From an uncultured virus (IMG/VR IMGVR_UViG_3300042556_001362) (Duplodnaviria; Heunggongvirae; Uroviricota; Caudoviricetes), in the IMG/VR virus record IMGVR_UViG_3300042556_001362: a stretch of 64,000 nt of DNA; one strand, 5' to 3'. The notes under the pieces were generated by a model, which worked only from the letters and a program-made list of their open reading frames with translations, was not told the origin of the DNA and made no database searches. Of the stretch, positions 1 through 64,000 are shown piece by piece. The number at the start of each line of letters is the position of its first letter. The first letter of the stretch is position 1. The position numbers and the translations under genes are program-made.

Positions 1-1882
1 CCTGACTTTCTTCAAGAATATTTTCTAGTTCATCGTTGGATGAAGATTCATCAGATTCAGGTGTATCCGTTTCAGGAGATTCAGTTTCTTCGGAAGGCAC
101 TTCTTCAGCAGGAGTTTCTTCCACTGGAGTTTCCTCTGCAGGAGTTTCTTCTATTTCTGTACTCTCCTCTTCAGTCGGAGTGGTCAAATCTGGTAAAGTT
201 TGTTCAGGCGCATAAATAAAAGATGGTTGTGACGGAGCCTCAATAATTTCTTCTTCTGGTGCGGGTATAGAAATAACAACCTCTGTATACTCACTTACAG
301 GTCCAGACCAGTTAGCAATTCTAACAGTATAGGTAGAGCCTTCTGTCAAACCAGTTAATTCAATAGATTCTGGAGCACCAGTTGTATTATATGTTCCACC
401 TTCATATGGGTTTTCTGCATCTGGATCATTCGTTATTACTTGATAAAACCAAGTATTGGCTGTGTATCCTTCTGGCAATTCAGGCGTAATAACAACTGTC
501 GTTCCTTCAATTACTGGTTCTGATAACACTGGGGCTGGAGTAGGAATATGACTATTAATTGCTGTAATTAACTCTTGAGCATTTGTATTTAATTGTGTTT
601 GTAAGTTTGTTTTACTAGATACCGCTGAGTTTACGGCATTAGTTAAAGATGTTGTATTGATTACATTTATATTAGAAGTATTTGTAGTATTTTGAGCAAC
701 GACTGGAGTAAGGCTTGAGTTTAACTGTGCAATGGTTGCATTTGCTGCGTCAACCGCTGCCTGAACTGTTTCTGTATTTGGATCTACATATGGAGTAAAT
801 GCTGCACCTTGACTTATTTGTCCAGCAAAACCTGCTCCAACATTAGTATCTGTAATTGGAATGAGTGCACCGTTAGTTGTTTCTCTAACATTAAATCTCG
901 CTTGATCTGGTATTGGTCCATTAGCAGTTACATTTGCCATCCATGCACCATCATTTGGATTTACATCAGCATTAAATCTTACCTGAACCATTTGAGTAGA
1001 AGCATCTTGTTGTGGAAATGGTCTTAAATCCCAAGCAATATCTAAACTTGTTCCAGTAGTTGAATATGTAATTCCAGTTCCTGTACTCCAAGTAGTCCAG
1101 TCCCATCCAGCAATAGATACTGAAGGTGCTCCTGGAGTTGTATGATAAACCCATCCTTCATTTGTTCCAAATGTTATTGTTGCATTTGATCCAACGAATA
1201 CATTGTTGTAAACAGTTCCACCCATTTGCATTCCGAACGGAAGATTCATTTGAACACCAGCATCATCTACTCCAGCCAAAACATTTGTGCTAGTTCCAAT
1301 GGTGGCTTGCAAATTATTAACTGCTGTTTGTGCATTATCAATTGCAATGTTGGCTTGAGTTAGTTCGGTTTGTGCAGTTGCTTGTGCTGTTGCTGCTGCT
1401 GTTTTTGCTGCAATGACTTCAGATATTTGTACTTGTGCAGTTGATGTGTCAATATTATTTATGGAGGTTTGTGCTGTAATAATAGTATTTTTAGCATCTT
1501 GAACTACCTGCGAACTTTGATCTATTGGTGTAACAGATAAATCTACAGAACTAATTGTGGCTGTCGCTGTGTCTACTAAGGCTACGTCTGATTGTGCTAC
1601 TGCTATTGTGGCTGTCACTGTATCTACCGCTGCCTGAGCCTCTACCCTTTCAGCAACTGCTACGGCTATGGTGGCGGTGGCAGTATCCGTGGCTGTAATA
1701 GCCTGTTGAACCTCTGTAGTGGCTGTTGCAAGGGCTGTATTAACTGCTTGTTGAGCAGGGCTTACAACAACTTGTTCTTGATTTTCTGTAGCATGAGCAC
1801 GATCAGGAGCCATTATCCCAAAAATTGTTAAACACAACCCTACCCCAAAGGCTAATACTAGTCTTCGTTTGAGATTGGTCAA
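1..1882 (-). CDS. Large secreted/surface protein, 3'-partial: signal peptide, Ala/Thr/Gln-rich helical region, NIDO-like domain, FN3-like domain, acidic Pro/Glu linker
   Basis: Not in the ORF track because it runs off the window. TTG at 1882 follows AGGAG and reads MTNLKRRLVLAFGVGLCLTIFGIMAPDRAHA-TENQ. Later segments include DDAGVQMNLPFGMQMGGTVYNNVFVGSNATITFG and LTGLTEGSTYTVRIAN; the same frame is open at the left edge (ESDESSSNDELENILEESQ). Confidence 0.8.
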   Translation of the reverse strand, partial: MTNLKRRLVLAFGVGLCLTIFGIMAPDRAHATENQEQVVVSPAQQAVNTALATATTEVQQAITATDTATATIAVAVAERVEAQAAVDTVTATIAVAQSDVALVDTATATISSVDLSVTPIDQSSQVVQDAKNTIITAQTSINNIDTSTAQVQISEVIAAKTAAATAQATAQTELTQANIAIDNAQTAVNNLQATIGTSTNVLAGVDDAGVQMNLPFGMQMGGTVYNNVFVGSNATITFGTNEGWVYHTTPGAPSVSIAGWDWTTWSTGTGITYSTTGTSLDIAWDLRPFPQQDASTQMVQVRFNADVNPNDGAWMANVTANGPIPDQARFNVRETTNGALIPITDTNVGAGFAGQISQGAAFTPYVDPNTETVQAAVDAANATIAQLNSSLTPVVAQNTTNTSNINVINTTSLTNAVNSAVSSKTNLQTQLNTNAQELITAINSHIPTPAPVLSEPVIEGTTVVITPELPEGYTANTWFYQVITNDPDAENPYEGGTYNTTGAPESIELTGLTEGSTYTVRIANWSGPVSEYTEVVISIPAPEEEIIEAPSQPSFIYAPEQTLPDLTTPTEEESTEIEETPAEETPVEETPAEEVPSEETESPETDTPESDESSSNDELENILEESQ

Positions 1883-1918
1883 TTGAGTGGTGGTCTCCTA
1901 TGTGTAATTATATTAGTA

Positions 1919-1927
1919 ATTATACCA
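1919..1927 (-). promoter_or_regulatory. Extended -10 promoter TGGTATAAT
   Basis: TGnTATAAT upstream of the 1882 start and just past the terminator. Confidence 0.6.
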
Positions 1928-1939
1928 TTTTTATGCAAT

Positions 1940-1969
1940 AAAAAAGAGGGTAGAAATTAATCTACCCTC
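1940..1969 (-). terminator. Intrinsic terminator
   Basis: Stem GAGGGTAGA/TCTACCCTC (1946-1954/1961-1969) followed by a U-tract on the minus strand, just after the 1988 stop. Confidence 0.8.
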
Positions 1970-1987
1970 AATTTTTATAAGGAGTTG

Positions 1988-3586
1988 TTAAGCCTTAACC
2001 TTTTTCTGAATCTTTAATACAAGATTAGTTAAGGTTGTAATTAATGTCTTAAGTTGTGCAACGGTTACAGATAATGCAGCCACAGCAGCAAGTGCTTGTG
2101 ATGCTGAATCGGTTACTGTTGCAGATGCTGACACCTTTACTTGACCCGCTACTGGTAAATCAGTTCCACCAGTTGCGCTGATAGTAACTGCTCCTGCAGA
2201 TAATGGCATGTAAACCTTGTAAGTTTTTACACCATTTGCGTCAGTTGTAATAGATGTTGCAGTAATGGTATCGCTTGATCCACCAAAAGAATAACTTGTA
2301 GTAATTCCTGTAGAAGCAAGTAGGTTAGCATATGTCTTTCCAGACAATACGGCACCTGTTGCATCAACTGGTGAAAGAGTAATTGTGGCTTGCTCTCCTG
2401 CTACATAGTTTGCTTTATCAAAAGCCAACTTAATAGAAGCAACGGCAGCCTCTACACGCACAGTAACTGTGTCTGCAGAGATTGTTCCACTCTTTACTAC
2501 TACACCTGCTGAACCAGTCTTAACACCAGCCAAAGAAAACAACGCTTCACCATTAGAAATAGAAGCAGTTGTTGCTGAGTTGCTGATTACTGTAAGATCA
2601 TTTGAAGTAACTGTTAATGTTCCTGCTCCTACAACTACGCCAGCAGCATCATATGCTACGGCAGAAATTGCGTCTGCATTAGAACCTACAGCAATTGCTG
2701 GCTTCTTTACAGTTGTAACAACTTTGGCAATGTCACCATAAAACGTTACTTTTTCTGTTGCTAACAATGCTCCAGATTGTGAAGTAAGAGTAATTGTTCC
2801 TACGCCAGATGTTCCATCAGAGAATACTCCAATGTAGTTTCCTGCAGGTACAACTAATGATCTACCAAGACCGTTAATTGTTGTATGGTTTGTACCATAA
2901 CCCAACATACCCGCTCCTGAAATTGTTGCTGTAACAGATTCTGAAGCAGAAGCATTAACAGCATTCTTTTGAGTTAAAACAATAACTGCTGCTGCATCAG
3001 ATGAGACTGTCTTTGAAGCATATACAGTAGCATCTGTTGTTGCTGAGATTGTTTCACCAGCATTTAAAATAGATGTTGTATAAGCAGTTGATGCCTTAAG
3101 ATCTGGAGCGGTAACAGTAACTGTCCATGTAAGGGCAGCAGATGTAACTGAACCAGATGCGCTAGTCAATGTAGGGATAAATCTAACTACATATGATCCA
3201 GCGACGGTAGGCACATAAAATGATGATGTCAACTTTGCAGTAACATAACCAGAAGTATTAGTTGCTGGAGATACTGCTGCTGTTTTTGTGTCTGCTGATA
3301 GTGCCACTGTTGCGCTAGATGTTTCTGTAACGGCAAACTGTGGAACGCTAGCAGTAGATGGGGCAGATAGTACTGCAGATATTACCGAAACGGTATCTCC
3401 AATACTTGTTCCCAAAAATGATACTGATACTACTGCTGTTGCAGTCTCACCAGGATTAATTGTATCTGCTACGGCATCGATGGTGACAACGTCAGCATAT
3501 ACTGTAGCCTGTGTCGGAAGTGCCGACATCACGCCAAGTGTCAAGGCTGCAGCCAAGACTGTGGCAAGTTTCTTAAATGAATTCAT
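1988..3586 (-). CDS. Secreted Ig-like-domain surface (S-layer-like) protein
   Basis: Signal peptide MNSFKKLATVLAAALTLGVMSALPTQA; Ala/Thr/Val-rich beta domains; amphipathic C-terminal helix ending KIQKKVKA; SD AAGGAG. Confidence 0.7.
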   Translation of the reverse strand: MNSFKKLATVLAAALTLGVMSALPTQATVYADVVTIDAVADTINPGETATAVVSVSFLGTSIGDTVSVISAVLSAPSTASVPQFAVTETSSATVALSADTKTAAVSPATNTSGYVTAKLTSSFYVPTVAGSYVVRFIPTLTSASGSVTSAALTWTVTVTAPDLKASTAYTTSILNAGETISATTDATVYASKTVSSDAAAVIVLTQKNAVNASASESVTATISGAGMLGYGTNHTTINGLGRSLVVPAGNYIGVFSDGTSGVGTITLTSQSGALLATEKVTFYGDIAKVVTTVKKPAIAVGSNADAISAVAYDAAGVVVGAGTLTVTSNDLTVISNSATTASISNGEALFSLAGVKTGSAGVVVKSGTISADTVTVRVEAAVASIKLAFDKANYVAGEQATITLSPVDATGAVLSGKTYANLLASTGITTSYSFGGSSDTITATSITTDANGVKTYKVYMPLSAGAVTISATGGTDLPVAGQVKVSASATVTDSASQALAAVAALSVTVAQLKTLITTLTNLVLKIQKKVKA

Positions 3587-3602
3587 TCTTCTCCTTATTA
3601 GT

Positions 3603-5387
3603 TTATATTAAGTTTAGTTTATCTAGAAAATCCTTAACATCGTTAGGTATTTCCCGACTATCTAATTCTACCATACGTTGCTGCTTCTCCGCAAGTCGTG
3701 TTGCAGAACTCCAAGTGTGGACCTCTATCTCTGTATTATTAGTCTTTGGAGTATGTGAAATTGCTGAAAATACCGCTCCACAAACTGCATCCGCTAAATC
3801 TTTTGATTTTTTTCGAGGATGGTCAACTCTATTGCCTTTCATTATTTTTAATTCTGACATTTCTTCTAGCAGCAATGGAATCATTGGCATTGCAACACGC
3901 TCTTCATAAATCATCATAGCCAAATCTTCGTAGTGTTTTTTAGCAACAGATACTGTTTCTGTTCTAATTCCAACAGCCTGCAACTCATTTTGAATGTCAA
4001 ATGATTGCCAACGGTCAAAAGAAACCATACCAATGTTGAGACCTTCTCTACGTAAGTTAATAATCCACTGCTTTACCTCTGATAAATTCACTGGTCCTTC
4101 TGCTCTTGGCTCCCACCAAGCAACGGCATCAACAACAACAATAGGGGCTACCTGCTCATAATCTTTAATAACCTGAATATTAACCCATTTATCAACATGA
4201 GCAATAGCAACAGCACACTTGTCATGTTTTTGTGCAAGGTCAGCATGGATATAATATATTTTTTCTGGATCTGCTTTAAATGTTTCGTCAAACCTTCTAA
4301 AAGAATCTACAGGGTTTCTGGTATTCATACATTTTTGTAACTTATCTTTTTGTTTAAAAAACGCATCAGACGCATATGTAGGAACACAAGCAAAACGCAT
4401 CATTGCATCTCCTAAGTCTGTATAAAATGCTAGTTTAAAATCATCTATCTTTCTAGTAGGATTTACTTCCCATGTTGGTCTTTTAAGTGCTAGAATTTTT
4501 GGAACCTTATATGAAATAATGCTATCTTCTTCCCAACTAATTTCAAATTGATTATTTATGTCATTGTGTGGTAAGTTTTCATTCATAATAAAAATATGTT
4601 TCTTTTCTATTGTTTCTTTTTCTGCAATTACATCATCATATCTTTTAGAAATAAAGTCTCCTTGATACCGTGGAAAAGAAAGTAAAACTACCTTACCAAG
4701 ATCTGGAAAACGAGAATCTACAGATCCACGAAATGCTTTATAAATATTTTCTGCAGTTTTGCCTTGTTCATTACCAGTGCCAACCTCAGATGCAAAACCA
4801 GAAATCTCATCAAGCACTGCAAGCAATAAGTTTAAACCCTCATGCGATTCTCTTTCAGAGTGACCAGAATAAACTGTAATTGATTTATCAAACTCAACTG
4901 AATCTGCTTTAGCGTTATACTTACCAGCAAACCACGGAGACTTCTCAATCTTTGTTTTAAAACCTTTAAAGAAAACATTTTTTGCTTGTTGTGCGTTAAT
5001 AGCAACGTTAATTAAATCTATTGCATCTCCACTTGGTTTTCCGAAATATCTTGCAGGATCTTTGAGACATAGTAACTTATAAACAATATAAGCACAAGCA
5101 ACAGTAGAGGTGAAATCTTTACCAGAACCTTTGCCCAACTGTAAAATGATTTCATTTTTAGTATATTTATCATAATATCTTGCCCCCTCTACAGATCCAT
5201 ATAATTCTTGTAAGTCTTCTTTTTTGTATATTTGACTCATTGCTTCTACAATGTCATATTGAATTGAAGATAATGGTGGTTGTCCTAAATATTCAGAAGA
5301 CTCAACAAATGTTTTTGCGTCTACTGGCTTTTCTTCAAATTGATTTTCTTTTAATACTTCAAGAAAATCATTGAACATCGTGGACAA
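3603..5387 (-). CDS. terL: Terminase large subunit
   Basis: Walker A GKGSGKD, Walker B AVLDE, RNase H-like nuclease HADLA...DRWQS...KDLADA. Confidence 0.93.
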   Translation of the reverse strand: MSTMFNDFLEVLKENQFEEKPVDAKTFVESSEYLGQPPLSSIQYDIVEAMSQIYKKEDLQELYGSVEGARYYDKYTKNEIILQLGKGSGKDFTSTVACAYIVYKLLCLKDPARYFGKPSGDAIDLINVAINAQQAKNVFFKGFKTKIEKSPWFAGKYNAKADSVEFDKSITVYSGHSERESHEGLNLLLAVLDEISGFASEVGTGNEQGKTAENIYKAFRGSVDSRFPDLGKVVLLSFPRYQGDFISKRYDDVIAEKETIEKKHIFIMNENLPHNDINNQFEISWEEDSIISYKVPKILALKRPTWEVNPTRKIDDFKLAFYTDLGDAMMRFACVPTYASDAFFKQKDKLQKCMNTRNPVDSFRRFDETFKADPEKIYYIHADLAQKHDKCAVAIAHVDKWVNIQVIKDYEQVAPIVVVDAVAWWEPRAEGPVNLSEVKQWIINLRREGLNIGMVSFDRWQSFDIQNELQAVGIRTETVSVAKKHYEDLAMMIYEERVAMPMIPLLLEEMSELKIMKGNRVDHPRKKSKDLADAVCGAVFSAISHTPKTNNTEIEVHTWSSATRLAEKQQRMVELDSREIPNDVKDFLDKLNLI

Positions 5388-5904
5388 TTGTAATCACTTC
5401 TCCTTCTTTGGCAATCTGAGAAAGACGTTGCATAATTAAATCACGCACTTCTGGATGCGTAGAAGCAATCTCTCTAAGTATTTCAACCAATACCTCTTGC
5501 CTTTTTTCAATTTGAATCATTTCTTCTGCAAGTTCTTTATTTTCTAACAATCCAGCCTTTTGTAACATTTCAATTCTAGATTTTTCAATATCCATAACTA
5601 ACTTAATTGCTTGAGTCTTTGCGCTAAGATTATTTGTCATTGATGCTTCATCAATAACTTCATAAGATCTTGTTATTAATTTACTGTAGTGTGCATCAGC
5701 GCCAGCAAGTGCCTCTTTGGCACGAGCACGAATAGCATCATTAGCAGATGCCATAACCTTCCACTCATTAATTAATGAAACAACACGAGTTCTTGGAATA
5801 TCTAACTCTTTAGAAATTTTTGTAGGATCTTGACCTTTAAGATACTCTGCAACGACTTTGTTTACTTCATCAAGATGATTTACTAAGTCTGACTCAGTTG
5901 ACAT
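5368..5904 (-). CDS. Putative terminase small subunit
   Basis: N-terminal HTH (PTKISKELDIPRTRV), helical body, overlaps terL start. Confidence 0.6.
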   Translation of the reverse strand: MSTESDLVNHLDEVNKVVAEYLKGQDPTKISKELDIPRTRVVSLINEWKVMASANDAIRARAKEALAGADAHYSKLITRSYEVIDEASMTNNLSAKTQAIKLVMDIEKSRIEMLQKAGLLENKELAEEMIQIEKRQEVLVEILREIASTHPEVRDLIMQRLSQIAKEGEVITIVHDVQ

Positions 5905-6139
5905 GATATTTACCTTCTAATCTATTTATTTCATCTTTAATATAAAAAATTGCTTTTTCTAAATCCTGTATTGTTTTAGCCTCATCTTTTAATCCCGCCC
6001 TCCACAAATATTTAAAAGCATTCCCTATGTTAAAATTTCGGTGTCTTGTAATTTCTATACACTCTACGCCACTTGGGTCAGTTGTATAATGTAACGGATG
6101 ATTAACTTGATCAACCGTAATATTTAAATTATTACTCAT
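5894..6139 (-). CDS. DUF3310 (SaV-like) protein
   Basis: DQVNHPLHYT...ECIEI...FNIGNAFKYLWRAGLK...DLEKAIFY; start moved to MSNN at 6139. Confidence 0.85.
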   Translation of the reverse strand: MSNNLNITVDQVNHPLHYTTDPSGVECIEITRHRNFNIGNAFKYLWRAGLKDEAKTIQDLEKAIFYIKDEINRLEGKYHVN

Positions 6140-6291
6140 CGTTTTGACTTCCTTAATCCAAATTTTGCAAGGTATACATAGATTGTTTCTATGCTTGCCC
6201 CACATTCTTTAGCAATATCTTGTGGAGATTTTTTATCTATAAGATATCTCTTACGAAGCCAAACCTCACTTGTATACAGTTTACCACTCAT
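6136..6291 (-). CDS. Small HTH DNA-binding protein
   Basis: WLRKRY...KSPQDIAKECGASIETIYVYLAKFGL; likely start MSGK at 6291. Confidence 0.65.
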   Translation of the reverse strand: MSGKLYTSEVWLRKRYLIDKKSPQDIAKECGASIETIYVYLAKFGLRKSKR

Positions 6292-6295
6292 AGTA

Positions 6296-6940
6296 TTATT
6301 TGTCAACCTCTTTTGTATTAATATCATAATAAAATTTATCAGAGTCTTCCAGCATCCATTTATTTTGATTTTCAACATCCCATTTATAATCATTAATTAT
6401 TCTTTCAATAACATAATCTTTTTTCAGGGTAAAGGAAGGTTCATAAATACGAACTCTATTATTGGGCTGAACAGCAAAGTTGCCATCATCTCGTTGTATG
6501 ACGTGTCCACATTTGTGCTCAGAAGGACTTTCTGAATACCCGTCATCCATAACGTTTGCATCTGGATTATGCCAGTCAAGAGTAAAGAGATATGTTCCAT
6601 CATGTCTTGTCTTTGTTCTATCAATATATGACATTCTAAGGTTTGTAAGATTTTCAAATTTAGTCACAGATATGTGATGGCTAAAGGAGTTCCATAAAAC
6701 TAAATTGTGTAAGTCTACTTCAGGAACTCCAGGTTTTGTACAAAATGCACTAATTGGCAATCTCCACCATAGCCCACCGTCTTCCATCATTATGTGAAAT
6801 AAAGGACTTCTGCTTTTTATACTAGCAACACCAAATATAACACATGGGAAATACTTGTCATGACTATCTAATTGATTCCTTAAATAGTTTCCACGAACAT
6901 AGCACTCTATAGGTGGTATGTTGGCATTTAGTTCTGGCAT
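6296..6940 (-). CDS. Conserved phage hypothetical protein
   Basis: 214 aa ORF coupled to its neighbours; YLFTLDW...EHKCGH...QPNNR. Confidence 0.6.
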   Translation of the reverse strand: MPELNANIPPIECYVRGNYLRNQLDSHDKYFPCVIFGVASIKSRSPLFHIMMEDGGLWWRLPISAFCTKPGVPEVDLHNLVLWNSFSHHISVTKFENLTNLRMSYIDRTKTRHDGTYLFTLDWHNPDANVMDDGYSESPSEHKCGHVIQRDDGNFAVQPNNRVRIYEPSFTLKKDYVIERIINDYKWDVENQNKWMLEDSDKFYYDINTKEVDK

Positions 6941-7512
6941 TATATTTTTCCTATTGCCTTATCCCAATTATTAATAGCCCAATGACCGATACCACAAGCG
7001 TCAGCAACGTCATTATCGTTAATATTTTTATCATAAATGATTTCAATTAATTTCACAGTCCTTTCTTTTCTAAATTGCCTTTCAAAAGACTTGTACCAAG
7101 AATCTGATTTACCAAGATTCTTAGATCTAATTAACATTTGTTCTTCTTTTGTTAATTTTTTATTACCTAAATAGTTTTGCCAAGTAATTGGAGAAACCTT
7201 TCCCACTGTTCTAATGCCACACATGGCAGCAGCACCAAGCAATGCCCCTTGAACTAATGCAAGGTCAGCAGCAGTTTTTGGGCTATTCATAAATACAGTA
7301 TGTTCAATTACGATAGCATCTGCCTTCATTACCGTTTCAAAATATGCTTTAGTTTTTCTTGCTGCATCTCCTACTTTTAAATATATGTCATTTCCCTCAA
7401 AATTTATTTTACCAATTTCTTTAAGGTCTTTATTATCAAACACCGCATATGCAAGGCTATTAGTACTAGCATCAATAGAACAAATTCTTGTTGGTTGATT
7501 AGTCTTGTTCAT
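6940..7512 (-). CDS. RuvC-like Holliday junction resolvase
   Basis: SIDASTNSLAYAV, VIEH, DNDVADACGIG acidic catalytic pattern. Confidence 0.75.
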   Translation of the reverse strand: MNKTNQPTRICSIDASTNSLAYAVFDNKDLKEIGKINFEGNDIYLKVGDAARKTKAYFETVMKADAIVIEHTVFMNSPKTAADLALVQGALLGAAAMCGIRTVGKVSPITWQNYLGNKKLTKEEQMLIRSKNLGKSDSWYKSFERQFRKERTVKLIEIIYDKNINDNDVADACGIGHWAINNWDKAIGKI

Positions 7513-7789
7513 AATCAAAAAACCCCTTTATCTCTTTTAACATTTTGTTTACTTCTTTTTTACTTACGTTGCAATTAGAACAAAAGCCAGAATCGTTATA
7601 TATAGATAGTTGTTGTCCACAACCACCAAAACATTTTCTGACTTTTCCAATTCTTTTTTGCCTACGAGTTAATTGATATCTTTCTACTATTTTATCTTTT
7701 GTTGCAGATGATCGACACTCAGTGCCGCAATAAATTTGATAAGTTACTTTAGGTGTAAAGCCTTTGTTACACTTTTCACAAAGTTTCAC
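7499..7789 (-). CDS. Cys-rich zinc-binding protein
   Basis: CEKC, YCGTEC, CFGGC, FCSNC; likely GTG start at 7789. Confidence 0.6.
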   Translation of the reverse strand: MKLCEKCNKGFTPKVTYQIYCGTECRSSATKDKIVERYQLTRRQKRIGKVRKCFGGCGQQLSIYNDSGFCSNCNVSKKEVNKMLKEIKGFFDYEQD

Positions 7790-8630
7790 TAAGCCCCTCA
7801 AGAGGTTTAATTTTAAGAACCCCTGTTTCTGCCTCTGCACAGGCTTTTTGAATAGGACAACCCTTGCAGATTTTAGAGTTAGACCTATATGTTTTAACTG
7901 GAATTTCTCTGTCTGTCCAAGCCTTACGGACCTGCCTCATCCAGTTAAATGCGTAATCAATCCACTTACGATACTCGTCATTAACCTGTACTGGAAGTGT
8001 TAATAACTCGTGATTGTTTTTATTTTCATAAATTAAAACGCCTTTATCTTTATTTAATATTTTCATATACATTAACAATTGCATTAGGTGCCCACCTTTA
8101 GGCTTCCTGCTTGCTTTCTTATACTCAAATCCATCATTTGGCATTGTTTTAATTTCAGCAACAATAGACTGTCCATTAAAATCAAGCATTGCATCGCCAT
8201 AACCAAATATTGGTGGATCATCTACTTTAACTGTAAATTCTAATGCAGGATGTTTTTGTTTGCCATACTTTCGCTCTGTTGTTTCAAACTCCATACTCTT
8301 ATCAAGAATATCTGCACTAATCATTGCATCTTGAATTCTGTCATGACTTAAAGTACCGCTATTTCTATTTGCTACACCGTAAGGACTTGCATCATCATAA
8401 AATACTTGACCATCAAATGCAAGGTACCAGAAACGAGCACACTCTCCAGACCCCCAAGCCAATCCTGATGGTGAGAAAGAATATTTTTTAGTAAATTTTG
8501 GCTTAATGTCAGCAATGTATCCTTTTTGGATAGCATCTACCAAACCTTCAGTATAGTCAACATCTCCGTTATGTATTGGTTCATCTTGCTTAATCATAAT
8601 CTGTTTTAATAAGTTTTTAGTCATTTTCAT
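7776..8630 (-). CDS. Cas4-like PD-(D/E)xK exonuclease
   Basis: N-terminal C (ECAR), GYGD, EIKT, QLLMY and C-terminal CKGCPIQKAC (1+3 Cys Fe-S pattern). Confidence 0.8.
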   Translation of the reverse strand: MKMTKNLLKQIMIKQDEPIHNGDVDYTEGLVDAIQKGYIADIKPKFTKKYSFSPSGLAWGSGECARFWYLAFDGQVFYDDASPYGVANRNSGTLSHDRIQDAMISADILDKSMEFETTERKYGKQKHPALEFTVKVDDPPIFGYGDAMLDFNGQSIVAEIKTMPNDGFEYKKASRKPKGGHLMQLLMYMKILNKDKGVLIYENKNNHELLTLPVQVNDEYRKWIDYAFNWMRQVRKAWTDREIPVKTYRSNSKICKGCPIQKACAEAETGVLKIKPLEGLSETL

Positions 8631-8656
8631 CCTTTGTTTTATATAAGTATAGCAGG

Positions 8657-8974
8657 TTAGCGTATTATGTATTTGAGTGCTGAGACTAAGTTGTTAATTG
8701 ATTCTGCTGCCGTGAAATATATGTTCTTTTTTGCCCTGTCACTTTTGTCTACGTTAGCCATCCAAGTTGCTCTAAATGACATTTTTGCTGCTATTGCCTG
8801 AAGTCTTACGATTTCTACGGTAGCAACATTAAGCGGAACATCTGGCTTAATGATTAACTTAGCAATCATTGTTAAAGCCATTGTTAGTTCTTCATCCTTC
8901 ATGTAGTCAGCAATTTCAGTTAAACCATTGACCATATCTATTGTCGTTCCTGTTGGCTGAACCTGTTGTGTCAC
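8657..8974 (-). CDS. Hypothetical protein
   Basis: 105 aa helical ORF in the operon. Confidence 0.6.
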   Translation of the reverse strand: MTQQVQPTGTTIDMVNGLTEIADYMKDEELTMALTMIAKLIIKPDVPLNVATVEIVRLQAIAAKMSFRATWMANVDKSDRAKKNIYFTAAESINNLVSALKYIIR

Positions 8975-8975
8975 T

Positions 8976-9266
8976 CTATTCCCCCTCTGTTAGTTGTTCT
9001 AAAAGATCCATTTCAATTATAGCAAGTCTTACCTTTGTGTTACCCTCACCTAAAATAACAATTATTGCAGGAGATTTATCAGTTCCTGATTTAATAGAAT
9101 CAGTAACAGCCTTAGCCCACACATCCTTGTTTAAAGTAAAAGATTTGCTAACCTCTTTAAAATCAACAATAAAGTTTCTCCATGTTGCATCTCCTTTTTT
9201 ATTATTGCGACCTGAATTCTTGTGTTGTTTAGCACCAATTCTTTTAGACTCACTTCTTTCACTCAT
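8976..9266 (-). CDS. Small PD-(D/E)xK nuclease (Hjc-like resolvase)
   Basis: E...NSGR..KGDA...VDFKE motif. Confidence 0.65.
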   Translation of the reverse strand: MSERSESKRIGAKQHKNSGRNNKKGDATWRNFIVDFKEVSKSFTLNKDVWAKAVTDSIKSGTDKSPAIIVILGEGNTKVRLAIIEMDLLEQLTEGE

Positions 9267-9441
9267 TTATAAAATCCCTTTTCTTTCTTTTGGGTGGTAT
9301 TAGTCCAACTTTTGATATATGTTTTTTAGAACACATCCAAGTTGCATCTCCAGTTTCTTTCCAATATCTTAAAGACAAGACTTCTTCTTGACAAGTTTTG
9401 CATGGAAACTTTCCTGGATAAACAGTAAACTCTTTAGACAT
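9259..9441 (-). CDS. Small zinc-ribbon protein
   Basis: CKTC...WMCSKKH; overlaps both neighbours. Confidence 0.55.
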   Translation of the reverse strand: MSKEFTVYPGKFPCKTCQEEVLSLRYWKETGDATWMCSKKHISKVGLIPPKRKKRDFINE

Positions 9442-10447
9442 TGCTCAACTTATCTTTTAATTGTTGCTGTAAATCTAGATCTTCTTTTATTCTATTAACT
9501 ATTCCATCTCTTCCTTGAACCTTAGTTCCATCATCTAGTTGATACCAAGCACCAGTTCTATTTAATAAACCAACAGACTCTGCTGTGTCAACAAGATCTC
9601 CAATAGCATCAATGCCAATGTTATCTCCACGGAAATAAAAATCGTATTCTCCTGATTGAAATCCTGGAGATGTTTTAGAAAATTGTAGTTCCCAACGAAT
9701 CTTTCTTCCTATCTTTTCTTCAATTAATTTATCTCCAATTTTTATCTTACCTTTAATTGCCTGATTGTCAGACTCTGAAGAAAATAACTTAACAATACAA
9801 GAAGAGTAAAACTTAGTAGCCTGTCCGCCAGATGGTTGCTGGCTAGTATACATAGCACTAATGTTATTTCTTGATTGAGAAATAAGAACAAGTAAAGTAG
9901 GTTTTACCTTGTTGTTAGCGTAGTTTAACATTTTCCAAGCATTGCTAAAGTCTCTAGACTCTGCACCAATTTGTTTGGTGTTTTCAAGAGCCTTCATTTC
10001 ATCTGTATCTTTTTCAAAATAAATTGCGGGTAGCATAGAAGTAATAGAGTCAATTACAATCAAATCAACTCCAGCATTCATAAGACCAACGCCAACATCT
10101 ACCATATCGCTAATAGTTCTTGCTTGTGAGTAGATTAATTTAGTGGGGTCTACTCCTAACTGCCGTGCCCAATCCTCAGAATAAGACATCTCAGAATCAA
10201 TCCATGCACAAACTTTGCCCTCTTTTTGTGCCAAAGCAATCATTTGTAAACACATTGATGATTTTGCTGAAGACTTGCTTCCCCAGATTAATACTTGTCT
10301 GCCATATGGTAGTCCTCCACCCAGTGCACGATTTAATCCAAAACTTGGAGTTGGTTGATACTCAAATGTAATACCTTCTCCTGTACCTAAACGCTTACGT
10401 ATTCTTGGGTCTAACTGTGACAATACGTCCTCTACACTAACTGACAT
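9434..10447 (-). CDS. recA: RecA/UvsX-like recombinase
   Basis: LNRALGGGLPYGR, variant Walker A GSKSSAKS, WIDSE, IVIDSI, SGGQATKFYSS, GAWY. Confidence 0.9.
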   Translation of the reverse strand: MSVSVEDVLSQLDPRIRKRLGTGEGITFEYQPTPSFGLNRALGGGLPYGRQVLIWGSKSSAKSSMCLQMIALAQKEGKVCAWIDSEMSYSEDWARQLGVDPTKLIYSQARTISDMVDVGVGLMNAGVDLIVIDSITSMLPAIYFEKDTDEMKALENTKQIGAESRDFSNAWKMLNYANNKVKPTLLVLISQSRNNISAMYTSQQPSGGQATKFYSSCIVKLFSSESDNQAIKGKIKIGDKLIEEKIGRKIRWELQFSKTSPGFQSGEYDFYFRGDNIGIDAIGDLVDTAESVGLLNRTGAWYQLDDGTKVQGRDGIVNRIKEDLDLQQQLKDKLSNV

Positions 10448-13400
10448 TTACATCCTCCATTATAACTGTTCCATCTTTAGTTTTACCGAAACTAAACCTA
10501 TATGCCTTGCCTTCTTCTATATGCATGTATGCTTTTGGAAATGCTGTTGGAAATACCGTAACAGAATGCAAGTCTCTTGAAGTGTCTGCTAAAGTAAGTG
10601 AAGCCATTTTTTTACCAGCCTTTGTAGTTCTTGGTTTAAAAGAAACAACAAACATTTCTTCTTCTGTGTAAGGTAATTGTTTGTAACTTAAAAATCTTAC
10701 AAGAGCGTTTGGAGATCCTTTTATTTCATCAACAGGAACTGCAGAAACAATCCTGTTATCATTAGCAAGAACCAAGTAAGTACGACCCGTCTCAATAGTT
10801 GTTGCTTCATCATCAAATATGCCAACAGACCCAGTTTTGTCCAAAATTTCAACTCTTGACCATCCTTTTCCTCGTTTGATTGCTTTAGCCATTCCTAATA
10901 AAATAAAAGAACCCTTTTCTTCAAAGTCACAAACCTCTTGAATAAATGCATAATAGTGTGAAGGAATTGAAATATTAAACTCTGGAAGGTTTAGATATTC
11001 ATAAATGTTTTCTTTAATTTCTGTATCATTTCTAGGATTATCTGAAAAGGTTGCTGCACCCACTAAACGCATTGCTGTTAAAGCACGACTATTTACCCCA
11101 TTACCTTTTGTAAAAGTAAACTCTTCTAACTCTTTATAGGTTTTAAAAGGTCTTGCTGCCATGTATTTGTTTGCAATGTTATTAGATATATATTTAATAC
11201 TAGTTAGTCCAAACCTTATTCCTTTACCCTCAATTTTAAAATCTAAGTCAGAGTCATTAATGTGTGGAAGTTTAATTGATATGCCCATGCGCTTTGCTTC
11301 AATTAAATACTCTGTACGACCATCTTTATCTTTCTCATTTTTGAGAAGGGCAAACATAAACTCAAGTGGATAATAATACTTTAGCCACGCCGTCCAATAC
11401 GAGAGCGTAGAATAAGCAACCGCATGAGATTTGTTGAACGAGTATCCCGCATGCGCTTCAAAGTCATGCCATAAATCACGAGCCTGATTGGGAGCAATAT
11501 AGGCAGAAGCACCAGCAATAAACCGTTCTTTATAAGTATCGAACTCTTTGGCGTCTTTCTTTTTTCCAATGATTTTTCTAACTTTATCTGCTTCAGACAT
11601 GGACATCTGTCCAAGGTGTACGCATGCTTGCATAACCTGCTCTTGGTAAAGAATGCAACCATAGGTGTCCTCCGTGTAAGGCTTTAAGATCTGATGTAGA
11701 TATGATACAGCCTGTTTACCATGCTTACGAGCAACATAGTCTTTGCCAATAGTATTCATTGCTCCTGGACGAACAAGAGCATTTGATGCTGCAAGTTCAT
11801 TAAAGTTTTTTACACCCATTTTAACTAAAAGGTTTGTGTATGGTGTTGCTTCACATTGGAATACGCCCTTTGTATACCCGTCTGAAAGCATTTCGTATAC
11901 TTTTGAATCTGTTAAATCTAAAGACAATAAATCTATTTCCTTATAATGATTTTCTTTTATCATTGCTATTGCATCTTGAATAACACTTAATGTTTTTAAA
12001 CCAAGCGCATCAATTTTAATAAGACCAATTTTTTCAGCCTCTTCCATGTCAACACCAACCACAGGTATGCGATCATCGGATCCAGGAGAAGAGCGAGTTT
12101 CCAATGGCGCAAACCTAAAGATTGGATCCTTACTAGTAACCACGCCAGCAGCATGAATGCCAGTGCCCCTAATACGGCCTCGTAATTGTTCCCCATAAAT
12201 TTCTACCTCTGGATATTTCTCTCTAAACCATTCTGTGGTTTTTGATCTACAAAACTCATCCCAAGTATCAACTAATTTTAAAACCTTGTTGACATCTGTT
12301 AATGGAATATCTAATACTCTTGCAACATCTCTTACAACACCTTTATCTTTAAATTCTAAAAAGGTTGCAATGGAAGCAACGTGTCTATATTGTCTAACCA
12401 AATAATCTTTTACTTCATCACGACGTGTATCTTGAATATCTGTATCAATGTCAGGAAAGTCATTACGATCTGGATTAATAAAACGGAAAAACAGTAAACC
12501 ATGCTTTATTGGATCAACTGTTGTAATACCAAGTAAGTAACACACTAGAGAGCCAGCAGATGATCCACGACCTGGACCAACAAGAATTCCTTCTTTCTTT
12601 GCCCAATTAATCATATTGCTAACCACCAAAAAATAAGGTGCAAACTTCTTATTACGAATAATTTCTAATTCTTCTACAAGCCTTTGCTCATAGACATCAT
12701 TGCCAAGCCAATTATTAGTAAGCCTGTATTTTTCAAGTCCTGCAAGTGCTAGGTTTGACAACTCTTGATCTGGATTTTTATATTGAACTGGAAGAAGATT
12801 TAATCCATCTTGAATGTTATATTCTTCTACCGTATCTGCTAATAGCAGTGTATTTGAGTATATGTCTTCTCTATCAATACCCTGTTTTTGCATGTCTGCT
12901 TTAATTTCTTCATAAGACATTAAGTGAATATTGAACTTATTAAATGTTATATTACGGTCAGCGCCGTAAAGGTAGTCAAGTCTTTCCATCATATCTTTTT
13001 TCTTTTTAGACTTTTCGTATGATGACTCTTTGTCAATTTTTGCATGTGTATTTAAAAGTAATTTAAATTCTTGTATCTCTCTTTGAGATGTATCTGAATG
13101 ATGACAATCTGGAGTTACAACAGCCTTTATGTTAAACTCATCTGCAAGTTCAAGTAAATATTTATTTATTTCAGGAGTGTTATGTGGCATTACCTCAATG
13201 TAATAATCGCTACCAAAATTATCTTTAAACCATTTTATATGTTTTTTAGCAAGAGCAAATTCTTGTTCTTCTAACGCTTTAACTAAAACGCTGCTTGGGC
13301 AGGCAGAGGTTACAATAATACCTTCTTTATATTTTTGCAATATTTCAAAGTCAAACCTTGGCTTCTTAAAAAATCCATCTGTCCATGCAATTTCACTAAT

Positions 13401-13724
13401 CTTATTAAGATTTTCTAAACCTTTTTGGTTCTTGGCTAGAAGGATAATGTGATTATAGACAAGATCTTGTTGACTTTCTCTTTCAGACTTATCTCTTTTA
13501 TCAGATATGTCTGCACACATGTATCCTTCTAAACCAAGGATAGGCTTTACATTATTTGCTTTTGCAATACGGTGCAGTTCCCTATGCCCAGATAAAGTAC
13601 CGTGGTCGGTGATAGCAATTGCTGGCATCCCCAACTCAACTGCACGGTTCACGTATTCTTCTGGAGTAGCAACACCATCGAATAACGAATAGTGTGTATG
13701 TAAATGTAAGCCTACGTAGTTCAT
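10437..13724 (-). CDS. dnaE: DNA polymerase III alpha subunit
   Basis: PHP HLHTHYS/TDHG, GPGRGSSAGSL, PDIDTD, GIHAAG, KIDALGL, YSFNKSHAVAYS, OB folds. Confidence 0.97.
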   Translation of the reverse strand: MNYVGLHLHTHYSLFDGVATPEEYVNRAVELGMPAIAITDHGTLSGHRELHRIAKANNVKPILGLEGYMCADISDKRDKSERESQQDLVYNHIILLAKNQKGLENLNKISEIAWTDGFFKKPRFDFEILQKYKEGIIVTSACPSSVLVKALEEQEFALAKKHIKWFKDNFGSDYYIEVMPHNTPEINKYLLELADEFNIKAVVTPDCHHSDTSQREIQEFKLLLNTHAKIDKESSYEKSKKKKDMMERLDYLYGADRNITFNKFNIHLMSYEEIKADMQKQGIDREDIYSNTLLLADTVEEYNIQDGLNLLPVQYKNPDQELSNLALAGLEKYRLTNNWLGNDVYEQRLVEELEIIRNKKFAPYFLVVSNMINWAKKEGILVGPGRGSSAGSLVCYLLGITTVDPIKHGLLFFRFINPDRNDFPDIDTDIQDTRRDEVKDYLVRQYRHVASIATFLEFKDKGVVRDVARVLDIPLTDVNKVLKLVDTWDEFCRSKTTEWFREKYPEVEIYGEQLRGRIRGTGIHAAGVVTSKDPIFRFAPLETRSSPGSDDRIPVVGVDMEEAEKIGLIKIDALGLKTLSVIQDAIAMIKENHYKEIDLLSLDLTDSKVYEMLSDGYTKGVFQCEATPYTNLLVKMGVKNFNELAASNALVRPGAMNTIGKDYVARKHGKQAVSYLHQILKPYTEDTYGCILYQEQVMQACVHLGQMSMSEADKVRKIIGKKKDAKEFDTYKERFIAGASAYIAPNQARDLWHDFEAHAGYSFNKSHAVAYSTLSYWTAWLKYYYPLEFMFALLKNEKDKDGRTEYLIEAKRMGISIKLPHINDSDLDFKIEGKGIRFGLTSIKYISNNIANKYMAARPFKTYKELEEFTFTKGNGVNSRALTAMRLVGAATFSDNPRNDTEIKENIYEYLNLPEFNISIPSHYYAFIQEVCDFEEKGSFILLGMAKAIKRGKGWSRVEILDKTGSVGIFDDEATTIETGRTYLVLANDNRIVSAVPVDEIKGSPNALVRFLSYKQLPYTEEEMFVVSFKPRTTKAGKKMASLTLADTSRDLHSVTVFPTAFPKAYMHIEEGKAYRFSFGKTKDGTVIMEDVNVS

Positions 13725-13725
13725 C

Positions 13726-14382
13726 TTACCAATCTACGTTGGTAGCAGATGAAGATGTTGGACCGTCAAAGCCTAAGTAAAATGCTTCTTGTTCAGCATA
13801 AGGAATTTTCTTTAATGCTAACTCAAGAGGATAAGGCTTGTATGCTGACCAGTCAAATGGTTCTGTGTCTGGTGCACTAGGAATAGTTGTGTAACTTGTT
13901 TCAGTACCCTGACCGTTACGCTTTACTTTCCAGACTACGTTTGAGATACTGCCAGTTTCTAAGGCATACTCACGAATTGTATTAAATGCTGATTGCTTGC
14001 TAACACCCATTGACCAAATAGCCACATAGGGTGGTTCAATGCCATCGTCGACTAAAACGTTGCAATAAAAACGAAGACGTGCTCTCCAGCCAGCCTTTGG
14101 ATCTTTTCTGTGCATTTCTTCTGCCCAGTCACGACCTTCTGATTCCATTGTATCTACAGCCTTACGTTTGTAGTCTTTTGGATTTGTATGTTCTTTAACA
14201 ACTAGAGCAAGACCACGATCTGCATTGTAGTTCGCAGAGTCTTCGTCTAACTCTTCAACAAAGCGCATCTTTGCTGATTGACCATCGGCAAGTTTTAACC
14301 ATCTTACCTTTGGTGAGTTTTCATCATATTTTGGTTTGTCGAGCAGGGCATTTATATTTTTAAGTCCCTTTATAACGCTCAT
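13726..14382 (-). CDS. Single-stranded DNA-binding protein (gp32-like)
   Basis: WLKLADGQSAKMRF, KVKRNGQGTETSY, C-terminus VDW; lies between primase and polymerase. Confidence 0.7.
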   Translation of the reverse strand: MSVIKGLKNINALLDKPKYDENSPKVRWLKLADGQSAKMRFVEELDEDSANYNADRGLALVVKEHTNPKDYKRKAVDTMESEGRDWAEEMHRKDPKAGWRARLRFYCNVLVDDGIEPPYVAIWSMGVSKQSAFNTIREYALETGSISNVVWKVKRNGQGTETSYTTIPSAPDTEPFDWSAYKPYPLELALKKIPYAEQEAFYLGFDGPTSSSATNVDW

Positions 14383-14407
14383 ATTTTTTCTCCTTCGATT
14401 TGTTATT

Positions 14408-15328
14408 TTAGTTTAACATAGAAGATATAGATTTGTCAAATTGAAACTCAAGGCTTCTAATTGCATTATCATCCATATCGCCTATATCTTTATATTTTTT
14501 ATCTATATTTACTACGCTGACTAATGAGCCAAGTTTTTCAACTAACTTATCTATCATTATTGCGCCAGCCTCGTCATTATCTGCAACAAGCACAACATTA
14601 TTGAAGTACTTTTCTAATAACTTAATCTGCGATGCAGATACGTTAGCGCCCAGCGTTGCAACTGCTGGGAATCCTACTTGGTCTAGTCTTATAGCATCAA
14701 AAGATGATTCAACTACATACACAATGCTAGATGCTTTCACTCTATGTAAATTAAATAGTGTCTTACCTTTTGGAAGTCCTGGAGTATTCTTAAACTCTTT
14801 ACCCTCTACAGATCTACCAACAAAACCAAGAGTTAATCCATCTGGAGAATGAACAGGAATAGTTACCATATCTTGTTTTTCTGAATAGCCAAGTACAAAT
14901 TTTTTAACTGAACCTTCTGTTATAGATCTGCTAGTATAATATCTAATTGCTCTTGGTGATTCAAGTGCTTGATTATTTAATCGTTTAATTAATACTTCGT
15001 CGTATTGAACAAAGTCTGGTGCAGCATACATTGTTTTATTAATTACACTCTCAATATTTGTTTCTGTTTGTTTGCTTTTTATATATCGTGCTGCCTCAAA
15101 ATAAGTTCTACCAGTTATAAACATAACAAATTCTTCAAGATTTTTTGTGGTTTGACATCCAAAACAAAAGAACAAGCCGCTATCTTTTGCAACCTCTGCA
15201 GCAGGAGTTCTTGTGTTATTGTGATATGGACAATAAATAATAAAGTCATTACCAAACTCTGCCTCTATGTCAATACCCGCACCATTAAGAACACGAAGAA
15301 TTTGTTGCTCTGTATAAATATTATTCAT
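14408..15328 (-). CDS. dnaG: DNA primase
   Basis: Zn finger CPYH...CFGC, FVGR, TOPRIM VVESSFDA and DND; likely start MNNI at 15328. Confidence 0.9.
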   Translation of the reverse strand: MNNIYTEQQILRVLNGAGIDIEAEFGNDFIIYCPYHNNTRTPAAEVAKDSGLFFCFGCQTTKNLEEFVMFITGRTYFEAARYIKSKQTETNIESVINKTMYAAPDFVQYDEVLIKRLNNQALESPRAIRYYTSRSITEGSVKKFVLGYSEKQDMVTIPVHSPDGLTLGFVGRSVEGKEFKNTPGLPKGKTLFNLHRVKASSIVYVVESSFDAIRLDQVGFPAVATLGANVSASQIKLLEKYFNNVVLVADNDEAGAIMIDKLVEKLGSLVSVVNIDKKYKDIGDMDDNAIRSLEFQFDKSISSMLN

Positions 15329-16049
15329 ATTTTTTACTTGTCCAATAGTTATGCTTATAAAATCTTTCAAATTTAGAATTTACATTGTCAGCACTAATTA
15401 AAATATTTTTTTTACTAAAATTGTTTAATTTTGTAATCCAAGAATCTCTTTTAATTGGAATAATTTGAACAATTGGAGTTCCTTTTTCTATAATACCCTC
15501 AAAACCATTTTTAATAAAAAATGGAAATAATAATTTATTTGGATGTTTATCTGTATCTACAAACCCATTTAATGTAAAAAATGGAAGATCGTATCTGTGA
15601 GAAGGATGAGTTACCCATAAACTATAACCTGCAGGAGTTTTTATAATCCACTCTGGATTCCACCTATAAAGTTGTGGGAAAAATCCCTCTGGTGATGGAT
15701 AGTTTCCAAGTACCTCTAGTGATTGTGTATCTGCAATTTCAAAACTAACATTCCAAGAAATATGAGGGCTGTATCCTTCTGATGATTTGTTAACAACAAT
15801 AATGTCTGCTGGCAATGTAATCATATAACCAGAAGTAATTGAGTCAACTAGCGGAGTGCACATTTTATAGGTTTGTACAAAAAGAGATTTTTTAAAAGCA
15901 TTAAAATATTTATTTTCATTGTTAGAATAAAGTTTTTGTTTTTTATACCAATTAGGAACATGCCTATATCCTGGGCTTGGATGATCTGCTACTAGTTCAA
16001 TATTTTCAAGATATGGTTGAAAGATAATCTTTTTCTTTTTATTAAACAT
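15321..16049 (-). CDS. DUF6065/dUTPase-fold-like protein (paralog of 53852-54619)
   Basis: VPNWYK, TYKMCTP..D..TSGY, WIIKTPAGYS, DLPF, GFVDTD, KGTPIVQIIPIKRDSW. Confidence 0.6.
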   Translation of the reverse strand: MFNKKKKIIFQPYLENIELVADHPSPGYRHVPNWYKKQKLYSNNENKYFNAFKKSLFVQTYKMCTPLVDSITSGYMITLPADIIVVNKSSEGYSPHISWNVSFEIADTQSLEVLGNYPSPEGFFPQLYRWNPEWIIKTPAGYSLWVTHPSHRYDLPFFTLNGFVDTDKHPNKLLFPFFIKNGFEGIIEKGTPIVQIIPIKRDSWITKLNNFSKKNILISADNVNSKFERFYKHNYWTSKKYE

Positions 16050-17269
16050 TATTTATCCTCATAGTCTTTATATCTATAGTAACCTTTGTCAAAATCTACC
16101 TGCACTAAAAAATCTCCCATAAAACCATTTCTATTTTTTCTAAATACACACTCAATAATATCACTATTGGTAGCACGACCTAATGCCATTACCCAGTCAG
16201 CATCATAAGCAATCTGTCTAGACCATGCTGTTTGACCAAGTGTTGGAGCGCTACTTAAATCTTTTACATCATCAGGTGTAGCGGATGAAATAGCAATAAT
16301 AGGAACTTCTTCGCCAATAGCCATAAGTTTAAGTTCTCTTGAAAGGTTTTTCATACGTACCGTTTCATTATCCGATTTTTGGTTTGGAGACATAAGTTGC
16401 AGGTAGTCAACAATAACAAAGTCTGGTTTGTATTGATCAATCTTTCCACGAACTACAGATGGGTTTACCTCTCCACCATTATCGTTTGAGATAATATGAA
16501 ACTCTGGCCTACCTGCTATTTTGTTAGCATGCCAATTCTTTAGCATATCAAGTTCTACTTCGCCATTGCTTAGTTTACGATGAGACCAAAGACCTTCACC
16601 CATAATTGCAAATACACGATTACGAACCTCTGTCTCAGACATTTCAAGAGATATGACTAATGGAGATTTACCCTGTTTCCATGCTTGGACTGCAAAGTAA
16701 AGTGCTAGCCATGATTTACCAATTCCAGGATAAGCCAAAAAGACACCTAGTTGTCCTGGCATAATTCCAGAAGGTAGGTAGTTGTCAAATCCTGGCAAAC
16801 CTGTTTTAATTCCAACTTGACCAGTTAATTTTTGCTCTTGAATTTTTTCAAAGTATGCAATGGCAGAATCAAGATCTGTGGCATCAATATCACGTATAGC
16901 AGAAGTGTTTTTCTTTAACTCAGATGTCTTTGTAATAAGACCATTGAGTGCTTCTGTGCCATTTCCAACTTGTACTTCACCTGCTGCAGATCTTAAAATG
17001 TCTTTAAGGCTATCATTTAAATATTCAGTTTGTAATTCTTCAAGATGATGCTTAGTGGCACCAACACCATCTACTGGTTGAAAGTCTCTAAATTTTTCTA
17101 TAACTAAGGATGCTGGCGGTATTGATCCATTATTATCAAAATATAAACGAATAAAGTTCCATACATCACTATGGGTTCTAAGAAGATTTTCTACGTTGGC
17201 TTGCAACAATACATGCATTTGCTTATCTTGTAGTAATGCTGAAATAACTTTTGCTTCTGTATTATTCAC
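16049..17269 (-). CDS. dnaB: Replicative helicase
   Basis: AYPGIGKS, SLEMS, IVDYLQLM, SRELKLMA, YDAD, KNRNG. Confidence 0.93.
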   Translation of the reverse strand: MNNTEAKVISALLQDKQMHVLLQANVENLLRTHSDVWNFIRLYFDNNGSIPPASLVIEKFRDFQPVDGVGATKHHLEELQTEYLNDSLKDILRSAAGEVQVGNGTEALNGLITKTSELKKNTSAIRDIDATDLDSAIAYFEKIQEQKLTGQVGIKTGLPGFDNYLPSGIMPGQLGVFLAYPGIGKSWLALYFAVQAWKQGKSPLVISLEMSETEVRNRVFAIMGEGLWSHRKLSNGEVELDMLKNWHANKIAGRPEFHIISNDNGGEVNPSVVRGKIDQYKPDFVIVDYLQLMSPNQKSDNETVRMKNLSRELKLMAIGEEVPIIAISSATPDDVKDLSSAPTLGQTAWSRQIAYDADWVMALGRATNSDIIECVFRKNRNGFMGDFLVQVDFDKGYYRYKDYEDK

Positions 17270-17570
17270 TAAGCCACCTTCTTGCTAATTTCCTGCGCTC
17301 TGTTCTTTCTTTAATATCTTTTTCTACATCTATTTTACCATTAAGAATTTTTTCTGCATTATAAGCAAAATAGTTCCAACTTGGATCTTGTGCAACAGTA
17401 AAATAATACTCTAGTAAATCGTAACAACCAGAAATGCCGTAAGATTCTATAAGTGAATCAGCAGACCATTGCTCTACGTTTAAGTTTAAAGATGGCTTTT
17501 GCTCGTATTTTGCTGTGTGCAATTTACTATACCTACTAAGCAAAGCCATACGGTCTTTGCGATCAGCCAT
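17262..17570 (-). CDS. Hypothetical protein
   Basis: 102 aa ORF overlapping the helicase start. Confidence 0.6.
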   Translation of the reverse strand: MADRKDRMALLSRYSKLHTAKYEQKPSLNLNVEQWSADSLIESYGISGCYDLLEYYFTVAQDPSWNYFAYNAEKILNGKIDVEKDIKERTERRKLARRWLSE

Positions 17571-17782
17571 TAATTGTCGCTGTCAGCCTCTAGTTGTGCC
17601 TCTTTAATTTTTTCTGTTAGTTTATCTTCAACAAACTTATAGACCCTATCAAAAGCCTGCTCTGTATTTTCACTATCACGTTTAGAATCAACAACCCCAA
17701 GATCAAGTCTTAATGACTGAAAATTTCCTAAATTAAGAGTATATCCAAGCGCTACCGATACTTTTGTATTTTCGTTTTCCAT
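17570..17782 (-). CDS. Hypothetical protein
   Basis: GYTLNLGNFQSLRLD; likely start MENE at 17782 after GGTGGGG. Confidence 0.6.
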   Translation of the reverse strand: MENENTKVSVALGYTLNLGNFQSLRLDLGVVDSKRDSENTEQAFDRVYKFVEDKLTEKIKEAQLEADSDN

Positions 17783-17801
17783 TACCCCACCTTTTCTTGT
17801 T

Positions 17802-18344
17802 TTAAATATTCTCTGACCAGATAGGAATATACCTTCCGTCATCTGTTCTTGTATATGTAAGTATACCTTTTCCCATTCGCCGTGTCAACTCTTGATTAGT
17901 TGGCGTCATGTTATTTGTTACTAGTCCATCTTTTCTTGGTTGCCCCATATGTATAGATGCCAGTATATCACGAATTGCCTGTACCGTGCTTTCTGAATAA
18001 TAAGATCTTATTTGCCATCCCCTTTGACCATTTAGTCTTGACCCTATTGGTGGGGGGATAACTCCTTTTTTCATTAATGTTGGCATATATTTTCTATGAC
18101 GATTAATTAACTTAGCAGTCTCAGCAACGGTATAAGCCTTTTCTCTATTCTTTCTAAAATCTGTACGTAAACAAGTTTCAATTCTATCTTTAGTAATATT
18201 ATACACAGAAACTAATCCAGTAGATCTGGAACTATGATAGAGTCTTACTAAGTCCCCGTTAAGAAACCATATTTTTTTACTTCCCTTTATTACAGAGTCG
18301 TTATTGTAAATTTCGCTCTCAATAATTCCTTTTCCAGTAACCAT
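17802..18344 (-). CDS. HTH (MerR/excisionase-like) DNA-binding protein
   Basis: YTVAETAKLINRHRKYMPTLMKKGVIPPP...RSYYSE. Confidence 0.6.
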   Translation of the reverse strand: MVTGKGIIESEIYNNDSVIKGSKKIWFLNGDLVRLYHSSRSTGLVSVYNITKDRIETCLRTDFRKNREKAYTVAETAKLINRHRKYMPTLMKKGVIPPPIGSRLNGQRGWQIRSYYSESTVQAIRDILASIHMGQPRKDGLVTNNMTPTNQELTRRMGKGILTYTRTDDGRYIPIWSENI

Positions 18345-18481
18345 TTACCCTCTCCGCTTTCCATAGGTGGGTGAAAAAATTTTCTAGTTCCACATCTAAC
18401 GCAATATGTTTCTATGTGTTGAATGCTTGTATATTGTCTGTCAACAAACAATCGCCCACCACATTTTTTACAAAAAAGCAT
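18290..18481 (-). CDS. Zinc-ribbon protein
   Basis: CKKCGG...YCVRCG. Confidence 0.6.
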   Translation of the reverse strand: MLFCKKCGGRLFVDRQYTSIQHIETYCVRCGTRKFFHPPMESGEGKWLLEKELLRAKFTITTL

Positions 18482-18490
18482 AATTAACTT

Positions 18491-18934
18491 TTAGTTTGGA
18501 ATACCAACAGCAATTAAATTAACGGCAAGAGATAGGTTTCCAGATGCTCCAAACCTTACAAACCCATCAACCTTAGACGTAGTTGGTTTTTGTAAAACAA
18601 CTGTAACGTTTTGACCAGCCTCTGTATTTCCAATGTTTAATGCTGTTGCTGTAACTATTGGAGGGAATTTAAAGTCATTCTGGAATGAATAAGTAAATGC
18701 TCTTTCGTTACCCGCACTTACAATACTGTTCGTAAAGATTTCTACATATCCACCAACAACTCTTGCATTTGATGTTTTTATAGTTTCTTTAATTGATGGA
18801 CCATTATCAATGCTTGTAAAATTATATGCTGCAGAAGAAACTTCTGTAGATAAATCATTAATAGTTTTAGCCAACTCATAGATATAAGTAACATCTAATG
18901 GTTGCCCACGCTCTGGTAGCGGTATTTTTGCCAT
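18491..18934 (-). CDS. Putative minor tail protein
   Basis: End of the tail operon; FKFPPIVTAT...NLIAVG, resembling small tail-tip beta domains; SD AGGAGG. Confidence 0.5.
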   Translation of the reverse strand: MAKIPLPERGQPLDVTYIYELAKTINDLSTEVSSAAYNFTSIDNGPSIKETIKTSNARVVGGYVEIFTNSIVSAGNERAFTYSFQNDFKFPPIVTATALNIGNTEAGQNVTVVLQKPTTSKVDGFVRFGASGNLSLAVNLIAVGIPN

Positions 18935-18949
18935 TATTCCTCCTGTTTA

Positions 18950-18958
18950 ATTATACCA
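18950..18958 (-). promoter_or_regulatory. Extended -10 promoter TGGTATAAT
   Basis: Overlaps the stop of 18951-19373 and could drive the downstream replication genes. Confidence 0.55.
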
Positions 18959-19373
18959 AAGAAACTATACTTGATTCAAATATAGTTAATTCAGCATTTC
19001 TTACTTTGTTAATACCTTCAACCTGTATGGCTGCTCTAACATTCGTTGTGCCAGTATTAATAAAACTATACGTGTGAATTGGGGAAGTTCCGTGATATGC
19101 ATAACTTCCTCCATCAAATTTTACAAATATATCATATTTGGGTCTAGTGTTTTCATCTCCCCAAATAACCGTAGAGGTGTTTCCACTAACAATTAATTCA
19201 CCGTCAACTTCTTCAATTTCTAAAGCGGTTGCTGAAAATATTGGAGACCAATGAGAGTATCTGTTTTTATCTTCAGAAATAACCCTATACCTTACTACAT
19301 ATTCGTTATTGTCTCCCACAGGCGGTAATTGATTTTTAGGAATAGTTAATTTTTTAATACCTGCATCAGCCAT
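18951..19373 (-). CDS. Putative minor tail protein
   Basis: Beta-rich ORF (YVVRYRVISEDKNRYSHWSP) in the tail cluster. Confidence 0.5.
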   Translation of the reverse strand: MADAGIKKLTIPKNQLPPVGDNNEYVVRYRVISEDKNRYSHWSPIFSATALEIEEVDGELIVSGNTSTVIWGDENTRPKYDIFVKFDGGSYAYHGTSPIHTYSFINTGTTNVRAAIQVEGINKVRNAELTIFESSIVSLV

Positions 19374-20527
19374 TAAGAAACACCAACTGTAAATCTAAAT
19401 TCTACATAATTGCTAGTATTAGGAGACTTTATAATTGTTTCTGCATTGTCATTTTTAACAACAGAATACCCAGTTAGTCCATAAAGTGGATTATATGTTT
19501 GGGTGTTTTCTAATCTCATTGCATCTAGGGCAATATAATAATCTTCTGACGGCACCCCAGCATCTATAACGCAAGCATAAATTTTAACAACTGTTACGGC
19601 ATCCCAAGTAAAATTTGCAGTTGTGTATAGTTCTTGTAGTTCTTTAGATACAACAAAATATCTATTTGTTTCAAAATCTTGACTTGATTCTGTGTTACCA
19701 GAATCTGCATGATCTATTTCTGCTTCAAATCTTGCAAATTCTCCAGAACCAGCATCTGTTGATGAAAAGTCTACTAAAACCCTAATGGTGTCTGGAATTG
19801 CAGAAGAACTTCCATTTTTACTTACTAAAGAAAATGCCAATCTTAATTCATCTTTAGGAGAGTTTCTGCTAAAATCAACTTGTGGGCCAGTTAAATGTAT
19901 ATGGTTTGATCCTGATTCAATTACAAAGTGATCTTCTGTTGGACCACTTTCTTCGCTAATTGTTAAATCTGCATCATCACCTTGAATTAAAATAATGTTA
20001 TTTAAAAATCTACATCTTTCATATCTGCTTGCACGAGATGTTTTAAAAAATATTGAGTTATCGGCATTTGTTTGAAAAACTGTATCTGCAATTGCAATAA
20101 TATTATCATCTTCTTCATCGTCTAATGGTGCTGTAAAAGTATTAATTTCAGTAGCAGCAGCAACAGTATGATGTTGCCAATTTTCTCCAGCAGTAAAAGC
20201 AAAGACCGTCTTACTGTCATATGCTCCAGCAGATGGATTGGATCCAGCAGAATACAGACCCACTTCTGATATTTCATATCTTTCCTCTGTTGGCAATTCT
20301 GCCGTTAAAACAATTTTATCAATATTATTTTCTTTTACAAAACCTCTTGAAGAAATAGGAACACGGAACATTTCAAAATCAAGATTTTCTTTAAGAGAAA
20401 AGTCACCTTGTGTATCTGCGGTATCTAGTGGCGTTGGACCACACCCAATAGCAATATATGAAGCATAGGCTGGAGCCTGACCAAGCAGGTATTTACCAAT
20501 AATGGATTTTCCAGCATCAGTTATCAT
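19373..20527 (-). CDS. Minor tail/baseplate protein
   Basis: MITDAGK...YIAIGCG...ISEVGLY, typical of baseplate/tail-fibre attachment proteins. Confidence 0.6.
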   Translation of the reverse strand: MITDAGKSIIGKYLLGQAPAYASYIAIGCGPTPLDTADTQGDFSLKENLDFEMFRVPISSRGFVKENNIDKIVLTAELPTEERYEISEVGLYSAGSNPSAGAYDSKTVFAFTAGENWQHHTVAAATEINTFTAPLDDEEDDNIIAIADTVFQTNADNSIFFKTSRASRYERCRFLNNIILIQGDDADLTISEESGPTEDHFVIESGSNHIHLTGPQVDFSRNSPKDELRLAFSLVSKNGSSSAIPDTIRVLVDFSSTDAGSGEFARFEAEIDHADSGNTESSQDFETNRYFVVSKELQELYTTANFTWDAVTVVKIYACVIDAGVPSEDYYIALDAMRLENTQTYNPLYGLTGYSVVKNDNAETIIKSPNTSNYVEFRFTVGVS

Positions 20528-21033
20528 GATTCATTCCCGTCAAATTGTATACTATATATTGTACCACTGGTGCTTAATTGAACCTCAAGTTGCTCGTCAT
20601 TGTTTAAACCAATAGCCTCTATTACTAAATTGCCAGAGTTGTCAATATAAACGTTAGTACCATTTAATCCATTACCTTCGTTTGGGGCTTTTTGATCAAA
20701 CCTAATAGAAAATCCAGAAAAATACTTGTCTGAGGTTTTTTGTAATCCTAAAATATTGTTTGGGTTATATGATTGCTGTATTGATCTAATATTTTTTATT
20801 GGTTGATAAGATATGTTTTGACCATTGATAGTGTCGTTTCTTGCTATATTTATTAATTCTTGTCCACCAATATTTTCAAATATTAGATCAGCCATTTGCT
20901 CTGTTGGAACTGAGTCGTCATCAAACAAAACAATATCTGGTGTAGCAGTTTTAATTAAATTTGCATTAGAAGATGTAAGCATTTGGTTTATATTTAATGG
21001 TGTATTTGGTGTGGGCGATAGACTATTTGACAT
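20524..21033 (-). CDS. Putative minor tail protein
   Basis: Position and translational coupling in the tail cluster. Confidence 0.5.
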   Translation of the reverse strand: MSNSLSPTPNTPLNINQMLTSSNANLIKTATPDIVLFDDDSVPTEQMADLIFENIGGQELINIARNDTINGQNISYQPIKNIRSIQQSYNPNNILGLQKTSDKYFSGFSIRFDQKAPNEGNGLNGTNVYIDNSGNLVIEAIGLNNDEQLEVQLSTSGTIYSIQFDGNES

Positions 21034-21034
21034 T

Positions 21035-24000
21035 TTATACCTCGCTTAAATAAACGGTCATATCTGGACCATTAGAATTTCTTAAATAATCAATATTATA
21101 TACTACAAACCTATTACCTGAAGAAGATATTAAATCTATATTATCAGAGTTTTTATAATCAATAGTTACAATATCTCCTAACTGAAGTGTTGGCATAGCA
21201 AATAGTTTTAACCCTACAGATTTTTTAGGAGTCATGACCTTGTTAATAATCCAACCCATTAATGCCTCAGCATCATCTTGTGTTTGTATATATGGAGTAT
21301 CTATTGAAAATTCATTTTTTCCATAAATTAATCTACTTAGTTTAATCTGATCGTATTTATCTTTTTCAATCAATGGAGAATAAGTTAGTGAGTTACCTTG
21401 AAATGGCGGGTCTGAAAGATTGCCACGTTTTTTAAAGTATTCATCAACAGATAATTCATGAGTGGTGTCTTGTGTAAATGCAATGCCTTGAATTCTTAAG
21501 TAGTTTCCAGTTGTTTCATCTAAGTTAATTGCAGAGTCTGTTGAATTAAAAATTAAAAACTCTGCTCCATAAGAATCTGCATAGAAACCAGAAACTGTAT
21601 AACTTTTAATTCTATTAAATGTTGGTGATAATTGAGCATAAAGTGCTGGATATGCACGATCATACTTAATATTAAAATATGCACACTCACGCATAATTGA
21701 CCCAAATTCTTCAAAATACATATTATATTTTGGTGGTTGTTGAGCGCTAATACCAGACAGGTATGTTGATTGAACAATTCCGCTCATTGCATATTTTCTA
21801 AATGATTCGTTAATGCTAATTTCTTTATCTCCAAATGCAGATGATAAAGTTTCTCCGACTAAAGCACTTGAGTTTTGAGAATAATTTTCTGATAAAGCAT
21901 AAATATTTTCAAACATGCACCTTGAGGACCCACGAGTAAATAAAGCCATATTGTTGTAAATTGGAAGTGGATCCGTATCGTCTACAACTTGAACTATTTG
22001 ATTATTAATATACAAGAAAAATCTTCGAGTACTTCCTATGTCTTGATATTCTACTGATAAATCATATACCGTTGAGTTTTCTTCTCCAGAAACCCTGTAC
22101 TGACCTGCAAACTTTCCATCATCTACTAAAATTTTGCTAAGACCACCCCATAGTTTTACTGGAATTGCATTATTAGAAGAACTTTCTTTTTTAATTTTAT
22201 AAAATATAATATTATTAATTGATATATTAGATTGATTATTTTTATTTAAATTTAAATATGACTCTACATTGTTTTCTGTTAAGGCAACAACTTCAAAATA
22301 ATATCCATTATTTGTTTCTGGGTTTATCATAACCGCTAGTCCGCCAGATCCGCCGCCAATGCTAATGCTTTGATTTGGCTGGACTCCACTAATTTGATAG
22401 TATGGCATGCTTCCAATTGGGGTTTGACTTCTAGTTTCGCTATTTTCAACCTTTCCCACTACCCGCATTCTTGTTCCAAAATGTTTATACGCACTATTTA
22501 AATTCTTATAAACATAAGAAACAAAGTCAATTGGAGTTTCTGTGCTTTTAAAAGATGGTCCATTCATGATTAAAGCAGAAGATTGAATTGTTCCAGATTG
22601 CGTTGACTTTAAACTGTTTACTTCTGTTTCTGTAAAATAACTTGTAGCCATATAATTTTTAATAATACTATTTCTAGATGTTTGTCTTGCTAAATCATTA
22701 TTAACTCCTGCTGCGCCAGTTGTGGTTGACGGTAGCGTAGGATTAATTTGTGTTGTAAATAAATATTGTGACTCCATGTCACATCCACGGACATTCTCAT
22801 TGTTAGACCAATACGAATTGATACCAGCAAAATGTGGTGCAACCTGTGTGCCAAATTGACTACGACCATGTTCATAAACTGCTCCTGGCTGTAATCTTGT
22901 AATACCACCAACTGATTCATAATATGGTGTTGAAAAAATACGAATTAATCCAGTTGGATATATTTTTCCATTAAATGGAAGCGATGCAAAATACTTTTGG
23001 TATTCTTGGTTATTTGAAATCCAAACGTTTCCAGTTCCAGTAATATTAAATTGTGCTGCATCATATCTAATTATTTCACCATTAGAATATAGGTACCCCT
23101 GATATCTTGTTAACCAGTATACGTTTTCTCCAATGTCAATAATATTATTTGTTACTACTCCACCAACTACCGTTGGCAATTCAATAGACAAGTCAGAGTT
23201 TAATGGCATTGCTCCTAAAACATAGTTACTTTGTTTTGATGCTAATTCGTTTACTGTTTTTGTTGAGTTAGTTCCAGAAGCCTCCCACAACAACACTGGC
23301 TTATATATCCAAGTTTTTTCTTTATCAATCATTGATGATTGTCTAATTGACCCGTAAGATCTTTGAATATATCTAGTTGTATAACTTATTTTGCCATCAT
23401 TAAATACTTTTTTATCTTCACTGCTTGCAGAAATAATGTTTGGTATGTTTGATGTAGTTTGATTTTCAGTAATGCCAGAAACAGATTGATTATTATTTCC
23501 TAATAATTGTATGTCAGTGCTACGCATATCTTCTGTTGGCATTAAATAGTCTTTACTCATTACTATAAAGTTGTTGTATTCATCAAAAAACATTGCCGTC
23601 TGTGTTGATATTGCAAGTTGATTTAACACTTCTGCAACGTTTTGGTCAGGGGCTATAAAAAAATATGGAATGATTGGATCATTTTCATCATCAACTCTTT
23701 TAAAAGAATAATTAGTAAAACCAATATAATCAAGCAATAGCGATATAGCATAACTTAATGAAACTTCTGTAACAAGCATTCTTGGAGCAGGCATTGATTC
23801 TAAAAAGAAATAAAAATCTCTTAATTCTAAAGACAACGTTCCGCCAGTTACGTCAGATTGTGGCATTCCTTCTGAGTATAAAGTTTTTATTGGAACAGAA
23901 TAATCTGATCCATCTACATTTAAAATTTGTTCATAAAAATTAAATTTAATATTTTTTCTTAAATAATCTTTAATAATACTGTTTGTGTTGTTAGGGTTAA

Positions 24001-25351
24001 AGGCTTGCTCTGCATCAAATATAGAAATAGAACCAGTAGATGCTAATAATTGACCAACTGGTAAAGATGTGTTTCCGATATCAGAAAGAGATTTTTTTAC
24101 TTCATACTCAATAACATCATCAGATATATCTACAACAAGTCTGGGAGACATTTCAATTAAATCAAAAGTAGATTCATTTTTATTCATTAACTCTACAACA
24201 ATTCTAATTCCACGGATATATTCAAACTCTCTATATTTAATTTCTCTAGTTGCTAAATCAGCAAATGCTACGGGAGATACAAGATCTTTAACAAAATTAG
24301 TTTGTGAATTAATTGATTCAGATCCAAGTGTCCAGCCATATGTTGGAATAAAGGTTTCATAGTTAGATATTGCATCACTCCAAACAAAAAATCTACCAAT
24401 GTTAAATTCATTTTCTCTAACTAAATAAGCATATCCATCTATTGATGTTTCTGGTAAAAGTGTTCCTGATGAATAAGTTTCTGCAAAAACAAAATTTTCT
24501 TTATAGGCATCTGGAATGATTAGTCCATACTCTAATTCTACATATCCATCTGGTTGTATTATTTGACTACCGTCTGCTCTTGTTGAATTCTCATCAAATG
24601 AATAGGCATCTACCCAATTATTATTTTTTAAATATTGTATTTTCCATCTTTTAGGTGTTGTCTTGTTGGCATCTCCATAAAGTGGGTCTGGGGTTGTTGA
24701 TGAAAAATTAATAAAGTTTGTTAGGTCTACGTTTCCAACATTAGTTTGCATTTTAACAATAATTCTATTTGTTGGAACATCTTCTTTATATACTACAAAC
24801 GGAACAGCATCATCAATATAAAATAAACCATTTGATATATTTCTTGCAATTCCACGCTCTACATCATTTTCTTTTCTATATGAATTCCAATACTTAAATT
24901 GGTCATATCTTGAAGACATATAATATCTTGGTCTTTGTGCTAAAAATGCTCCAGAATTTGCAAGGTATTGCTTGTTATTATAAAAAAATAAAGGTTTATT
25001 AATTCCTGACCTAGGTCTAAATGGCTTTAAGCAATCCTCTAGTGAATATAATAGTTTTCTTTTTTGTTCTATAGATGTAAATTGTTGTGGCAGGTCTTGA
25101 TTATCTACCCCACCATCTATAGATATTTCAGAATCTGTTGCGTCTGTATAATAGTCGCCTTCATCTAATTGATCAAAAGATGATGGGAGGGTTTGATATT
25201 TTACCTCTGAGCCAGTTGGTCTGTATCTGTAATTTCCAACATAAAAAATGTTATCTGGCATATTCATATTCCATTCAGCCAAGACTAAAGATCTTGTTTG
25301 AATTGTTGCAGATGTTTCAAAATGGGTCTTTAATGCTTCACTAACAAACAC
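21035..25351 (-). CDS. Large tail tip/hub protein
   Basis: 1438 aa, second gene after the tape measure; C-terminal PTLQLGDIVTI hub-like motif. Confidence 0.7.
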   Translation of the reverse strand: MFVSEALKTHFETSATIQTRSLVLAEWNMNMPDNIFYVGNYRYRPTGSEVKYQTLPSSFDQLDEGDYYTDATDSEISIDGGVDNQDLPQQFTSIEQKRKLLYSLEDCLKPFRPRSGINKPLFFYNNKQYLANSGAFLAQRPRYYMSSRYDQFKYWNSYRKENDVERGIARNISNGLFYIDDAVPFVVYKEDVPTNRIIVKMQTNVGNVDLTNFINFSSTTPDPLYGDANKTTPKRWKIQYLKNNNWVDAYSFDENSTRADGSQIIQPDGYVELEYGLIIPDAYKENFVFAETYSSGTLLPETSIDGYAYLVRENEFNIGRFFVWSDAISNYETFIPTYGWTLGSESINSQTNFVKDLVSPVAFADLATREIKYREFEYIRGIRIVVELMNKNESTFDLIEMSPRLVVDISDDVIEYEVKKSLSDIGNTSLPVGQLLASTGSISIFDAEQAFNPNNTNSIIKDYLRKNIKFNFYEQILNVDGSDYSVPIKTLYSEGMPQSDVTGGTLSLELRDFYFFLESMPAPRMLVTEVSLSYAISLLLDYIGFTNYSFKRVDDENDPIIPYFFIAPDQNVAEVLNQLAISTQTAMFFDEYNNFIVMSKDYLMPTEDMRSTDIQLLGNNNQSVSGITENQTTSNIPNIISASSEDKKVFNDGKISYTTRYIQRSYGSIRQSSMIDKEKTWIYKPVLLWEASGTNSTKTVNELASKQSNYVLGAMPLNSDLSIELPTVVGGVVTNNIIDIGENVYWLTRYQGYLYSNGEIIRYDAAQFNITGTGNVWISNNQEYQKYFASLPFNGKIYPTGLIRIFSTPYYESVGGITRLQPGAVYEHGRSQFGTQVAPHFAGINSYWSNNENVRGCDMESQYLFTTQINPTLPSTTTGAAGVNNDLARQTSRNSIIKNYMATSYFTETEVNSLKSTQSGTIQSSALIMNGPSFKSTETPIDFVSYVYKNLNSAYKHFGTRMRVVGKVENSETRSQTPIGSMPYYQISGVQPNQSISIGGGSGGLAVMINPETNNGYYFEVVALTENNVESYLNLNKNNQSNISINNIIFYKIKKESSSNNAIPVKLWGGLSKILVDDGKFAGQYRVSGEENSTVYDLSVEYQDIGSTRRFFLYINNQIVQVVDDTDPLPIYNNMALFTRGSSRCMFENIYALSENYSQNSSALVGETLSSAFGDKEISINESFRKYAMSGIVQSTYLSGISAQQPPKYNMYFEEFGSIMRECAYFNIKYDRAYPALYAQLSPTFNRIKSYTVSGFYADSYGAEFLIFNSTDSAINLDETTGNYLRIQGIAFTQDTTHELSVDEYFKKRGNLSDPPFQGNSLTYSPLIEKDKYDQIKLSRLIYGKNEFSIDTPYIQTQDDAEALMGWIINKVMTPKKSVGLKLFAMPTLQLGDIVTIDYKNSDNIDLISSSGNRFVVYNIDYLRNSNGPDMTVYLSEV

Positions 25352-25352
25352 T

Positions 25353-25982
25353 TTAGACCTCTTCCAGCATTACCGATATATTCCAAAGATCATGATTGCT
25401 GCCGCCACGTTTTACAACTGAATAATTAAAGTCTGAAAAATAAACTTGAATTATTTGATTATACTTTCCTAAATTTCCAAACGCACCATCATTATCTCCA
25501 AAATTTTTATATTTATCATATGCCAAAAACATCCAAAATGGACCCTTATGATTTTCATACCAATCTAATATTTCCATTCCGCCTGCACCACCATCAGAAG
25601 TGTATTCTCCTGTTGTATTTTTTCTTGGTGATACTCCACTTGCATTAAAGTCTGCAACGTCTAAATAGGCACGGGATGGCAAATTATTCCAAGATACACT
25701 CATTGTAAGTTTATCTGCAATGTGATAAGACCTCATGCGACCATTAATTGTTCTTTCACGTTTTTCTATTCTTTCTGAATTAAATGACATTTCTGATCTA
25801 TTGTGATCTGACAATATTAAAAATTGATCAATACCGCCTGCGGTAAGGGCTGGATCTGCCCCTATTTCTTGTCCAGTTGGCACGTAAAGCCCATCAGTTA
25901 GTGTTCCAGCATTCTCTGACCAAAGTATTGCCTGTGGTCTCTGATAGCGCTTTCTGCCTGAAACGTATGCTGCTGTTGCCAT
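25353..25982 (-). CDS. Distal tail protein-like
   Basis: Directly after the tape measure; RTINGRMR...WNISVMLEEV. Confidence 0.6.
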   Translation of the reverse strand: MATAAYVSGRKRYQRPQAILWSENAGTLTDGLYVPTGQEIGADPALTAGGIDQFLILSDHNRSEMSFNSERIEKRERTINGRMRSYHIADKLTMSVSWNNLPSRAYLDVADFNASGVSPRKNTTGEYTSDGGAGGMEILDWYENHKGPFWMFLAYDKYKNFGDNDGAFGNLGKYNQIIQVYFSDFNYSVVKRGGSNHDLWNISVMLEEV

Positions 25983-28900
25983 TATGCCCCTCTTTGAGTC
26001 TTAATTCTTTGACTGTCAATTCGTTTAATCTGAGTCATAACGGTTTTTGCAATATCGTCGGGACTTGAATCAGATTTAACATTAACGTTTAGACTATAAT
26101 TATACACTGAAGACCCTCCGTATGAGCCATCATTTATTTTATTAAGACTATTTACCCCAAAAGAATCAACGGCATTTTTACGAACAACAAATTCTCCAGG
26201 GGTAAGCATTGCTGGAATTGTATCGGTACCTTTAGAGTATCCACCTGAAGCATAGTATTTAGGAACCATGCCACCCCTTGCTAACGGTATTATGTTTGTC
26301 TTAAAAGCCTGACTATATGCTTTTGCATAATCCCTAAGTTCATTGCCACCTATAGTGCCAGACTCAACTGCGGGAAATACTTGTTTTTCAAAATACTCTT
26401 TATTTGCACTAGCCAAAGATGATTTTTGTAAAATTTCTTGAGCACTCCCCACTATCTCAGTTTTTACTTTTATTGCAGCGCCCTCAGCAGCATTAGCGGT
26501 TAAAGAATCCCACAATGCTTTAATTCTTTTAAGTATATTTTCACCAAGTTGTAAAATATTATTATATCCACTTGCTTCATATTTTGCTTTTTCAATAGCA
26601 AGCATTTGGCTTTCCCAGGCTGTTCTTGCAGCATCAATATTATCAGTTCTTGCCTTTAATTCATCTTTAAGGGGCTGTAATTGTTTTACTTGAATGTTAT
26701 AGTTTGCATCATTAAGTCTTTGAATTTCTGCAGCAACTGGTAGTTTTTGTTGTTCTAATGCAAAAATTTGTTGACTTATTACATATATTTTTTCTTCAAT
26801 TTGCGCCCTTGTTAATCCACTAGAACTTCTTAATTCTGCAAGTTCTTTTTCTCTTGCTACCTGTAATAAATTAGAACTTCTTTCTTGTGCTCTTTGTGCT
26901 GCTGCTTGTCGTTCTTCTTGAATAGCCTTTGCTGCTGCAGATATATCGCCTCGTGTTAAAGCATCTGCAATTGTAATTCTTCCTTTTTCTTTATCTGCAA
27001 TTTCATCTTGAATATCAGATATTTGTTGCAATGCCTTTTCTTGTTCTTCATACTTTTTATTAATTGATTCAGCGGCCCTATCAATTAAACTTAAATCTTG
27101 ATTTAATAAAGTTGTTTGTTCGTTTAATAACGAAATAGGACGATCATATTTTTCTTCAATAACTCTTTGTTGTACATCAATTAATCTTTCATTAGTATCT
27201 ATTAAATTATTTAATGATTCAATTTGTGGTTCGTATTGCGCCCTTGCTTCTTTTTCAAGAAAATTATAATATTTCATGTTTTCATCCATCAAATCTTTAA
27301 AACTTTTTTCTGGATTTATTATATCTTGTGTCGTTTTAATTGTTGATTTTAATAAATTATATTGCTCAATAAGGTCTTTAATTTCTTCTGTTCCTGCTCT
27401 TTGAGAAATAGAAAGCATAAAATTTGAATCTGACATCATTTCTAGTGCGTCTGCAGCGGAAACTCCAGCGGCAGTTAATTTTACAAAAGCATCTCTTTGC
27501 TTAATAGTTTCTGTAATTCCTAAAACAGCGGTAACGCTAAATGCACCTATTTGAGCCTCTTGATAGGCCTTCATTGCAAGGGTTCCATCGTCAGTTAGTT
27601 CTATAATTCCGTCTTTAAGTTTTGCAGCATTTACATAAGCCTTTTCTAAAGCATTGTCCATTCCGCCAACAAAATTAATAAAATCACTTTCTGCGCCCAT
27701 TCTTGCAAGGGCTTGGTTAAGTCCATTAAATACTTTAAGATCTCCACCAGACTCTCTCATTACTCTTCTGAGTTCTTGCAATCCTCCTTGAGCATTTATG
27801 CTTGCATCTCTTGTTAGTTTTAATTTCTTTAAAAGTTCGTCAAGTGTTGTGTCTCTTGTACCGCTGCCATCAAAGTTGTCATCTGCAGGAGGAGGTTTAT
27901 TTGGACCTTGTTGACTTGGACTGTATTGAGGTGTTGTTGCTTGCATAGCAAGTTGATCTACTATCATTGCTCTTCCTTGTGGAGAGTTTAAATAATTTGC
28001 AACTGTTCCTGAAACACCTGCTCCAGCGGCAGTAACTCTTTTTGCAATTTCTGCTTGAATTTGTTCTTCTGTAACCATATCAAGTGCTACAACATAAGTT
28101 TGAATTGCTGTTTTACGAACAGTATTAGGCAAAGACATAAAATATTCCCAGTTTGATGTAATTGCAGCAACTTCTTCAACGGTTAAACCAATATTTTCAA
28201 TTTGAGTTACTTTATTTATTGGACTTACAACTTTATCAAGTTTGTTTAATTGGCTTGTAAGGTTTATAAGTTTTTCAAGTCCATTAGTTTTTAAATATGC
28301 ACTAACATTAAAGTCTTTTCCAGCCATTTCTGATATTTTTGTAAGTGCTGATTGAATATCTTCAAATTGTTGATTATCTGTAATATTGATAATGTCAATA
28401 AATAATTGTTTTTTAGTGTCAGCATCCTCTATCATTCCTAGATTACCTAAAAGAGAAACTGTAGTATCTATTCCTCTTGTAGAAACAGCAAGGTCAATTT
28501 GTTTATTTAACTGCTCCTCATCATTTTTATACATATTTATAAGAGATGCCAAAAGAGTTGGATTTGTTCCGCTTGCCGCAATAGCGTTAATTTTAACTTC
28601 TAAATCTGTGCTTTTAAGATTTTTTGTATTTTCTAATAATGCTTTAGCGGCTCCCTCTTGTTGTGTTCCTGCAAATTTAGTGACAACTTGTTGTTTACTT
28701 GCTTCAAGGAACGCATTTCGTACAAAGTTTATTTGACCAGGCAATAGACCTTGTTGAGATCTTGATGTTTTTTCATAAGCAATCTGTTGATTTTTTAATA
28801 TTGTTGACATTTCAGCACTAAGGTCTGAATTATCTTTTTTATTTTTGTTAATTAAAGTATTTATATTTTTTTGTATTTTTTCACGTTCTTTTTCGGTCGT

Positions 28901-31900
28901 TGCAATTTTTTGTTTATTTTTTAAAATTTCTAAATCTTTTTGATATTGCAAATTAGTTGCATCAACTTGTGCTTTTGCCAATTCAAATGATTGAGAATAA
29001 GACGCTGCTGATGCTGCTGCTGCTGCTTCTCTTGCCTTTCCTGTTTCTTGTTTACCTATAATTCCTTTATCTCCAGCAACAATTCCTTCTGCCTGAATAT
29101 TAGATAGCCCAGCCTGTTCTTGAATAATTAACATTCTTACTTTAATTGGATCAGTTAATATATTAACCCCATCTGGACCAATAATGCTTGTAAGTTGTCC
29201 AAGAATGCTTGGATATAAACTCATATCATTAAAATCAACGGCTATCTGTCTAGCAATATCTCCTGCTTGCACTCCATCAATAACGCCATCAGATACGTAA
29301 CTAGATAGTTGTAAAGCAAATTGTTTAGTTGCTATAGAACGATCTTTTAATAAACTTTCTGCAAAACCTTTAGATATTTCTTTACCAACGTCAGAACCCA
29401 TAAAGTTAGTTCCAAATTGTTGACCTGCCCTATTGTATTGTTGACTAAATTTATCTGGTAAACTATCTTGTCTGCGTCTTGTCATTAATTCTGAAGCACC
29501 AACTTTACCAGTTACCTCACCAACTTTTTTCATTTTAGTTGTTGTACCAGATATAGAATCAATATATTCTGATTGTTTTTTAGCCATTTCTTTATGTTTT
29601 TTATCAATTAGTTTAAATCCAGCAACAAGACCAACCATTGCTGCAACAAACAGACCTATTGGATTTGTTAACATAGGAGCAATAGTTGCAAGAGCAGAAA
29701 TACCCATCATTGCCATGCCAACGTTATTATTACCAGTCATGAAGCCTGCCATTGCTCCAATACCCGCAATTCCAGCCACAGGTCCTGCAACTCTTCCAAC
29801 TCTTTGTGCACGTTGTGCTCTTACTTCACGTTTTTGTTCTTTTAATTGTTGTTTAGTTAATGGTGCTGCCTGTGTAGCAAGTTTGTTTTTGTCTTCAACT
29901 ATTTTTAACTCTTGCTTTAATGCAACAAGTCTTCTTTGTTCTACTTTTTCAATTTGACGCCTTAATGATTTTTGTTCAGAACGGAATTGTTTTTCTACTT
30001 CCGAAACAGCCATACCTGGTGATGTTACAGATTGTCCTTTTGGAATACCTTGGTCTGCACCAAGAAGTCCAAACCTTCCTATTCCAGGAACAGAAACTCT
30101 TTTACCAGAACGAAGTGCTGAAGTTGTTTTGCTATTAAGAATTGTTTCATTTTTCCCTACTGCAACTTGTCTATTATCGCTAGCCCCTCCACCAACAACA
30201 CTTAATGCAGGAGATTTTGCCTTACTTGTTTGACCATTAATAATTCCGCTTTTACGTCTTGTATCTTGGGTATCTGGTAAATATTGTCTATTTGTTTTTG
30301 ATCCACGACCAAGATTTACTTGTGTTCCATCATTATTTGTAACAATAAGGCTTTTTGTTTTAATTACGCCCGAATCGCTAGTTCTTGTTTCAATTTTATA
30401 ATCTTTAATATATCCTTTTTTCTTAGCATCTGCCAATATAGCCTCAGATGTTTTGGGATTAGATCCTAAGCCCCTTCCAATTCCATATGATCCTAATTCT
30501 GAATGAAGCGAGTTCATTTTAGAATATGCAGATGTAGATTTAATTTCAGCAGGCAAGTTTTTAAATGTTTGTTCAATCATTGCATCTGTTACTTTAGTTG
30601 CGCCAGAAGCCTTTATTTGCTTTAATATTGCATCGTCAACTATTTTTGCTTGACTTGGAGGTATATTAGATGACATCCATTTCTCTGGACCACGATTTAT
30701 CCAAGCCTTTTCAAAAGAATCAATTGATACCCCACCTTTTGCTAAAGCCTTATTCATTTGTGAATCAAAAGAATATGCTAAAGATCCATAAGAGCCAACT
30801 GTTGTAGGTTTACCTTGTGAAATTAATATTTGTTTATAAACTTGAAGTTTTTGTTTTTCTAATGCAGTAATTTTTGGGTTTTTTAATAATTCGTCAATAT
30901 TTAAATTTTTTAAACCACCAACATGTGAAAAATCATCTCCAAGACCAACAGAGCCTTTTTTATATCCTTTAATATCTCCTGAAACTAATGCTGCAATTAA
31001 AGGTTTAAATCTGTCATCTTGTGAAATTTCTGCTGGGATAATTGCTTCTCCAGGAGCACCAAGAATTGGAATAATATCTCCTGCGCCTCTTGGTCCAGGC
31101 AGTCCAGTTGTTCCAGATGCAAATCCTTTTGGTTTTCCACCTTTCATACCAGGTTTAAATCCTGGCATCATCATGCCTGGATTTGCTCTAGCAAAATTTG
31201 TTGCTGCTATAGTTGCATCAATGTAAGCCTGACGTAATAATTTAACTGCCGTTGTTTCTACTGCAAATGATTGAGTTAGGCGTGTGTGAGCCTGATTTAA
31301 TGATGCTGCAACTGTTGCTGCTTCTAATTGTTCACTACTTAAATATTGAGTTTGTTGTGCAAGAAGACCACTATTTGTCCCAGCCTTTAAAAACCCAGAA
31401 CGCATAGTTGCAAATAGTTTTATAATGTTTGCTCCAGCGTTTAATAATAAGCCAAAGGTCATTAACAATACTGGTCCAATTACACCAACAAGTGTTGTTG
31501 CTATAACAATAAATTTCTTAGTTCCGTCTCCAAGATTATTAAATTTTTCTAAAAATCCTCCAAGGGCTTTTGCAATTGGTGTAACTGCCTTTAAAAACTC
31601 TTTACCTATTGGGGCTATTGCAAGTTTAAGATTTTCTATAGATTCTTTAAAGTCTGTACTAATTGAATCTTCTAATACTCCAAGTTCTCGCTCAGATAAT
31701 ATTGCAAGTTCTTCAATTGATGCCCCAGCAAGATCAAATACTCTGGCAGCCTGTGTTCCTTCTTTTGTTACGTTTTGAAATAAAGTTGATAGACGTGAAA
31801 ATTGAAACTTACCAAATAATTGCTCAATAGCACGAGCACGGTTTAATGGATCAAGTGTGTCTAAAGCCTGAGCAAAACCAATTACTGTATTTCTAATATT

Positions 31901-33139
31901 TCCTTGATTGCTTTCAACAATTCCTTTTATGTTAATACCAAACCCTGCAAGCATTTTGCTTGCTTTTTCTGTTGGATTAATTAATGATGCCAGACCAGAC
32001 TTAAGTGCGTTAGCACCTTCTGAGGCATTAATACCTCCTTCTTTCATAGCGGTTAAAAAGAATGCTAGATCTTCTACATCTCCACCAAGTTGCTTTACAA
32101 CTGGACCTGCTTTAGGAATTGCAATTGTTAAATCTTCAATAGATACTACGGTCTGGTTTTCTACTGCGTTTAAAAAGTTAATTTTACTTGCTAAATCTTC
32201 TGCTGCTACACCAAAAGCATTTGTAACGGATATAGTTGTTTCAAGTGCTTGGGCTTGTTCTACGCCGCCAAGAACTGCAAGGCGAGTAGCCTGAGCAACT
32301 TGTGCTGTAAGGTCTGCACCAGTTTTACCCATTGCTGCTGCATTTGCTGCCATTTCCATAGTATCAGCAACTGCAACTCCATATTTAGTAAACTCTTCTG
32401 CAAGTCGTTGAACATCTGCTAAAGCCTTATTACTTTCTTCAGTTGTTGTAAACATATCTCCATAAACACGTTTAAATCTAATTGCTTGTTTTTCAAGATC
32501 CATAAAGGTCTTGGCAGCAGCGGTACCAAAATAAGCAAGAGGAATTGTAAAACCAACCATAAGTTGGCGTCCTGCCCATTGGGTATTTTTACCAAAGTTT
32601 AAAAGGTTGGTAGATCCTTGTTTTAATAATTGATTTAATAATGCTTGTTTTTGTGCTGCTACTGCTAACTTTGTAGAGTAGTCTTTCATATTTAATGTAT
32701 TTGGAGTTATTGAAATTGCTTTCATTGCTCCAGAAGCATCACGACCCATCTTAATATATTGGGTCTGCATTTTCTTAACACGTTCTTCGGCTACCTTGCC
32801 AATTGTGTTAAATTCTTGTTTAAATAGTTTTCCAAATGTTTTTGTAGATCCGCCTGCAAAACGGAAATACTCACGCATAGAGAGTTTATTGGTCTCCAGT
32901 GCGTGAGTAAATGATTCCGTTGAGGTTCTTACTAACCCCATTTGTGCACGGAACTTGCCCGTTGCATTTATTGAGTTTAAGAGATTAGTCTGTAAACCTT
33001 TTTGTGCCATTGCAGCAGCAGCGCTGCTTTTTGACACTGATGAATGAAAATTTGCTAACTGACGTTGAAGATTTTTAAGTTCTGCCAATGCCGCTGACGT
33101 ATCAATATGTACGCCAATATTAGCATTTACGTCAGCCAT
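25982..33139 (-). CDS. Tail tape measure protein
   Basis: 2385 aa helical protein with TP901-like TMP core (EGANALKSGL), hydrophobic segments and GTDTIPAMLTPGEFVV motif. Confidence 0.93.
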   Translation of the reverse strand: MADVNANIGVHIDTSAALAELKNLQRQLANFHSSVSKSSAAAAMAQKGLQTNLLNSINATGKFRAQMGLVRTSTESFTHALETNKLSMREYFRFAGGSTKTFGKLFKQEFNTIGKVAEERVKKMQTQYIKMGRDASGAMKAISITPNTLNMKDYSTKLAVAAQKQALLNQLLKQGSTNLLNFGKNTQWAGRQLMVGFTIPLAYFGTAAAKTFMDLEKQAIRFKRVYGDMFTTTEESNKALADVQRLAEEFTKYGVAVADTMEMAANAAAMGKTGADLTAQVAQATRLAVLGGVEQAQALETTISVTNAFGVAAEDLASKINFLNAVENQTVVSIEDLTIAIPKAGPVVKQLGGDVEDLAFFLTAMKEGGINASEGANALKSGLASLINPTEKASKMLAGFGINIKGIVESNQGNIRNTVIGFAQALDTLDPLNRARAIEQLFGKFQFSRLSTLFQNVTKEGTQAARVFDLAGASIEELAILSERELGVLEDSISTDFKESIENLKLAIAPIGKEFLKAVTPIAKALGGFLEKFNNLGDGTKKFIVIATTLVGVIGPVLLMTFGLLLNAGANIIKLFATMRSGFLKAGTNSGLLAQQTQYLSSEQLEAATVAASLNQAHTRLTQSFAVETTAVKLLRQAYIDATIAATNFARANPGMMMPGFKPGMKGGKPKGFASGTTGLPGPRGAGDIIPILGAPGEAIIPAEISQDDRFKPLIAALVSGDIKGYKKGSVGLGDDFSHVGGLKNLNIDELLKNPKITALEKQKLQVYKQILISQGKPTTVGSYGSLAYSFDSQMNKALAKGGVSIDSFEKAWINRGPEKWMSSNIPPSQAKIVDDAILKQIKASGATKVTDAMIEQTFKNLPAEIKSTSAYSKMNSLHSELGSYGIGRGLGSNPKTSEAILADAKKKGYIKDYKIETRTSDSGVIKTKSLIVTNNDGTQVNLGRGSKTNRQYLPDTQDTRRKSGIINGQTSKAKSPALSVVGGGASDNRQVAVGKNETILNSKTTSALRSGKRVSVPGIGRFGLLGADQGIPKGQSVTSPGMAVSEVEKQFRSEQKSLRRQIEKVEQRRLVALKQELKIVEDKNKLATQAAPLTKQQLKEQKREVRAQRAQRVGRVAGPVAGIAGIGAMAGFMTGNNNVGMAMMGISALATIAPMLTNPIGLFVAAMVGLVAGFKLIDKKHKEMAKKQSEYIDSISGTTTKMKKVGEVTGKVGASELMTRRRQDSLPDKFSQQYNRAGQQFGTNFMGSDVGKEISKGFAESLLKDRSIATKQFALQLSSYVSDGVIDGVQAGDIARQIAVDFNDMSLYPSILGQLTSIIGPDGVNILTDPIKVRMLIIQEQAGLSNIQAEGIVAGDKGIIGKQETGKAREAAAAASAASYSQSFELAKAQVDATNLQYQKDLEILKNKQKIATTEKEREKIQKNINTLINKNKKDNSDLSAEMSTILKNQQIAYEKTSRSQQGLLPGQINFVRNAFLEASKQQVVTKFAGTQQEGAAKALLENTKNLKSTDLEVKINAIAASGTNPTLLASLINMYKNDEEQLNKQIDLAVSTRGIDTTVSLLGNLGMIEDADTKKQLFIDIINITDNQQFEDIQSALTKISEMAGKDFNVSAYLKTNGLEKLINLTSQLNKLDKVVSPINKVTQIENIGLTVEEVAAITSNWEYFMSLPNTVRKTAIQTYVVALDMVTEEQIQAEIAKRVTAAGAGVSGTVANYLNSPQGRAMIVDQLAMQATTPQYSPSQQGPNKPPPADDNFDGSGTRDTTLDELLKKLKLTRDASINAQGGLQELRRVMRESGGDLKVFNGLNQALARMGAESDFINFVGGMDNALEKAYVNAAKLKDGIIELTDDGTLAMKAYQEAQIGAFSVTAVLGITETIKQRDAFVKLTAAGVSAADALEMMSDSNFMLSISQRAGTEEIKDLIEQYNLLKSTIKTTQDIINPEKSFKDLMDENMKYYNFLEKEARAQYEPQIESLNNLIDTNERLIDVQQRVIEEKYDRPISLLNEQTTLLNQDLSLIDRAAESINKKYEEQEKALQQISDIQDEIADKEKGRITIADALTRGDISAAAKAIQEERQAAAQRAQERSSNLLQVAREKELAELRSSSGLTRAQIEEKIYVISQQIFALEQQKLPVAAEIQRLNDANYNIQVKQLQPLKDELKARTDNIDAARTAWESQMLAIEKAKYEASGYNNILQLGENILKRIKALWDSLTANAAEGAAIKVKTEIVGSAQEILQKSSLASANKEYFEKQVFPAVESGTIGGNELRDYAKAYSQAFKTNIIPLARGGMVPKYYASGGYSKGTDTIPAMLTPGEFVVRKNAVDSFGVNSLNKINDGSYGGSSVYNYSLNVNVKSDSSPDDIAKTVMTQIKRIDSQRIKTQRGA

Positions 33140-33161
33140 TCATTTACACCTCTTTTATTAT

Positions 33162-33494
33162 TTAATTGTTTGCAAGCACTGTGTTTAAAAGAGCGTTTGC
33201 ATCTGCTAATTTAACTCCAGAAGCGGCTTCAATAATCTTATAAACTGTTGGAAGGTCTAGGACCTCTTCTAGTTTACTAACATCTTTAGATAGTTCTGGA
33301 CTGTATTGTTCCATAGCAATCTGTACGCATTCAATAAGAAGAGTCATTGACTTTTCATTATCTTCTGCTACCCCTGCCACTTGCTCAAACTTCTTCATAA
33401 ATGGACGAAGCAAGGAAATCTTAAGTGGACGTACCTTGATTTTTGTACCATCAATGAGAGTAAGTTCTGCGCCCTCATGTACTGTTGTTGCCAT
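33162..33494 (-). CDS. Tail assembly chaperone, short (gpG-like)
   Basis: Directly upstream of the TMP; paralog of the N-half of 33540-34253; SD AGGAGGA. Confidence 0.75.
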   Translation of the reverse strand: MATTVHEGAELTLIDGTKIKVRPLKISLLRPFMKKFEQVAGVAEDNEKSMTLLIECVQIAMEQYSPELSKDVSKLEEVLDLPTVYKIIEAASGVKLADANALLNTVLANN

Positions 33495-33522
33495 TGTGTA
33501 TCCTCCTATATAGGCTATGTCA

Positions 33523-33531
33523 ATTATAGCA
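33523..33531 (-). promoter_or_regulatory. Extended -10 promoter TGCTATAAT
   Basis: Between the two chaperone genes. Confidence 0.6.
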
Positions 33532-33539
33532 TAAGGAGT

Positions 33540-34253
33540 CTATTTTTTAATAACAGATGGATCTCTAAGATCTTCATAATCTAAACCATCCCCTATGCCA
33601 AACCCTGCTTTTTGGGCATTAACACCTTGTAATGCTAAAACATCATTGCTATCTTTTGTTTGACCTTTACTAAATACTCTAGCCTTCATGTCTTCCCACT
33701 CTTTTTGACCCTTGTCTTTATTTGATTCTTTATCTAAGTCTACCCCCTGAATTGCAGCCATAAATTTTTTTTCTGTATAATCTAATTCTCTACTTACCTC
33801 TAGGGTTGCCATAAGTTCTGGCATAGATAATGATGTTTCTAATTCTTGATAGTCTTTCCATATACCCAGCAAAAAAACCTCAGATTCTAACTTTGCAAGA
33901 TCTAATGTTTCCCAGGTTTGGCCACTGTCTAATGCCTGATCCTTGACTCGTTCTTCTGACTTTTTATTAATTTTAATTCCAGCAGCGGTATCTAATACTT
34001 TATATATTGTAGGCATATCTATACTATCTTCTACATCTTGAACGCTTTTAGATATTGAAGGGTAATATTGTTTCATACATACCCGCACACATTCAACCAA
34101 TACTTCTATTGCCTCGTCATCAGTTTTTGTTTTTTTTATCTCTTTAAAGGTTTGCATAAATTCACGCAAATATTTTATCTTCAATGGTATTATTTCTAAT
34201 TCCGTACCGTCGAATAAATACACTGTTTGAGAGTTATATATTGTAGTTGCCAT
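33540..34253 (-). CDS. Tail assembly chaperone, long (gpG-T-like)
   Basis: G-like N-half plus C-half LESEVFLLGIWKDYQELETSLSMPEL; lies between major tail and TMP genes. Confidence 0.75.
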   Translation of the reverse strand: MATTIYNSQTVYLFDGTELEIIPLKIKYLREFMQTFKEIKKTKTDDEAIEVLVECVRVCMKQYYPSISKSVQDVEDSIDMPTIYKVLDTAAGIKINKKSEERVKDQALDSGQTWETLDLAKLESEVFLLGIWKDYQELETSLSMPELMATLEVSRELDYTEKKFMAAIQGVDLDKESNKDKGQKEWEDMKARVFSKGQTKDSNDVLALQGVNAQKAGFGIGDGLDYEDLRDPSVIKK

Positions 34254-34262
34254 ATAAATTCA

Positions 34263-34271
34263 ATTTTACCA
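34263..34271 (-). promoter_or_regulatory. Extended -10 promoter TGGTAAAAT
   Basis: 9 nt before ATG 34253, with no SD. Confidence 0.5.
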
Positions 34272-34272
34272 T

Positions 34273-34306
34273 AAAACAACAAAGCCCACATCCGAAGACA
34301 TGGGCT
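34273..34306 (-). terminator. Intrinsic terminator after the major tail gene
   Basis: AGCCCATGTC-TTCG-GATGTGGGCT (UUCG loop) then TTGTTGTTTT. Confidence 0.8.
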
Positions 34307-34325
34307 ATGTAGAATAGTTAAACTA

Positions 34326-34964
34326 TTAAGATAATAGGTCTCCAAAGGTACGGTCAACGATCTTACCGTATGAGCCTGAAGTATCTTCTGGTAGCAAACG
34401 GAATGAAACTTCAAACATTGAAGCCTCGTCACGCTTTGCTGAAACTGTTACGTTTTCGATTGACAAAGCACGGTATGCTGTATAAACACGTTCCACGAAT
34501 GGAGAGTCAATACAATCACCTGTGCCAGGTCCTACTGCAACAATTCCACGTTCTACTGGACATTCGCCGATATCTCCACCTGATAGGTTTAAAACCTGTC
34601 CTGCGTTAGATGCCTTTGATCCAGATAGTTCGTCTGAGTTAAATGCTAGAGCCAAAAGAAGATTCTCAAGGGTAGCCTCAGCAAAAGCAGTTGCAAGATT
34701 TACCTGCATGCCTTGCTTGTAAAGTTTAGCAACGTCAAGAATTTGGTCAACCTGTACTTCACCGAAGTCTGGTTGGAACTGTAATTCAAGACCGTTCATG
34801 GTGTAACCTACGTTTGTATAACCTGCATCATCAGCAAGGGTTTCCTTGAATGATTCTTCAGTATCAAAACTTTCCAGAGTACCTGGAGTTAGGGTTGTGT
34901 CTGCAACAAAAAGTGCTGCAGCGCCAACGATAATGTTGGTCGATGTTCCACGACTGTATGCCAT
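34326..34964 (-). CDS. Major tail protein
   Basis: NIIVGAA...VGYTMNGLEL...VDQ...AEATLENL; own promoter and terminator. Confidence 0.85.
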   Translation of the reverse strand: MAYSRGTSTNIIVGAAALFVADTTLTPGTLESFDTEESFKETLADDAGYTNVGYTMNGLELQFQPDFGEVQVDQILDVAKLYKQGMQVNLATAFAEATLENLLLALAFNSDELSGSKASNAGQVLNLSGGDIGECPVERGIVAVGPGTGDCIDSPFVERVYTAYRALSIENVTVSAKRDEASMFEVSFRLLPEDTSGSYGKIVDRTFGDLLS

Positions 34965-35025
34965 TTATTCACCTCTTTCTATAGAAATAGATATTAAGTT
35001 GTTTGGCGTTTGTTTCCTCATGTTA

Positions 35026-35034
35026 ATTATAACA
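35026..35034 (-). promoter_or_regulatory. Extended -10 promoter TGTTATAAT
   Basis: Upstream of the major tail gene. Confidence 0.6.
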
Positions 35035-35039
35035 CCGTT

Positions 35040-35609
35040 TTATGTGTATCTTTCTGATGCCCCGCTTGTATGATAGTCATACTCTATTACAAGTTTGTTG
35101 AGTGCAAGGGTTCTGGCAGAGGCTAATTCTAGGATATCCCTACTTTCGTCTGCTTGATAAACCTTTATATTATGAAAAAATACATTTTTAGGGATAGCAT
35201 TGCCGCTTTCATCAAGAATGTCATTTTGAGATATCCAGAGGTTTAGGTCTTGAGCAGCGGCATCCTCTCTATCTAAGCATTCAATAATAACCCTAGTAGT
35301 ATCAATTAGTTTAGAAAGATTTGGACTATAAATAAAATATATCAATTGCTCTCTTTTATGTCTGTAAAATGTCGTTGGTCTAAATCTAATAAGCCTATCA
35401 AATATAATAACTGTTGTATCTGGATTATTTCTGATAAATGGAATGTCATTATAAATACCTTCGACACTATCAGGAACCTGTGCTGGAAAAAATGGCTGAA
35501 ATGGTTCTGGTCCAGTTGGCATTAAGCCAAACTCTTTTAATTCACTATTAACAAAAGCATTTACAAAGGTTGGCGGGAAGCCAGTTTGACTTAATACATT
35601 TAGTGCCAT
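35040..35609 (-). CDS. Putative tail terminator
   Basis: Position just before the major tail gene. Confidence 0.55.
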   Translation of the reverse strand: MALNVLSQTGFPPTFVNAFVNSELKEFGLMPTGPEPFQPFFPAQVPDSVEGIYNDIPFIRNNPDTTVIIFDRLIRFRPTTFYRHKREQLIYFIYSPNLSKLIDTTRVIIECLDREDAAAQDLNLWISQNDILDESGNAIPKNVFFHNIKVYQADESRDILELASARTLALNKLVIEYDYHTSGASERYT

Positions 35610-35613
35610 AATA

Positions 35614-36291
35614 CTATTCTACACCAATCTTTGCATTAGCAATCCATTTAAAGCCAGTATCAATACCCTTAGATCTGCCCATTCTAGAACCAACTTTAAT
35701 ATTTTTCTTAAATATTGTTGGTTTTTTAATATAGTCATATATTCCACTAGCCCTTAAAAATGATTGCTTAAAGTATCTTAAAATAAACTCATCCATAATT
35801 TTTTCAAACGAACCTCTTGCTTCACTTCCTCCAGGATTAGAAACAACTACTGATTTTTTGGTAAACACTGTTTGTCCACCTTCATTAAATACCAACACTG
35901 GAGATCTTGTAGGTTTAATTTTAACTGGAATACCATCTTCCATGATTTTTGCTTTATTATAAAATGGTACGTTAGAATCTTTTTTAACAGTTTTTGATTG
36001 TTTAAATTTTGAATTAATACTTAATCCTAAATTGCTGACGGTGTAATTAATATCAAACAATCTTGCACTAGGGCTTCCAACTTGATACCACTCATAAACA
36101 TGCTGAAGTGCTGCTGGATTTCCTCTTGCTGAAACATCTACATACCTAGCCATTGCCTCTATTGTTCCTGCACCTAGGTTTTTTAAAAAAACAGTTTTAC
36201 CTTTTTGAGCACCATCTAAAAATCCAAAAGCGTATTGAACAATGTTGTTCATCTGTTTGTTAAAGCCTTTGGTATTTGTTGTAATTATCAT
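35614..36291 (-). CDS. Putative neck/tail completion protein
   Basis: Basic protein with HVYEW motif in the head-tail cluster. Confidence 0.5.
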   Translation of the reverse strand: MIITTNTKGFNKQMNNIVQYAFGFLDGAQKGKTVFLKNLGAGTIEAMARYVDVSARGNPAALQHVYEWYQVGSPSARLFDINYTVSNLGLSINSKFKQSKTVKKDSNVPFYNKAKIMEDGIPVKIKPTRSPVLVFNEGGQTVFTKKSVVVSNPGGSEARGSFEKIMDEFILRYFKQSFLRASGIYDYIKKPTIFKKNIKVGSRMGRSKGIDTGFKWIANAKIGVE

Positions 36292-36740
36292 TAGTCTGTT
36301 ATAGTTTGATTTTCTGTTCTACGCAATAATATTTTAAAGTATTCAACTGATCCAAATGGCCCACTAAAAGGATCTACTGTTGCTACTTCATAAATAGTTC
36401 CACGTCCAGATCTTGGTCCTGCTGTTTCTTTATAAATAATTTCGTCATTAGCATTACGAATGTTTGTAACTAAAATGTTAGTGATTGCATTATCTGTTTG
36501 AGTTGAGGATGTTCTAGGATCTGTTTTTGTTCTTGCTATTAGTTTGTTTTCATGTTGTAAAAATGCTTCTGGCTTAATTTGTTCAGTACCTGCTCCTCCT
36601 ATAGAGGTGGCATTGCAGATAATAGTTCTATCATAAAACCATTCTCTAGTTGCTTGTCCATATTGTGTTTGAGTTATAATGGGATAATATAAATCAGCCT
36701 TCATTGGATAAAGAAAGTCTGTTGTTGTACAGTCTTCCAC
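36291..36740 (-). CDS. Putative head closure/stopper protein
   Basis: Beta-rich 149 aa ORF after the adaptor. Confidence 0.55.
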   Translation of the reverse strand: MEDCTTTDFLYPMKADLYYPIITQTQYGQATREWFYDRTIICNATSIGGAGTEQIKPEAFLQHENKLIARTKTDPRTSSTQTDNAITNILVTNIRNANDEIIYKETAGPRSGRGTIYEVATVDPFSGPFGSVEYFKILLRRTENQTITD

Positions 36741-37726
36741 TATAATACTCCTGGACGGATAATCGTTTCTTTGTATTTATCTAGTATTTTGTCTACTAAT
36801 ATATTTCCAGTGCCGTCAATTAGGCGTTCATCATATTGAATTTTAAATTGATCGGTGCTATAGTTTTTAACATATCTCTTGTAATAATCTAATTTACCAC
36901 ATTTAATATCATCAATGAGCATAAGTGCTGCATCTTGAATATCGTATGGAACAACTTTATATCCTGTTTCTGCTAATATAATATAATCTGCACCTTCTGA
37001 AAATGCTACGCCTGGAACAACGGTTTGGGTGTTTCCACTATCTTCTGTGTCAAATAAACTCATAGAGTCAGATATGCCTAAAGGTATGCGAGAATATCTT
37101 CTTTCTGCACGATTTATAGAGTCAACGTTTTCAAGTGGATCTTTAGTAATTGCTGTCTTATCTTTAGTTATAAAAAAAGTATAATCTGTTAAGGCTGGAC
37201 CTTCTTCATTTTCTATATCGTATACTAATTCTGCATTTTCATATATTTTTAAAAGTTTATGTGTTTTTTTCCAAAGCGGTAAATAATCATTTCCTTGACC
37301 AACTACTTCTAAATAAGTTCTGTCATAGTAGAATCCACCAACAATACTGTCAATTATTGCTCTTGCTAAATTTTCGTAACCTTTATACAAGGCTATATCT
37401 GTTGCTGTTCCAGATGTAGCAAGTGGTGTAGGGTCTACGTAAGGTCTCATAATTTCTAAATTATCTTCTACAACAATGTCGCCACGAACAAGAATTTCTC
37501 CAGATGATCCGCCATCTTCGTATATTGTTAATGCATATGATTTGTCATATTTAATAAAGTTACCGTCTAAAGAATAGGTAATTTGTTTGCTAGCGTTAGA
37601 CTCTACAGCCTCTTCAATTTCTGTTAACTCTGCAACGTTTTCAATAACGATTATATAATCAGCATTAGCGTCTGGAACTGTGTAAGTTACAGAAAGTGGA
37701 TATGGGGGAAGACGTAATATCTGCAT
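36740..37726 (-). CDS. Head-tail adaptor
   Basis: ENLARAIIDS...GYKVVPYDIQDAALML...VDKILDKY pattern. Confidence 0.7.
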   Translation of the reverse strand: MQILRLPPYPLSVTYTVPDANADYIIVIENVAELTEIEEAVESNASKQITYSLDGNFIKYDKSYALTIYEDGGSSGEILVRGDIVVEDNLEIMRPYVDPTPLATSGTATDIALYKGYENLARAIIDSIVGGFYYDRTYLEVVGQGNDYLPLWKKTHKLLKIYENAELVYDIENEEGPALTDYTFFITKDKTAITKDPLENVDSINRAERRYSRIPLGISDSMSLFDTEDSGNTQTVVPGVAFSEGADYIILAETGYKVVPYDIQDAALMLIDDIKCGKLDYYKRYVKNYSTDQFKIQYDERLIDGTGNILVDKILDKYKETIIRPGVL

Positions 37727-37728
37727 TT

Positions 37729-38082
37729 TTATTTACCGTAGTATGCGGCTACCTCTTCAGGTGGTGCTATTCTTACCAACCTGTGAGTTAACCACTTTTT
37801 CGATGCCTCCTTTGAGACTATGTTATAACCTACTTTTAAAGCACCTAAACTATCCATGTGTAGATTTCTTTGTGAATGTAGGGCTACTTTGTTTGTTAAT
37901 TTTTCTGCCTTGTTTGCCTCTTCTACTCGTTCTTCTTTATTTACTGGCGGTATCCAACTAGCAAGAATTTCTAATATTTCAAGTTTAGTTGTTGCGTCAA
38001 ATAATTCTATTTTATTTTTTTTTGCGTATGCCTTTAATGCCATTACGGTTTTAGTTGATAACTCTTCAATTGTTAAGTTCAT
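37729..38082 (-). CDS. Protein with Rho-N/HeH-like N-terminal domain
   Basis: ELSTKTVMALKAYAKKNKIEL...TKLEILEIL. Confidence 0.5.
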   Translation of the reverse strand: MNLTIEELSTKTVMALKAYAKKNKIELFDATTKLEILEILASWIPPVNKEERVEEANKAEKLTNKVALHSQRNLHMDSLGALKVGYNIVSKEASKKWLTHRLVRIAPPEEVAAYYGK

Positions 38083-38104
38083 AATTCTCCTATGCTTATT
38101 TGTA

Positions 38105-38113
38105 ATTATACCA
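38105..38113 (-). promoter_or_regulatory. Extended -10 promoter TGGTATAAT
   Basis: Immediately after the capsid terminator. Confidence 0.6.
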
Positions 38114-38114
38114 G

Positions 38115-38151
38115 AATAAGAATAAGGCGGGTAGTTTTTACGCTACCCGCC
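38115..38151 (-). terminator. Terminator after the major capsid gene
   Basis: Stem GGCGGGTAG/CTACCCGCC (38126-38134/38143-38151) then TTATTCTTATT. Confidence 0.7.
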
Positions 38152-38173
38152 CTAATATTTGATCTTTTAGATC

Positions 38174-39328
38174 TTAGGAATCAGCACTATCTGAGTCGAC
38201 ATAAGCGACTGCATCTAGTTCTTCCCATTGGATACCAAAACGTACGAATACTGTGTATTCGATGGTGTCTTTCTTTGGCTTGTATTCACGGTTTACAGTG
38301 ATGTCTCTCTGGAAGCCCCATACACGGTTCTGAGGGAATGTCAAATCGACATAACCTGCAGGGTAGTAAGGAACTTCAAGAACATCTACACCAAGTACAC
38401 GAGTAGTACGTGTATTACCTAGTGTCTGTGTTCCACCATCAAGATATTCTTGACGATTTGCTTGAGTGCTACCAGTGCGGTCTGAGAACGCTGCTGAGAT
38501 TGCATCTGCAAGTGTACCGTTGTTACGAACAATACCAGCAAAAGCATCAGTACCTGCGTAGAACTTAAGATTGCTCTTAAGTGCACGGTACTTACGAGGC
38601 ATTGCTAATAGCAAGCCTTGCATTACTGATGTTGTGTAATTGTCGTCTGCGACTGTTGCAGCATATTCGTGAGCATCGTTTCCGACTGTTCCACGAGTTT
38701 GCTTTACGAAGCCAGGCATGATTGAAAGGAAGGCATCATTGCCTGATCCTAAACCATTAATAGCAAGATCTTCAATATCGTTTGCGAAAGCGTTAGTCAT
38801 CAAGCGAACTAGATGATCTTCAAGTGCTCCACCTTCAATATTGTCTTCAAGTGCTTCTGTTGATACTTCCCAATCAAGACGAATCTTTTTGGTAGTTAGT
38901 TCAACCTTTGTAAAAGTTGCGCCGATGTTTGTATAATCTGGTGCACCTTGTGCTGCTGCACGGATTACACGCTCTCCAACGTTGACCTTTTCGATCTCCA
39001 TTGTGTTAGCACGCATTGTAACTCTACGACCATCTTTAGCGAGAACTGTTGCATCCCACACATAGTCGATGAATCTACGAGCCTGTTCAGGTGCTAGAAT
39101 ACCACCTGCTACGCCTGTTGGGTTTACTGCATTTGCTCCAGTTGTTGAACCGAATGCTGCAGTTGCAGTGTTACCAAGTTGTGATCCTACAGACGCTCCT
39201 GCTGAATCTAAACCTGTTGCACCACCAATACCACCAGATACAAATCCACCTTCAGAGTTAATCTCTGCTGTGGAATTGCTTGCTGCGCCTGGATAGTTTT
39301 TTTCTAGGTCTTTATTTTGTTCCGACAT
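38174..39328 (-). CDS. Major capsid protein (HK97 fold)
   Basis: GGILAPEQARRFID, ELTTKKIRLDWEVSTEALEDNIEG, EDLAINGL; SD AGGAGGTG. Confidence 0.92.
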   Translation of the reverse strand: MSEQNKDLEKNYPGAASNSTAEINSEGGFVSGGIGGATGLDSAGASVGSQLGNTATAAFGSTTGANAVNPTGVAGGILAPEQARRFIDYVWDATVLAKDGRRVTMRANTMEIEKVNVGERVIRAAAQGAPDYTNIGATFTKVELTTKKIRLDWEVSTEALEDNIEGGALEDHLVRLMTNAFANDIEDLAINGLGSGNDAFLSIMPGFVKQTRGTVGNDAHEYAATVADDNYTTSVMQGLLLAMPRKYRALKSNLKFYAGTDAFAGIVRNNGTLADAISAAFSDRTGSTQANRQEYLDGGTQTLGNTRTTRVLGVDVLEVPYYPAGYVDLTFPQNRVWGFQRDITVNREYKPKKDTIEYTVFVRFGIQWEELDAVAYVDSDSADS

Positions 39329-39357
39329 TATTTTTCACCTCCTAGTGATTTTATTGC

Positions 39358-40689
39358 TTATTTAAATAGGTCGGTTGATGTGAGGAAACGACCGCCCCAT
39401 AGGGATTTCTGAACTTTTGAAGGTTCAAACTGCACGATCTCGCCTAGATCGCCAGACTTGCGGAAAGCGGTGTCTTGCTCTACAAGATCTACACGCTTAC
39501 CAAACTCATTAAAAACTCCCTTAACATTGTTTACTTCTGCAGATACGGTTTTAACCTCACCTGATACATTGTCAAGAGACTTGCTTAATGCAACTACCTG
39601 CTCATGAAGAGACTTAACGGTTGTTGCTAAATCGCCAAAGGCATTTGTAAGAGAGTTCTTAATTTCTGCAACTGCTTCAACAATTGCTTCGTTAGATTTT
39701 TCAACAACAGTTTCTACTGCTGCTACCTCTCCCTCTTCTGTTTTTTCAACGGAAGAATCTGCACTACCATCTTCTGATTTAGCAATAGCAAGTTCTTCAA
39801 CTGCTGGTGCTGCCTCATCGACTGCAGGGGCATTTGTTGCTTCTGCAACAACCTCTGCTGGCTGTGCCTCTGGAGCGACCTTTACTTCTTCAACTGCAGT
39901 TTCAATTACTGCATCTGTTGTTTCAGTCATAGGACTAACCTCCTTTGTAATCTTAATTGTACTAATGCCTTTAGCACTATCAACTAAGAACTTTATTGTT
40001 TCTGTGTTATTCTTATCGCCCTTTTCAATAAACCCAATGTTTTGCATTGGCTTCCCAGATGTAGGGCTTGTTTCGCTATCAGACTCTGAAACCATTACAA
40101 TACCTGCTTCAGAATCCCAAAATACATTTTCAATTTCTGCCTTTGAAAGATATCCACTAATTACATTTTGACCATTAACCTTTTCAATGGACACAATGTT
40201 TGCAAATTGATTTGCTGGATTATCAACCAATGACAACTCATATAGATCATATTCTTTAATAATTCTAATACTTTTCTTTAAATCATCGTTATATGCATCA
40301 TCCCAATTTTTAATATTACCGCCAATTGAGAAACCTTTATAGGTTCCATCTAATACTTTTTCCCATGCATCTTGTGCACCTTTTGAAACATAAGCAGATA
40401 CATAAACTCCGCTATAAAACTTTTTTACTGATGGATCAAAGTAGCGATCTTCTTTAAATGACACTATCTTTCCTACTGCAGATGGTTGGTGCATTTCTCT
40501 TAAGTTGCCCCTGAAATTTTTAAATGCTTCAACGCTGGATTCGGTTGTTACAATGTCGCCTTGCTTATCAACATTATCAAGAGTTGCAAAGCCAGATACT
40601 ATTCGGCGCTCAACATCTACTTTGCCAATAGGCATTGATAGACGAACGCTGTCGCCATTAGTTTCCCAATGTGCTTTATTTATTAACAT
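39358..40689 (-). CDS. Prohead protease fused to scaffold-like coiled coil
   Basis: VSGFAT..DKQGD, REMH, GFSIGG, ELSLVDNPAN; acidic Ala/Glu linker and C-terminal coiled coil; start probably 40689. Confidence 0.88.
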   Translation of the reverse strand: MLINKAHWETNGDSVRLSMPIGKVDVERRIVSGFATLDNVDKQGDIVTTESSVEAFKNFRGNLREMHQPSAVGKIVSFKEDRYFDPSVKKFYSGVYVSAYVSKGAQDAWEKVLDGTYKGFSIGGNIKNWDDAYNDDLKKSIRIIKEYDLYELSLVDNPANQFANIVSIEKVNGQNVISGYLSKAEIENVFWDSEAGIVMVSESDSETSPTSGKPMQNIGFIEKGDKNNTETIKFLVDSAKGISTIKITKEVSPMTETTDAVIETAVEEVKVAPEAQPAEVVAEATNAPAVDEAAPAVEELAIAKSEDGSADSSVEKTEEGEVAAVETVVEKSNEAIVEAVAEIKNSLTNAFGDLATTVKSLHEQVVALSKSLDNVSGEVKTVSAEVNNVKGVFNEFGKRVDLVEQDTAFRKSGDLGEIVQFEPSKVQKSLWGGRFLTSTDLFK

Positions 40690-40699
40690 ATCGTTATCC

Positions 40700-40708
40700 A
40701 TTATACCA
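40700..40708 (-). promoter_or_regulatory. Extended -10 promoter TGGTATAAT
   Basis: 10 nt before ATG 40689. Confidence 0.6.
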
Positions 40709-40730
40709 AACTATTTTACGACTATCTCAT

Positions 40731-42326
40731 TTATTGAGATGATCTACCCTCACCCTGTGCATTACGACCAGCAATGGTTGTTGTGGAGTCAGAGTTGTTA
40801 TTTGTTCGTTCTGCATCTCTTTGACGATTTCCTGCCAGGTTTGCCCTTGAGTCAGTTGTTTGTCTTGCAGACATTACAAATGGCTCATCGCCATCGGCTC
40901 TTTGTGGAAGATCTAACTTTTCACGAGCCTCGTTTGGAGTCATAACCTGTGTCTTTACATACCGCTCAATGATTTGAGATTGAGCAATTTCATCGGTCAG
41001 GGTTAACTCATTAAACTTAAGTTCTAGAATATCAGTCTTTTCTTTAATAACTTTGTTAACAACTTTTTCAAGATGTTTTTGTGCTGGGCGGGAAACTTGT
41101 TCTTTAAAAGTACGATCTTGTGAAAGGGCAGCAGCAATACCTGAGTCTGCACCTCCAAGTTTAGAGATAGGCACTTGATGAGCAATAAGAATATCATCTC
41201 TATTTTGTTTACGATACTCTTTAAATGATCCTTCTTGAATACCATTTTCAATAGGTTCCATTTTAAACTCAACTTTATTATTTTCTGTATCTCCAGGAAG
41301 CGGAATGTAAAGGGTTCTGTGTGACTGAGACTTAAGTCCAGTCTGCAAAAATCTAAACATTTTGTCTTCACCGTCAGATGACAATTTGGCACCTTTTAAG
41401 GTTACGATATATCTTGGAACAGCCTTATTTTCAAAGTAATCAATGTTGTATTGTGAGGCAAGTTGATCTCCAATTAAAGACGGCATTGCGGCTATAATAT
41501 CTGGAATACCATAAAATGTATTTAATGGAGAATATTCTTTATAATGAATAATTTCATTTGGACGTGGATCTGCAGTCATCGGGTTTTTATTTTTTGCCCC
41601 AAAATTTCTAAAGTAAACTACAGAATTACCAATGATCTGGACAAAGCCATCATGTAATCTACGCACACGAACTGTAGTTGCTGGGATGTGACCAAGATAG
41701 CCAATCTCCCCCGTAACAGTTCTACCTACTTCAAGAAACCCATTGCCAGTAGCCTGGACATCTGTGTAAAACTTTTCCATTGTTTTTGTAAAAGAATCAT
41801 CATCGTTAAGATTCTCTAACCAGTCTTTTAATTCAAGTTTCATTCTTTCAATACGATTACGAGCACGATCAACTGCTGCTTGATCCTCGTTCATTTCAAA
41901 CCTTAGCATTGTTCTATCTGCAATGTCAAAGCGGTAGCCAAGACCAACTACATTTTCTACCTTAGCATCAATAGCAGCATGATTAGCAAATGATGTGTCA
42001 TAAAAGTTCGCTAACTCATACATGTTATATGGAGGAGTAATTACGTCAAATAGTCCATATCCATTTCTGTATACCGTGCCAGGATTAATTGCTTTTGATC
42101 CAGCATCTACACCAGATGGTGTTGCGTTAGCAGAATCAAGATATTGATTTGTTGCAAAATTCATTGCTTTAGTTACGTTCCTTGCAGTTTTTCTGCGGAA
42201 GTTTTGATCTAGTCCACCAAAATCTTTAAGTTGATCCCAAGACTTATTAAATGGATCTTGTTGTGTAAAAGCGTTTTCTTGTTCTGGTTGGGTATTTAAA
42301 CCAACTCTTACGTATTCTTCACTCAT
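40731..42326 (-). CDS. Portal protein
   Basis: TGNGFLEV, EIIHYK..SP...YGIP, YFENKAVP, ILIAHQVP, MTPNEAREKLDLP. Confidence 0.92.
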   Translation of the reverse strand: MSEEYVRVGLNTQPEQENAFTQQDPFNKSWDQLKDFGGLDQNFRRKTARNVTKAMNFATNQYLDSANATPSGVDAGSKAINPGTVYRNGYGLFDVITPPYNMYELANFYDTSFANHAAIDAKVENVVGLGYRFDIADRTMLRFEMNEDQAAVDRARNRIERMKLELKDWLENLNDDDSFTKTMEKFYTDVQATGNGFLEVGRTVTGEIGYLGHIPATTVRVRRLHDGFVQIIGNSVVYFRNFGAKNKNPMTADPRPNEIIHYKEYSPLNTFYGIPDIIAAMPSLIGDQLASQYNIDYFENKAVPRYIVTLKGAKLSSDGEDKMFRFLQTGLKSQSHRTLYIPLPGDTENNKVEFKMEPIENGIQEGSFKEYRKQNRDDILIAHQVPISKLGGADSGIAAALSQDRTFKEQVSRPAQKHLEKVVNKVIKEKTDILELKFNELTLTDEIAQSQIIERYVKTQVMTPNEAREKLDLPQRADGDEPFVMSARQTTDSRANLAGNRQRDAERTNNNSDSTTTIAGRNAQGEGRSSQ

Positions 42327-42690
42327 CATTACCATACTTATCATAGGTTTGTCGTGCTGCTACCCAAGCACCATGATCATTCATGGAAGGAATTAAACCA
42401 CTTTTCATTCTGTCTAATTGTTCAGAATGTTCTTCCTCGCTAATTCTTGTTAATCCAGGCACAAAAACTGCCTTTCCTTCTCCATCATCACCGTAATGTA
42501 AAGCAACTTTTCTTAATTCTGCAATCTTAGAAATGTCTCCACGCTCTGCTGGAATGTTTAATATGCTTCCATTGCCGTCAGTAAACCAGGCACCGCTAGA
42601 TTTTTTGTACACATACAGGCCCCAGTTATAATCTTTTTCTATTACTTTGCGCCGTACATTGCCAACTTTTTTAAGAATCTCATTATCCAT
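42319..42690 (-). CDS. Hypothetical protein
   Basis: ORF coupled to the portal start; TGGTATACT at 42698-42706. Confidence 0.6.
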   Translation of the reverse strand: MDNEILKKVGNVRRKVIEKDYNWGLYVYKKSSGAWFTDGNGSILNIPAERGDISKIAELRKVALHYGDDGEGKAVFVPGLTRISEEEHSEQLDRMKSGLIPSMNDHGAWVAARQTYDKYGNDE

Positions 42691-42708
42691 AACCATCAGT
42701 ATACCATA

Positions 42709-45700
42709 TTAGAGTGCTGAAGCGGTATTTATTGACCAACTGACATCTTGATATATTTTCATTTTATCTGAGTCTAGGCTTAAGCCATTGTTATCGTCAA
42801 ATATGATTTTATTTGTTCCAAGATAGGTTTTATACACTTCTGATGGGTTTACACCATATAAGTCTGTTGATCCTATTACTAATACCCTGTTCCATGTAAA
42901 GTCATTATTAAAGTAGTAGTCCCACGTAAAATTTGTTATACCGTCTGTTTTAGCCTTTATCCAAGGTCTTGTTATTGTTTTTTGAACTTGTTGTAAATTG
43001 TTTGCTTGATAGTAAGAAACATTATTAAATAATACTGGACCATTAATATTTATTGATCCTAAGAATTCGTCAAAGTTAAGGGCAGAGGCAAAAGATATAC
43101 CTAAAACGCCCCATTCCTTGGATGTTAGAACTGGCTCTCTAACTATAGAACCGTTCCAATAATAAACTATATTATCAACCACCTGATTATTTAAAAGGCT
43201 TTTTGCAAAAATTCTTGCCCTTAAACCAGTGTCGCTATCTGCTACTATATAAAATTTTATTGTATCTTCTTTATAAATAATTTCAAATAGTTCTGTAGGA
43301 ACTGGAGGAAATTCTGTTTCAGAGTATCGAAGCCACATCTGAATAGCACTTATTAAATATTCTGAGGACAGGGTTTGATTTATAGGTAAAGAAATTCCAC
43401 GGCTCTCCAAGGATAGTACCTCTCCACGTACCTGAATTCCAGAATCTTTTGTTAAATATAGATATGGAGTGCTTCCTTTATAAATTGTAAATGGATTTTT
43501 AGACTTATAGTCAAAGTAAATTCCTGAACGTTTATATGGAAATAAATCAATACCAAACCTAGTGCCAACAGGGTTAAATGAGTTATCATTAAACGCTTGA
43601 GAAGCAATCTCTAACTTGCTTAATAAAACTGGCTTATTTAATATTCCACGAACATTAAACTCTAAATGATAAACAATTGCCAACTCATTAAAATCTACCG
43701 TCTTTGTTGGATAGATAAGTGCATTATTAACAACCTCAAATTTTGTAGTTTCCCAATCTGGATACTCATCAATGTCTATAATTGAATCACGGTAGACTGG
43801 TTCAATTGTTGTAAAGTTACTATCAAGTAGATTTGCCCCATCTTGCACATATTGCAAAGTTACATAACTTTTAATTACAGAGTTGGTGGTGTCGTAGGTG
43901 TATGTTTTTGTAGACCTTTGCTCTACATCTTCATAGTTATTCCAACCAGTTAATAACTGATTATCAAAATCATAGTATGTTCTTTGAACTGGTTGAAAAT
44001 AATTTTGATATAAATCTTCATAGGTCCATGAAGAAATTACTTCTTCTTCCGCTAAAGTTGTGGGGGATGGAGCGCTAAGGTTAAATTGTAAAAAGTCTAA
44101 ATCATAAAATTGATTGCCAGCATCGTTAGTTACGTATTGACCAAAATAAGATAGTGGAAGATAGTCTTGCCAGGATCCAGAAACACCAATATCTAAAAAG
44201 TAAGCCCCGTAGGACTCTAATGGCAAAAGGGTGTAACTTGCTAAATGTTCAACTAAAGCAATTGCATTTTCTTCTTCTGTTACTCCGCTAATTGATAAGT
44301 CGTCAAATGTTGCAATACCGTCGCTATTAAAATAATCAGATATCGACAATGAATTTTTTAATGTTGAAAAACCAACAGAATATATTCTTCCTAAAAATGT
44401 TCCAGACAGAGAACCATCTCCACCAACATATAATTTTAAAGAATTTCTATTTCCAAAAAATGTAGCAAGGTTTCCTCCGTACGTGTCTACTAAAGAACTT
44501 ATATTAATACCTACGGAAAAAAGTTGATGCTCCTCAATTGTTTCTGAAGTATATACGGTCTCATTTACTCCATTATAATTTAAAATGTAAGAAACTACGT
44601 CTTCGTCTTGTTGGATTACAAAATAGTTGCTATTAATTGAATTATATACTTTAAATAGTGTTTGAGTTGAATCAAGATTATGATTGCTAAACACTCCATA
44701 AAAAGTAGCAATCTGAGTATTTAAAATATTAAAACTTGTAAAATTAAAATAACATGCTTTTGCATTCCAAGAATTATTTGGTCGAAAAGTTATAAAGGTT
44801 TCATCATCAATTGGCCCAGAAACGCTATTTTGAATTGACTTATTGTCTTGATATAATTCTGTTAAAGTTTTGTCTGATAGATATATTTCTGGTAAAACAT
44901 ATTCTGGTGTTCTTAATACTTTAGAGGTTGTTGCTAGATTGTCAAAAGATCCTTGTTGCCATTCAGCAAAGTCTGGGTAAGAGTAGTTGGCGGTATAGTC
45001 TGCAAAAGAATAATCAATAAACGCTGCAGTGCCTCCATATGCTGAGTTTATGCCTTCTGGAGATATTACGCCTTGACCATAGACCCACCTTCTTTTTGCA
45101 ACATTTATAGGAACCTGATACGAATATATAGCGACACAGTCAACATCTATTGGATTAATATCTGAATAAGAATAAAACCCTAGCCAATCTTGACTTTTGT
45201 CTGACTCATCATACTCTTCTGGTAAAACTAAATTATCTGTTTCTATAGTTAAAGAAGCAACTTCTTCTCCATTAAGAACCAAGGTAGTAGCATTTCTAAT
45301 TAATCTTATTTGAATAAGCATTGGTCTGAACCATTCACCAACATAGTGAGAAACAAAGTCATTACCAATTACCAAAGTTAAAAATCCATTGTCTGCATAT
45401 AGGCCGTCATTTGATGCTATTGGGCCAAAGATTTTTTTAGATGTTACGGAGTCGGAATTTATTCTTAACCAAAACTCAACAGTATATTCTTTATGTTGAC
45501 CGACTTTGTTTAAAAACCCTTTACCTGGAATAATTAAAGAAGGCTCTCCATTTGGATTTGGACTAAGTGTTGTAACATTTGATGCTCCGTATACAAGAGG
45601 GATGCTAGTATTTTTTGCAAGCAATCTTTTGTCTGCAACAACACAATAAGCAGCGTCTCCAGACAATCCGTATGCTGGAGAAGACACAACCTGTGTTGAG

Positions 45701-46347
45701 TCTAATGCAATTGTTGCTGGCATTGATATTGGTGTAAGGCCAAGGGATGAATGATTAAACTCTTCAGACCATTGACCAACTGTGACTCCATTTATATAAT
45801 ATAAATAATCTGTTGAAACTGATCCGCCAACAGTAGATGTAATTTTTATAACTGATCTTAGCCCTGTATTTTCGTTAACAATTTCAGATGTTTGAGAAAC
45901 AAAAATCCACTTACTTGTAGATGTTATTGGGTATGTTTTTAATTTTTGAACTATAGATGCAGTTGTTGTGTCTGTATATTCAAATCCAATGGAAATAGAG
46001 TCTATATATTGGCTATCAATATATACGTGGGCGCCTATGCAAAAAGTACCCATACTATTATTTAAATCTGAAAAATTTATCAAATCTGGACTAATACAAA
46101 CAATATCCCCTGTGCCAGAAGGTGGGACGCTACCTAATAATTTATTTACTTCTACTGTAGGAAATGGAGCGTTAACATCTGATAACTCTATAGAAGGAGT
46201 TCCACCAGTTACCGTCCAAGAATCCTCTATGTCTTGATAATCTGAATCTATTAAATTAATATAGTCAATTGCGCCATCTAGTGCCCATAGTGCTAATGGG
46301 TGTTCTGCAAATATTTTTTCTGCATACAAATTTGATGGGGTAGACAT
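42709..46347 (-). CDS. Large virion structural protein with LamG/ConA-like domain
   Basis: YAEKIFAEHPLALWALD start, YTVEFWLRI LamG-like strand; 1212 aa. Confidence 0.6.
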   Translation of the reverse strand: MSTPSNLYAEKIFAEHPLALWALDGAIDYINLIDSDYQDIEDSWTVTGGTPSIELSDVNAPFPTVEVNKLLGSVPPSGTGDIVCISPDLINFSDLNNSMGTFCIGAHVYIDSQYIDSISIGFEYTDTTTASIVQKLKTYPITSTSKWIFVSQTSEIVNENTGLRSVIKITSTVGGSVSTDYLYYINGVTVGQWSEEFNHSSLGLTPISMPATIALDSTQVVSSPAYGLSGDAAYCVVADKRLLAKNTSIPLVYGASNVTTLSPNPNGEPSLIIPGKGFLNKVGQHKEYTVEFWLRINSDSVTSKKIFGPIASNDGLYADNGFLTLVIGNDFVSHYVGEWFRPMLIQIRLIRNATTLVLNGEEVASLTIETDNLVLPEEYDESDKSQDWLGFYSYSDINPIDVDCVAIYSYQVPINVAKRRWVYGQGVISPEGINSAYGGTAAFIDYSFADYTANYSYPDFAEWQQGSFDNLATTSKVLRTPEYVLPEIYLSDKTLTELYQDNKSIQNSVSGPIDDETFITFRPNNSWNAKACYFNFTSFNILNTQIATFYGVFSNHNLDSTQTLFKVYNSINSNYFVIQQDEDVVSYILNYNGVNETVYTSETIEEHQLFSVGINISSLVDTYGGNLATFFGNRNSLKLYVGGDGSLSGTFLGRIYSVGFSTLKNSLSISDYFNSDGIATFDDLSISGVTEEENAIALVEHLASYTLLPLESYGAYFLDIGVSGSWQDYLPLSYFGQYVTNDAGNQFYDLDFLQFNLSAPSPTTLAEEEVISSWTYEDLYQNYFQPVQRTYYDFDNQLLTGWNNYEDVEQRSTKTYTYDTTNSVIKSYVTLQYVQDGANLLDSNFTTIEPVYRDSIIDIDEYPDWETTKFEVVNNALIYPTKTVDFNELAIVYHLEFNVRGILNKPVLLSKLEIASQAFNDNSFNPVGTRFGIDLFPYKRSGIYFDYKSKNPFTIYKGSTPYLYLTKDSGIQVRGEVLSLESRGISLPINQTLSSEYLISAIQMWLRYSETEFPPVPTELFEIIYKEDTIKFYIVADSDTGLRARIFAKSLLNNQVVDNIVYYWNGSIVREPVLTSKEWGVLGISFASALNFDEFLGSININGPVLFNNVSYYQANNLQQVQKTITRPWIKAKTDGITNFTWDYYFNNDFTWNRVLVIGSTDLYGVNPSEVYKTYLGTNKIIFDDNNGLSLDSDKMKIYQDVSWSINTASAL

Positions 46348-46364
46348 ATTTCTCCTATCCCCTT

Positions 46365-46373
46365 ATTATAGCA
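46365..46373 (-). promoter_or_regulatory. Extended -10 promoter TGCTATAAT
   Basis: Followed by SD AGGAG and ATG 46347. Confidence 0.6.
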
Positions 46374-46382
46374 GGATGAGAA

Positions 46383-48425
46383 CTAATATAACTTAATCTC
46401 GCATGCGTCTGTTGAACAGTATTTCTCAGACTCAGCATCAAGATTGTCCTTGCCATCATAAATAGCAGACCAATCAATTTTGCCAATTGTTCCAACATAG
46501 GCATTATATTCTTCTTTTGTTATTTGAGTATATGGCTGTTGAGGATATGTCTTGTTGCCCATTGGTAAAAATGATACTGCTTTTAATTGACCCTCATACA
46601 TATGGAGTGCTGGAGCAATATGTTTAGACTCTAATTCTTTATCAAATGAAAGAGTTACAGATACGCCATTGTCAGACCAATACTTTTGAGCAGTTGCTGC
46701 CAAACCAATCTTTTCAAAAAGACTTACATCTTTTTCAGATCTTGGATGTCCAGATGCTACTGGGAAATATACCACTGAAGTGTTTGCAGATACTAGGTCT
46801 GCTTCAATTTTATACCCTGCCGCTTTAAATAAATGAAGCATTGGGTCTGTATTACCAAACCTAATAGCACGAAGATAAAATGCTCCTCCAGGACCCCAAT
46901 GAACTCCAGGAGTTGCACCAGAAAGTAATGATACAGAGCCAGAAGGTTTAACGGTAGTTACACGAATTGATTCACGTACACATAACCATTCTGAATATGA
47001 GTGATCGTATGCACGAATCTTTTTATACCCTTCGTCCATCCACTCACGAATTACTGGCATACCTTTTGTGTCTGCAAATGAAGCAATACCAGTTAGAGAT
47101 GTTCCGATACGACGATTACGTTGCATAATTCCGTTTGTAGTTTGCCAATGTGTTGGCATTAACGTAACAGTCTTGCCATATAAATATGCAAACTTTAATG
47201 TACGAAGAAAATCTTCTTTATCTTCATGACGGTTTAAATGAACTTCTACAAGAGTGCATAACTCGTAAGACTCTAGTGGTTGCTCAGCACATGGATTAAA
47301 TCCCATAACTCTAGAATCTTTATAATCTGGAGCATCTGCTAGTCTTCCATAATCCCTAGCAACATCTAGCCAAATAAATCCTGGCTCACCATTATCTGCA
47401 ATTAAATCAACATAGTTTTCATATTTTGTTCCAACCTCTGCAGCAATAGAATTATTAGACATCCATGCCCATCCTGGATTTTTTGAATCAAATGAGTTTC
47501 TATCTGGAAAAACCTCTGCATTTTTTAAATTAATAAAATCCTTATCTTCTGGTAATCCTAAAGCCAAGGTAGCAGAACGACGAACATTTCCAGACACAAC
47601 ACATGTACCAATAAGATTAATAATATCTACAATTGCTCTGGAATCAAGTTTTTCTTCTACTCTACCACCAATTACTGCGTCTATCTTGTTATGTAGTGCA
47701 ATAAGTGGTGCTGGACCGCTAGCAACCCCTCCAAAGCCTTTTATGGGGGCACCTAGAGGACGGATAAGGTCATAGTTAAACTTCTGTATAGCCTGATTAG
47801 GTCGCAGGTATGAGTTTAAAAGCATTCTTACAGAATCTACCCATCCTTCACGAGTATCTGGAATATCCCATATATTTTGTGGTTCTGTTGGAGCATAAAT
47901 AGGCATTTCTTTGTCTTGACCAATAGTGTCAAACCCTACACCTATACCTAACATTAAAGCATCCATTACCCAAGCAAACAAGGCTCCTGGATCATTACGA
48001 TCAATATCACGAGTAGATACCATTGCACAATTTTGAAGGGAAGCAGAATTACGTTTTTCCATAGTCATGGGGGTTCCAAATGCCCACAAACCACGACCTG
48101 GTGGTGTCCATTTTAATTCAAACATTCTTTGAAATGCTTCTTGGGCAGATTTTTGTGCTTTGTTGTCATTCCAGGGTAGGCGATTATCTTTAGCATGGTT
48201 TTTTTGTACTGAGTACATTCCTTCAATTACCCGCTTACAAACCTCATGCCATCTTTCTTTTGTTCCATCTTCTTTCATACGGGAGTATGTTCGTATAAAG
48301 GTGATCTCCCCCAGTGAGTTAGAGCCTGCGTCTGTAAATCCAAAAGGTGCTGGCACTGTAGAGTATTTGTTTACAAACTCATCTGACAAACGAAAAGAAA
48401 AGATATCCAACATTGATTTTTCCAA
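46383..48425 (-). CDS. nrdJ: Class II (adenosylcobalamin-dependent) ribonucleotide reductase, monomeric RTPR type
   Basis: PPGRGLW, LQNC, VVSGNVRRSA, NPCAEQ, ELCTL, TTVKPSGS, C-terminal CSTDAC; start may be 48413. Confidence 0.93.
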   Translation of the reverse strand: MEKSMLDIFSFRLSDEFVNKYSTVPAPFGFTDAGSNSLGEITFIRTYSRMKEDGTKERWHEVCKRVIEGMYSVQKNHAKDNRLPWNDNKAQKSAQEAFQRMFELKWTPPGRGLWAFGTPMTMEKRNSASLQNCAMVSTRDIDRNDPGALFAWVMDALMLGIGVGFDTIGQDKEMPIYAPTEPQNIWDIPDTREGWVDSVRMLLNSYLRPNQAIQKFNYDLIRPLGAPIKGFGGVASGPAPLIALHNKIDAVIGGRVEEKLDSRAIVDIINLIGTCVVSGNVRRSATLALGLPEDKDFINLKNAEVFPDRNSFDSKNPGWAWMSNNSIAAEVGTKYENYVDLIADNGEPGFIWLDVARDYGRLADAPDYKDSRVMGFNPCAEQPLESYELCTLVEVHLNRHEDKEDFLRTLKFAYLYGKTVTLMPTHWQTTNGIMQRNRRIGTSLTGIASFADTKGMPVIREWMDEGYKKIRAYDHSYSEWLCVRESIRVTTVKPSGSVSLLSGATPGVHWGPGGAFYLRAIRFGNTDPMLHLFKAAGYKIEADLVSANTSVVYFPVASGHPRSEKDVSLFEKIGLAATAQKYWSDNGVSVTLSFDKELESKHIAPALHMYEGQLKAVSFLPMGNKTYPQQPYTQITKEEYNAYVGTIGKIDWSAIYDGKDNLDAESEKYCSTDACEIKLY

Positions 48426-48575
48426 CTTTCTATTAAAAAATTTTATTAGCGCTTTACTAATCGTAAAGTAATCCTAGTATATCACAACATTAAAACAAAA
48501 ATTTACACGTAAACAATAAAGTAAATGTTTACTTTAGGGTTAAGTACTTATATAAAGTAAAAGTTGTACTCATTA

Positions 48576-49241
48576 TCAAAACTTACGACTATTTATATTA
48601 CACATCTCTATTTGATTTATATTTACATGTTTTGGCAGAGATCCAACCCAATAAATTGCGTTTGCTAAATCTTCTGCAGATAGGGCGTCATCTCTTTTTT
48701 GTTCTTGAGTATCGATTGTAGCAGGACAGATTTCAGTTATTTTTATATTATATTCAGGAAATTCTAACCTCATCGTGTCCACCAAACCTCTTTGCCCACG
48801 TTTAGCATTGGTGTAGTTTCCCCCTCCCCAATAAGGAATCTTTCCACCAAAAGACGTTACAAACACAATAGTTGCAGACTCTGACCTTTTTAAACATGGC
48901 ACAAATAATTGAGATAAATACATTGGCCCTGTTACATTAACATCATATGCCCGTTTAAAATTTTCTGGAGTTTCATTAATTATTTTTGTAGGACTGACCC
49001 CACCTCCAGCATTATTTACTAAAAGATCAATAGTTATATCTTTGTAAGTTTCAAAAAACTTTTCTATTTCTGGAAAATCTGTTATATCTAATTTATAAGT
49101 TTCAACATTTTCTGAAATTAATTCTGAAATTTTTGATAAGTTTCTGGATACTGCTATAACTTTATATCCATTTTCAGATAAAAGTTTTACAGTTGCATAT
49201 CCAACACCCTTGCTAGCACCAGTTACTATTGCCGTTTTCAC
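48576..49241 (-). CDS. Short-chain dehydrogenase/reductase
   Basis: TGASKGVG, NNAG, S...YTNAK, C-terminus PKHVNI resembling the YdfG subgroup. Confidence 0.9.
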   Translation of the reverse strand: MKTAIVTGASKGVGYATVKLLSENGYKVIAVSRNLSKISELISENVETYKLDITDFPEIEKFFETYKDITIDLLVNNAGGGVSPTKIINETPENFKRAYDVNVTGPMYLSQLFVPCLKRSESATIVFVTSFGGKIPYWGGGNYTNAKRGQRGLVDTMRLEFPEYNIKITEICPATIDTQEQKRDDALSAEDLANAIYWVGSLPKHVNINQIEMCNINSRKF

Positions 49242-49251
49242 CTATACTGAC

Positions 49252-49869
49252 CTAGTGAATCCAGTGTTGAGGAACCATTATCTTTTCGCCACTTTTAACT
49301 AAGTGTGCTGTATGGTGATACGGTGGTGAAGGAGGAAAAACAATAATACTTCCTGCCTTTGGCTTTACATAAAAACTATAATTTCCATTATTTTTTGCTT
49401 CTTCAAAATCTGACTCTGGGCTAGGCTGAGTCAATACTCCTTCTGGAGAGGCAATTGTAAAAGAAATTTCTCCACCCTCATAATCATCATTTAAGTACAT
49501 AACAAAAGAAACTTTAAGTCTTTCGTCACCCTCTTGTTGGTCAAAGTGAGCCCCCATGTATGTTCCAGGCATATATTTTTTAATTGGATACTGAGGGAAT
49601 AATTTTGGCTCATCTGTAATTCCTTGTGCTTTGGCATAGTCTCTTGCTACATCATCAAATGCTTTTTGTAATGTTTTATATATATAATCATTTTCTAATG
49701 ACTCGACAATATTTTTATCTGTTCCATACACATATTCCTGTCCACTACAAGCCATCCACTCACCCCAAGGATTCTTGTTATCATTTTCAATTGCTTCAAC
49801 AAGTTTTTTAGGATCTTCTATTACATTTGTGTAATAATAGACTTTTTCTTCAAGTATTTCTTTATCCAT
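49252..49869 (-). CDS. 2OG-Fe(II) oxygenase (P4H-like)
   Basis: HFD...YLNDDYEGGEI...PKAGSIIVFP...HTAHLVKSGEK. Confidence 0.9.
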   Translation of the reverse strand: MDKEILEEKVYYYTNVIEDPKKLVEAIENDNKNPWGEWMACSGQEYVYGTDKNIVESLENDYIYKTLQKAFDDVARDYAKAQGITDEPKLFPQYPIKKYMPGTYMGAHFDQQEGDERLKVSFVMYLNDDYEGGEISFTIASPEGVLTQPSPESDFEEAKNNGNYSFYVKPKAGSIIVFPPSPPYHHTAHLVKSGEKIMVPQHWIH

Positions 49870-49880
49870 GGCATTCTCCT

Positions 49881-50540
49881 TTAGTATTTATTTTTAACAT
49901 AGTGGTCTACTTCTTTTATAAAGCCAACCAAAACATATCTTATTGGTCCCTCACCAACATGTCTTACTCCATGCTCATATTTTTCATTTCCTGGAAAAAT
50001 TAAAAGTTCTCCTGGTTTTGGCCTTAATTCTAAATTAAGATTTTCAAAAAACAGTTCTCCCTTATTGTAATCATCATTAAGATATAGTATTGTAGCGTAT
50101 TTAATTGATGGATCAGTATGTTGGTCTGTATGGTGTTTTAGTTCAATTCCAGGCTGCATTCTTTGAATAGTAGCAAAACCGCTTAAATGTGTACTTGGGT
50201 CTGATTCTACAACCATGTCATTAAGTCTTTTATAAAAAGGCTTATACTCTTTATAATGTGAAATGTTTAAATTTTTATCAGCCCAGTTTTGAGTAATTTC
50301 AAATTTGCCTTCAGCAACAAGATTTTCAACATCATCTCTACCAAATTTTTCCATACAAAATCTTGGTAAATTTGATAGATATTCCACTTCCCAATCTGCT
50401 TGAGATGCTTCATTAATTTTACTCCATATAAAATCTACTTCTTCTTTTAATGGATAGTTTTTAACTAATAATAACTCTTCTGTTATTTCTTCAAATTCAT
50501 AATTATTTTTTGCTAATTGTTGCTTAAGGTTATTAATCAT
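49881..50540 (-). CDS. 2OG-Fe(II) oxygenase (P4H-like)
   Basis: HTD...YLNDDYNKGEL...PKPGELLIFPG...HGV....GPIRY; start at 50540 after GAGGAG. Confidence 0.9.
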   Translation of the reverse strand: MINNLKQQLAKNNYEFEEITEELLLVKNYPLKEEVDFIWSKINEASQADWEVEYLSNLPRFCMEKFGRDDVENLVAEGKFEITQNWADKNLNISHYKEYKPFYKRLNDMVVESDPSTHLSGFATIQRMQPGIELKHHTDQHTDPSIKYATILYLNDDYNKGELFFENLNLELRPKPGELLIFPGNEKYEHGVRHVGEGPIRYVLVGFIKEVDHYVKNKY

Positions 50541-50541
50541 C

Positions 50542-51288
50542 CTATATCTCCTCTGGTTTATACTTATTTCCATACACGTCTATTTTCCACCCTTGCTTAA
50601 GCAATTCTTGCCACTCTGCTCTTTCAATTTCTTGTTTTGCTCTGGTTTCTTTCATTTCTGCTGCCCAGGCATCTCTTAGTTCTTGTGGATATGCATCTTC
50701 TTCACGGTCATCCCAAAAAGAACCTATGGTATATCTAACACCATTAGTAATAAGTGTCACTTCATGCATATTATTAAATCCACCATCAAATGCGGCAAGC
50801 GTTCCAACTCTAGGTTGAATATTTAAATCTTGATTTGGAAATTGTAAAAGGCCTCCATCAAAATTATCATTTAAATATAAAAATGCTGCATACCTACTTC
50901 TAGTAAACGCTCCAGAATTTCCATGTTCATCTGTATTATCAGAATGAATTCTAGCGTAAGCCCCTGGCTCCCATTTTTGTGTATGATATCCAATTTGACA
51001 AATTATTTTTGGATCAAGATCATGAACACTTGCAACTGCATTTATAATTCCTTGTTTAATTTCTGAAAAAATATTAGGACTAAGACCTTCATTAATAACA
51101 TCTTCATCATTATCTTTTGGCAATACAGATGAGTAAGATTCATAAAAAGATATAGGCATCCAAGTAATTTTACCAGCATCTGCATGTTTGTCTAAAACTT
51201 TTATTAATTTTGCACAAGTATCTTCATCTATAAAATTTTCATAAATTACAATATCTTTGGTTAATCTTTTTTTATTATTTAAATTCAT
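50542..51288 (-). CDS. 2OG-Fe(II) oxygenase (P4H-like)
   Basis: HSD...YLNDNFDGG...HEVTLITNGVRY. Confidence 0.9.
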   Translation of the reverse strand: MNLNNKKRLTKDIVIYENFIDEDTCAKLIKVLDKHADAGKITWMPISFYESYSSVLPKDNDEDVINEGLSPNIFSEIKQGIINAVASVHDLDPKIICQIGYHTQKWEPGAYARIHSDNTDEHGNSGAFTRSRYAAFLYLNDNFDGGLLQFPNQDLNIQPRVGTLAAFDGGFNNMHEVTLITNGVRYTIGSFWDDREEDAYPQELRDAWAAEMKETRAKQEIERAEWQELLKQGWKIDVYGNKYKPEEI

Positions 51289-51959
51289 GGTTTTCTATCT
51301 CCAGTATGTTCTATAATTTCCCAAAAAAATGGACAGGTGTATCGAATACCACTCTTAATCTCTGTTACTCCGTGAACATAATTCATATCCCCTGGGAAAA
51401 AATATGCTGCACCCTTTTTTGGTTTAAACTGAACACCTTGCAATGGGAAGTATAACTCTCCACCCTCATAGTCTTCGTTTAAATAAAATAGGCTTGAAAG
51501 ATCATAGTTTGGAAAATCATTAGGAAGTCCAGCATCTGGACCTTCATGTAATTCTTTATCTGCATGAGGATTTTGAAATTGTCCTGGAAGCCATCTAACA
51601 ATAGTTGTGCCAGTAGGAATAACTTTTACCTTATAAAACTCTTCAACAATTGGTTGTAATCTTTGAAACAATCCAGCAATAACTGGTGCAATTTTAGGAT
51701 CATTTTTATCTAATGTTGGAGAGGTTGCAACCCTATCTTTCCAATAATCAGAATCGTATACAACTGTGCCATTTTCATTAACATGTGTTTCTGTTACATC
51801 CCATATAGTTATAGACTTAGCAGCCTTTTCTAAGAAATCTATTTCTTCTTGAGTCATAAAGTTTTCTAACTCAACAATCATTTCTTTACTATTTCCAAAC
51901 CACCCAGAAGGTGTCATTGAAGGTTTTCTAACTACTACCGATGCCTGCGTTTTGTCCAT
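51285..51959 (-). CDS. 2OG-Fe(II) oxygenase (P4H-like)
   Basis: HAD...YLNEDYEGGEL...HGVTEIKSGIRY. Confidence 0.9.
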   Translation of the reverse strand: MDKTQASVVVRKPSMTPSGWFGNSKEMIVELENFMTQEEIDFLEKAAKSITIWDVTETHVNENGTVVYDSDYWKDRVATSPTLDKNDPKIAPVIAGLFQRLQPIVEEFYKVKVIPTGTTIVRWLPGQFQNPHADKELHEGPDAGLPNDFPNYDLSSLFYLNEDYEGGELYFPLQGVQFKPKKGAAYFFPGDMNYVHGVTEIKSGIRYTCPFFWEIIEHTGDRKP

Positions 51960-51965
51960 AATTTT

Positions 51966-51974
51966 ATTATATCA
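51966..51974 (-). promoter_or_regulatory. Extended -10 promoter TGATATAAT (likely leaderless mRNA)
   Basis: 6 nt before ATG 51959. Confidence 0.6.
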
Positions 51975-51990
51975 TAGGGTTTTATATCCC

Positions 51991-52446
51991 CTATAACTCC
52001 ATCTGTATTTCTAATTGCTTTAAAAATCTATTTGGGTCAAATCTCCAATTATCCTTAGCAAATGAGGTTACAATTTTAACACATAACTCCTCATAATCTT
52101 TTTTATCTAACTTATCTTTAACTGAATGCAACGCCTCGACAGTATCTATATAGTTTTGCCTAACAAAAGATGGATCTCCAGCATGGTTTCTTCTTAAAAT
52201 TTTAGTATCAACTTTCCCGTTTGGATAATATAAAGATATTTTTTGATGTTGTTTTGCAAATCCTGCATCTTGATACATTTCATATCCCTCTATAGCCTCT
52301 TCTAAACTGTAAAAAGATACAATAGACCTTATTGTTTCTTCTTCATCTCTACATACTGTCAATAAATAATGATATACTTTTTCATTTTTAATTTTGTTAA
52401 GATATTCATTAAGAATATACGTATTTGATGTATTTAATTGACTCAT
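51991..52446 (-). CDS. Hypothetical protein
   Basis: 151 aa ORF inside the oxygenase island; C-terminal FAKDNWRFDPNRF. Confidence 0.6.
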   Translation of the reverse strand: MSQLNTSNTYILNEYLNKIKNEKVYHYLLTVCRDEEETIRSIVSFYSLEEAIEGYEMYQDAGFAKQHQKISLYYPNGKVDTKILRRNHAGDPSFVRQNYIDTVEALHSVKDKLDKKDYEELCVKIVTSFAKDNWRFDPNRFLKQLEIQMEL

Positions 52447-53159
52447 AATGTTGTGTTTGGTAATTTATCTTTTACATAAAGTTTTAAAACTTTAACCTCA
52501 TGATTACCTAAAGACTCTCCCTTTTCATTTATAGCATCCCTATACCAATCAGTCCAACCTCCAGTAGAATTTATTTTTTGTGCTGCCTCGCCATATGAAA
52601 TATTTGCATTTGTTCTTAATCTTTCTTCGTCTTTCCATTCTAACATTTCAATTGTAGTATTATTTAAATTTGTTAAAGATATTGGAATTATAGTTGCTAA
52701 TGGAGTTCCTGCTTTTATAATTACTCTTTCATTTGCCTTTTTTACTTTAATTGCTAAGGGCAATGGATTATCATAAAAAGAAGTACTAATTATATTTGAC
52801 ATTGTTTCAAAATATTCATTAAAATAATTAACTGGATTTATTGTTAAAATACTTATATCGTTATCTGTTTTAAAAATTAAACTAGTATTGAAACTTATTG
52901 ATGATTGTCCTCTTCCGCCATAAGCCCCCGAAGGACTAAATATTTCAACATGTTCGCTAGTTTGATCATTAATCCCATCCCAAATAAAATCAATATCTTC
53001 CAAACAAGAAAGGCTCCAGCCAACAACATTGGCCTGAGTTACTGGGAAACACCTGTATGCATGTTTTTCTGATGTATTATCCATCCAATCTCTTTTAATT
53101 GACATTGGAGTAATAACAAAATTACACCCAGGCATTTTTTCAACTGATATATTTAACAC
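52443..53159 (-). CDS. DUF6065 family protein
   Basis: KRDWMD...HAYRCFPVTQANVVGW...KAGTPLATIIP; GTG start overlapping the upstream TAG. Confidence 0.75.
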   Translation of the reverse strand: MLNISVEKMPGCNFVITPMSIKRDWMDNTSEKHAYRCFPVTQANVVGWSLSCLEDIDFIWDGINDQTSEHVEIFSPSGAYGGRGQSSISFNTSLIFKTDNDISILTINPVNYFNEYFETMSNIISTSFYDNPLPLAIKVKKANERVIIKAGTPLATIIPISLTNLNNTTIEMLEWKDEERLRTNANISYGEAAQKINSTGGWTDWYRDAINEKGESLGNHEVKVLKLYVKDKLPNTTL

Positions 53160-53842
53160 TACTCATTGTCCCATTTTGGATCATACATGTCTGGTGTGTG
53201 ATATTTTTTACTGTAGTCTAACATTGTTACAATAGAATATTTTGTTCCAGAGTGAACGGGCATTGCCTGATGTGGATACATAAAATTAGAGGGGAATATA
53301 TAAAGATCTCCAGCCTTTGGTTTAATATTTAAATTCTGCAATCTAAAATACAACTCTCCGCCATCGTAGTCATCATTAACATATGCAACTAAAGAAACTG
53401 TGCAATTATAAGAATACCCATGATCATGATGCTCTTTAAAATGTTGTTTTGGACCATACTTAATAAAATTAAAAGCCTCCCAATATTTTAATTTCATAAT
53501 ATTGTAGTCTCGTCTATAGTCTTCAACGGCTGCTGCCTGAGCATCGTAAACGTCTTGCCAGAGTTCCTGTAGTTTTAGTGAATCTTCACTTTTATCTTGT
53601 TCTATATCAGTTTTTTTAAATTTAAAATCTACACAATCTCTATAGTCAGGCATTAATTGTTGATAACCTACGTATGCTGGCATCCAATGGTATGCTTTTC
53701 CTTCTGATGATAACTCTCCATACCCAGCAACAGAACCCAAAGTGCTTTCAAGTCTATTAATTACATCAAATTCTTTTTTTATTACTCCACGATAGCAGGT
53801 TATTCCCTGTCCAAGACTTTCTTTTTCTGTCCATGTTTGCAT
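53159..53842 (-). CDS. 2OG-Fe(II) oxygenase (P4H-like)
   Basis: HHD...YVNDDYDGGEL...FPSNFMYPHQAMPVHSGTKY. Confidence 0.9.
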   Translation of the reverse strand: MQTWTEKESLGQGITCYRGVIKKEFDVINRLESTLGSVAGYGELSSEGKAYHWMPAYVGYQQLMPDYRDCVDFKFKKTDIEQDKSEDSLKLQELWQDVYDAQAAAVEDYRRDYNIMKLKYWEAFNFIKYGPKQHFKEHHDHGYSYNCTVSLVAYVNDDYDGGELYFRLQNLNIKPKAGDLYIFPSNFMYPHQAMPVHSGTKYSIVTMLDYSKKYHTPDMYDPKWDNE

Positions 53843-53851
53843 TTTATCCCC

Positions 53852-54619
53852 CTATTTATATTCTCTTTTTGTCCATACTTTACTTTTATATACCCCGCCG
53901 TCAGGCTGTCTATAAAAACTTGCATTATTTACCATTTTATCATACATTTCTGATTGATTTAAAATATCAATTTCATGTTGCCAATCTTCTCTTTTAAATG
54001 GAAGAATTTGTAGATAAGGAGTTCCTGCAGGCAGGGTTCCTTCCCAACCATCTGCAATAAAAAATGGAAAACTACCTAAAAGATGAACTTTATCTGAATC
54101 TACAATACCAGTAGTATTTATAAAAGGTAAGTCAAATCTATTCATGGGCGTCATGAATAAAGCGCTATAGCCTTCTGGTAGTTCTATTCCCCAATCTGGC
54201 ATCCAAGCAAAATGGTTTTTATAAAATCCTTTAGGGTGTTCAAATTGTGGCATTGCTGGCCTTGCGCTACAAAAATCTTTAAACTTTATATCATCTACCT
54301 TAACATCAATTGTGCCTTTAGAATTTTTAAAAAATGTTAAGTCACATGGAGTTTTAAAAGTATATCCCGTCATAAATGCATCTAGAATTGCTGGACAAGC
54401 CTTCCAGGTTGGAATCTTGCCGTAATCATCTTTGGTTCCTGGCTTTGGAAAAGGACAAACCTCTTTTGGTGCTTTATAATATTCTCCATTTGGCATTTTT
54501 GCAAATCTATCTGCATCTTTATACCATTGGGGAATTATGTCTTGTGTTGGAACTGGAACAGAAATACTTTTTTTATTTAACCAAGGTCTAAATGATCTAA
54601 ACTTAACAACTAAAGACAC
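53852..54619 (-). CDS. DUF6065/dUTPase-fold-like protein
   Basis: IPQWYK, TWKACPAILD...GY, LPEGYS, RFDLPF, GIVDSD, AGTPYLQILPFKREDW. Confidence 0.6.
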   Translation of the reverse strand: MSLVVKFRSFRPWLNKKSISVPVPTQDIIPQWYKDADRFAKMPNGEYYKAPKEVCPFPKPGTKDDYGKIPTWKACPAILDAFMTGYTFKTPCDLTFFKNSKGTIDVKVDDIKFKDFCSARPAMPQFEHPKGFYKNHFAWMPDWGIELPEGYSALFMTPMNRFDLPFINTTGIVDSDKVHLLGSFPFFIADGWEGTLPAGTPYLQILPFKREDWQHEIDILNQSEMYDKMVNNASFYRQPDGGVYKSKVWTKREYK

Positions 54620-55332
54620 TACTTATGTCCTAATTCATTGATGTCCGTCATAACTACAACACAATATTTTGCTCCATTTTTCATTGGCAAAGATGCATGT
54701 TCGTAAATATAGTTAGATGGACAAAGCAAGATATCCCCTATTTTTGGAGTATGAGTATAGTTATTAAATCTTGGAAATCTAATCTCTCCACCTTCATAAT
54801 CATCATTAATATATATTACTGCAGAAACTGTACAATTATATGCTGGTCCATGATCTGCGTGGATATTAAAGTGTTTACCTTCACCCTCATATTTTACAAA
54901 ATTAAACGCTTCATAATATACTATATGTATTCCCCAATATTTTGCATAATCATCAACACAAAACTTTAATTTTTGATATATTTCTTCATGTAGATCAAGA
55001 AGTTCCGCATTATGCTCATTCCTTAAACCTAAATTTTCTTTTTTATATTTAAAATCAACACAATCTCTTGCTTTTTTTATTGGTTTTTCTGAGTTTGTAA
55101 CTGTTGCATCTGACCACTTATATTTACCGCCACTATTTAAATTAGATTCAAGTATTTTTATATATCTTTCAGAATCTTCTTTTGAAAATACATTTCTGTA
55201 TAAATTTATACCCAATTCTGGATTTTCAACTACAATATTATTTCCTATAGTTTTTACTGGATATCTATTTGTTGATGTTTCTGATCTATCTTTAGTAAAC
55301 CATGGTATTTGATTTTCATCTTCATATATCAT
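54619..55332 (-). CDS. 2OG-Fe(II) oxygenase (P4H-like)
   Basis: HAD...YINDDYEGGEI...PSNYIYEHASLPMKNGAKY; paralog of 53159-53842; likely start 55332, TGATACAAT at 55359-55367. Confidence 0.9.
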   Translation of the reverse strand: MIYEDENQIPWFTKDRSETSTNRYPVKTIGNNIVVENPELGINLYRNVFSKEDSERYIKILESNLNSGGKYKWSDATVTNSEKPIKKARDCVDFKYKKENLGLRNEHNAELLDLHEEIYQKLKFCVDDYAKYWGIHIVYYEAFNFVKYEGEGKHFNIHADHGPAYNCTVSAVIYINDDYEGGEIRFPRFNNYTHTPKIGDILLCPSNYIYEHASLPMKNGAKYCVVVMTDINELGHK

Positions 55333-55392
55333 ATAAATTATCTCCGTCTCTTTATTATATTGTATCATAAAAAAATGTTTTATTTATTAAAC

Positions 55393-55444
55393 AATAAAAG
55401 TAATAAAAAATATTTAATTTATATTATTTTTTATTACTTTTATT
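55393..55444. repeat. 20-bp perfect inverted repeat in an almost pure A/T spacer
   Basis: AATAAAAGTAATAAAAAATA (55393-55412) / TATTTTTTATTACTTTTATT (55425-55444). Confidence 0.85.
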
Positions 55445-55494
55445 ATTTTTTTATTTGTTTAAAAAAAGATTAACCAAACATAATGTTACTGTTC

Positions 55495-56298
55495 TTACTG
55501 GAATATAATGTTACCGCCACCGAAACCTGGGAAGAACGGGAAGAATGGTGGGAAGAACGGGAAGAATGGTGGGAAGAATGGGAAGAACGGTGGGAAGAAT
55601 GGGAAGAACGGGAAGAATGGTGGGAAGAACGGGAAGAATGGTGGGAAGAACGGGAAGAATGGTGGGAAGAATGGGAAGAACGGTGGGAAGAATGGTGGAA
55701 AAAATGGAGGAGTAGTTACACTACCTGATGCATTTGAGGTTCCTGAGTTACCATTATCGTTAGTTGCATAAACTGTATAAGTTTGTGAAGTATTTGCTTC
55801 TTGAGTAACATTAACACTTGTTGTTCCTGAACCTACTGTAGCGCCTTTTCCATCAGAAGATGCCCAAGTATATCCAGTAATTGCTTTACCACCATTTGCA
55901 GGGGCAGTCCAAGAAACATTATCATTCAATGCTGAAGTTGTTACGCTTGGTGCAGAAGGTGTTGCTGGTACTGTAGTTGCTGTAATAGAGTTAGAGGCAG
56001 ATGAATCAAGTGATGAACCTGATAGGTTATTTCCTTTAACGGTAAATGTATAAGATGTATTGGATTGCAATCCTTCAATTGTTATAGGTGAAGAAGAGCC
56101 AGTTGCTGTATAACCACCTGGTGATGATGTAACTGTAAAAGATGTTGCTGGCGCTCCTGCTCCTTCAGAAAAGGTTACAGTGGCAGCACCGTTGTTAAAT
56201 GCACGAGATGTTCCCACATCAGTTGCTGTTCCAATTGTTGGGATGCCAGGAGCACCCTTCGCAGAGGAACTAATGGTGCCCAGAATATCTGTTGCCAT
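55495..56298 (-). CDS. Two-FN3-domain protein with C-terminal Pro/Phe repeat
   Basis: FN3 signatures (GLQSNTSYTFTVKG; VSWTAPANGGKAITGY) then 9 PPFF + 8 PFF units + PGFGGGNIIFQ. Confidence 0.85.
   Translation of the reverse strand: MATDILGTISSSAKGAPGIPTIGTATDVGTSRAFNNGAATVTFSEGAGAPATSFTVTSSPGGYTATGSSSPITIEGLQSNTSYTFTVKGNNLSGSSLDSSASNSITATTVPATPSAPSVTTSALNDNVSWTAPANGGKAITGYTWASSDGKGATVGSGTTSVNVTQEANTSQTYTVYATNDNGNSGTSNASGSVTTPPFFPPFFPPFFPFFPPFFPFFPPFFPFFPPFFPFFPFFPPFFPFFPPFFPFFPPFFPFFPGFGGGNIIFQ
55528..55710 (-). repeat. Coding tandem repeat (9/12-bp units) encoding (P)PFF
   Basis: GGGAAGAAT/GGGAAGAAC/GGT units on the plus strand; 183 bp = 61 codons, all Pro or Phe. Confidence 0.95.
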
Positions 56299-56327
56299 TA
56301 ACCTACCCTTTCCGTTCTTTAATTAAA

Positions 56328-58424
56328 CTAACTAATATCTCCTACAACGTACCAAACATCTGAACCTTCATATACGCATGTTGCTGAAGAATACTGAGCA
56401 CGAAGTTTTGGAGCAGTAGCGGTTGCACCAGTGCTTCTAATAGTAACTCCAGAGCCTTGTGCAAAAGTAACTTGGCCTGCACCTTTTTGAAGAACAGTTA
56501 TCTGTGATCCAGTTGCGTAAGCAACATCACCTGATGGTGGAATAGTAACTGTAATTGCTGAACCATTAGAGGCTGTTACAACTTTTCCAGCATCACCTAA
56601 AACAAGTGTGTATGTTGTTCCAGTTTGAGCATTAAGTCCTAGATTAATTTTAGGGGCTGTTAAAGTTTTGTTTGTTAAGGTTTCTGCTACATCTTTTAAC
56701 AATGTACCGTTTAGATAAAGTGATTTTCCAGATGCTAAATTAATATGCTCGGAAGATGTCCAAGCGTCTGTAGCGTCAACCCAGTTAAAGGTTTTATCAG
56801 TTGCGCCTTTAAGTGTAATACCACCGCCATCTGCTGTTGTGTCAGTTGGTGATGTTACATCTCCAAGGATTATATTCTTGTCTTCAACAACTAAATTAGT
56901 TGAGTTAATGTTTGTTGTAGTTCCACTTACAGTCAAATCTCCACTAAGTGTTAAATTTGCTGCAGATACTGTTCCTGTAAATGTTGGATCTGCTAAAGGT
57001 GCTTTGGCAGCAAGATCTGTAGTTAATCCAGAAATTTTAGACTGAGCAATTGCTGCAGAGGCATTAATATCTCCATCAACAATAGTTCCATCAGTAATCA
57101 TTGTGCTTGTAACTGTTCCAGTGTCTCCAGTAGTAACAAAGTTAGAATCTGAAAGAGCAGTATTAAATTCGGCTGTTGTTCCGCTTACAGTATTTGTTGC
57201 TAAAGAAATAGATTTGTTAGAAAATGTATTTGTTGATGTTGCGCTAACTGTAATATCGGTTGTAAAAGCAATTGTTCCTGAAGCATCTGGAATTGTAATT
57301 GTTCTGTCAGCAGTTGGATCTACAACAGTTAATGTGGTTTCAAAATCATTTGGTGTAGAACCTTCAAGAACAATGCTTCCATCGGTAATTTGTAGATTGC
57401 TTACTAGTGGACTTGTTAGTGTTTTGTTGGTAAGGGTTTGTGTAGCAGTATCAACAACAAGTGTTCCTGCTGCATCAGGGAATGAAATAGTTATATCAGA
57501 GGTTGGATCTCCCGCAGCAAGAGTAAGTTCATGATCGTTTGCTGTAGTACCTTCAAAAACAACTGATGTACTTAGTACTCCAACAGAAGTAATATCTGAA
57601 AGGTTGCCAGTTGTAATTACTGTACCAGTTACGTCTGGAAGTGTAATAGTACGATCTGCTGTTGGGTCTTGTGCTTGCACAGTAGTTTCAAATTCATTTG
57701 GTGTTGCACCCTCAAATATAATTTGACCAGAAAATACTCCAGTATTAGTAATATCGGACATATTTCCAGTTGTAATTACTGTACCGCTAGCATCTGGGAA
57801 AGTAATTACACGATCTTCAGTTGGATCTCCTGCAGAAAGTGTTAATTCAAAATCATTTGGAGTAGTTCCTTCCATTGTAATGGTTGAACTAAATATTCCA
57901 AGGGCTGTAATATCTGAAAGGTTGCCAGTTGTAATTACTGTACCAGTTACGTCAGGGATTGTAACTGTACGGTCTGCGGTTGGATCTGTAAATTGAAGAG
58001 TAGTTTCAAATGCATTTGCTGTCGCACCTTCCACAACAATTGAACTATCTGAAATTATAAGTCCTGAAATTGATGGACCTTGTAAAGTTTTATTTGTAAG
58101 TGTTTCATGTGTATCACGAAGAACAAGTTGTCCACTTGCATTTGGAATTGTAATTGTGCGATCTTCGGTTGGATCTTCTACTGATAAAGTAGTTTCATAA
58201 GAGTCGGCGGTAGCGCCTTCAAAAGTAATGCTTGTACCAAAAGCAGGATTTGCAGTTGAGTTGGCATCAATAAAATAGTCTATGTCTGCCCAGTGATTTG
58301 TTCCATCACCAATTTTAAATTTATTTGTGTCTGACTCCCACCCCATTTCACCAGCATTTAATACTGGATTTGCTGATGTCCATTGAGCCGCAGTACCTCT
58401 GCGTTGCTGCATTCTGGTTGCCAT
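56328..58424 (-). CDS. Tail fibre protein with Mtd/hyaluronidase-type N-terminus
   Basis: QQRRGTAAQWTSANPVLNAGEMGWESDTNKFKIGDG; six EG.T...E.T....DPT.D..IT.P...G repeats; TLTNKTL repeats; C-terminus WYVVGDIS. Confidence 0.8.
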   Translation of the reverse strand: MATRMQQRRGTAAQWTSANPVLNAGEMGWESDTNKFKIGDGTNHWADIDYFIDANSTANPAFGTSITFEGATADSYETTLSVEDPTEDRTITIPNASGQLVLRDTHETLTNKTLQGPSISGLIISDSSIVVEGATANAFETTLQFTDPTADRTVTIPDVTGTVITTGNLSDITALGIFSSTITMEGTTPNDFELTLSAGDPTEDRVITFPDASGTVITTGNMSDITNTGVFSGQIIFEGATPNEFETTVQAQDPTADRTITLPDVTGTVITTGNLSDITSVGVLSTSVVFEGTTANDHELTLAAGDPTSDITISFPDAAGTLVVDTATQTLTNKTLTSPLVSNLQITDGSIVLEGSTPNDFETTLTVVDPTADRTITIPDASGTIAFTTDITVSATSTNTFSNKSISLATNTVSGTTAEFNTALSDSNFVTTGDTGTVTSTMITDGTIVDGDINASAAIAQSKISGLTTDLAAKAPLADPTFTGTVSAANLTLSGDLTVSGTTTNINSTNLVVEDKNIILGDVTSPTDTTADGGGITLKGATDKTFNWVDATDAWTSSEHINLASGKSLYLNGTLLKDVAETLTNKTLTAPKINLGLNAQTGTTYTLVLGDAGKVVTASNGSAITVTIPPSGDVAYATGSQITVLQKGAGQVTFAQGSGVTIRSTGATATAPKLRAQYSSATCVYEGSDVWYVVGDIS

Positions 58425-58464
58425 TTATTACTCCTTTGGTGTATGTATATATTATAACAGATAA

Positions 58465-58917
58465 TTAATTAAAATTATCAACAGCCGTTCCACCATCATA
58501 TGTTGCTTCAAATGATGCTGTATTATATAGCCCACCACTTACAAGAACTCCTGGCTCGTTGTATGCTCCACCACTAATAAAAGTACTTACGATTAAACCA
58601 TTTCCGTCAATTGCTGTATCATGAATGTGATCTTGAAGTGATTCTGCATCTTCTAATGTTGCAATTGCAAGCCATTCACCACTGTAGTAAACATGTACAC
58701 GTTCTGTTAATGTATCAAACCATAAATTTCCATTTGCTGGAGTTGCTGGCTTTGTTGTTCCAATTGTTGGGGTTCCAACTGCTGTATCTACATATAGTTT
58801 TGTTGCTGCATGTGCATTTTGAGTAGGTGTGGCAACTGTAACAGTTCCTCCAAAAGTACCGCCTTCGGCAACGTTAATGCCGTGCTTTACTCTAAAGTCC
58901 TTATTTACGGTTGCCAC
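58465..58917 (-). CDS. Small tail-fibre-associated protein
   Basis: HAATKLYVD, PATPANGNLWFDT; N-terminus shared with 58937-61063. Confidence 0.6.
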   Translation of the reverse strand: MATVNKDFRVKHGINVAEGGTFGGTVTVATPTQNAHAATKLYVDTAVGTPTIGTTKPATPANGNLWFDTLTERVHVYYSGEWLAIATLEDAESLQDHIHDTAIDGNGLIVSTFISGGAYNEPGVLVSGGLYNTASFEATYDGGTAVDNFN

Positions 58918-58936
58918 TTCCGACCTCTATTTCTAT

Positions 58937-61063
58937 TTATGCTTCGATATAAGTTTTGCTTACTTTAACAGCAGTATCTGCTGATGCACCAGTTACCTGA
59001 AGAAGAACGTTTCCACTGCTGTAAACAGCGTTAGTTGTTCCTAGTTCAGCATTGCTGATTACATCTGCATACTCTGTTAAGTAAACGGAATTGTTTCCAT
59101 CAACTGTAACAAGTAATTCAATTACTTCAATATCATTACCCTTTTTCATTTGTACGATATATTTAGCACTTGAGTATGTAGTTGCTGACCATGTATCAAT
59201 TGTTGTTGCTGAAGTTGAAGCGGTAGCAAGAGCAGATCCAAGAAGAACATCTGGAAGAGCAATACTTGTAGCAGTTGCTGCACCAAGAGTTGGTGTAGTA
59301 AAGGTTGGACTGTTAGTAAATGCTACTGTTCCAGATCCTGCTTCATCAGTTAATGCTGATGCAAGGTTTGCAGAAGATGGAGTTGCAAGGAATGTTGCCA
59401 CGCCTTCTCCAAGACCTGAAATACCAGTTGCTACTGGAAGACCAGTTGCATTTGTTAAAGTTGCTGCTGATGGAGTTCCAAGATCAGGAGTTGTTAATGT
59501 TGGTGATGTTAGTGTCTTGTTTGTAAGGGTTTGTGTACCTGTTAATGTTACTACAGTTGAATCAATATCAAGAGTGTTTCCAGTCTTGTCTAATCCTGTA
59601 CCCGCAACAATTTGTCCTAAACCAGTAAACTGAGTAAAGGTAAGTGCTGTAGTTCCAACTGTGATTGCACCATTATTGGTTAATGTATAACCTTGATCAG
59701 CGTTTACAGTTCCTTGTTCTACGAATACTGCAAAGTTTGCAGTAACTTCTGCACCTGAATCTGCATCAGTTGAACGATCTGGGGCACCAGATGCCTTAAC
59801 AACGTAGATACCGTTTTCTGAACCAGTTGACTGATCTTTAACAAGAACACGATCTCCAGTAGCAAGAGTTACGCCATCAAGGACATCTCCATTTTCAAGA
59901 TCAGAAGCAAGTGTTACGTTAGCAGTTGTTGCTGCTCGTACAGATGCTTTCCAGTCAATACCTTGTGCTGCTGAGTCTACATAAGACTTTGTTGCTGCAT
60001 CTGTTGCATCTGTAGGAGTTCCAAGACCTGTAATCTTGTTTGTACCCATTGCGATTGCGCCAGACATTGTTCCACCAGCAAGTGCTAACTTAGCAGCAAG
60101 ATCTGTTGTAAGATTTGCAATCTTAGACTGAGCGATTGCAGCAGCAGAATTAATGTCTGCATCTACAATTGTGTCATTAGCAATCTTTGCTGAGGTTACT
60201 GCACCGTCTGCAATTTTTGCTGTTTCTACAGAGTCTGCAGCAAGTTTACCAGCAGTTACGTTAGCATCTGTAATCTTTGCTGTGGTTACTGCGCCATCTG
60301 CAAGTTTGCCAGTGGTTACGTTTAGGTCTGTAATCTTTGCTGTGGTTACTGCACTATCTGCAATCTCTGCTGTATTTACAGCACTATCTGCAATCTTAGC
60401 ATTTGTAACTGAGTTTGCAGCAAGTTTTGCATCTGTTACGTTAGCATCAAGAATCTTTGCAGTTGTAACTGAGTCTGCAGCCAACTTTGCTGCTGTTACG
60501 TTTGAGTCTGTAATCTTTGCAGTTGTAACTGAGTCTGCAGCAAGTTTTGCTTCTGTTACGTTAGCATCTGTAATTTTTGCTGTAGTTACTGAATCTGTAG
60601 CAAGTTTTGCTGCAGTTACGTTTGCATCTGTAATTTTTACGGTAGTTACTGAATCTGAAGCAAGCATTGTTGCTGTAACTGTACCAGTATCACCAGATGT
60701 AACTACGGTACCTGTTACGTTAGGAAGTGTAATTGTACGATCTGCTGTTGGGTCTGCAACTGTAAGAGTTGTCTCGTAGTCATCTGCTGTTGCGCCTTCA
60801 AACACAATGCTTGATTCAAAAACACCAACTGCTGCTGGTGCTTTCCAGGCAATTCCATTTGTTGCATTTGAGTCTGCAGTAAGAACATAGTTATCGGTTC
60901 CAACGGCGAGACGAGTTACTGCGTCTGCAGCAGATGCTACTAGTAAATCACCTTTTGCGTCTACTAATGCTTCTGTTAATATATCGTGAGAGTTAACGGT
61001 CGCAGTTGATCCTTCAACTACCAGTCCCGCTTTTACTCTAAAATCTTTTGTTACGGTTGCCAT
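58937..61063 (-). CDS. Tail fibre protein
   Basis: 10-aa-period VT.AK[IL] repeats, DAATKSYVD, GDRVLVKDQSTGSENGIY, TLTNKTL. Confidence 0.8.
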   Translation of the reverse strand: MATVTKDFRVKAGLVVEGSTATVNSHDILTEALVDAKGDLLVASAADAVTRLAVGTDNYVLTADSNATNGIAWKAPAAVGVFESSIVFEGATADDYETTLTVADPTADRTITLPNVTGTVVTSGDTGTVTATMLASDSVTTVKITDANVTAAKLATDSVTTAKITDANVTEAKLAADSVTTAKITDSNVTAAKLAADSVTTAKILDANVTDAKLAANSVTNAKIADSAVNTAEIADSAVTTAKITDLNVTTGKLADGAVTTAKITDANVTAGKLAADSVETAKIADGAVTSAKIANDTIVDADINSAAAIAQSKIANLTTDLAAKLALAGGTMSGAIAMGTNKITGLGTPTDATDAATKSYVDSAAQGIDWKASVRAATTANVTLASDLENGDVLDGVTLATGDRVLVKDQSTGSENGIYVVKASGAPDRSTDADSGAEVTANFAVFVEQGTVNADQGYTLTNNGAITVGTTALTFTQFTGLGQIVAGTGLDKTGNTLDIDSTVVTLTGTQTLTNKTLTSPTLTTPDLGTPSAATLTNATGLPVATGISGLGEGVATFLATPSSANLASALTDEAGSGTVAFTNSPTFTTPTLGAATATSIALPDVLLGSALATASTSATTIDTWSATTYSSAKYIVQMKKGNDIEVIELLVTVDGNNSVYLTEYADVISNAELGTTNAVYSSGNVLLQVTGASADTAVKVSKTYIEA
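60150..60680 (-). repeat. Coding tandem repeat (30/60-bp period)
   Basis: Repeated ADSVTTAKITDANVTAAKLA-like units; boundaries approximate. Confidence 0.8.
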
Positions 61064-61078
61064 CTTTTATCTCCTTGG

Positions 61079-61525
61079 TTAAGCCTTTAATCCCATACGC
61101 ATGTAGCGTAGAGTTATAGGGGTTTGTCCTCCCACTGGAACAACAGTTAGTGAAACTGTATCTCCAGCCCGTGAAACAGAGATGGTGCCAATATTCCCAT
61201 CGTTGTCTATCGTTGCATATTCTGTAACTGAAACACCTGTTCCATCTACAAGAATATTCATCTCTGTGGCGTAATATTTATTTGCGCCTCCAGAAGTCTT
61301 TTTAATTGAGATTACATATCTCATTGATCTAAATTCGCTTGCTAAAAAGTTGTCAAATACTGTTGAATTTTCAATGCCATTAATTGTTGATTCGTTATTT
61401 CCAGAACTACCCAAATCTGTTGCTTGTGCTGACAGGGTGTCAATTAAATCAACATAGTTTTCCTGGGTTGGTCTATCTCCAGTTTGAAATAATGCTTTTA
61501 CTGCTGAGAGCGATACTTTAGCCAT
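61079..61525 (-). CDS. Virion-associated protein
   Basis: FQTGDRPTQENYVDLID; C-half resembles the C-terminus of 58937-61063; TGATATAAT 6 nt upstream (61532-61540). Confidence 0.6.
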   Translation of the reverse strand: MAKVSLSAVKALFQTGDRPTQENYVDLIDTLSAQATDLGSSGNNESTINGIENSTVFDNFLASEFRSMRYVISIKKTSGGANKYYATEMNILVDGTGVSVTEYATIDNDGNIGTISVSRAGDTVSLTVVPVGGQTPITLRYMRMGLKA

Positions 61526-61545
61526 ATAGGAATTATATCATATTA

Positions 61546-61767
61546 TTAAAGAATATAGTTATTAATTCCAATAATTTGAAGTCCAATTCCAGGTACTCCA
61601 GAATATGGAGAAGGTATTCCAATTGTAGTAAATCTAATTCTAAAAGGTAAAATTTCACTAATTTTTATTCCAGTGTTTATTGGAATAATTTTAGCAACTG
61701 CGTAATCTACTGACTCAATCTTTTTGGTTCTTTGTGTAGTTTCATCAATAATTATTGCTAAAGCCAT
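61546..61767 (-). CDS. Hypothetical protein
   Basis: 73 aa, coupled to the upstream gene. Confidence 0.5.
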   Translation of the reverse strand: MALAIIIDETTQRTKKIESVDYAVAKIIPINTGIKISEILPFRIRFTTIGIPSPYSGVPGIGLQIIGINNYIL

Positions 61768-62177
61768 TACGACTCGCTATTTGTTACATCTTCAATAATT
61801 ATCATTGTTCCTCTGGCTACCGTCCAAACCCTACTCTCATCACTTAATTCAATATCAAAGATATCGCCAGTCTCTAGCATTGTTGAATCATTTGCACTTA
61901 GTGAAACTGTAAACTCTCCGTCTAAATCTGTTTCTGTTGGAGAAGGTGCTAATTCTACAATTAACTCTGCATCATCTGTAAACTCTCCTGGTTTAGTATT
62001 TGGTCTTTTAATTTCCATTGCAATGTTCCAGTCTTCAATAACTAATGGATCTTTATTGTCGTCTGTTACATATACTCTAAATGCTGCAGTGTCTCCTCTA
62101 ACTACCGTCCAAGTTACGGTAGGTGGTGTTAAGCCAACAGAATAAGAACTTTGTTGTTGTGATCTCAGTATTGCCAT
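61767..62177 (-). CDS. BppU-N-like baseplate upper protein
   Basis: VVRGDTAAFRVYVTDD...GEFTVSLS...FDIEL...TVARG; TAATG overlap at 62177. Confidence 0.55.
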   Translation of the reverse strand: MAILRSQQQSSYSVGLTPPTVTWTVVRGDTAAFRVYVTDDNKDPLVIEDWNIAMEIKRPNTKPGEFTDDAELIVELAPSPTETDLDGEFTVSLSANDSTMLETGDIFDIELSDESRVWTVARGTMIIIEDVTNSES

Positions 62178-62698
62178 TATGATAAACCTGCTTTCAGTGA
62201 TCCCCATGTGCCGTTGCCTTTTGGCTGACCAACAACTAATATTCCAGTTGTTGCGTTAGACTTTCCTACTATTGCTACCGCACCAGAACCAGTTGCTGGC
62301 TGTGTTGCTGTTAGTCCTCCACCATCTGCAACATAAAGAACATTTCCAGCGGTAAAAGAAGTTGTATTTGCATCAAGAATTACTCCAGAGATAGTAACAA
62401 CGCCATCTGAGTTATTTGCAATTGCAGAACTTGTTAATCCTAATACTGGAAATGTACTAATATTATCGGAATCACATTTTTCAATTGTTGTTTTTGTATT
62501 AAATCCAGTTACATAAACTGGTGTTGCTTTTGCAATTGTTGAACCACTTATATTTCTAACTTCTATTGTATGATTTACAAGAATAGGCAAGATAAGTTCG
62601 ATTTGCTCTGCTAATTCTTGTAAATCTCCATGAATATCTACTGGATCGCTAGAAAGCGGATAAGGAAGGTCATAGTTTGCAGTTACACCAGTTGCCAT
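62177..62698 (-). CDS. Putative virion protein
   Basis: TANYDLPYP...ELAEQIE N-terminus plus capsid-cement-like beta domain; start at 62698. Confidence 0.55.
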   Translation of the reverse strand: MATGVTANYDLPYPLSSDPVDIHGDLQELAEQIELILPILVNHTIEVRNISGSTIAKATPVYVTGFNTKTTIEKCDSDNISTFPVLGLTSSAIANNSDGVVTISGVILDANTTSFTAGNVLYVADGGGLTATQPATGSGAVAIVGKSNATTGILVVGQPKGNGTWGSLKAGLS

Positions 62699-62707
62699 AA
62701 TCTTATT

Positions 62708-62716
62708 ATTATACCA
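62708..62716 (-). promoter_or_regulatory. Extended -10 promoter TGGTATAAT
   Basis: 9 nt before ATG 62698; divergent from the plus-strand promoter. Confidence 0.6.
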
Positions 62717-62763
62717 CTTCATACTGTAATATTTTTAATAAATGTTCGGGTATATTGATAAAG

Positions 62764-62793
62764 TTGACTTAAATCCCTAAATCATGTTATAAT
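62764..62793 (+). promoter_or_regulatory. SigA-type promoter TTGACT-N18-TATAAT with TG extension
   Basis: Near-consensus -35 and -10 upstream of the only plus-strand gene. Confidence 0.75.
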
Positions 62794-62840
62794 TAATGTA
62801 CTACCGAAAGGTAGTTTTTGTTTCTAAGGAGGTAACACTA

Positions 62841-63392
62841 ATGAGAAACATTGAAAAAAAGGTTTGGTTGGGGTTACTATCTATCGTTGGCTTGGTTGCG
62901 CCTTTTAGCAATTCTGCTAATGCTTTAGATAATAATTTATTGACTAAACCATCCGTTGAAGCCGTTCCAGCCCCTACAGGGGCTTTTCTGGTTTCTAAGG
63001 AGAGTATATTAAAAAAATATGAAAATGCTCATAAATTAACTGATAGCCAGTTAGTTGACCTATTGAAGGCTATAGGGTTTAAAGGTGATAAATTAAGAAC
63101 AGCATGTGCAATTGCAAAGGCTGAATCTAATGGAAGACCTTTTGCTTTTAATGGCAACTCAGAAACTGGAGATAGTTCTTATGGAGTATTTCAAATAAAC
63201 ATGATAGGAAAACTGGGTCCTGATCGTAGAGAAAAATTCGATCTTGACTCTAACGTTGAATTATTTAACCCAGTTACTAATTCACAAATAACATTTCACA
63301 TGACTAAGGGTGGTAAAGATTGGTCAGCATGGAGTTCTGTGAACGGACCACGGTACCAAGAATGGTACAACAAGTATCCATGTAAAGCGTAA
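62841..63392 (+). CDS. Secreted lysozyme-like/lytic transglycosylase protein
   Basis: SD AAGGAGG; signal peptide ending SANA; AIAKAESNG...SYGVFQIN...LFNPVTN...DWSAW. Confidence 0.85.
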   Translation: MRNIEKKVWLGLLSIVGLVAPFSNSANALDNNLLTKPSVEAVPAPTGAFLVSKESILKKYENAHKLTDSQLVDLLKAIGFKGDKLRTACAIAKAESNGRPFAFNGNSETGDSSYGVFQINMIGKLGPDRREKFDLDSNVELFNPVTNSQITFHMTKGGKDWSAWSSVNGPRYQEWYNKYPCKA

Positions 63393-63403
63393 AGATTAAA
63401 TAT

Positions 63404-63441
63404 AAAAATACCCTCCTTGCTTTTGGTTTGGAGGGTTTTTA
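63404..63441. terminator. Bidirectional terminator between convergent genes
   Basis: ACCCTCC (63410-63416)/GGAGGGT (63430-63436) flanked by A and T tracts. Confidence 0.7.
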
Positions 63442-64000
63442 TTTGTCTCGTCTTGGAGGCATCCCAAGAGATCTATGTTCTACAAATACGTGCGAAACAT
63501 AATTTGGAATAAACTCTAAATATTTTGTGTCTATTCCAGACTCTATAAAAAACGCAGAAACTTTTTCTTTTGGAACGTCTAGTTGTCCAGACATCAACAT
63601 AGAAAGCCTGTTAGTTGATTCTTCAACATGTTTCCAATAAGGTTCTTTTCTGTCGTCTGCCCAAGGTCTAAGGATTTCTCTTGTTACCGAACCGTTTGCT
63701 TGACGGTGTGACTGATTATGAAAAACATCTCTTGTTCCAATAGAGTATATTTTCCAATTTTTTGCATAAGTTCTTAATGATAAAGCAAACTCTTCTGTGT
63801 TAAAAGATTCTTCATCATTAATTCCAACTTCGTTAACCCATTTTTTAGGTGCAAAAAGATAACAACATGTTGCCCAATATGAACGCACAACTTGATCTAT
63901 TTCTAATACACTGTATCCTGGAAATTTAAAGCCTGGAATTAATTCAGCAAAAAAAGAACCGTACATGGATGATTTGACTATTGCATCAAGATTAATTGCA
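63439..64000 (-). CDS. GT-A glycosyltransferase resembling Skp1-hydroxyproline GlcNAc transferase (Gnt1-like), 5'-partial
   Basis: Frame open to the window end (AINLDAIVKSSMY); CCYLFAPKKWVNEVG...FNTEEFALSLRTYAKNWKIY...VFH. Confidence 0.6.
   Translation of the reverse strand, partial: AINLDAIVKSSMYGSFFAELIPGFKFPGYSVLEIDQVVRSYWATCCYLFAPKKWVNEVGINDEESFNTEEFALSLRTYAKNWKIYSIGTRDVFHNQSHRQANGSVTREILRPWADDRKEPYWKHVEESTNRLSMLMSGQLDVPKEKVSAFFIESGIDTKYLEFIPNYVSHVFVEHRSLGMPPRRDK

What the first reader, a model, noticed from the sequence alone, without database searches (positions are those of the whole stretch)
48576..56298. Candidate phage protein-modification system: Pro/Phe-repeat FN3 substrate followed by six P4H-like oxygenases, two DUF6065-like proteins and an SDR
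Seen in sequence: right after the tail-fibre genes, an FN3 protein ends in 61 consecutive Pro/Phe residues. Ten co-oriented genes follow: six 2OG-Fe(II) oxygenases, each with intact HxD...H and a K/R 2OG-binding residue, two DUF6065-like proteins, one hypothetical and one SDR. Established: this oxygenase clade includes prolyl 4-hydroxylases, which act on polyproline-II peptides. Inference: the layout looks like substrate plus tailoring enzymes. The divergent oxygenases may hydroxylate different Pro positions or Phe beta-carbons, and the SDR may further oxidise or epimerise the hydroxyls, decorating a virion appendage.
Basis: partly seen in the sequence, partly recalled or inferred. Interest (0 to 1): 0.92.

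Follow-up and report, generated by a model that had tools for sequence, protein, structure and literature searches.

The report
Phage Pro-Phe stalk with hydroxylase battery
An uncultured lake phage ends a tail-fibre-region protein in 61 residues of pure proline and phenylalanine. Six collagen-type proline-hydroxylase-like enzymes are encoded right behind it. Related phages have both features or neither, so the tract is a strong but chemically unproven candidate substrate.

Summary
On the minus strand, after three fibre genes, lies an FN3 protein (55495-56298) with a 61-residue P/F tract. A tight operon follows: six PF13640 oxygenases with intact HxD...H plus K/R, two DUF6065-like proteins, one unknown protein and one SDR.

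This scan has reported the same system on at least 13 other windows, always as "testable, unproven".

New here:
- Phages with the same backbone whose FN3 gene lacks the tract also lack the array (12 of 12). Short tracts go with 1-2 oxygenases (4 of 4). Long tracts go with 3 or more (67 of 70); two of the three exceptions (L027, L050) have the array moved elsewhere on the contig, in L027's record behind another tract gene, and the third (L087) was not followed up.
- On the tree of the neighbouring RNR gene, well-supported branches force at least 4 state changes, and the array follows the tract. There are too few pairs for significance (p = 0.125).
- Accessory genes in relatives are of protein or glycan tailoring kinds: JmjC, Asp/Asn beta-hydroxylase, SPASM radical-SAM, glycosyltransferases and O-methyltransferases.
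- The DUF6065-like proteins have a dUTPase fold and match Syn9 gp43.

Against the reading: no chemistry has been shown, all carriers belong to one broad phage lineage, and Syn9 and bacteria carry the enzyme families without any tract. I put Pro hydroxylation of the tract at about 0.45.

The parts
55495..56298 (-). FN3 protein with C-terminal Pro/Phe tract (267 aa); the candidate substrate
   Evidence: ORF. Pfam fn3 34.7 bits. 311 confirmed relatives in IMG/VR.
55528..55710 (-). P/F tract, residues 197-257, made of PFF and PPFF units. It is followed by an 11-residue tip, GFGGGNIIFQ.
   Evidence: Across relatives the units are PPFF 1724, PFF 1562, PPYF 120 and PYF 95, and Pro codons vary synonymously. 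The 4 of 4 indels inside the tract in lake runs are 3 nt long.
54619..55368 (-). Oxygenase 1 (249 aa), PHD/P4H-type. It overlaps the next gene by 1 nt.
   Evidence: PF13640 38.6 bits. AF2 model pLDDT 84.4. Best folds are PHD2, PiuC, PPHD, Cr-P4H, vCPH and BaP4H. The profile hits BaP4H at E 2.4e-5.
53852..54619 (-). DUF6065-like protein a (255 aa), dUTPase fold, invariant Cys75
   Evidence: phrog_7084 E 4.4e-31. AF2 pLDDT 95.2. VIA Z 9.1 to dUTPases. Invariant columns.
53159..53842 (-). Oxygenase 2 (227 aa). It overlaps the next gene by 1 nt.
   Evidence: PF13640 57.2 bits. BaP4H E 2.8e-5, with LH3 and mimivirus lysyl hydroxylase next.
52443..53159 (-). DUF6065 protein b (238 aa)
   Evidence: PF19541 94.4 bits. 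phrog_7084.
51991..52446 (-). Unknown 151-aa protein, present in only part of the relatives
   Evidence: No Pfam or PHROG hit. The Atlas returns only viral hypothetical clusters.
51285..51959 (-). Oxygenase 3 (224 aa)
   Evidence: PF13640 37.2 bits. Hits BaP4H, PiuC, vCPH 5c5t and human C-P4H alpha-2.
50542..51288 (-). Oxygenase 4 (248 aa)
   Evidence: PF13640 38.1 bits. Prolyl 3-hydroxylase 1 E 9.3e-6 and BaP4H E 1.8e-5.
49881..50573 (-). Oxygenase 5 (230 aa)
   Evidence: PF13640 43.2 bits. BaP4H E 0.039, weak.
49252..49869 (-). Oxygenase 6 (205 aa)
   Evidence: PF13640 41.0 bits. Chain 4iw3_A at E 0.036, weak; one search's listing titles 4iw3 as Pseudomonas putida prolyl-4-hydroxylase with EF-Tu.
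48576..49241 (-). Classical short-chain dehydrogenase (221 aa); an optional accessory gene
   Evidence: adh_short 140.6 bits. TGASKGVG and YTNAK are visible in the sequence. Present in 24 of 47 complete arrays.
56328..61063 (-). Fibre-gene block upstream (708 aa, 150 aa, 698 aa), co-oriented; 29 nt separate it from the FN3 gene
   Evidence: Tail-fibre PHROG hits and Mtd_N.
46383..48425 (-). Class II ribonucleotide reductase; the downstream border of the module
   Evidence: Pfam RNR_Alpha and phrog_367. Used as the backbone marker.
15321..16049 (-). Third DUF6065-like copy (242 aa) between primase and DnaB helicase, outside the finding
   Evidence: phrog_7084 E 3.9e-39. In tract-less relatives this subtype sits right after the FN3 gene, before RNR.

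Best explanation
The region is a phage 'Pro-Phe stalk plus hydroxylase battery' module.

The P(P)FF tract is a low-complexity stalk. It joins FN3 domains of a fibre-region protein to an exchangeable distal tip. In this window the tip is 11 residues; elsewhere it is a Cys-rich knot, a basic tail, a further FN3 domain or a Hint/intein-like domain.

The operon behind it encodes six diverged PHD/P4H-type Fe(II)/2-oxoglutarate oxygenases. These most likely hydroxylate prolines of that tract after translation, and possibly other positions. That would turn a polymer with no polar side chain into a more soluble, stiffer polyproline-II-like rod. In some relatives the new hydroxyls may be glycosylated or methylated.

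The two dUTPase-fold DUF6065-like proteins are translationally coupled to oxygenases 1 and 2. They act as partners of unknown chemistry; a uridine-nucleotide or nucleotide-sugar binding role is only a guess.

Shown: the gene content, the catalytic motifs, the folds, and the co-occurrence and co-variation. Inferred: the substrate, the reaction, the physical effect and the virion location.
For: 1. Enzyme type. All six oxygenases pass PF13640 and keep HxD...H plus K/R. Their best solved relatives by sequence are protein prolyl or lysyl hydroxylases, and no nucleic-acid oxygenase appears. The OX1 model matches PHD2 best (E 1.1e-8, TM 0.63/0.72), then PiuC, PPHD, algal and chlorovirus P4H.

2. Tract-first sampling. 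In IMG/VR loci found by the tract's DNA pattern or by the FN3 protein, almost every locus with 3 kb or more downstream shows OX-DUF-OX-DUF followed by 3-7 further oxygenases.

3. Array-first sampling. Of loci found with the DUF protein, 49 of 49 with at least 2.5 kb upstream have a tract within 4.5 kb upstream on the same strand.

4. Apparent exceptions.
- In G002, the record holding L027, the array lies elsewhere (first oxygenase match at 7883) and a tract lies just upstream of it at 7310-7378. In G003, the record holding L050, 7 PF13640 matches lie elsewhere on the contig; no tract was sought there.
- In the complete genome G006 the order is tract gene, array, fibres, RNR.
- So the array keeps to a tract gene while its position relative to the fibres changes.

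5. Natural experiment among 86 distinct FN3 proteins at the same backbone position.
- No tract: 0 oxygenases in 12 of 12.
- Tract under 30 residues: 1-2 oxygenases in 4 of 4.
- Tract of 30 or more: 3 or more oxygenases in 67 of 70.
- The other three are L027 and L050 (array elsewhere on the contig, point 4) and L087, an upstream second tract gene.

6. RNR tree of 43 rows. The tract state needs 6 changes, and starred branches force at least 4. In 4 independent pairs the array goes the same way in 3.8 and the other way in 0.

7. Coding selection on the tract. Units are strictly P(P)[F/Y]F, and Pro third positions vary among CCA, CCG and CCT. The 4 of 4 population indels inside the tract are 3 nt long.

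8. Accessory genes inside arrays of relatives are of protein or glycan tailoring kinds: Asp/Asn beta-hydroxylase, JmjC, SPASM radical-SAM, two glycosyltransferase families, and TylF and FkbM methyltransferases.

9. Precedent. The PBCV-1 virus P4H hydroxylates Pro-Ala-Pro-Lys repeats (passage in PMC3634087).
Against: - No chemistry, expression or virion data exist. No RNA run was listed.
- Tract and array are neighbours, so one recombination event moves both. The sign test cannot reach significance (p = 0.125), and the p150 tree forces only 1 change.
- All carriers whose capsid gene I could check are one broad lineage, with MCP identity 78%, 76% and 45%.
- The enzyme families do not need a tract. 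Syn9 has a dioxygenase array with a DUF6065-like gp43 (hhalign 97%) and 0 tract matches in 177 kb. In 24 bacterial contigs, DUF6065-like genes of about 50% identity have no tract.
- A lone DUF6065-like gene persists in tract-less phages. The window holds a third copy among replication genes.
- Some tract proteins lie far from the array: a 1561-aa protein in G006 is about 38 kb away. One 38-kb fragment, G005, 26% complete, has a tract and no PF13640 hit.
- Among arrays, oxygenase number does not track tract length (rho 0.20, p 0.18, n 47).
- No P4H known to me acts on P-F-F sequences (recalled).
Confidence: 0.45

Rival explanations
1. The array acts on something other than the tract: a small molecule or non-ribosomal or short peptide (the secondary-metabolite reading of Iyer et al. 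2010 for Syn9), free amino acids, or host proteins such as EF-Tu-type targets of bacterial PHD homologues. On this reading it sits next to the tract gene only because both lie in one exchangeable slot between the fibre genes and RNR.
For: - Syn9 carries ten tandem dioxygenases plus a dUTPase-fold Cys protein with no tract.
- Cellular DUF6065-like genes occur with no tract. One of the three loci examined has a PF13759 oxygenase beside them.
- Six to ten distinct oxygenases are more than a two-letter polymer obviously needs.
- Oxygenase number does not follow tract length among arrays.
- Best structural matches include PiuC and the EF-Tu-modifying PPHD.
Against: - Presence and absence are shared within one backbone: 12 of 12, 4 of 4 and 67 of 70.
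- A relocated array again follows a tract gene.
- The recombination border falls inside the FN3 gene, so the tract travels with the array and not with its own FN3 domains.
- I found no scaffold-building enzyme (NRPS, PKS or ATP-grasp) in the arrays I scanned (69 of the 99 distinct unassigned ORFs were scanned).
Confidence: 0.3
2. The enzymes modify other virion proteins, such as the fibre proteins upstream or the FN3 domains, rather than the tract. The tract would then be an unmodified hydrophobic stalk or anchor.
For: - The module sits after fibre genes here and in Syn9.
- A lone DUF6065-like gene follows the FN3 gene even without a tract, the usual place of a fibre-assembly factor (recalled).
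- Iyer et al. proposed tail-collar and collagen-like proteins as substrates of bacterial dioxygenase operons.
Against: The fibre genes and FN3 domains persist in tract-less phages that have lost, or never had, the array. The one feature that comes and goes with the array is the tract.
Confidence: 0.12
3. The cluster is a nucleotide or DNA modification pathway: dUTPase-fold proteins plus oxygenases plus reductase, next to ribonucleotide reductase.
For: - The DUF6065-like proteins have a dUTPase/dCTP-deaminase fold (Z 9.1).
- The 255-type keeps an I-V-D-S-D stretch that recalls dUTPase motif 3 (the motif is recalled).
- DUF copies lie beside RNR in tract-less relatives and in halovirus HF2, and between primase and helicase in this window.
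- No canonical dUTPase (PF00692) was found in the complete relatives G006 and G007.
Against: - None of the six oxygenases resembles AlkB, TET/JBP or a base hydroxylase. There is only one sub-threshold Tet_JBP hit, 19.8 bits against 34.9.
- The D-x-D stretch is not conserved across the DUF family, whose invariant residues are C, G and Y.
- HF2 has both a canonical dUTPase and the DUF.
- Accessory genes are of protein or glycan tailoring kinds.
- This reading does not explain the tie to the tract.
Confidence: 0.08

Closest known systems
Tandem dioxygenase array of Synechococcus phage Syn9, gp41-gp54 (Iyer, Abhiman, de Souza, Aravind 2010, PMC2938197; passages read, supplements not seen)
   Same: - Many diverged Fe/2OG dioxygenases in tandem in a phage.
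[quoted passage not shown] That protein, gp43, matches this window's DUF6065-like family (hhalign 97%, E 9.5e-11).
- It lies directly after tail-fibre genes.
- Its function is untested.
   Different: - Syn9 has mostly PF13759, JmjC and DUF6445 members and two Trp halogenases. Here all six are PF13640 and there is no halogenase.
- Syn9 has no P/F tract (0 matches). Gly-rich proteins precede its array.
- The authors proposed secondary-metabolite synthesis and named no protein substrate.
Chlorovirus PBCV-1 prolyl 4-hydroxylase (vCPH, PDB 5c5t) acting on viral Pro-rich repeats
   Same: - A virus-encoded P4H-type enzyme and virus-encoded Pro-rich repeat proteins. It hydroxylates Pro-Ala-Pro-Lys repeats (passage in PMC3634087).
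- 5c5t is among the sequence and fold matches.
   Different: - PBCV-1 is a eukaryotic virus with a single enzyme and hydrophilic repeats, and its activity has been shown in vitro.
- Here there are six paralogues plus dUTPase-fold partners and a purely hydrophobic P/F polymer, and no activity has been shown.
Bacterial and protist protein prolyl hydroxylases: B. anthracis P4H (3itq/5hv0), Pseudomonas PPHD (4iw3), PHD2; and the Skp1 PhyA-Gnt1 hydroxylation/glycosylation pathway (PMC3515798, listing and start of abstract only)
   Same: - These are the best sequence and fold relatives of the window's oxygenases.
- Hydroxyproline followed by glycosylation is a known logic. One DUF6065-like representative is fused to a PF11397 'GlcNAc' glycosyltransferase domain. 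That this Pfam family holds the Skp1 enzyme is recalled.
   Different: - Those enzymes act singly on defined folded or collagen-like targets.
- The fusion is a single sequence from one contig, and I could not fetch its context.
Hydroxyproline-rich glycoproteins of plants and algae (extensins) with their P4Hs, such as Cr-P4H-1 (2jig/3gze)
   Same: Long Pro-rich polyproline-II rods made soluble and stiff by Hyp and its glycans (recalled). Cr-P4H-1 is among the fold matches.
   Different: Extensin repeats are Ser-Pro(n) with Tyr cross-links, not P-F-F. They are eukaryotic secretory-pathway proteins.

Membership tests
2OG-Fe(II) oxygenase, PF13640 (P4H/PHD type) | Profile match above the curated cut-off | tested here: met
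   6 of 6 pass, 37.2-57.2 bits against 27.
2OG-Fe(II) oxygenase, PF13640 (P4H/PHD type) | HxD...H iron triad and a basic residue for the 2OG C5 carboxylate | tested here: met
   H170, D172 and H224 are invariant in the six-way alignment, and K or R follows about 10 residues after the distal His in all six. The role of the basic residue is recalled.
2OG-Fe(II) oxygenase, PF13640 (P4H/PHD type) | Double-stranded beta-helix fold closest to protein prolyl hydroxylases | tested here: met
   OX1 only: model pLDDT 84.4. The top Foldseek rows are PHD2, PiuC, PPHD, Cr-P4H, vCPH and BaP4H, E 1e-8 to 1e-6. The other five were not folded.
2OG-Fe(II) oxygenase, PF13640 (P4H/PHD type) | Prolyl hydroxylase activity on a peptide | not testable with these tools
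   Needs an enzyme assay or MS.
DUF6065 (PF19541) / phrog_7084 | Profile match | tested here: met
   52443-53159: PF19541 94.4 bits. 53852-54619: no Pfam hit, but phrog_7084 E 4.4e-31. 15321-16049: phrog_7084 E 3.9e-39. The family holds 4877 representatives at E up to 1e-3.
DUF6065 (PF19541) / phrog_7084 | dUTPase-like fold with a conserved cysteine (as described for Syn9 by Iyer et al.) | tested here: met
   Model pLDDT 95.2. The 13 best VIA rows (Z 9.1-6.6) are dUTPases or a dCTP deaminase. Cys75 is invariant in 128 sequences.
Trimeric dUTPase / dCTP deaminase enzymes | Conserved catalytic motifs (motif 3 Asp, phosphate-binding motifs 2 and 5) | tested here: inconclusive
   PF00692 does not hit these proteins. 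An I-V-D-S-D stretch is invariant only in the 255 subtype and is not conserved family-wide. I made no residue-level structural superposition. The motif definitions are recalled.
Syn9-type phage dioxygenase array | Tandem array of several distinct dioxygenases plus a dUTPase-fold Cys protein | tested here: met
   Six paralogues at 19-42% identity. The DUF family matches gp43.
Syn9-type phage dioxygenase array | Tryptophan halogenases and a JmjC (MINA-type) member | tested here: not met
   None in the window. JmjC members occur in some relatives (L019, L147). No halogenase was seen in the 69 accessory ORFs scanned.
Short-chain dehydrogenase/reductase | adh_short profile, TGxxxGxG and YxxxK | tested here: met
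   140.6 bits. TGASKGVG and YTNAK are seen in the translation.
Fibronectin type III domain protein | fn3 profile match | tested here: met
   34.7 bits against 25, residues 38-100. A second Ig-like stretch at 139-189 is sub-threshold (PKD_6 22.3 against 25).

The most novel reading that the evidence does not exclude
Lake phages build an extensin-like appendage. A ribosomally made (P/PP)FF polymer is hydroxylated at many positions by a battery of specialised prolyl-hydroxylase paralogues, and in some phages it is then glycosylated or methylated. The dUTPase-fold DUF6065 proteins would be a new kind of nucleotide(-sugar)-binding partner of protein hydroxylases. This would give the first substrate for the phage 2OG-oxygenase arrays, unexplained since Syn9, and a new class of post-translationally modified virion polymer.
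Probability: 0.3. Interest if true: 0.9.

Novelty: new variant of a known kind. Interest (0 to 1): 0.72.

Why it matters
Arrays of 2OG oxygenases are among the commonest unexplained genes of aquatic phages. They have been called metabolic 'auxiliary' genes or secondary-metabolite genes (PMC2938197; PMC12774648 notes their likeness to human EGLN3 and names no substrate). This lineage is abundant: tract DNA reaches 3 to 50 times the flanking depth in four lake runs. Here the array comes and goes with one peculiar, ribosomally made polymer encoded next to it. That turns an open question into a bench test: co-express the protein and the operon, then weigh the product. If the tract is hydroxylated, phages would join plants and chloroviruses in making hydroxyproline-rich rods. 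The hydrophobic P/F polymer would be a new material-like protein motif, with a role in adsorption or host range.

Tried and rejected
- Complex prediction (OX1 alignment A2 with DUF alignment A3): the queue was full, and the tool was declared unavailable. Nothing was folded, so whether the oxygenase and DUF bind stays open.
- No RNA holder was listed, so there is nothing on expression.
- Promoter and terminator scans were no better than shuffles: 46 against 46.6 and 4 against 4.7.
- Megablast of the region and tblastn of the FN3 protein against 50,697 phage records found nothing.
- Alignment A1 was too diverse for a locus search, so I used the single protein instead.
- The p150 tree is too short to resolve: starred branches force only 1 change.
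- GT-DUF fusion P0038: it is a singleton cluster and was not found in viral or metagenome contigs. The 'longer' search gave one further fusion, with PF06737. This is a lead only.
- Unknown neighbours of the bacterial DUF genes are not oxygenase-like by hhalign (probabilities 0.3 and 0.7).
- SPASM radical-SAM versus Cys-rich tips: 5 loci, giving only 3 distinct tract proteins with three different tip types, so no association can be judged.
- Canonical dUTPase is absent from G006, G007 and Syn9 but present in HF2 beside the DUF. This is inconclusive on whether the DUF replaces it.
- The plus-strand ORFs across the tract (55483-55728 and 55508-55771; 'WEEREEWW' and 'GKNGKNG') are shadows of the repeat.

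Full report
**What is there.** The window is part of a siphovirus-like phage of about 34% G+C. Almost all its genes lie on the minus strand: terminase, DNA polymerase, primase, helicase, a 2385-aa tape measure, capsid, protease and portal. It is not in the cultured-phage collection by megablast. The virus record G001 is the same phage, with identical proteins. Near-identical DNA stands in 24 lake-water metagenome runs.

At 61063-56328 lie three fibre-type genes. After a 29-nt gap comes a 267-aa protein (56298-55495) with an fn3 domain and 61 consecutive Pro/Phe residues, followed by an 11-residue tip. After a further 126 nt, ten co-oriented genes follow with overlaps or gaps of -32 to +31 nt. 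They are six PF13640 oxygenases, two DUF6065/phrog_7084 proteins, one unknown 151-aa protein and one classical SDR. A class II ribonucleotide reductase comes next. All six oxygenases keep HxD, the distal His and a Lys or Arg about ten residues later, at 19-42% mutual identity.

**The tract is a real, selected coding feature.**
- The DNA is a tandem repeat of period 21/42/72, with 8 pattern matches against 0 in shuffles.
- In 237 distinct tracts from related contigs the units are strictly P(P)[F/Y]F: PPFF 1724, PFF 1562, PPYF 120, PYF 95, and 11 others. Tyr occurs only at the first aromatic place.
- Pro codons vary in the third position (CCA 3500, CCG 1523, CCT 557) while Phe is 92% TTC.
- In four lake runs, the 4 of 4 indels inside the tract are 3 nt long, while those in the intergenic spacer are 1 nt.
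- Word depth over the tract is 143-1125, against roughly 9-50 in most flanking bins. Many phage genotypes therefore share this DNA.
- Tract length runs from 12 to 181 residues, median 45.

The tract is modular. It is followed by Cys-rich knots (85 of 201 distinct proteins), other short tips (97) or domains longer than 120 residues (19). The longer domains include further FN3 domains and sub-threshold Hint/intein-like domains (Intein_splicing E 2e-5, 24.8 bits against a cut-off of 35.8). The tract also occurs inside proteins of 971 and 1561 aa. I read it as a stalk or linker between FN3 domains and an exchangeable tip.

**What the enzymes are.**
- By sequence, the best solved relatives of all six oxygenases are protein hydroxylases: B. 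anthracis P4H, prolyl 3-hydroxylase 1, lysyl hydroxylase LH3, the mimivirus lysyl hydroxylase, PBCV-1 P4H, human C-P4H alpha-2, PiuC and Pseudomonas PPHD. Two of the six match only weakly, at E about 0.04.
- The OX1 model (pLDDT 84.4) matches PHD2 best (E 1.1e-8, TM 0.63/0.72). Every listed row is of the prolyl-hydroxylase or PKHD type.
- The nearest cultured-phage homologues are the multi-copy oxygenases of cyanomyoviruses, at 26-32% identity in the best-covered rows.
- The DUF6065-like protein folds with pLDDT 95.2. Foldseek gives only weak dUTPase hits. The exhaustive aligner gives Z 9.1 (rmsd 2.9, 125 residues), and the 13 best rows are all dUTPases or a dCTP deaminase.
- In 128 family members, Cys75, Gly85 and Tyr244 are invariant. 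The dUTPase-like D-x-D stretch is conserved only in one subtype.
- The family is large: 4877 representatives at E up to 1e-3.

**What is already known.** Iyer et al. [quoted passage not shown] They proposed secondary-metabolite synthesis (passages read). That protein, gp43, matches this family (hhalign 97%, E 9.5e-11). The Syn9 array also lies right after fibre genes. So the pairing of oxygenase array with a dUTPase-fold protein is known.

The tract is not in print as far as I could search: 'DUF6065' returned 0 papers and 'PPFF' with 'phage' returned 2 irrelevant papers. Syn9 has no tract (0 matches). This scan has reported the same tract-plus-array system on at least 13 other windows, always as testable but unproven. 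I took from those notes the leads to Syn9 and to the dUTPase fold and checked both myself.

**Does the array belong to the tract?**
- Tract-first sampling: loci found by the DNA pattern or the FN3 protein almost always show OX-DUF-OX-DUF plus 3-7 further oxygenases downstream.
- Array-first sampling: 49 of 49 loci with enough upstream sequence have a tract within 4.5 kb upstream. These DUF proteins are at least 78% identical, so this is one clade.
- Apparent exceptions: in G002 the array lies 12 kb upstream of the FN3 gene and follows a second tract gene. In the complete 114-kb genome G006 the order is tract gene, array, fibres, RNR.

The most telling result is a natural experiment. Phages with the same backbone (fibres, p150, fibre, FN3 gene, RNR, 1200-aa protein) whose FN3 protein has another C-terminal part instead of a tract have no array between FN3 and RNR.

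| Tract state (86 distinct FN3 proteins) | Oxygenases downstream |
|---|---|
| None | 0 in 12 of 12 |
| Under 30 residues | 1-2 in 4 of 4; in three of the four (L054, L057, L071) an OX1/OX2-type oxygenase with one DUF |
| 30 residues or more | 3 or more in 67 of 70 |

Two of the three long-tract exceptions (L027, L050) have the array elsewhere on the contig; the third (L087) was not followed up.

On a tree of the adjacent RNR gene (43 rows, 676 columns), tract-less phages are scattered. The tree needs 6 changes, and at least 4 are forced by well-supported branches. In 4 independent pairs the array changes with the tract in 3.8 and against it in 0 (p = 0.125, too few pairs). A p150 tree is unresolved.

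The border of the exchanged segment lies inside the FN3 gene, so the tract travels with the enzymes and not with its own N-terminal domains. This is what a functional unit would look like. It is also what tight physical linkage would give, so it does not prove the substrate relation.

**Hints on chemistry from relatives.** I scanned 69 of the 99 distinct unassigned ORFs inside or beside arrays. They include further PF13640 members, Asp/Asn beta-hydroxylase, JmjC, TauD, SPASM radical-SAM enzymes, two glycosyltransferase families, TylF- and FkbM-type methyltransferases and peroxidase-like proteins. These point to tailoring of a protein or its glycan and not to nucleotide metabolism. The exception is an IMPDH/GMP-reductase gene in two loci. 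No NRPS, PKS or ATP-grasp scaffold enzyme was seen. One DUF6065-like representative is fused to a PF11397 glycosyltransferase domain, but it is a single sequence whose context I could not fetch.

**What speaks against the reading.**
- There is no chemistry, expression or virion evidence.
- All carriers that I could check share a related capsid protein, at 78%, 76% and 45% identity.
- The DUF family is not tied to the tract. A lone copy follows the FN3 gene in tract-less phages, and a third copy lies between primase and helicase in this window.
- In halovirus HF2 the DUF lies beside RNR.
- In 24 contigs binned to bacterial MAGs (most titled Gammaproteobacteria, Pseudohongiellaceae or Enterobacteriaceae), one or two copies of about 50% identity have no tract. 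An oxygenase stood next to them in only 1 of 3 loci examined.
- The dUTPase fold and the RNR neighbourhood keep a nucleotide-linked role for the DUF open. Canonical dUTPase is absent from two complete relatives but present in HF2, which settles nothing.
- Among arrays, the number of oxygenases does not follow tract length (rho 0.20).

**Verdict.** The finding is real and interesting, and it has been seen before in this scan. The best reading is that the oxygenases hydroxylate the P/F stalk (0.45). The main rival is another substrate with mere linkage (0.30). Smaller rivals are other virion proteins (0.12) and nucleotide chemistry (0.08). The SDR is an optional accessory, present in 24 of 47 arrays. 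Phe hydroxylation is pure conjecture. Supplements of PMC2938197, which may list family assignments of the Syn9 genes, were not seen.

Noticed in passing
window 15321-16049 (-): A third DUF6065/phrog_7084 gene sits between primase and DnaB helicase, overlapping the primase ORF by 50 nt. It is of the subtype that follows the FN3 gene and precedes RNR in tract-less relatives.
   Followed up: partly
L289-L297, L299-L313 (MAG contigs, most titled Gammaproteobacteria, Pseudohongiellaceae or Enterobacteriaceae): Chromosome-sized bacterial contigs (up to 2.6 Mb, 41-67% G+C) carry one or two tandem DUF6065-like genes about 50% identical to the phage protein, among housekeeping genes (QueH, RlmL-like, RecQ). 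Eleven of 24 have two copies. One of the three loci examined has a PF13759 oxygenase and four SnoaL-like genes beside them.
   Followed up: partly
L347 (Halorubrum phage HF2, record 48119-49003): The DUF6065-like gene of haloarchaeal tailed viruses (49 records match) lies divergently next to ribonucleotide reductase and beside the tail module. The same record also has a canonical dUTPase.
   Followed up: partly
window 55515-55697: In four lake metagenome runs, contig word depth over the tract is 3 to 50 times that of the flanks, and contigs break at the tract. The repeat is shared by many co-occurring phage genotypes and fragments their assemblies.
   Followed up: yes
L075 9986-11560 (tract-less FN3 homologue): It carries a sub-threshold collagen triple-helix repeat (22.3 bits against 27.2) where relatives have the P/F tract, in a phage without the oxygenase array.
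   Followed up: no
L147, L022, L134 and others: Some tract proteins continue into a Hint/intein-like domain that begins with Cys right after the tract (sub-threshold Pfam hits). This suggests self-cleavage at the tract's end.
   Followed up: partly
L204 (Syn9) 8856-12328: In Syn9, extremely Gly-rich proteins (gp36, gp38, gp39; Gly_rich_2) lie between the fibre genes and the dioxygenase/halogenase array. They may be a counterpart of the P/F tract as a low-complexity neighbour.
   Followed up: no
window 6296-6940 and 7776-8630 (-): A ferredoxin-like auxiliary gene (phrog_3704, E 4e-58) and a Cas4-type exonuclease (phrog_1706) lie between the terminase and the recombinase.
   Followed up: no
L282-L286 (genome contigs): Phage contigs of this lineage are binned into MAGs of five unrelated taxa: Luteolibacter, Flavobacteriales, Acidimicrobiaceae (twice) and Beijerinckiaceae. 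These bins say nothing reliable about the host.
   Followed up: no
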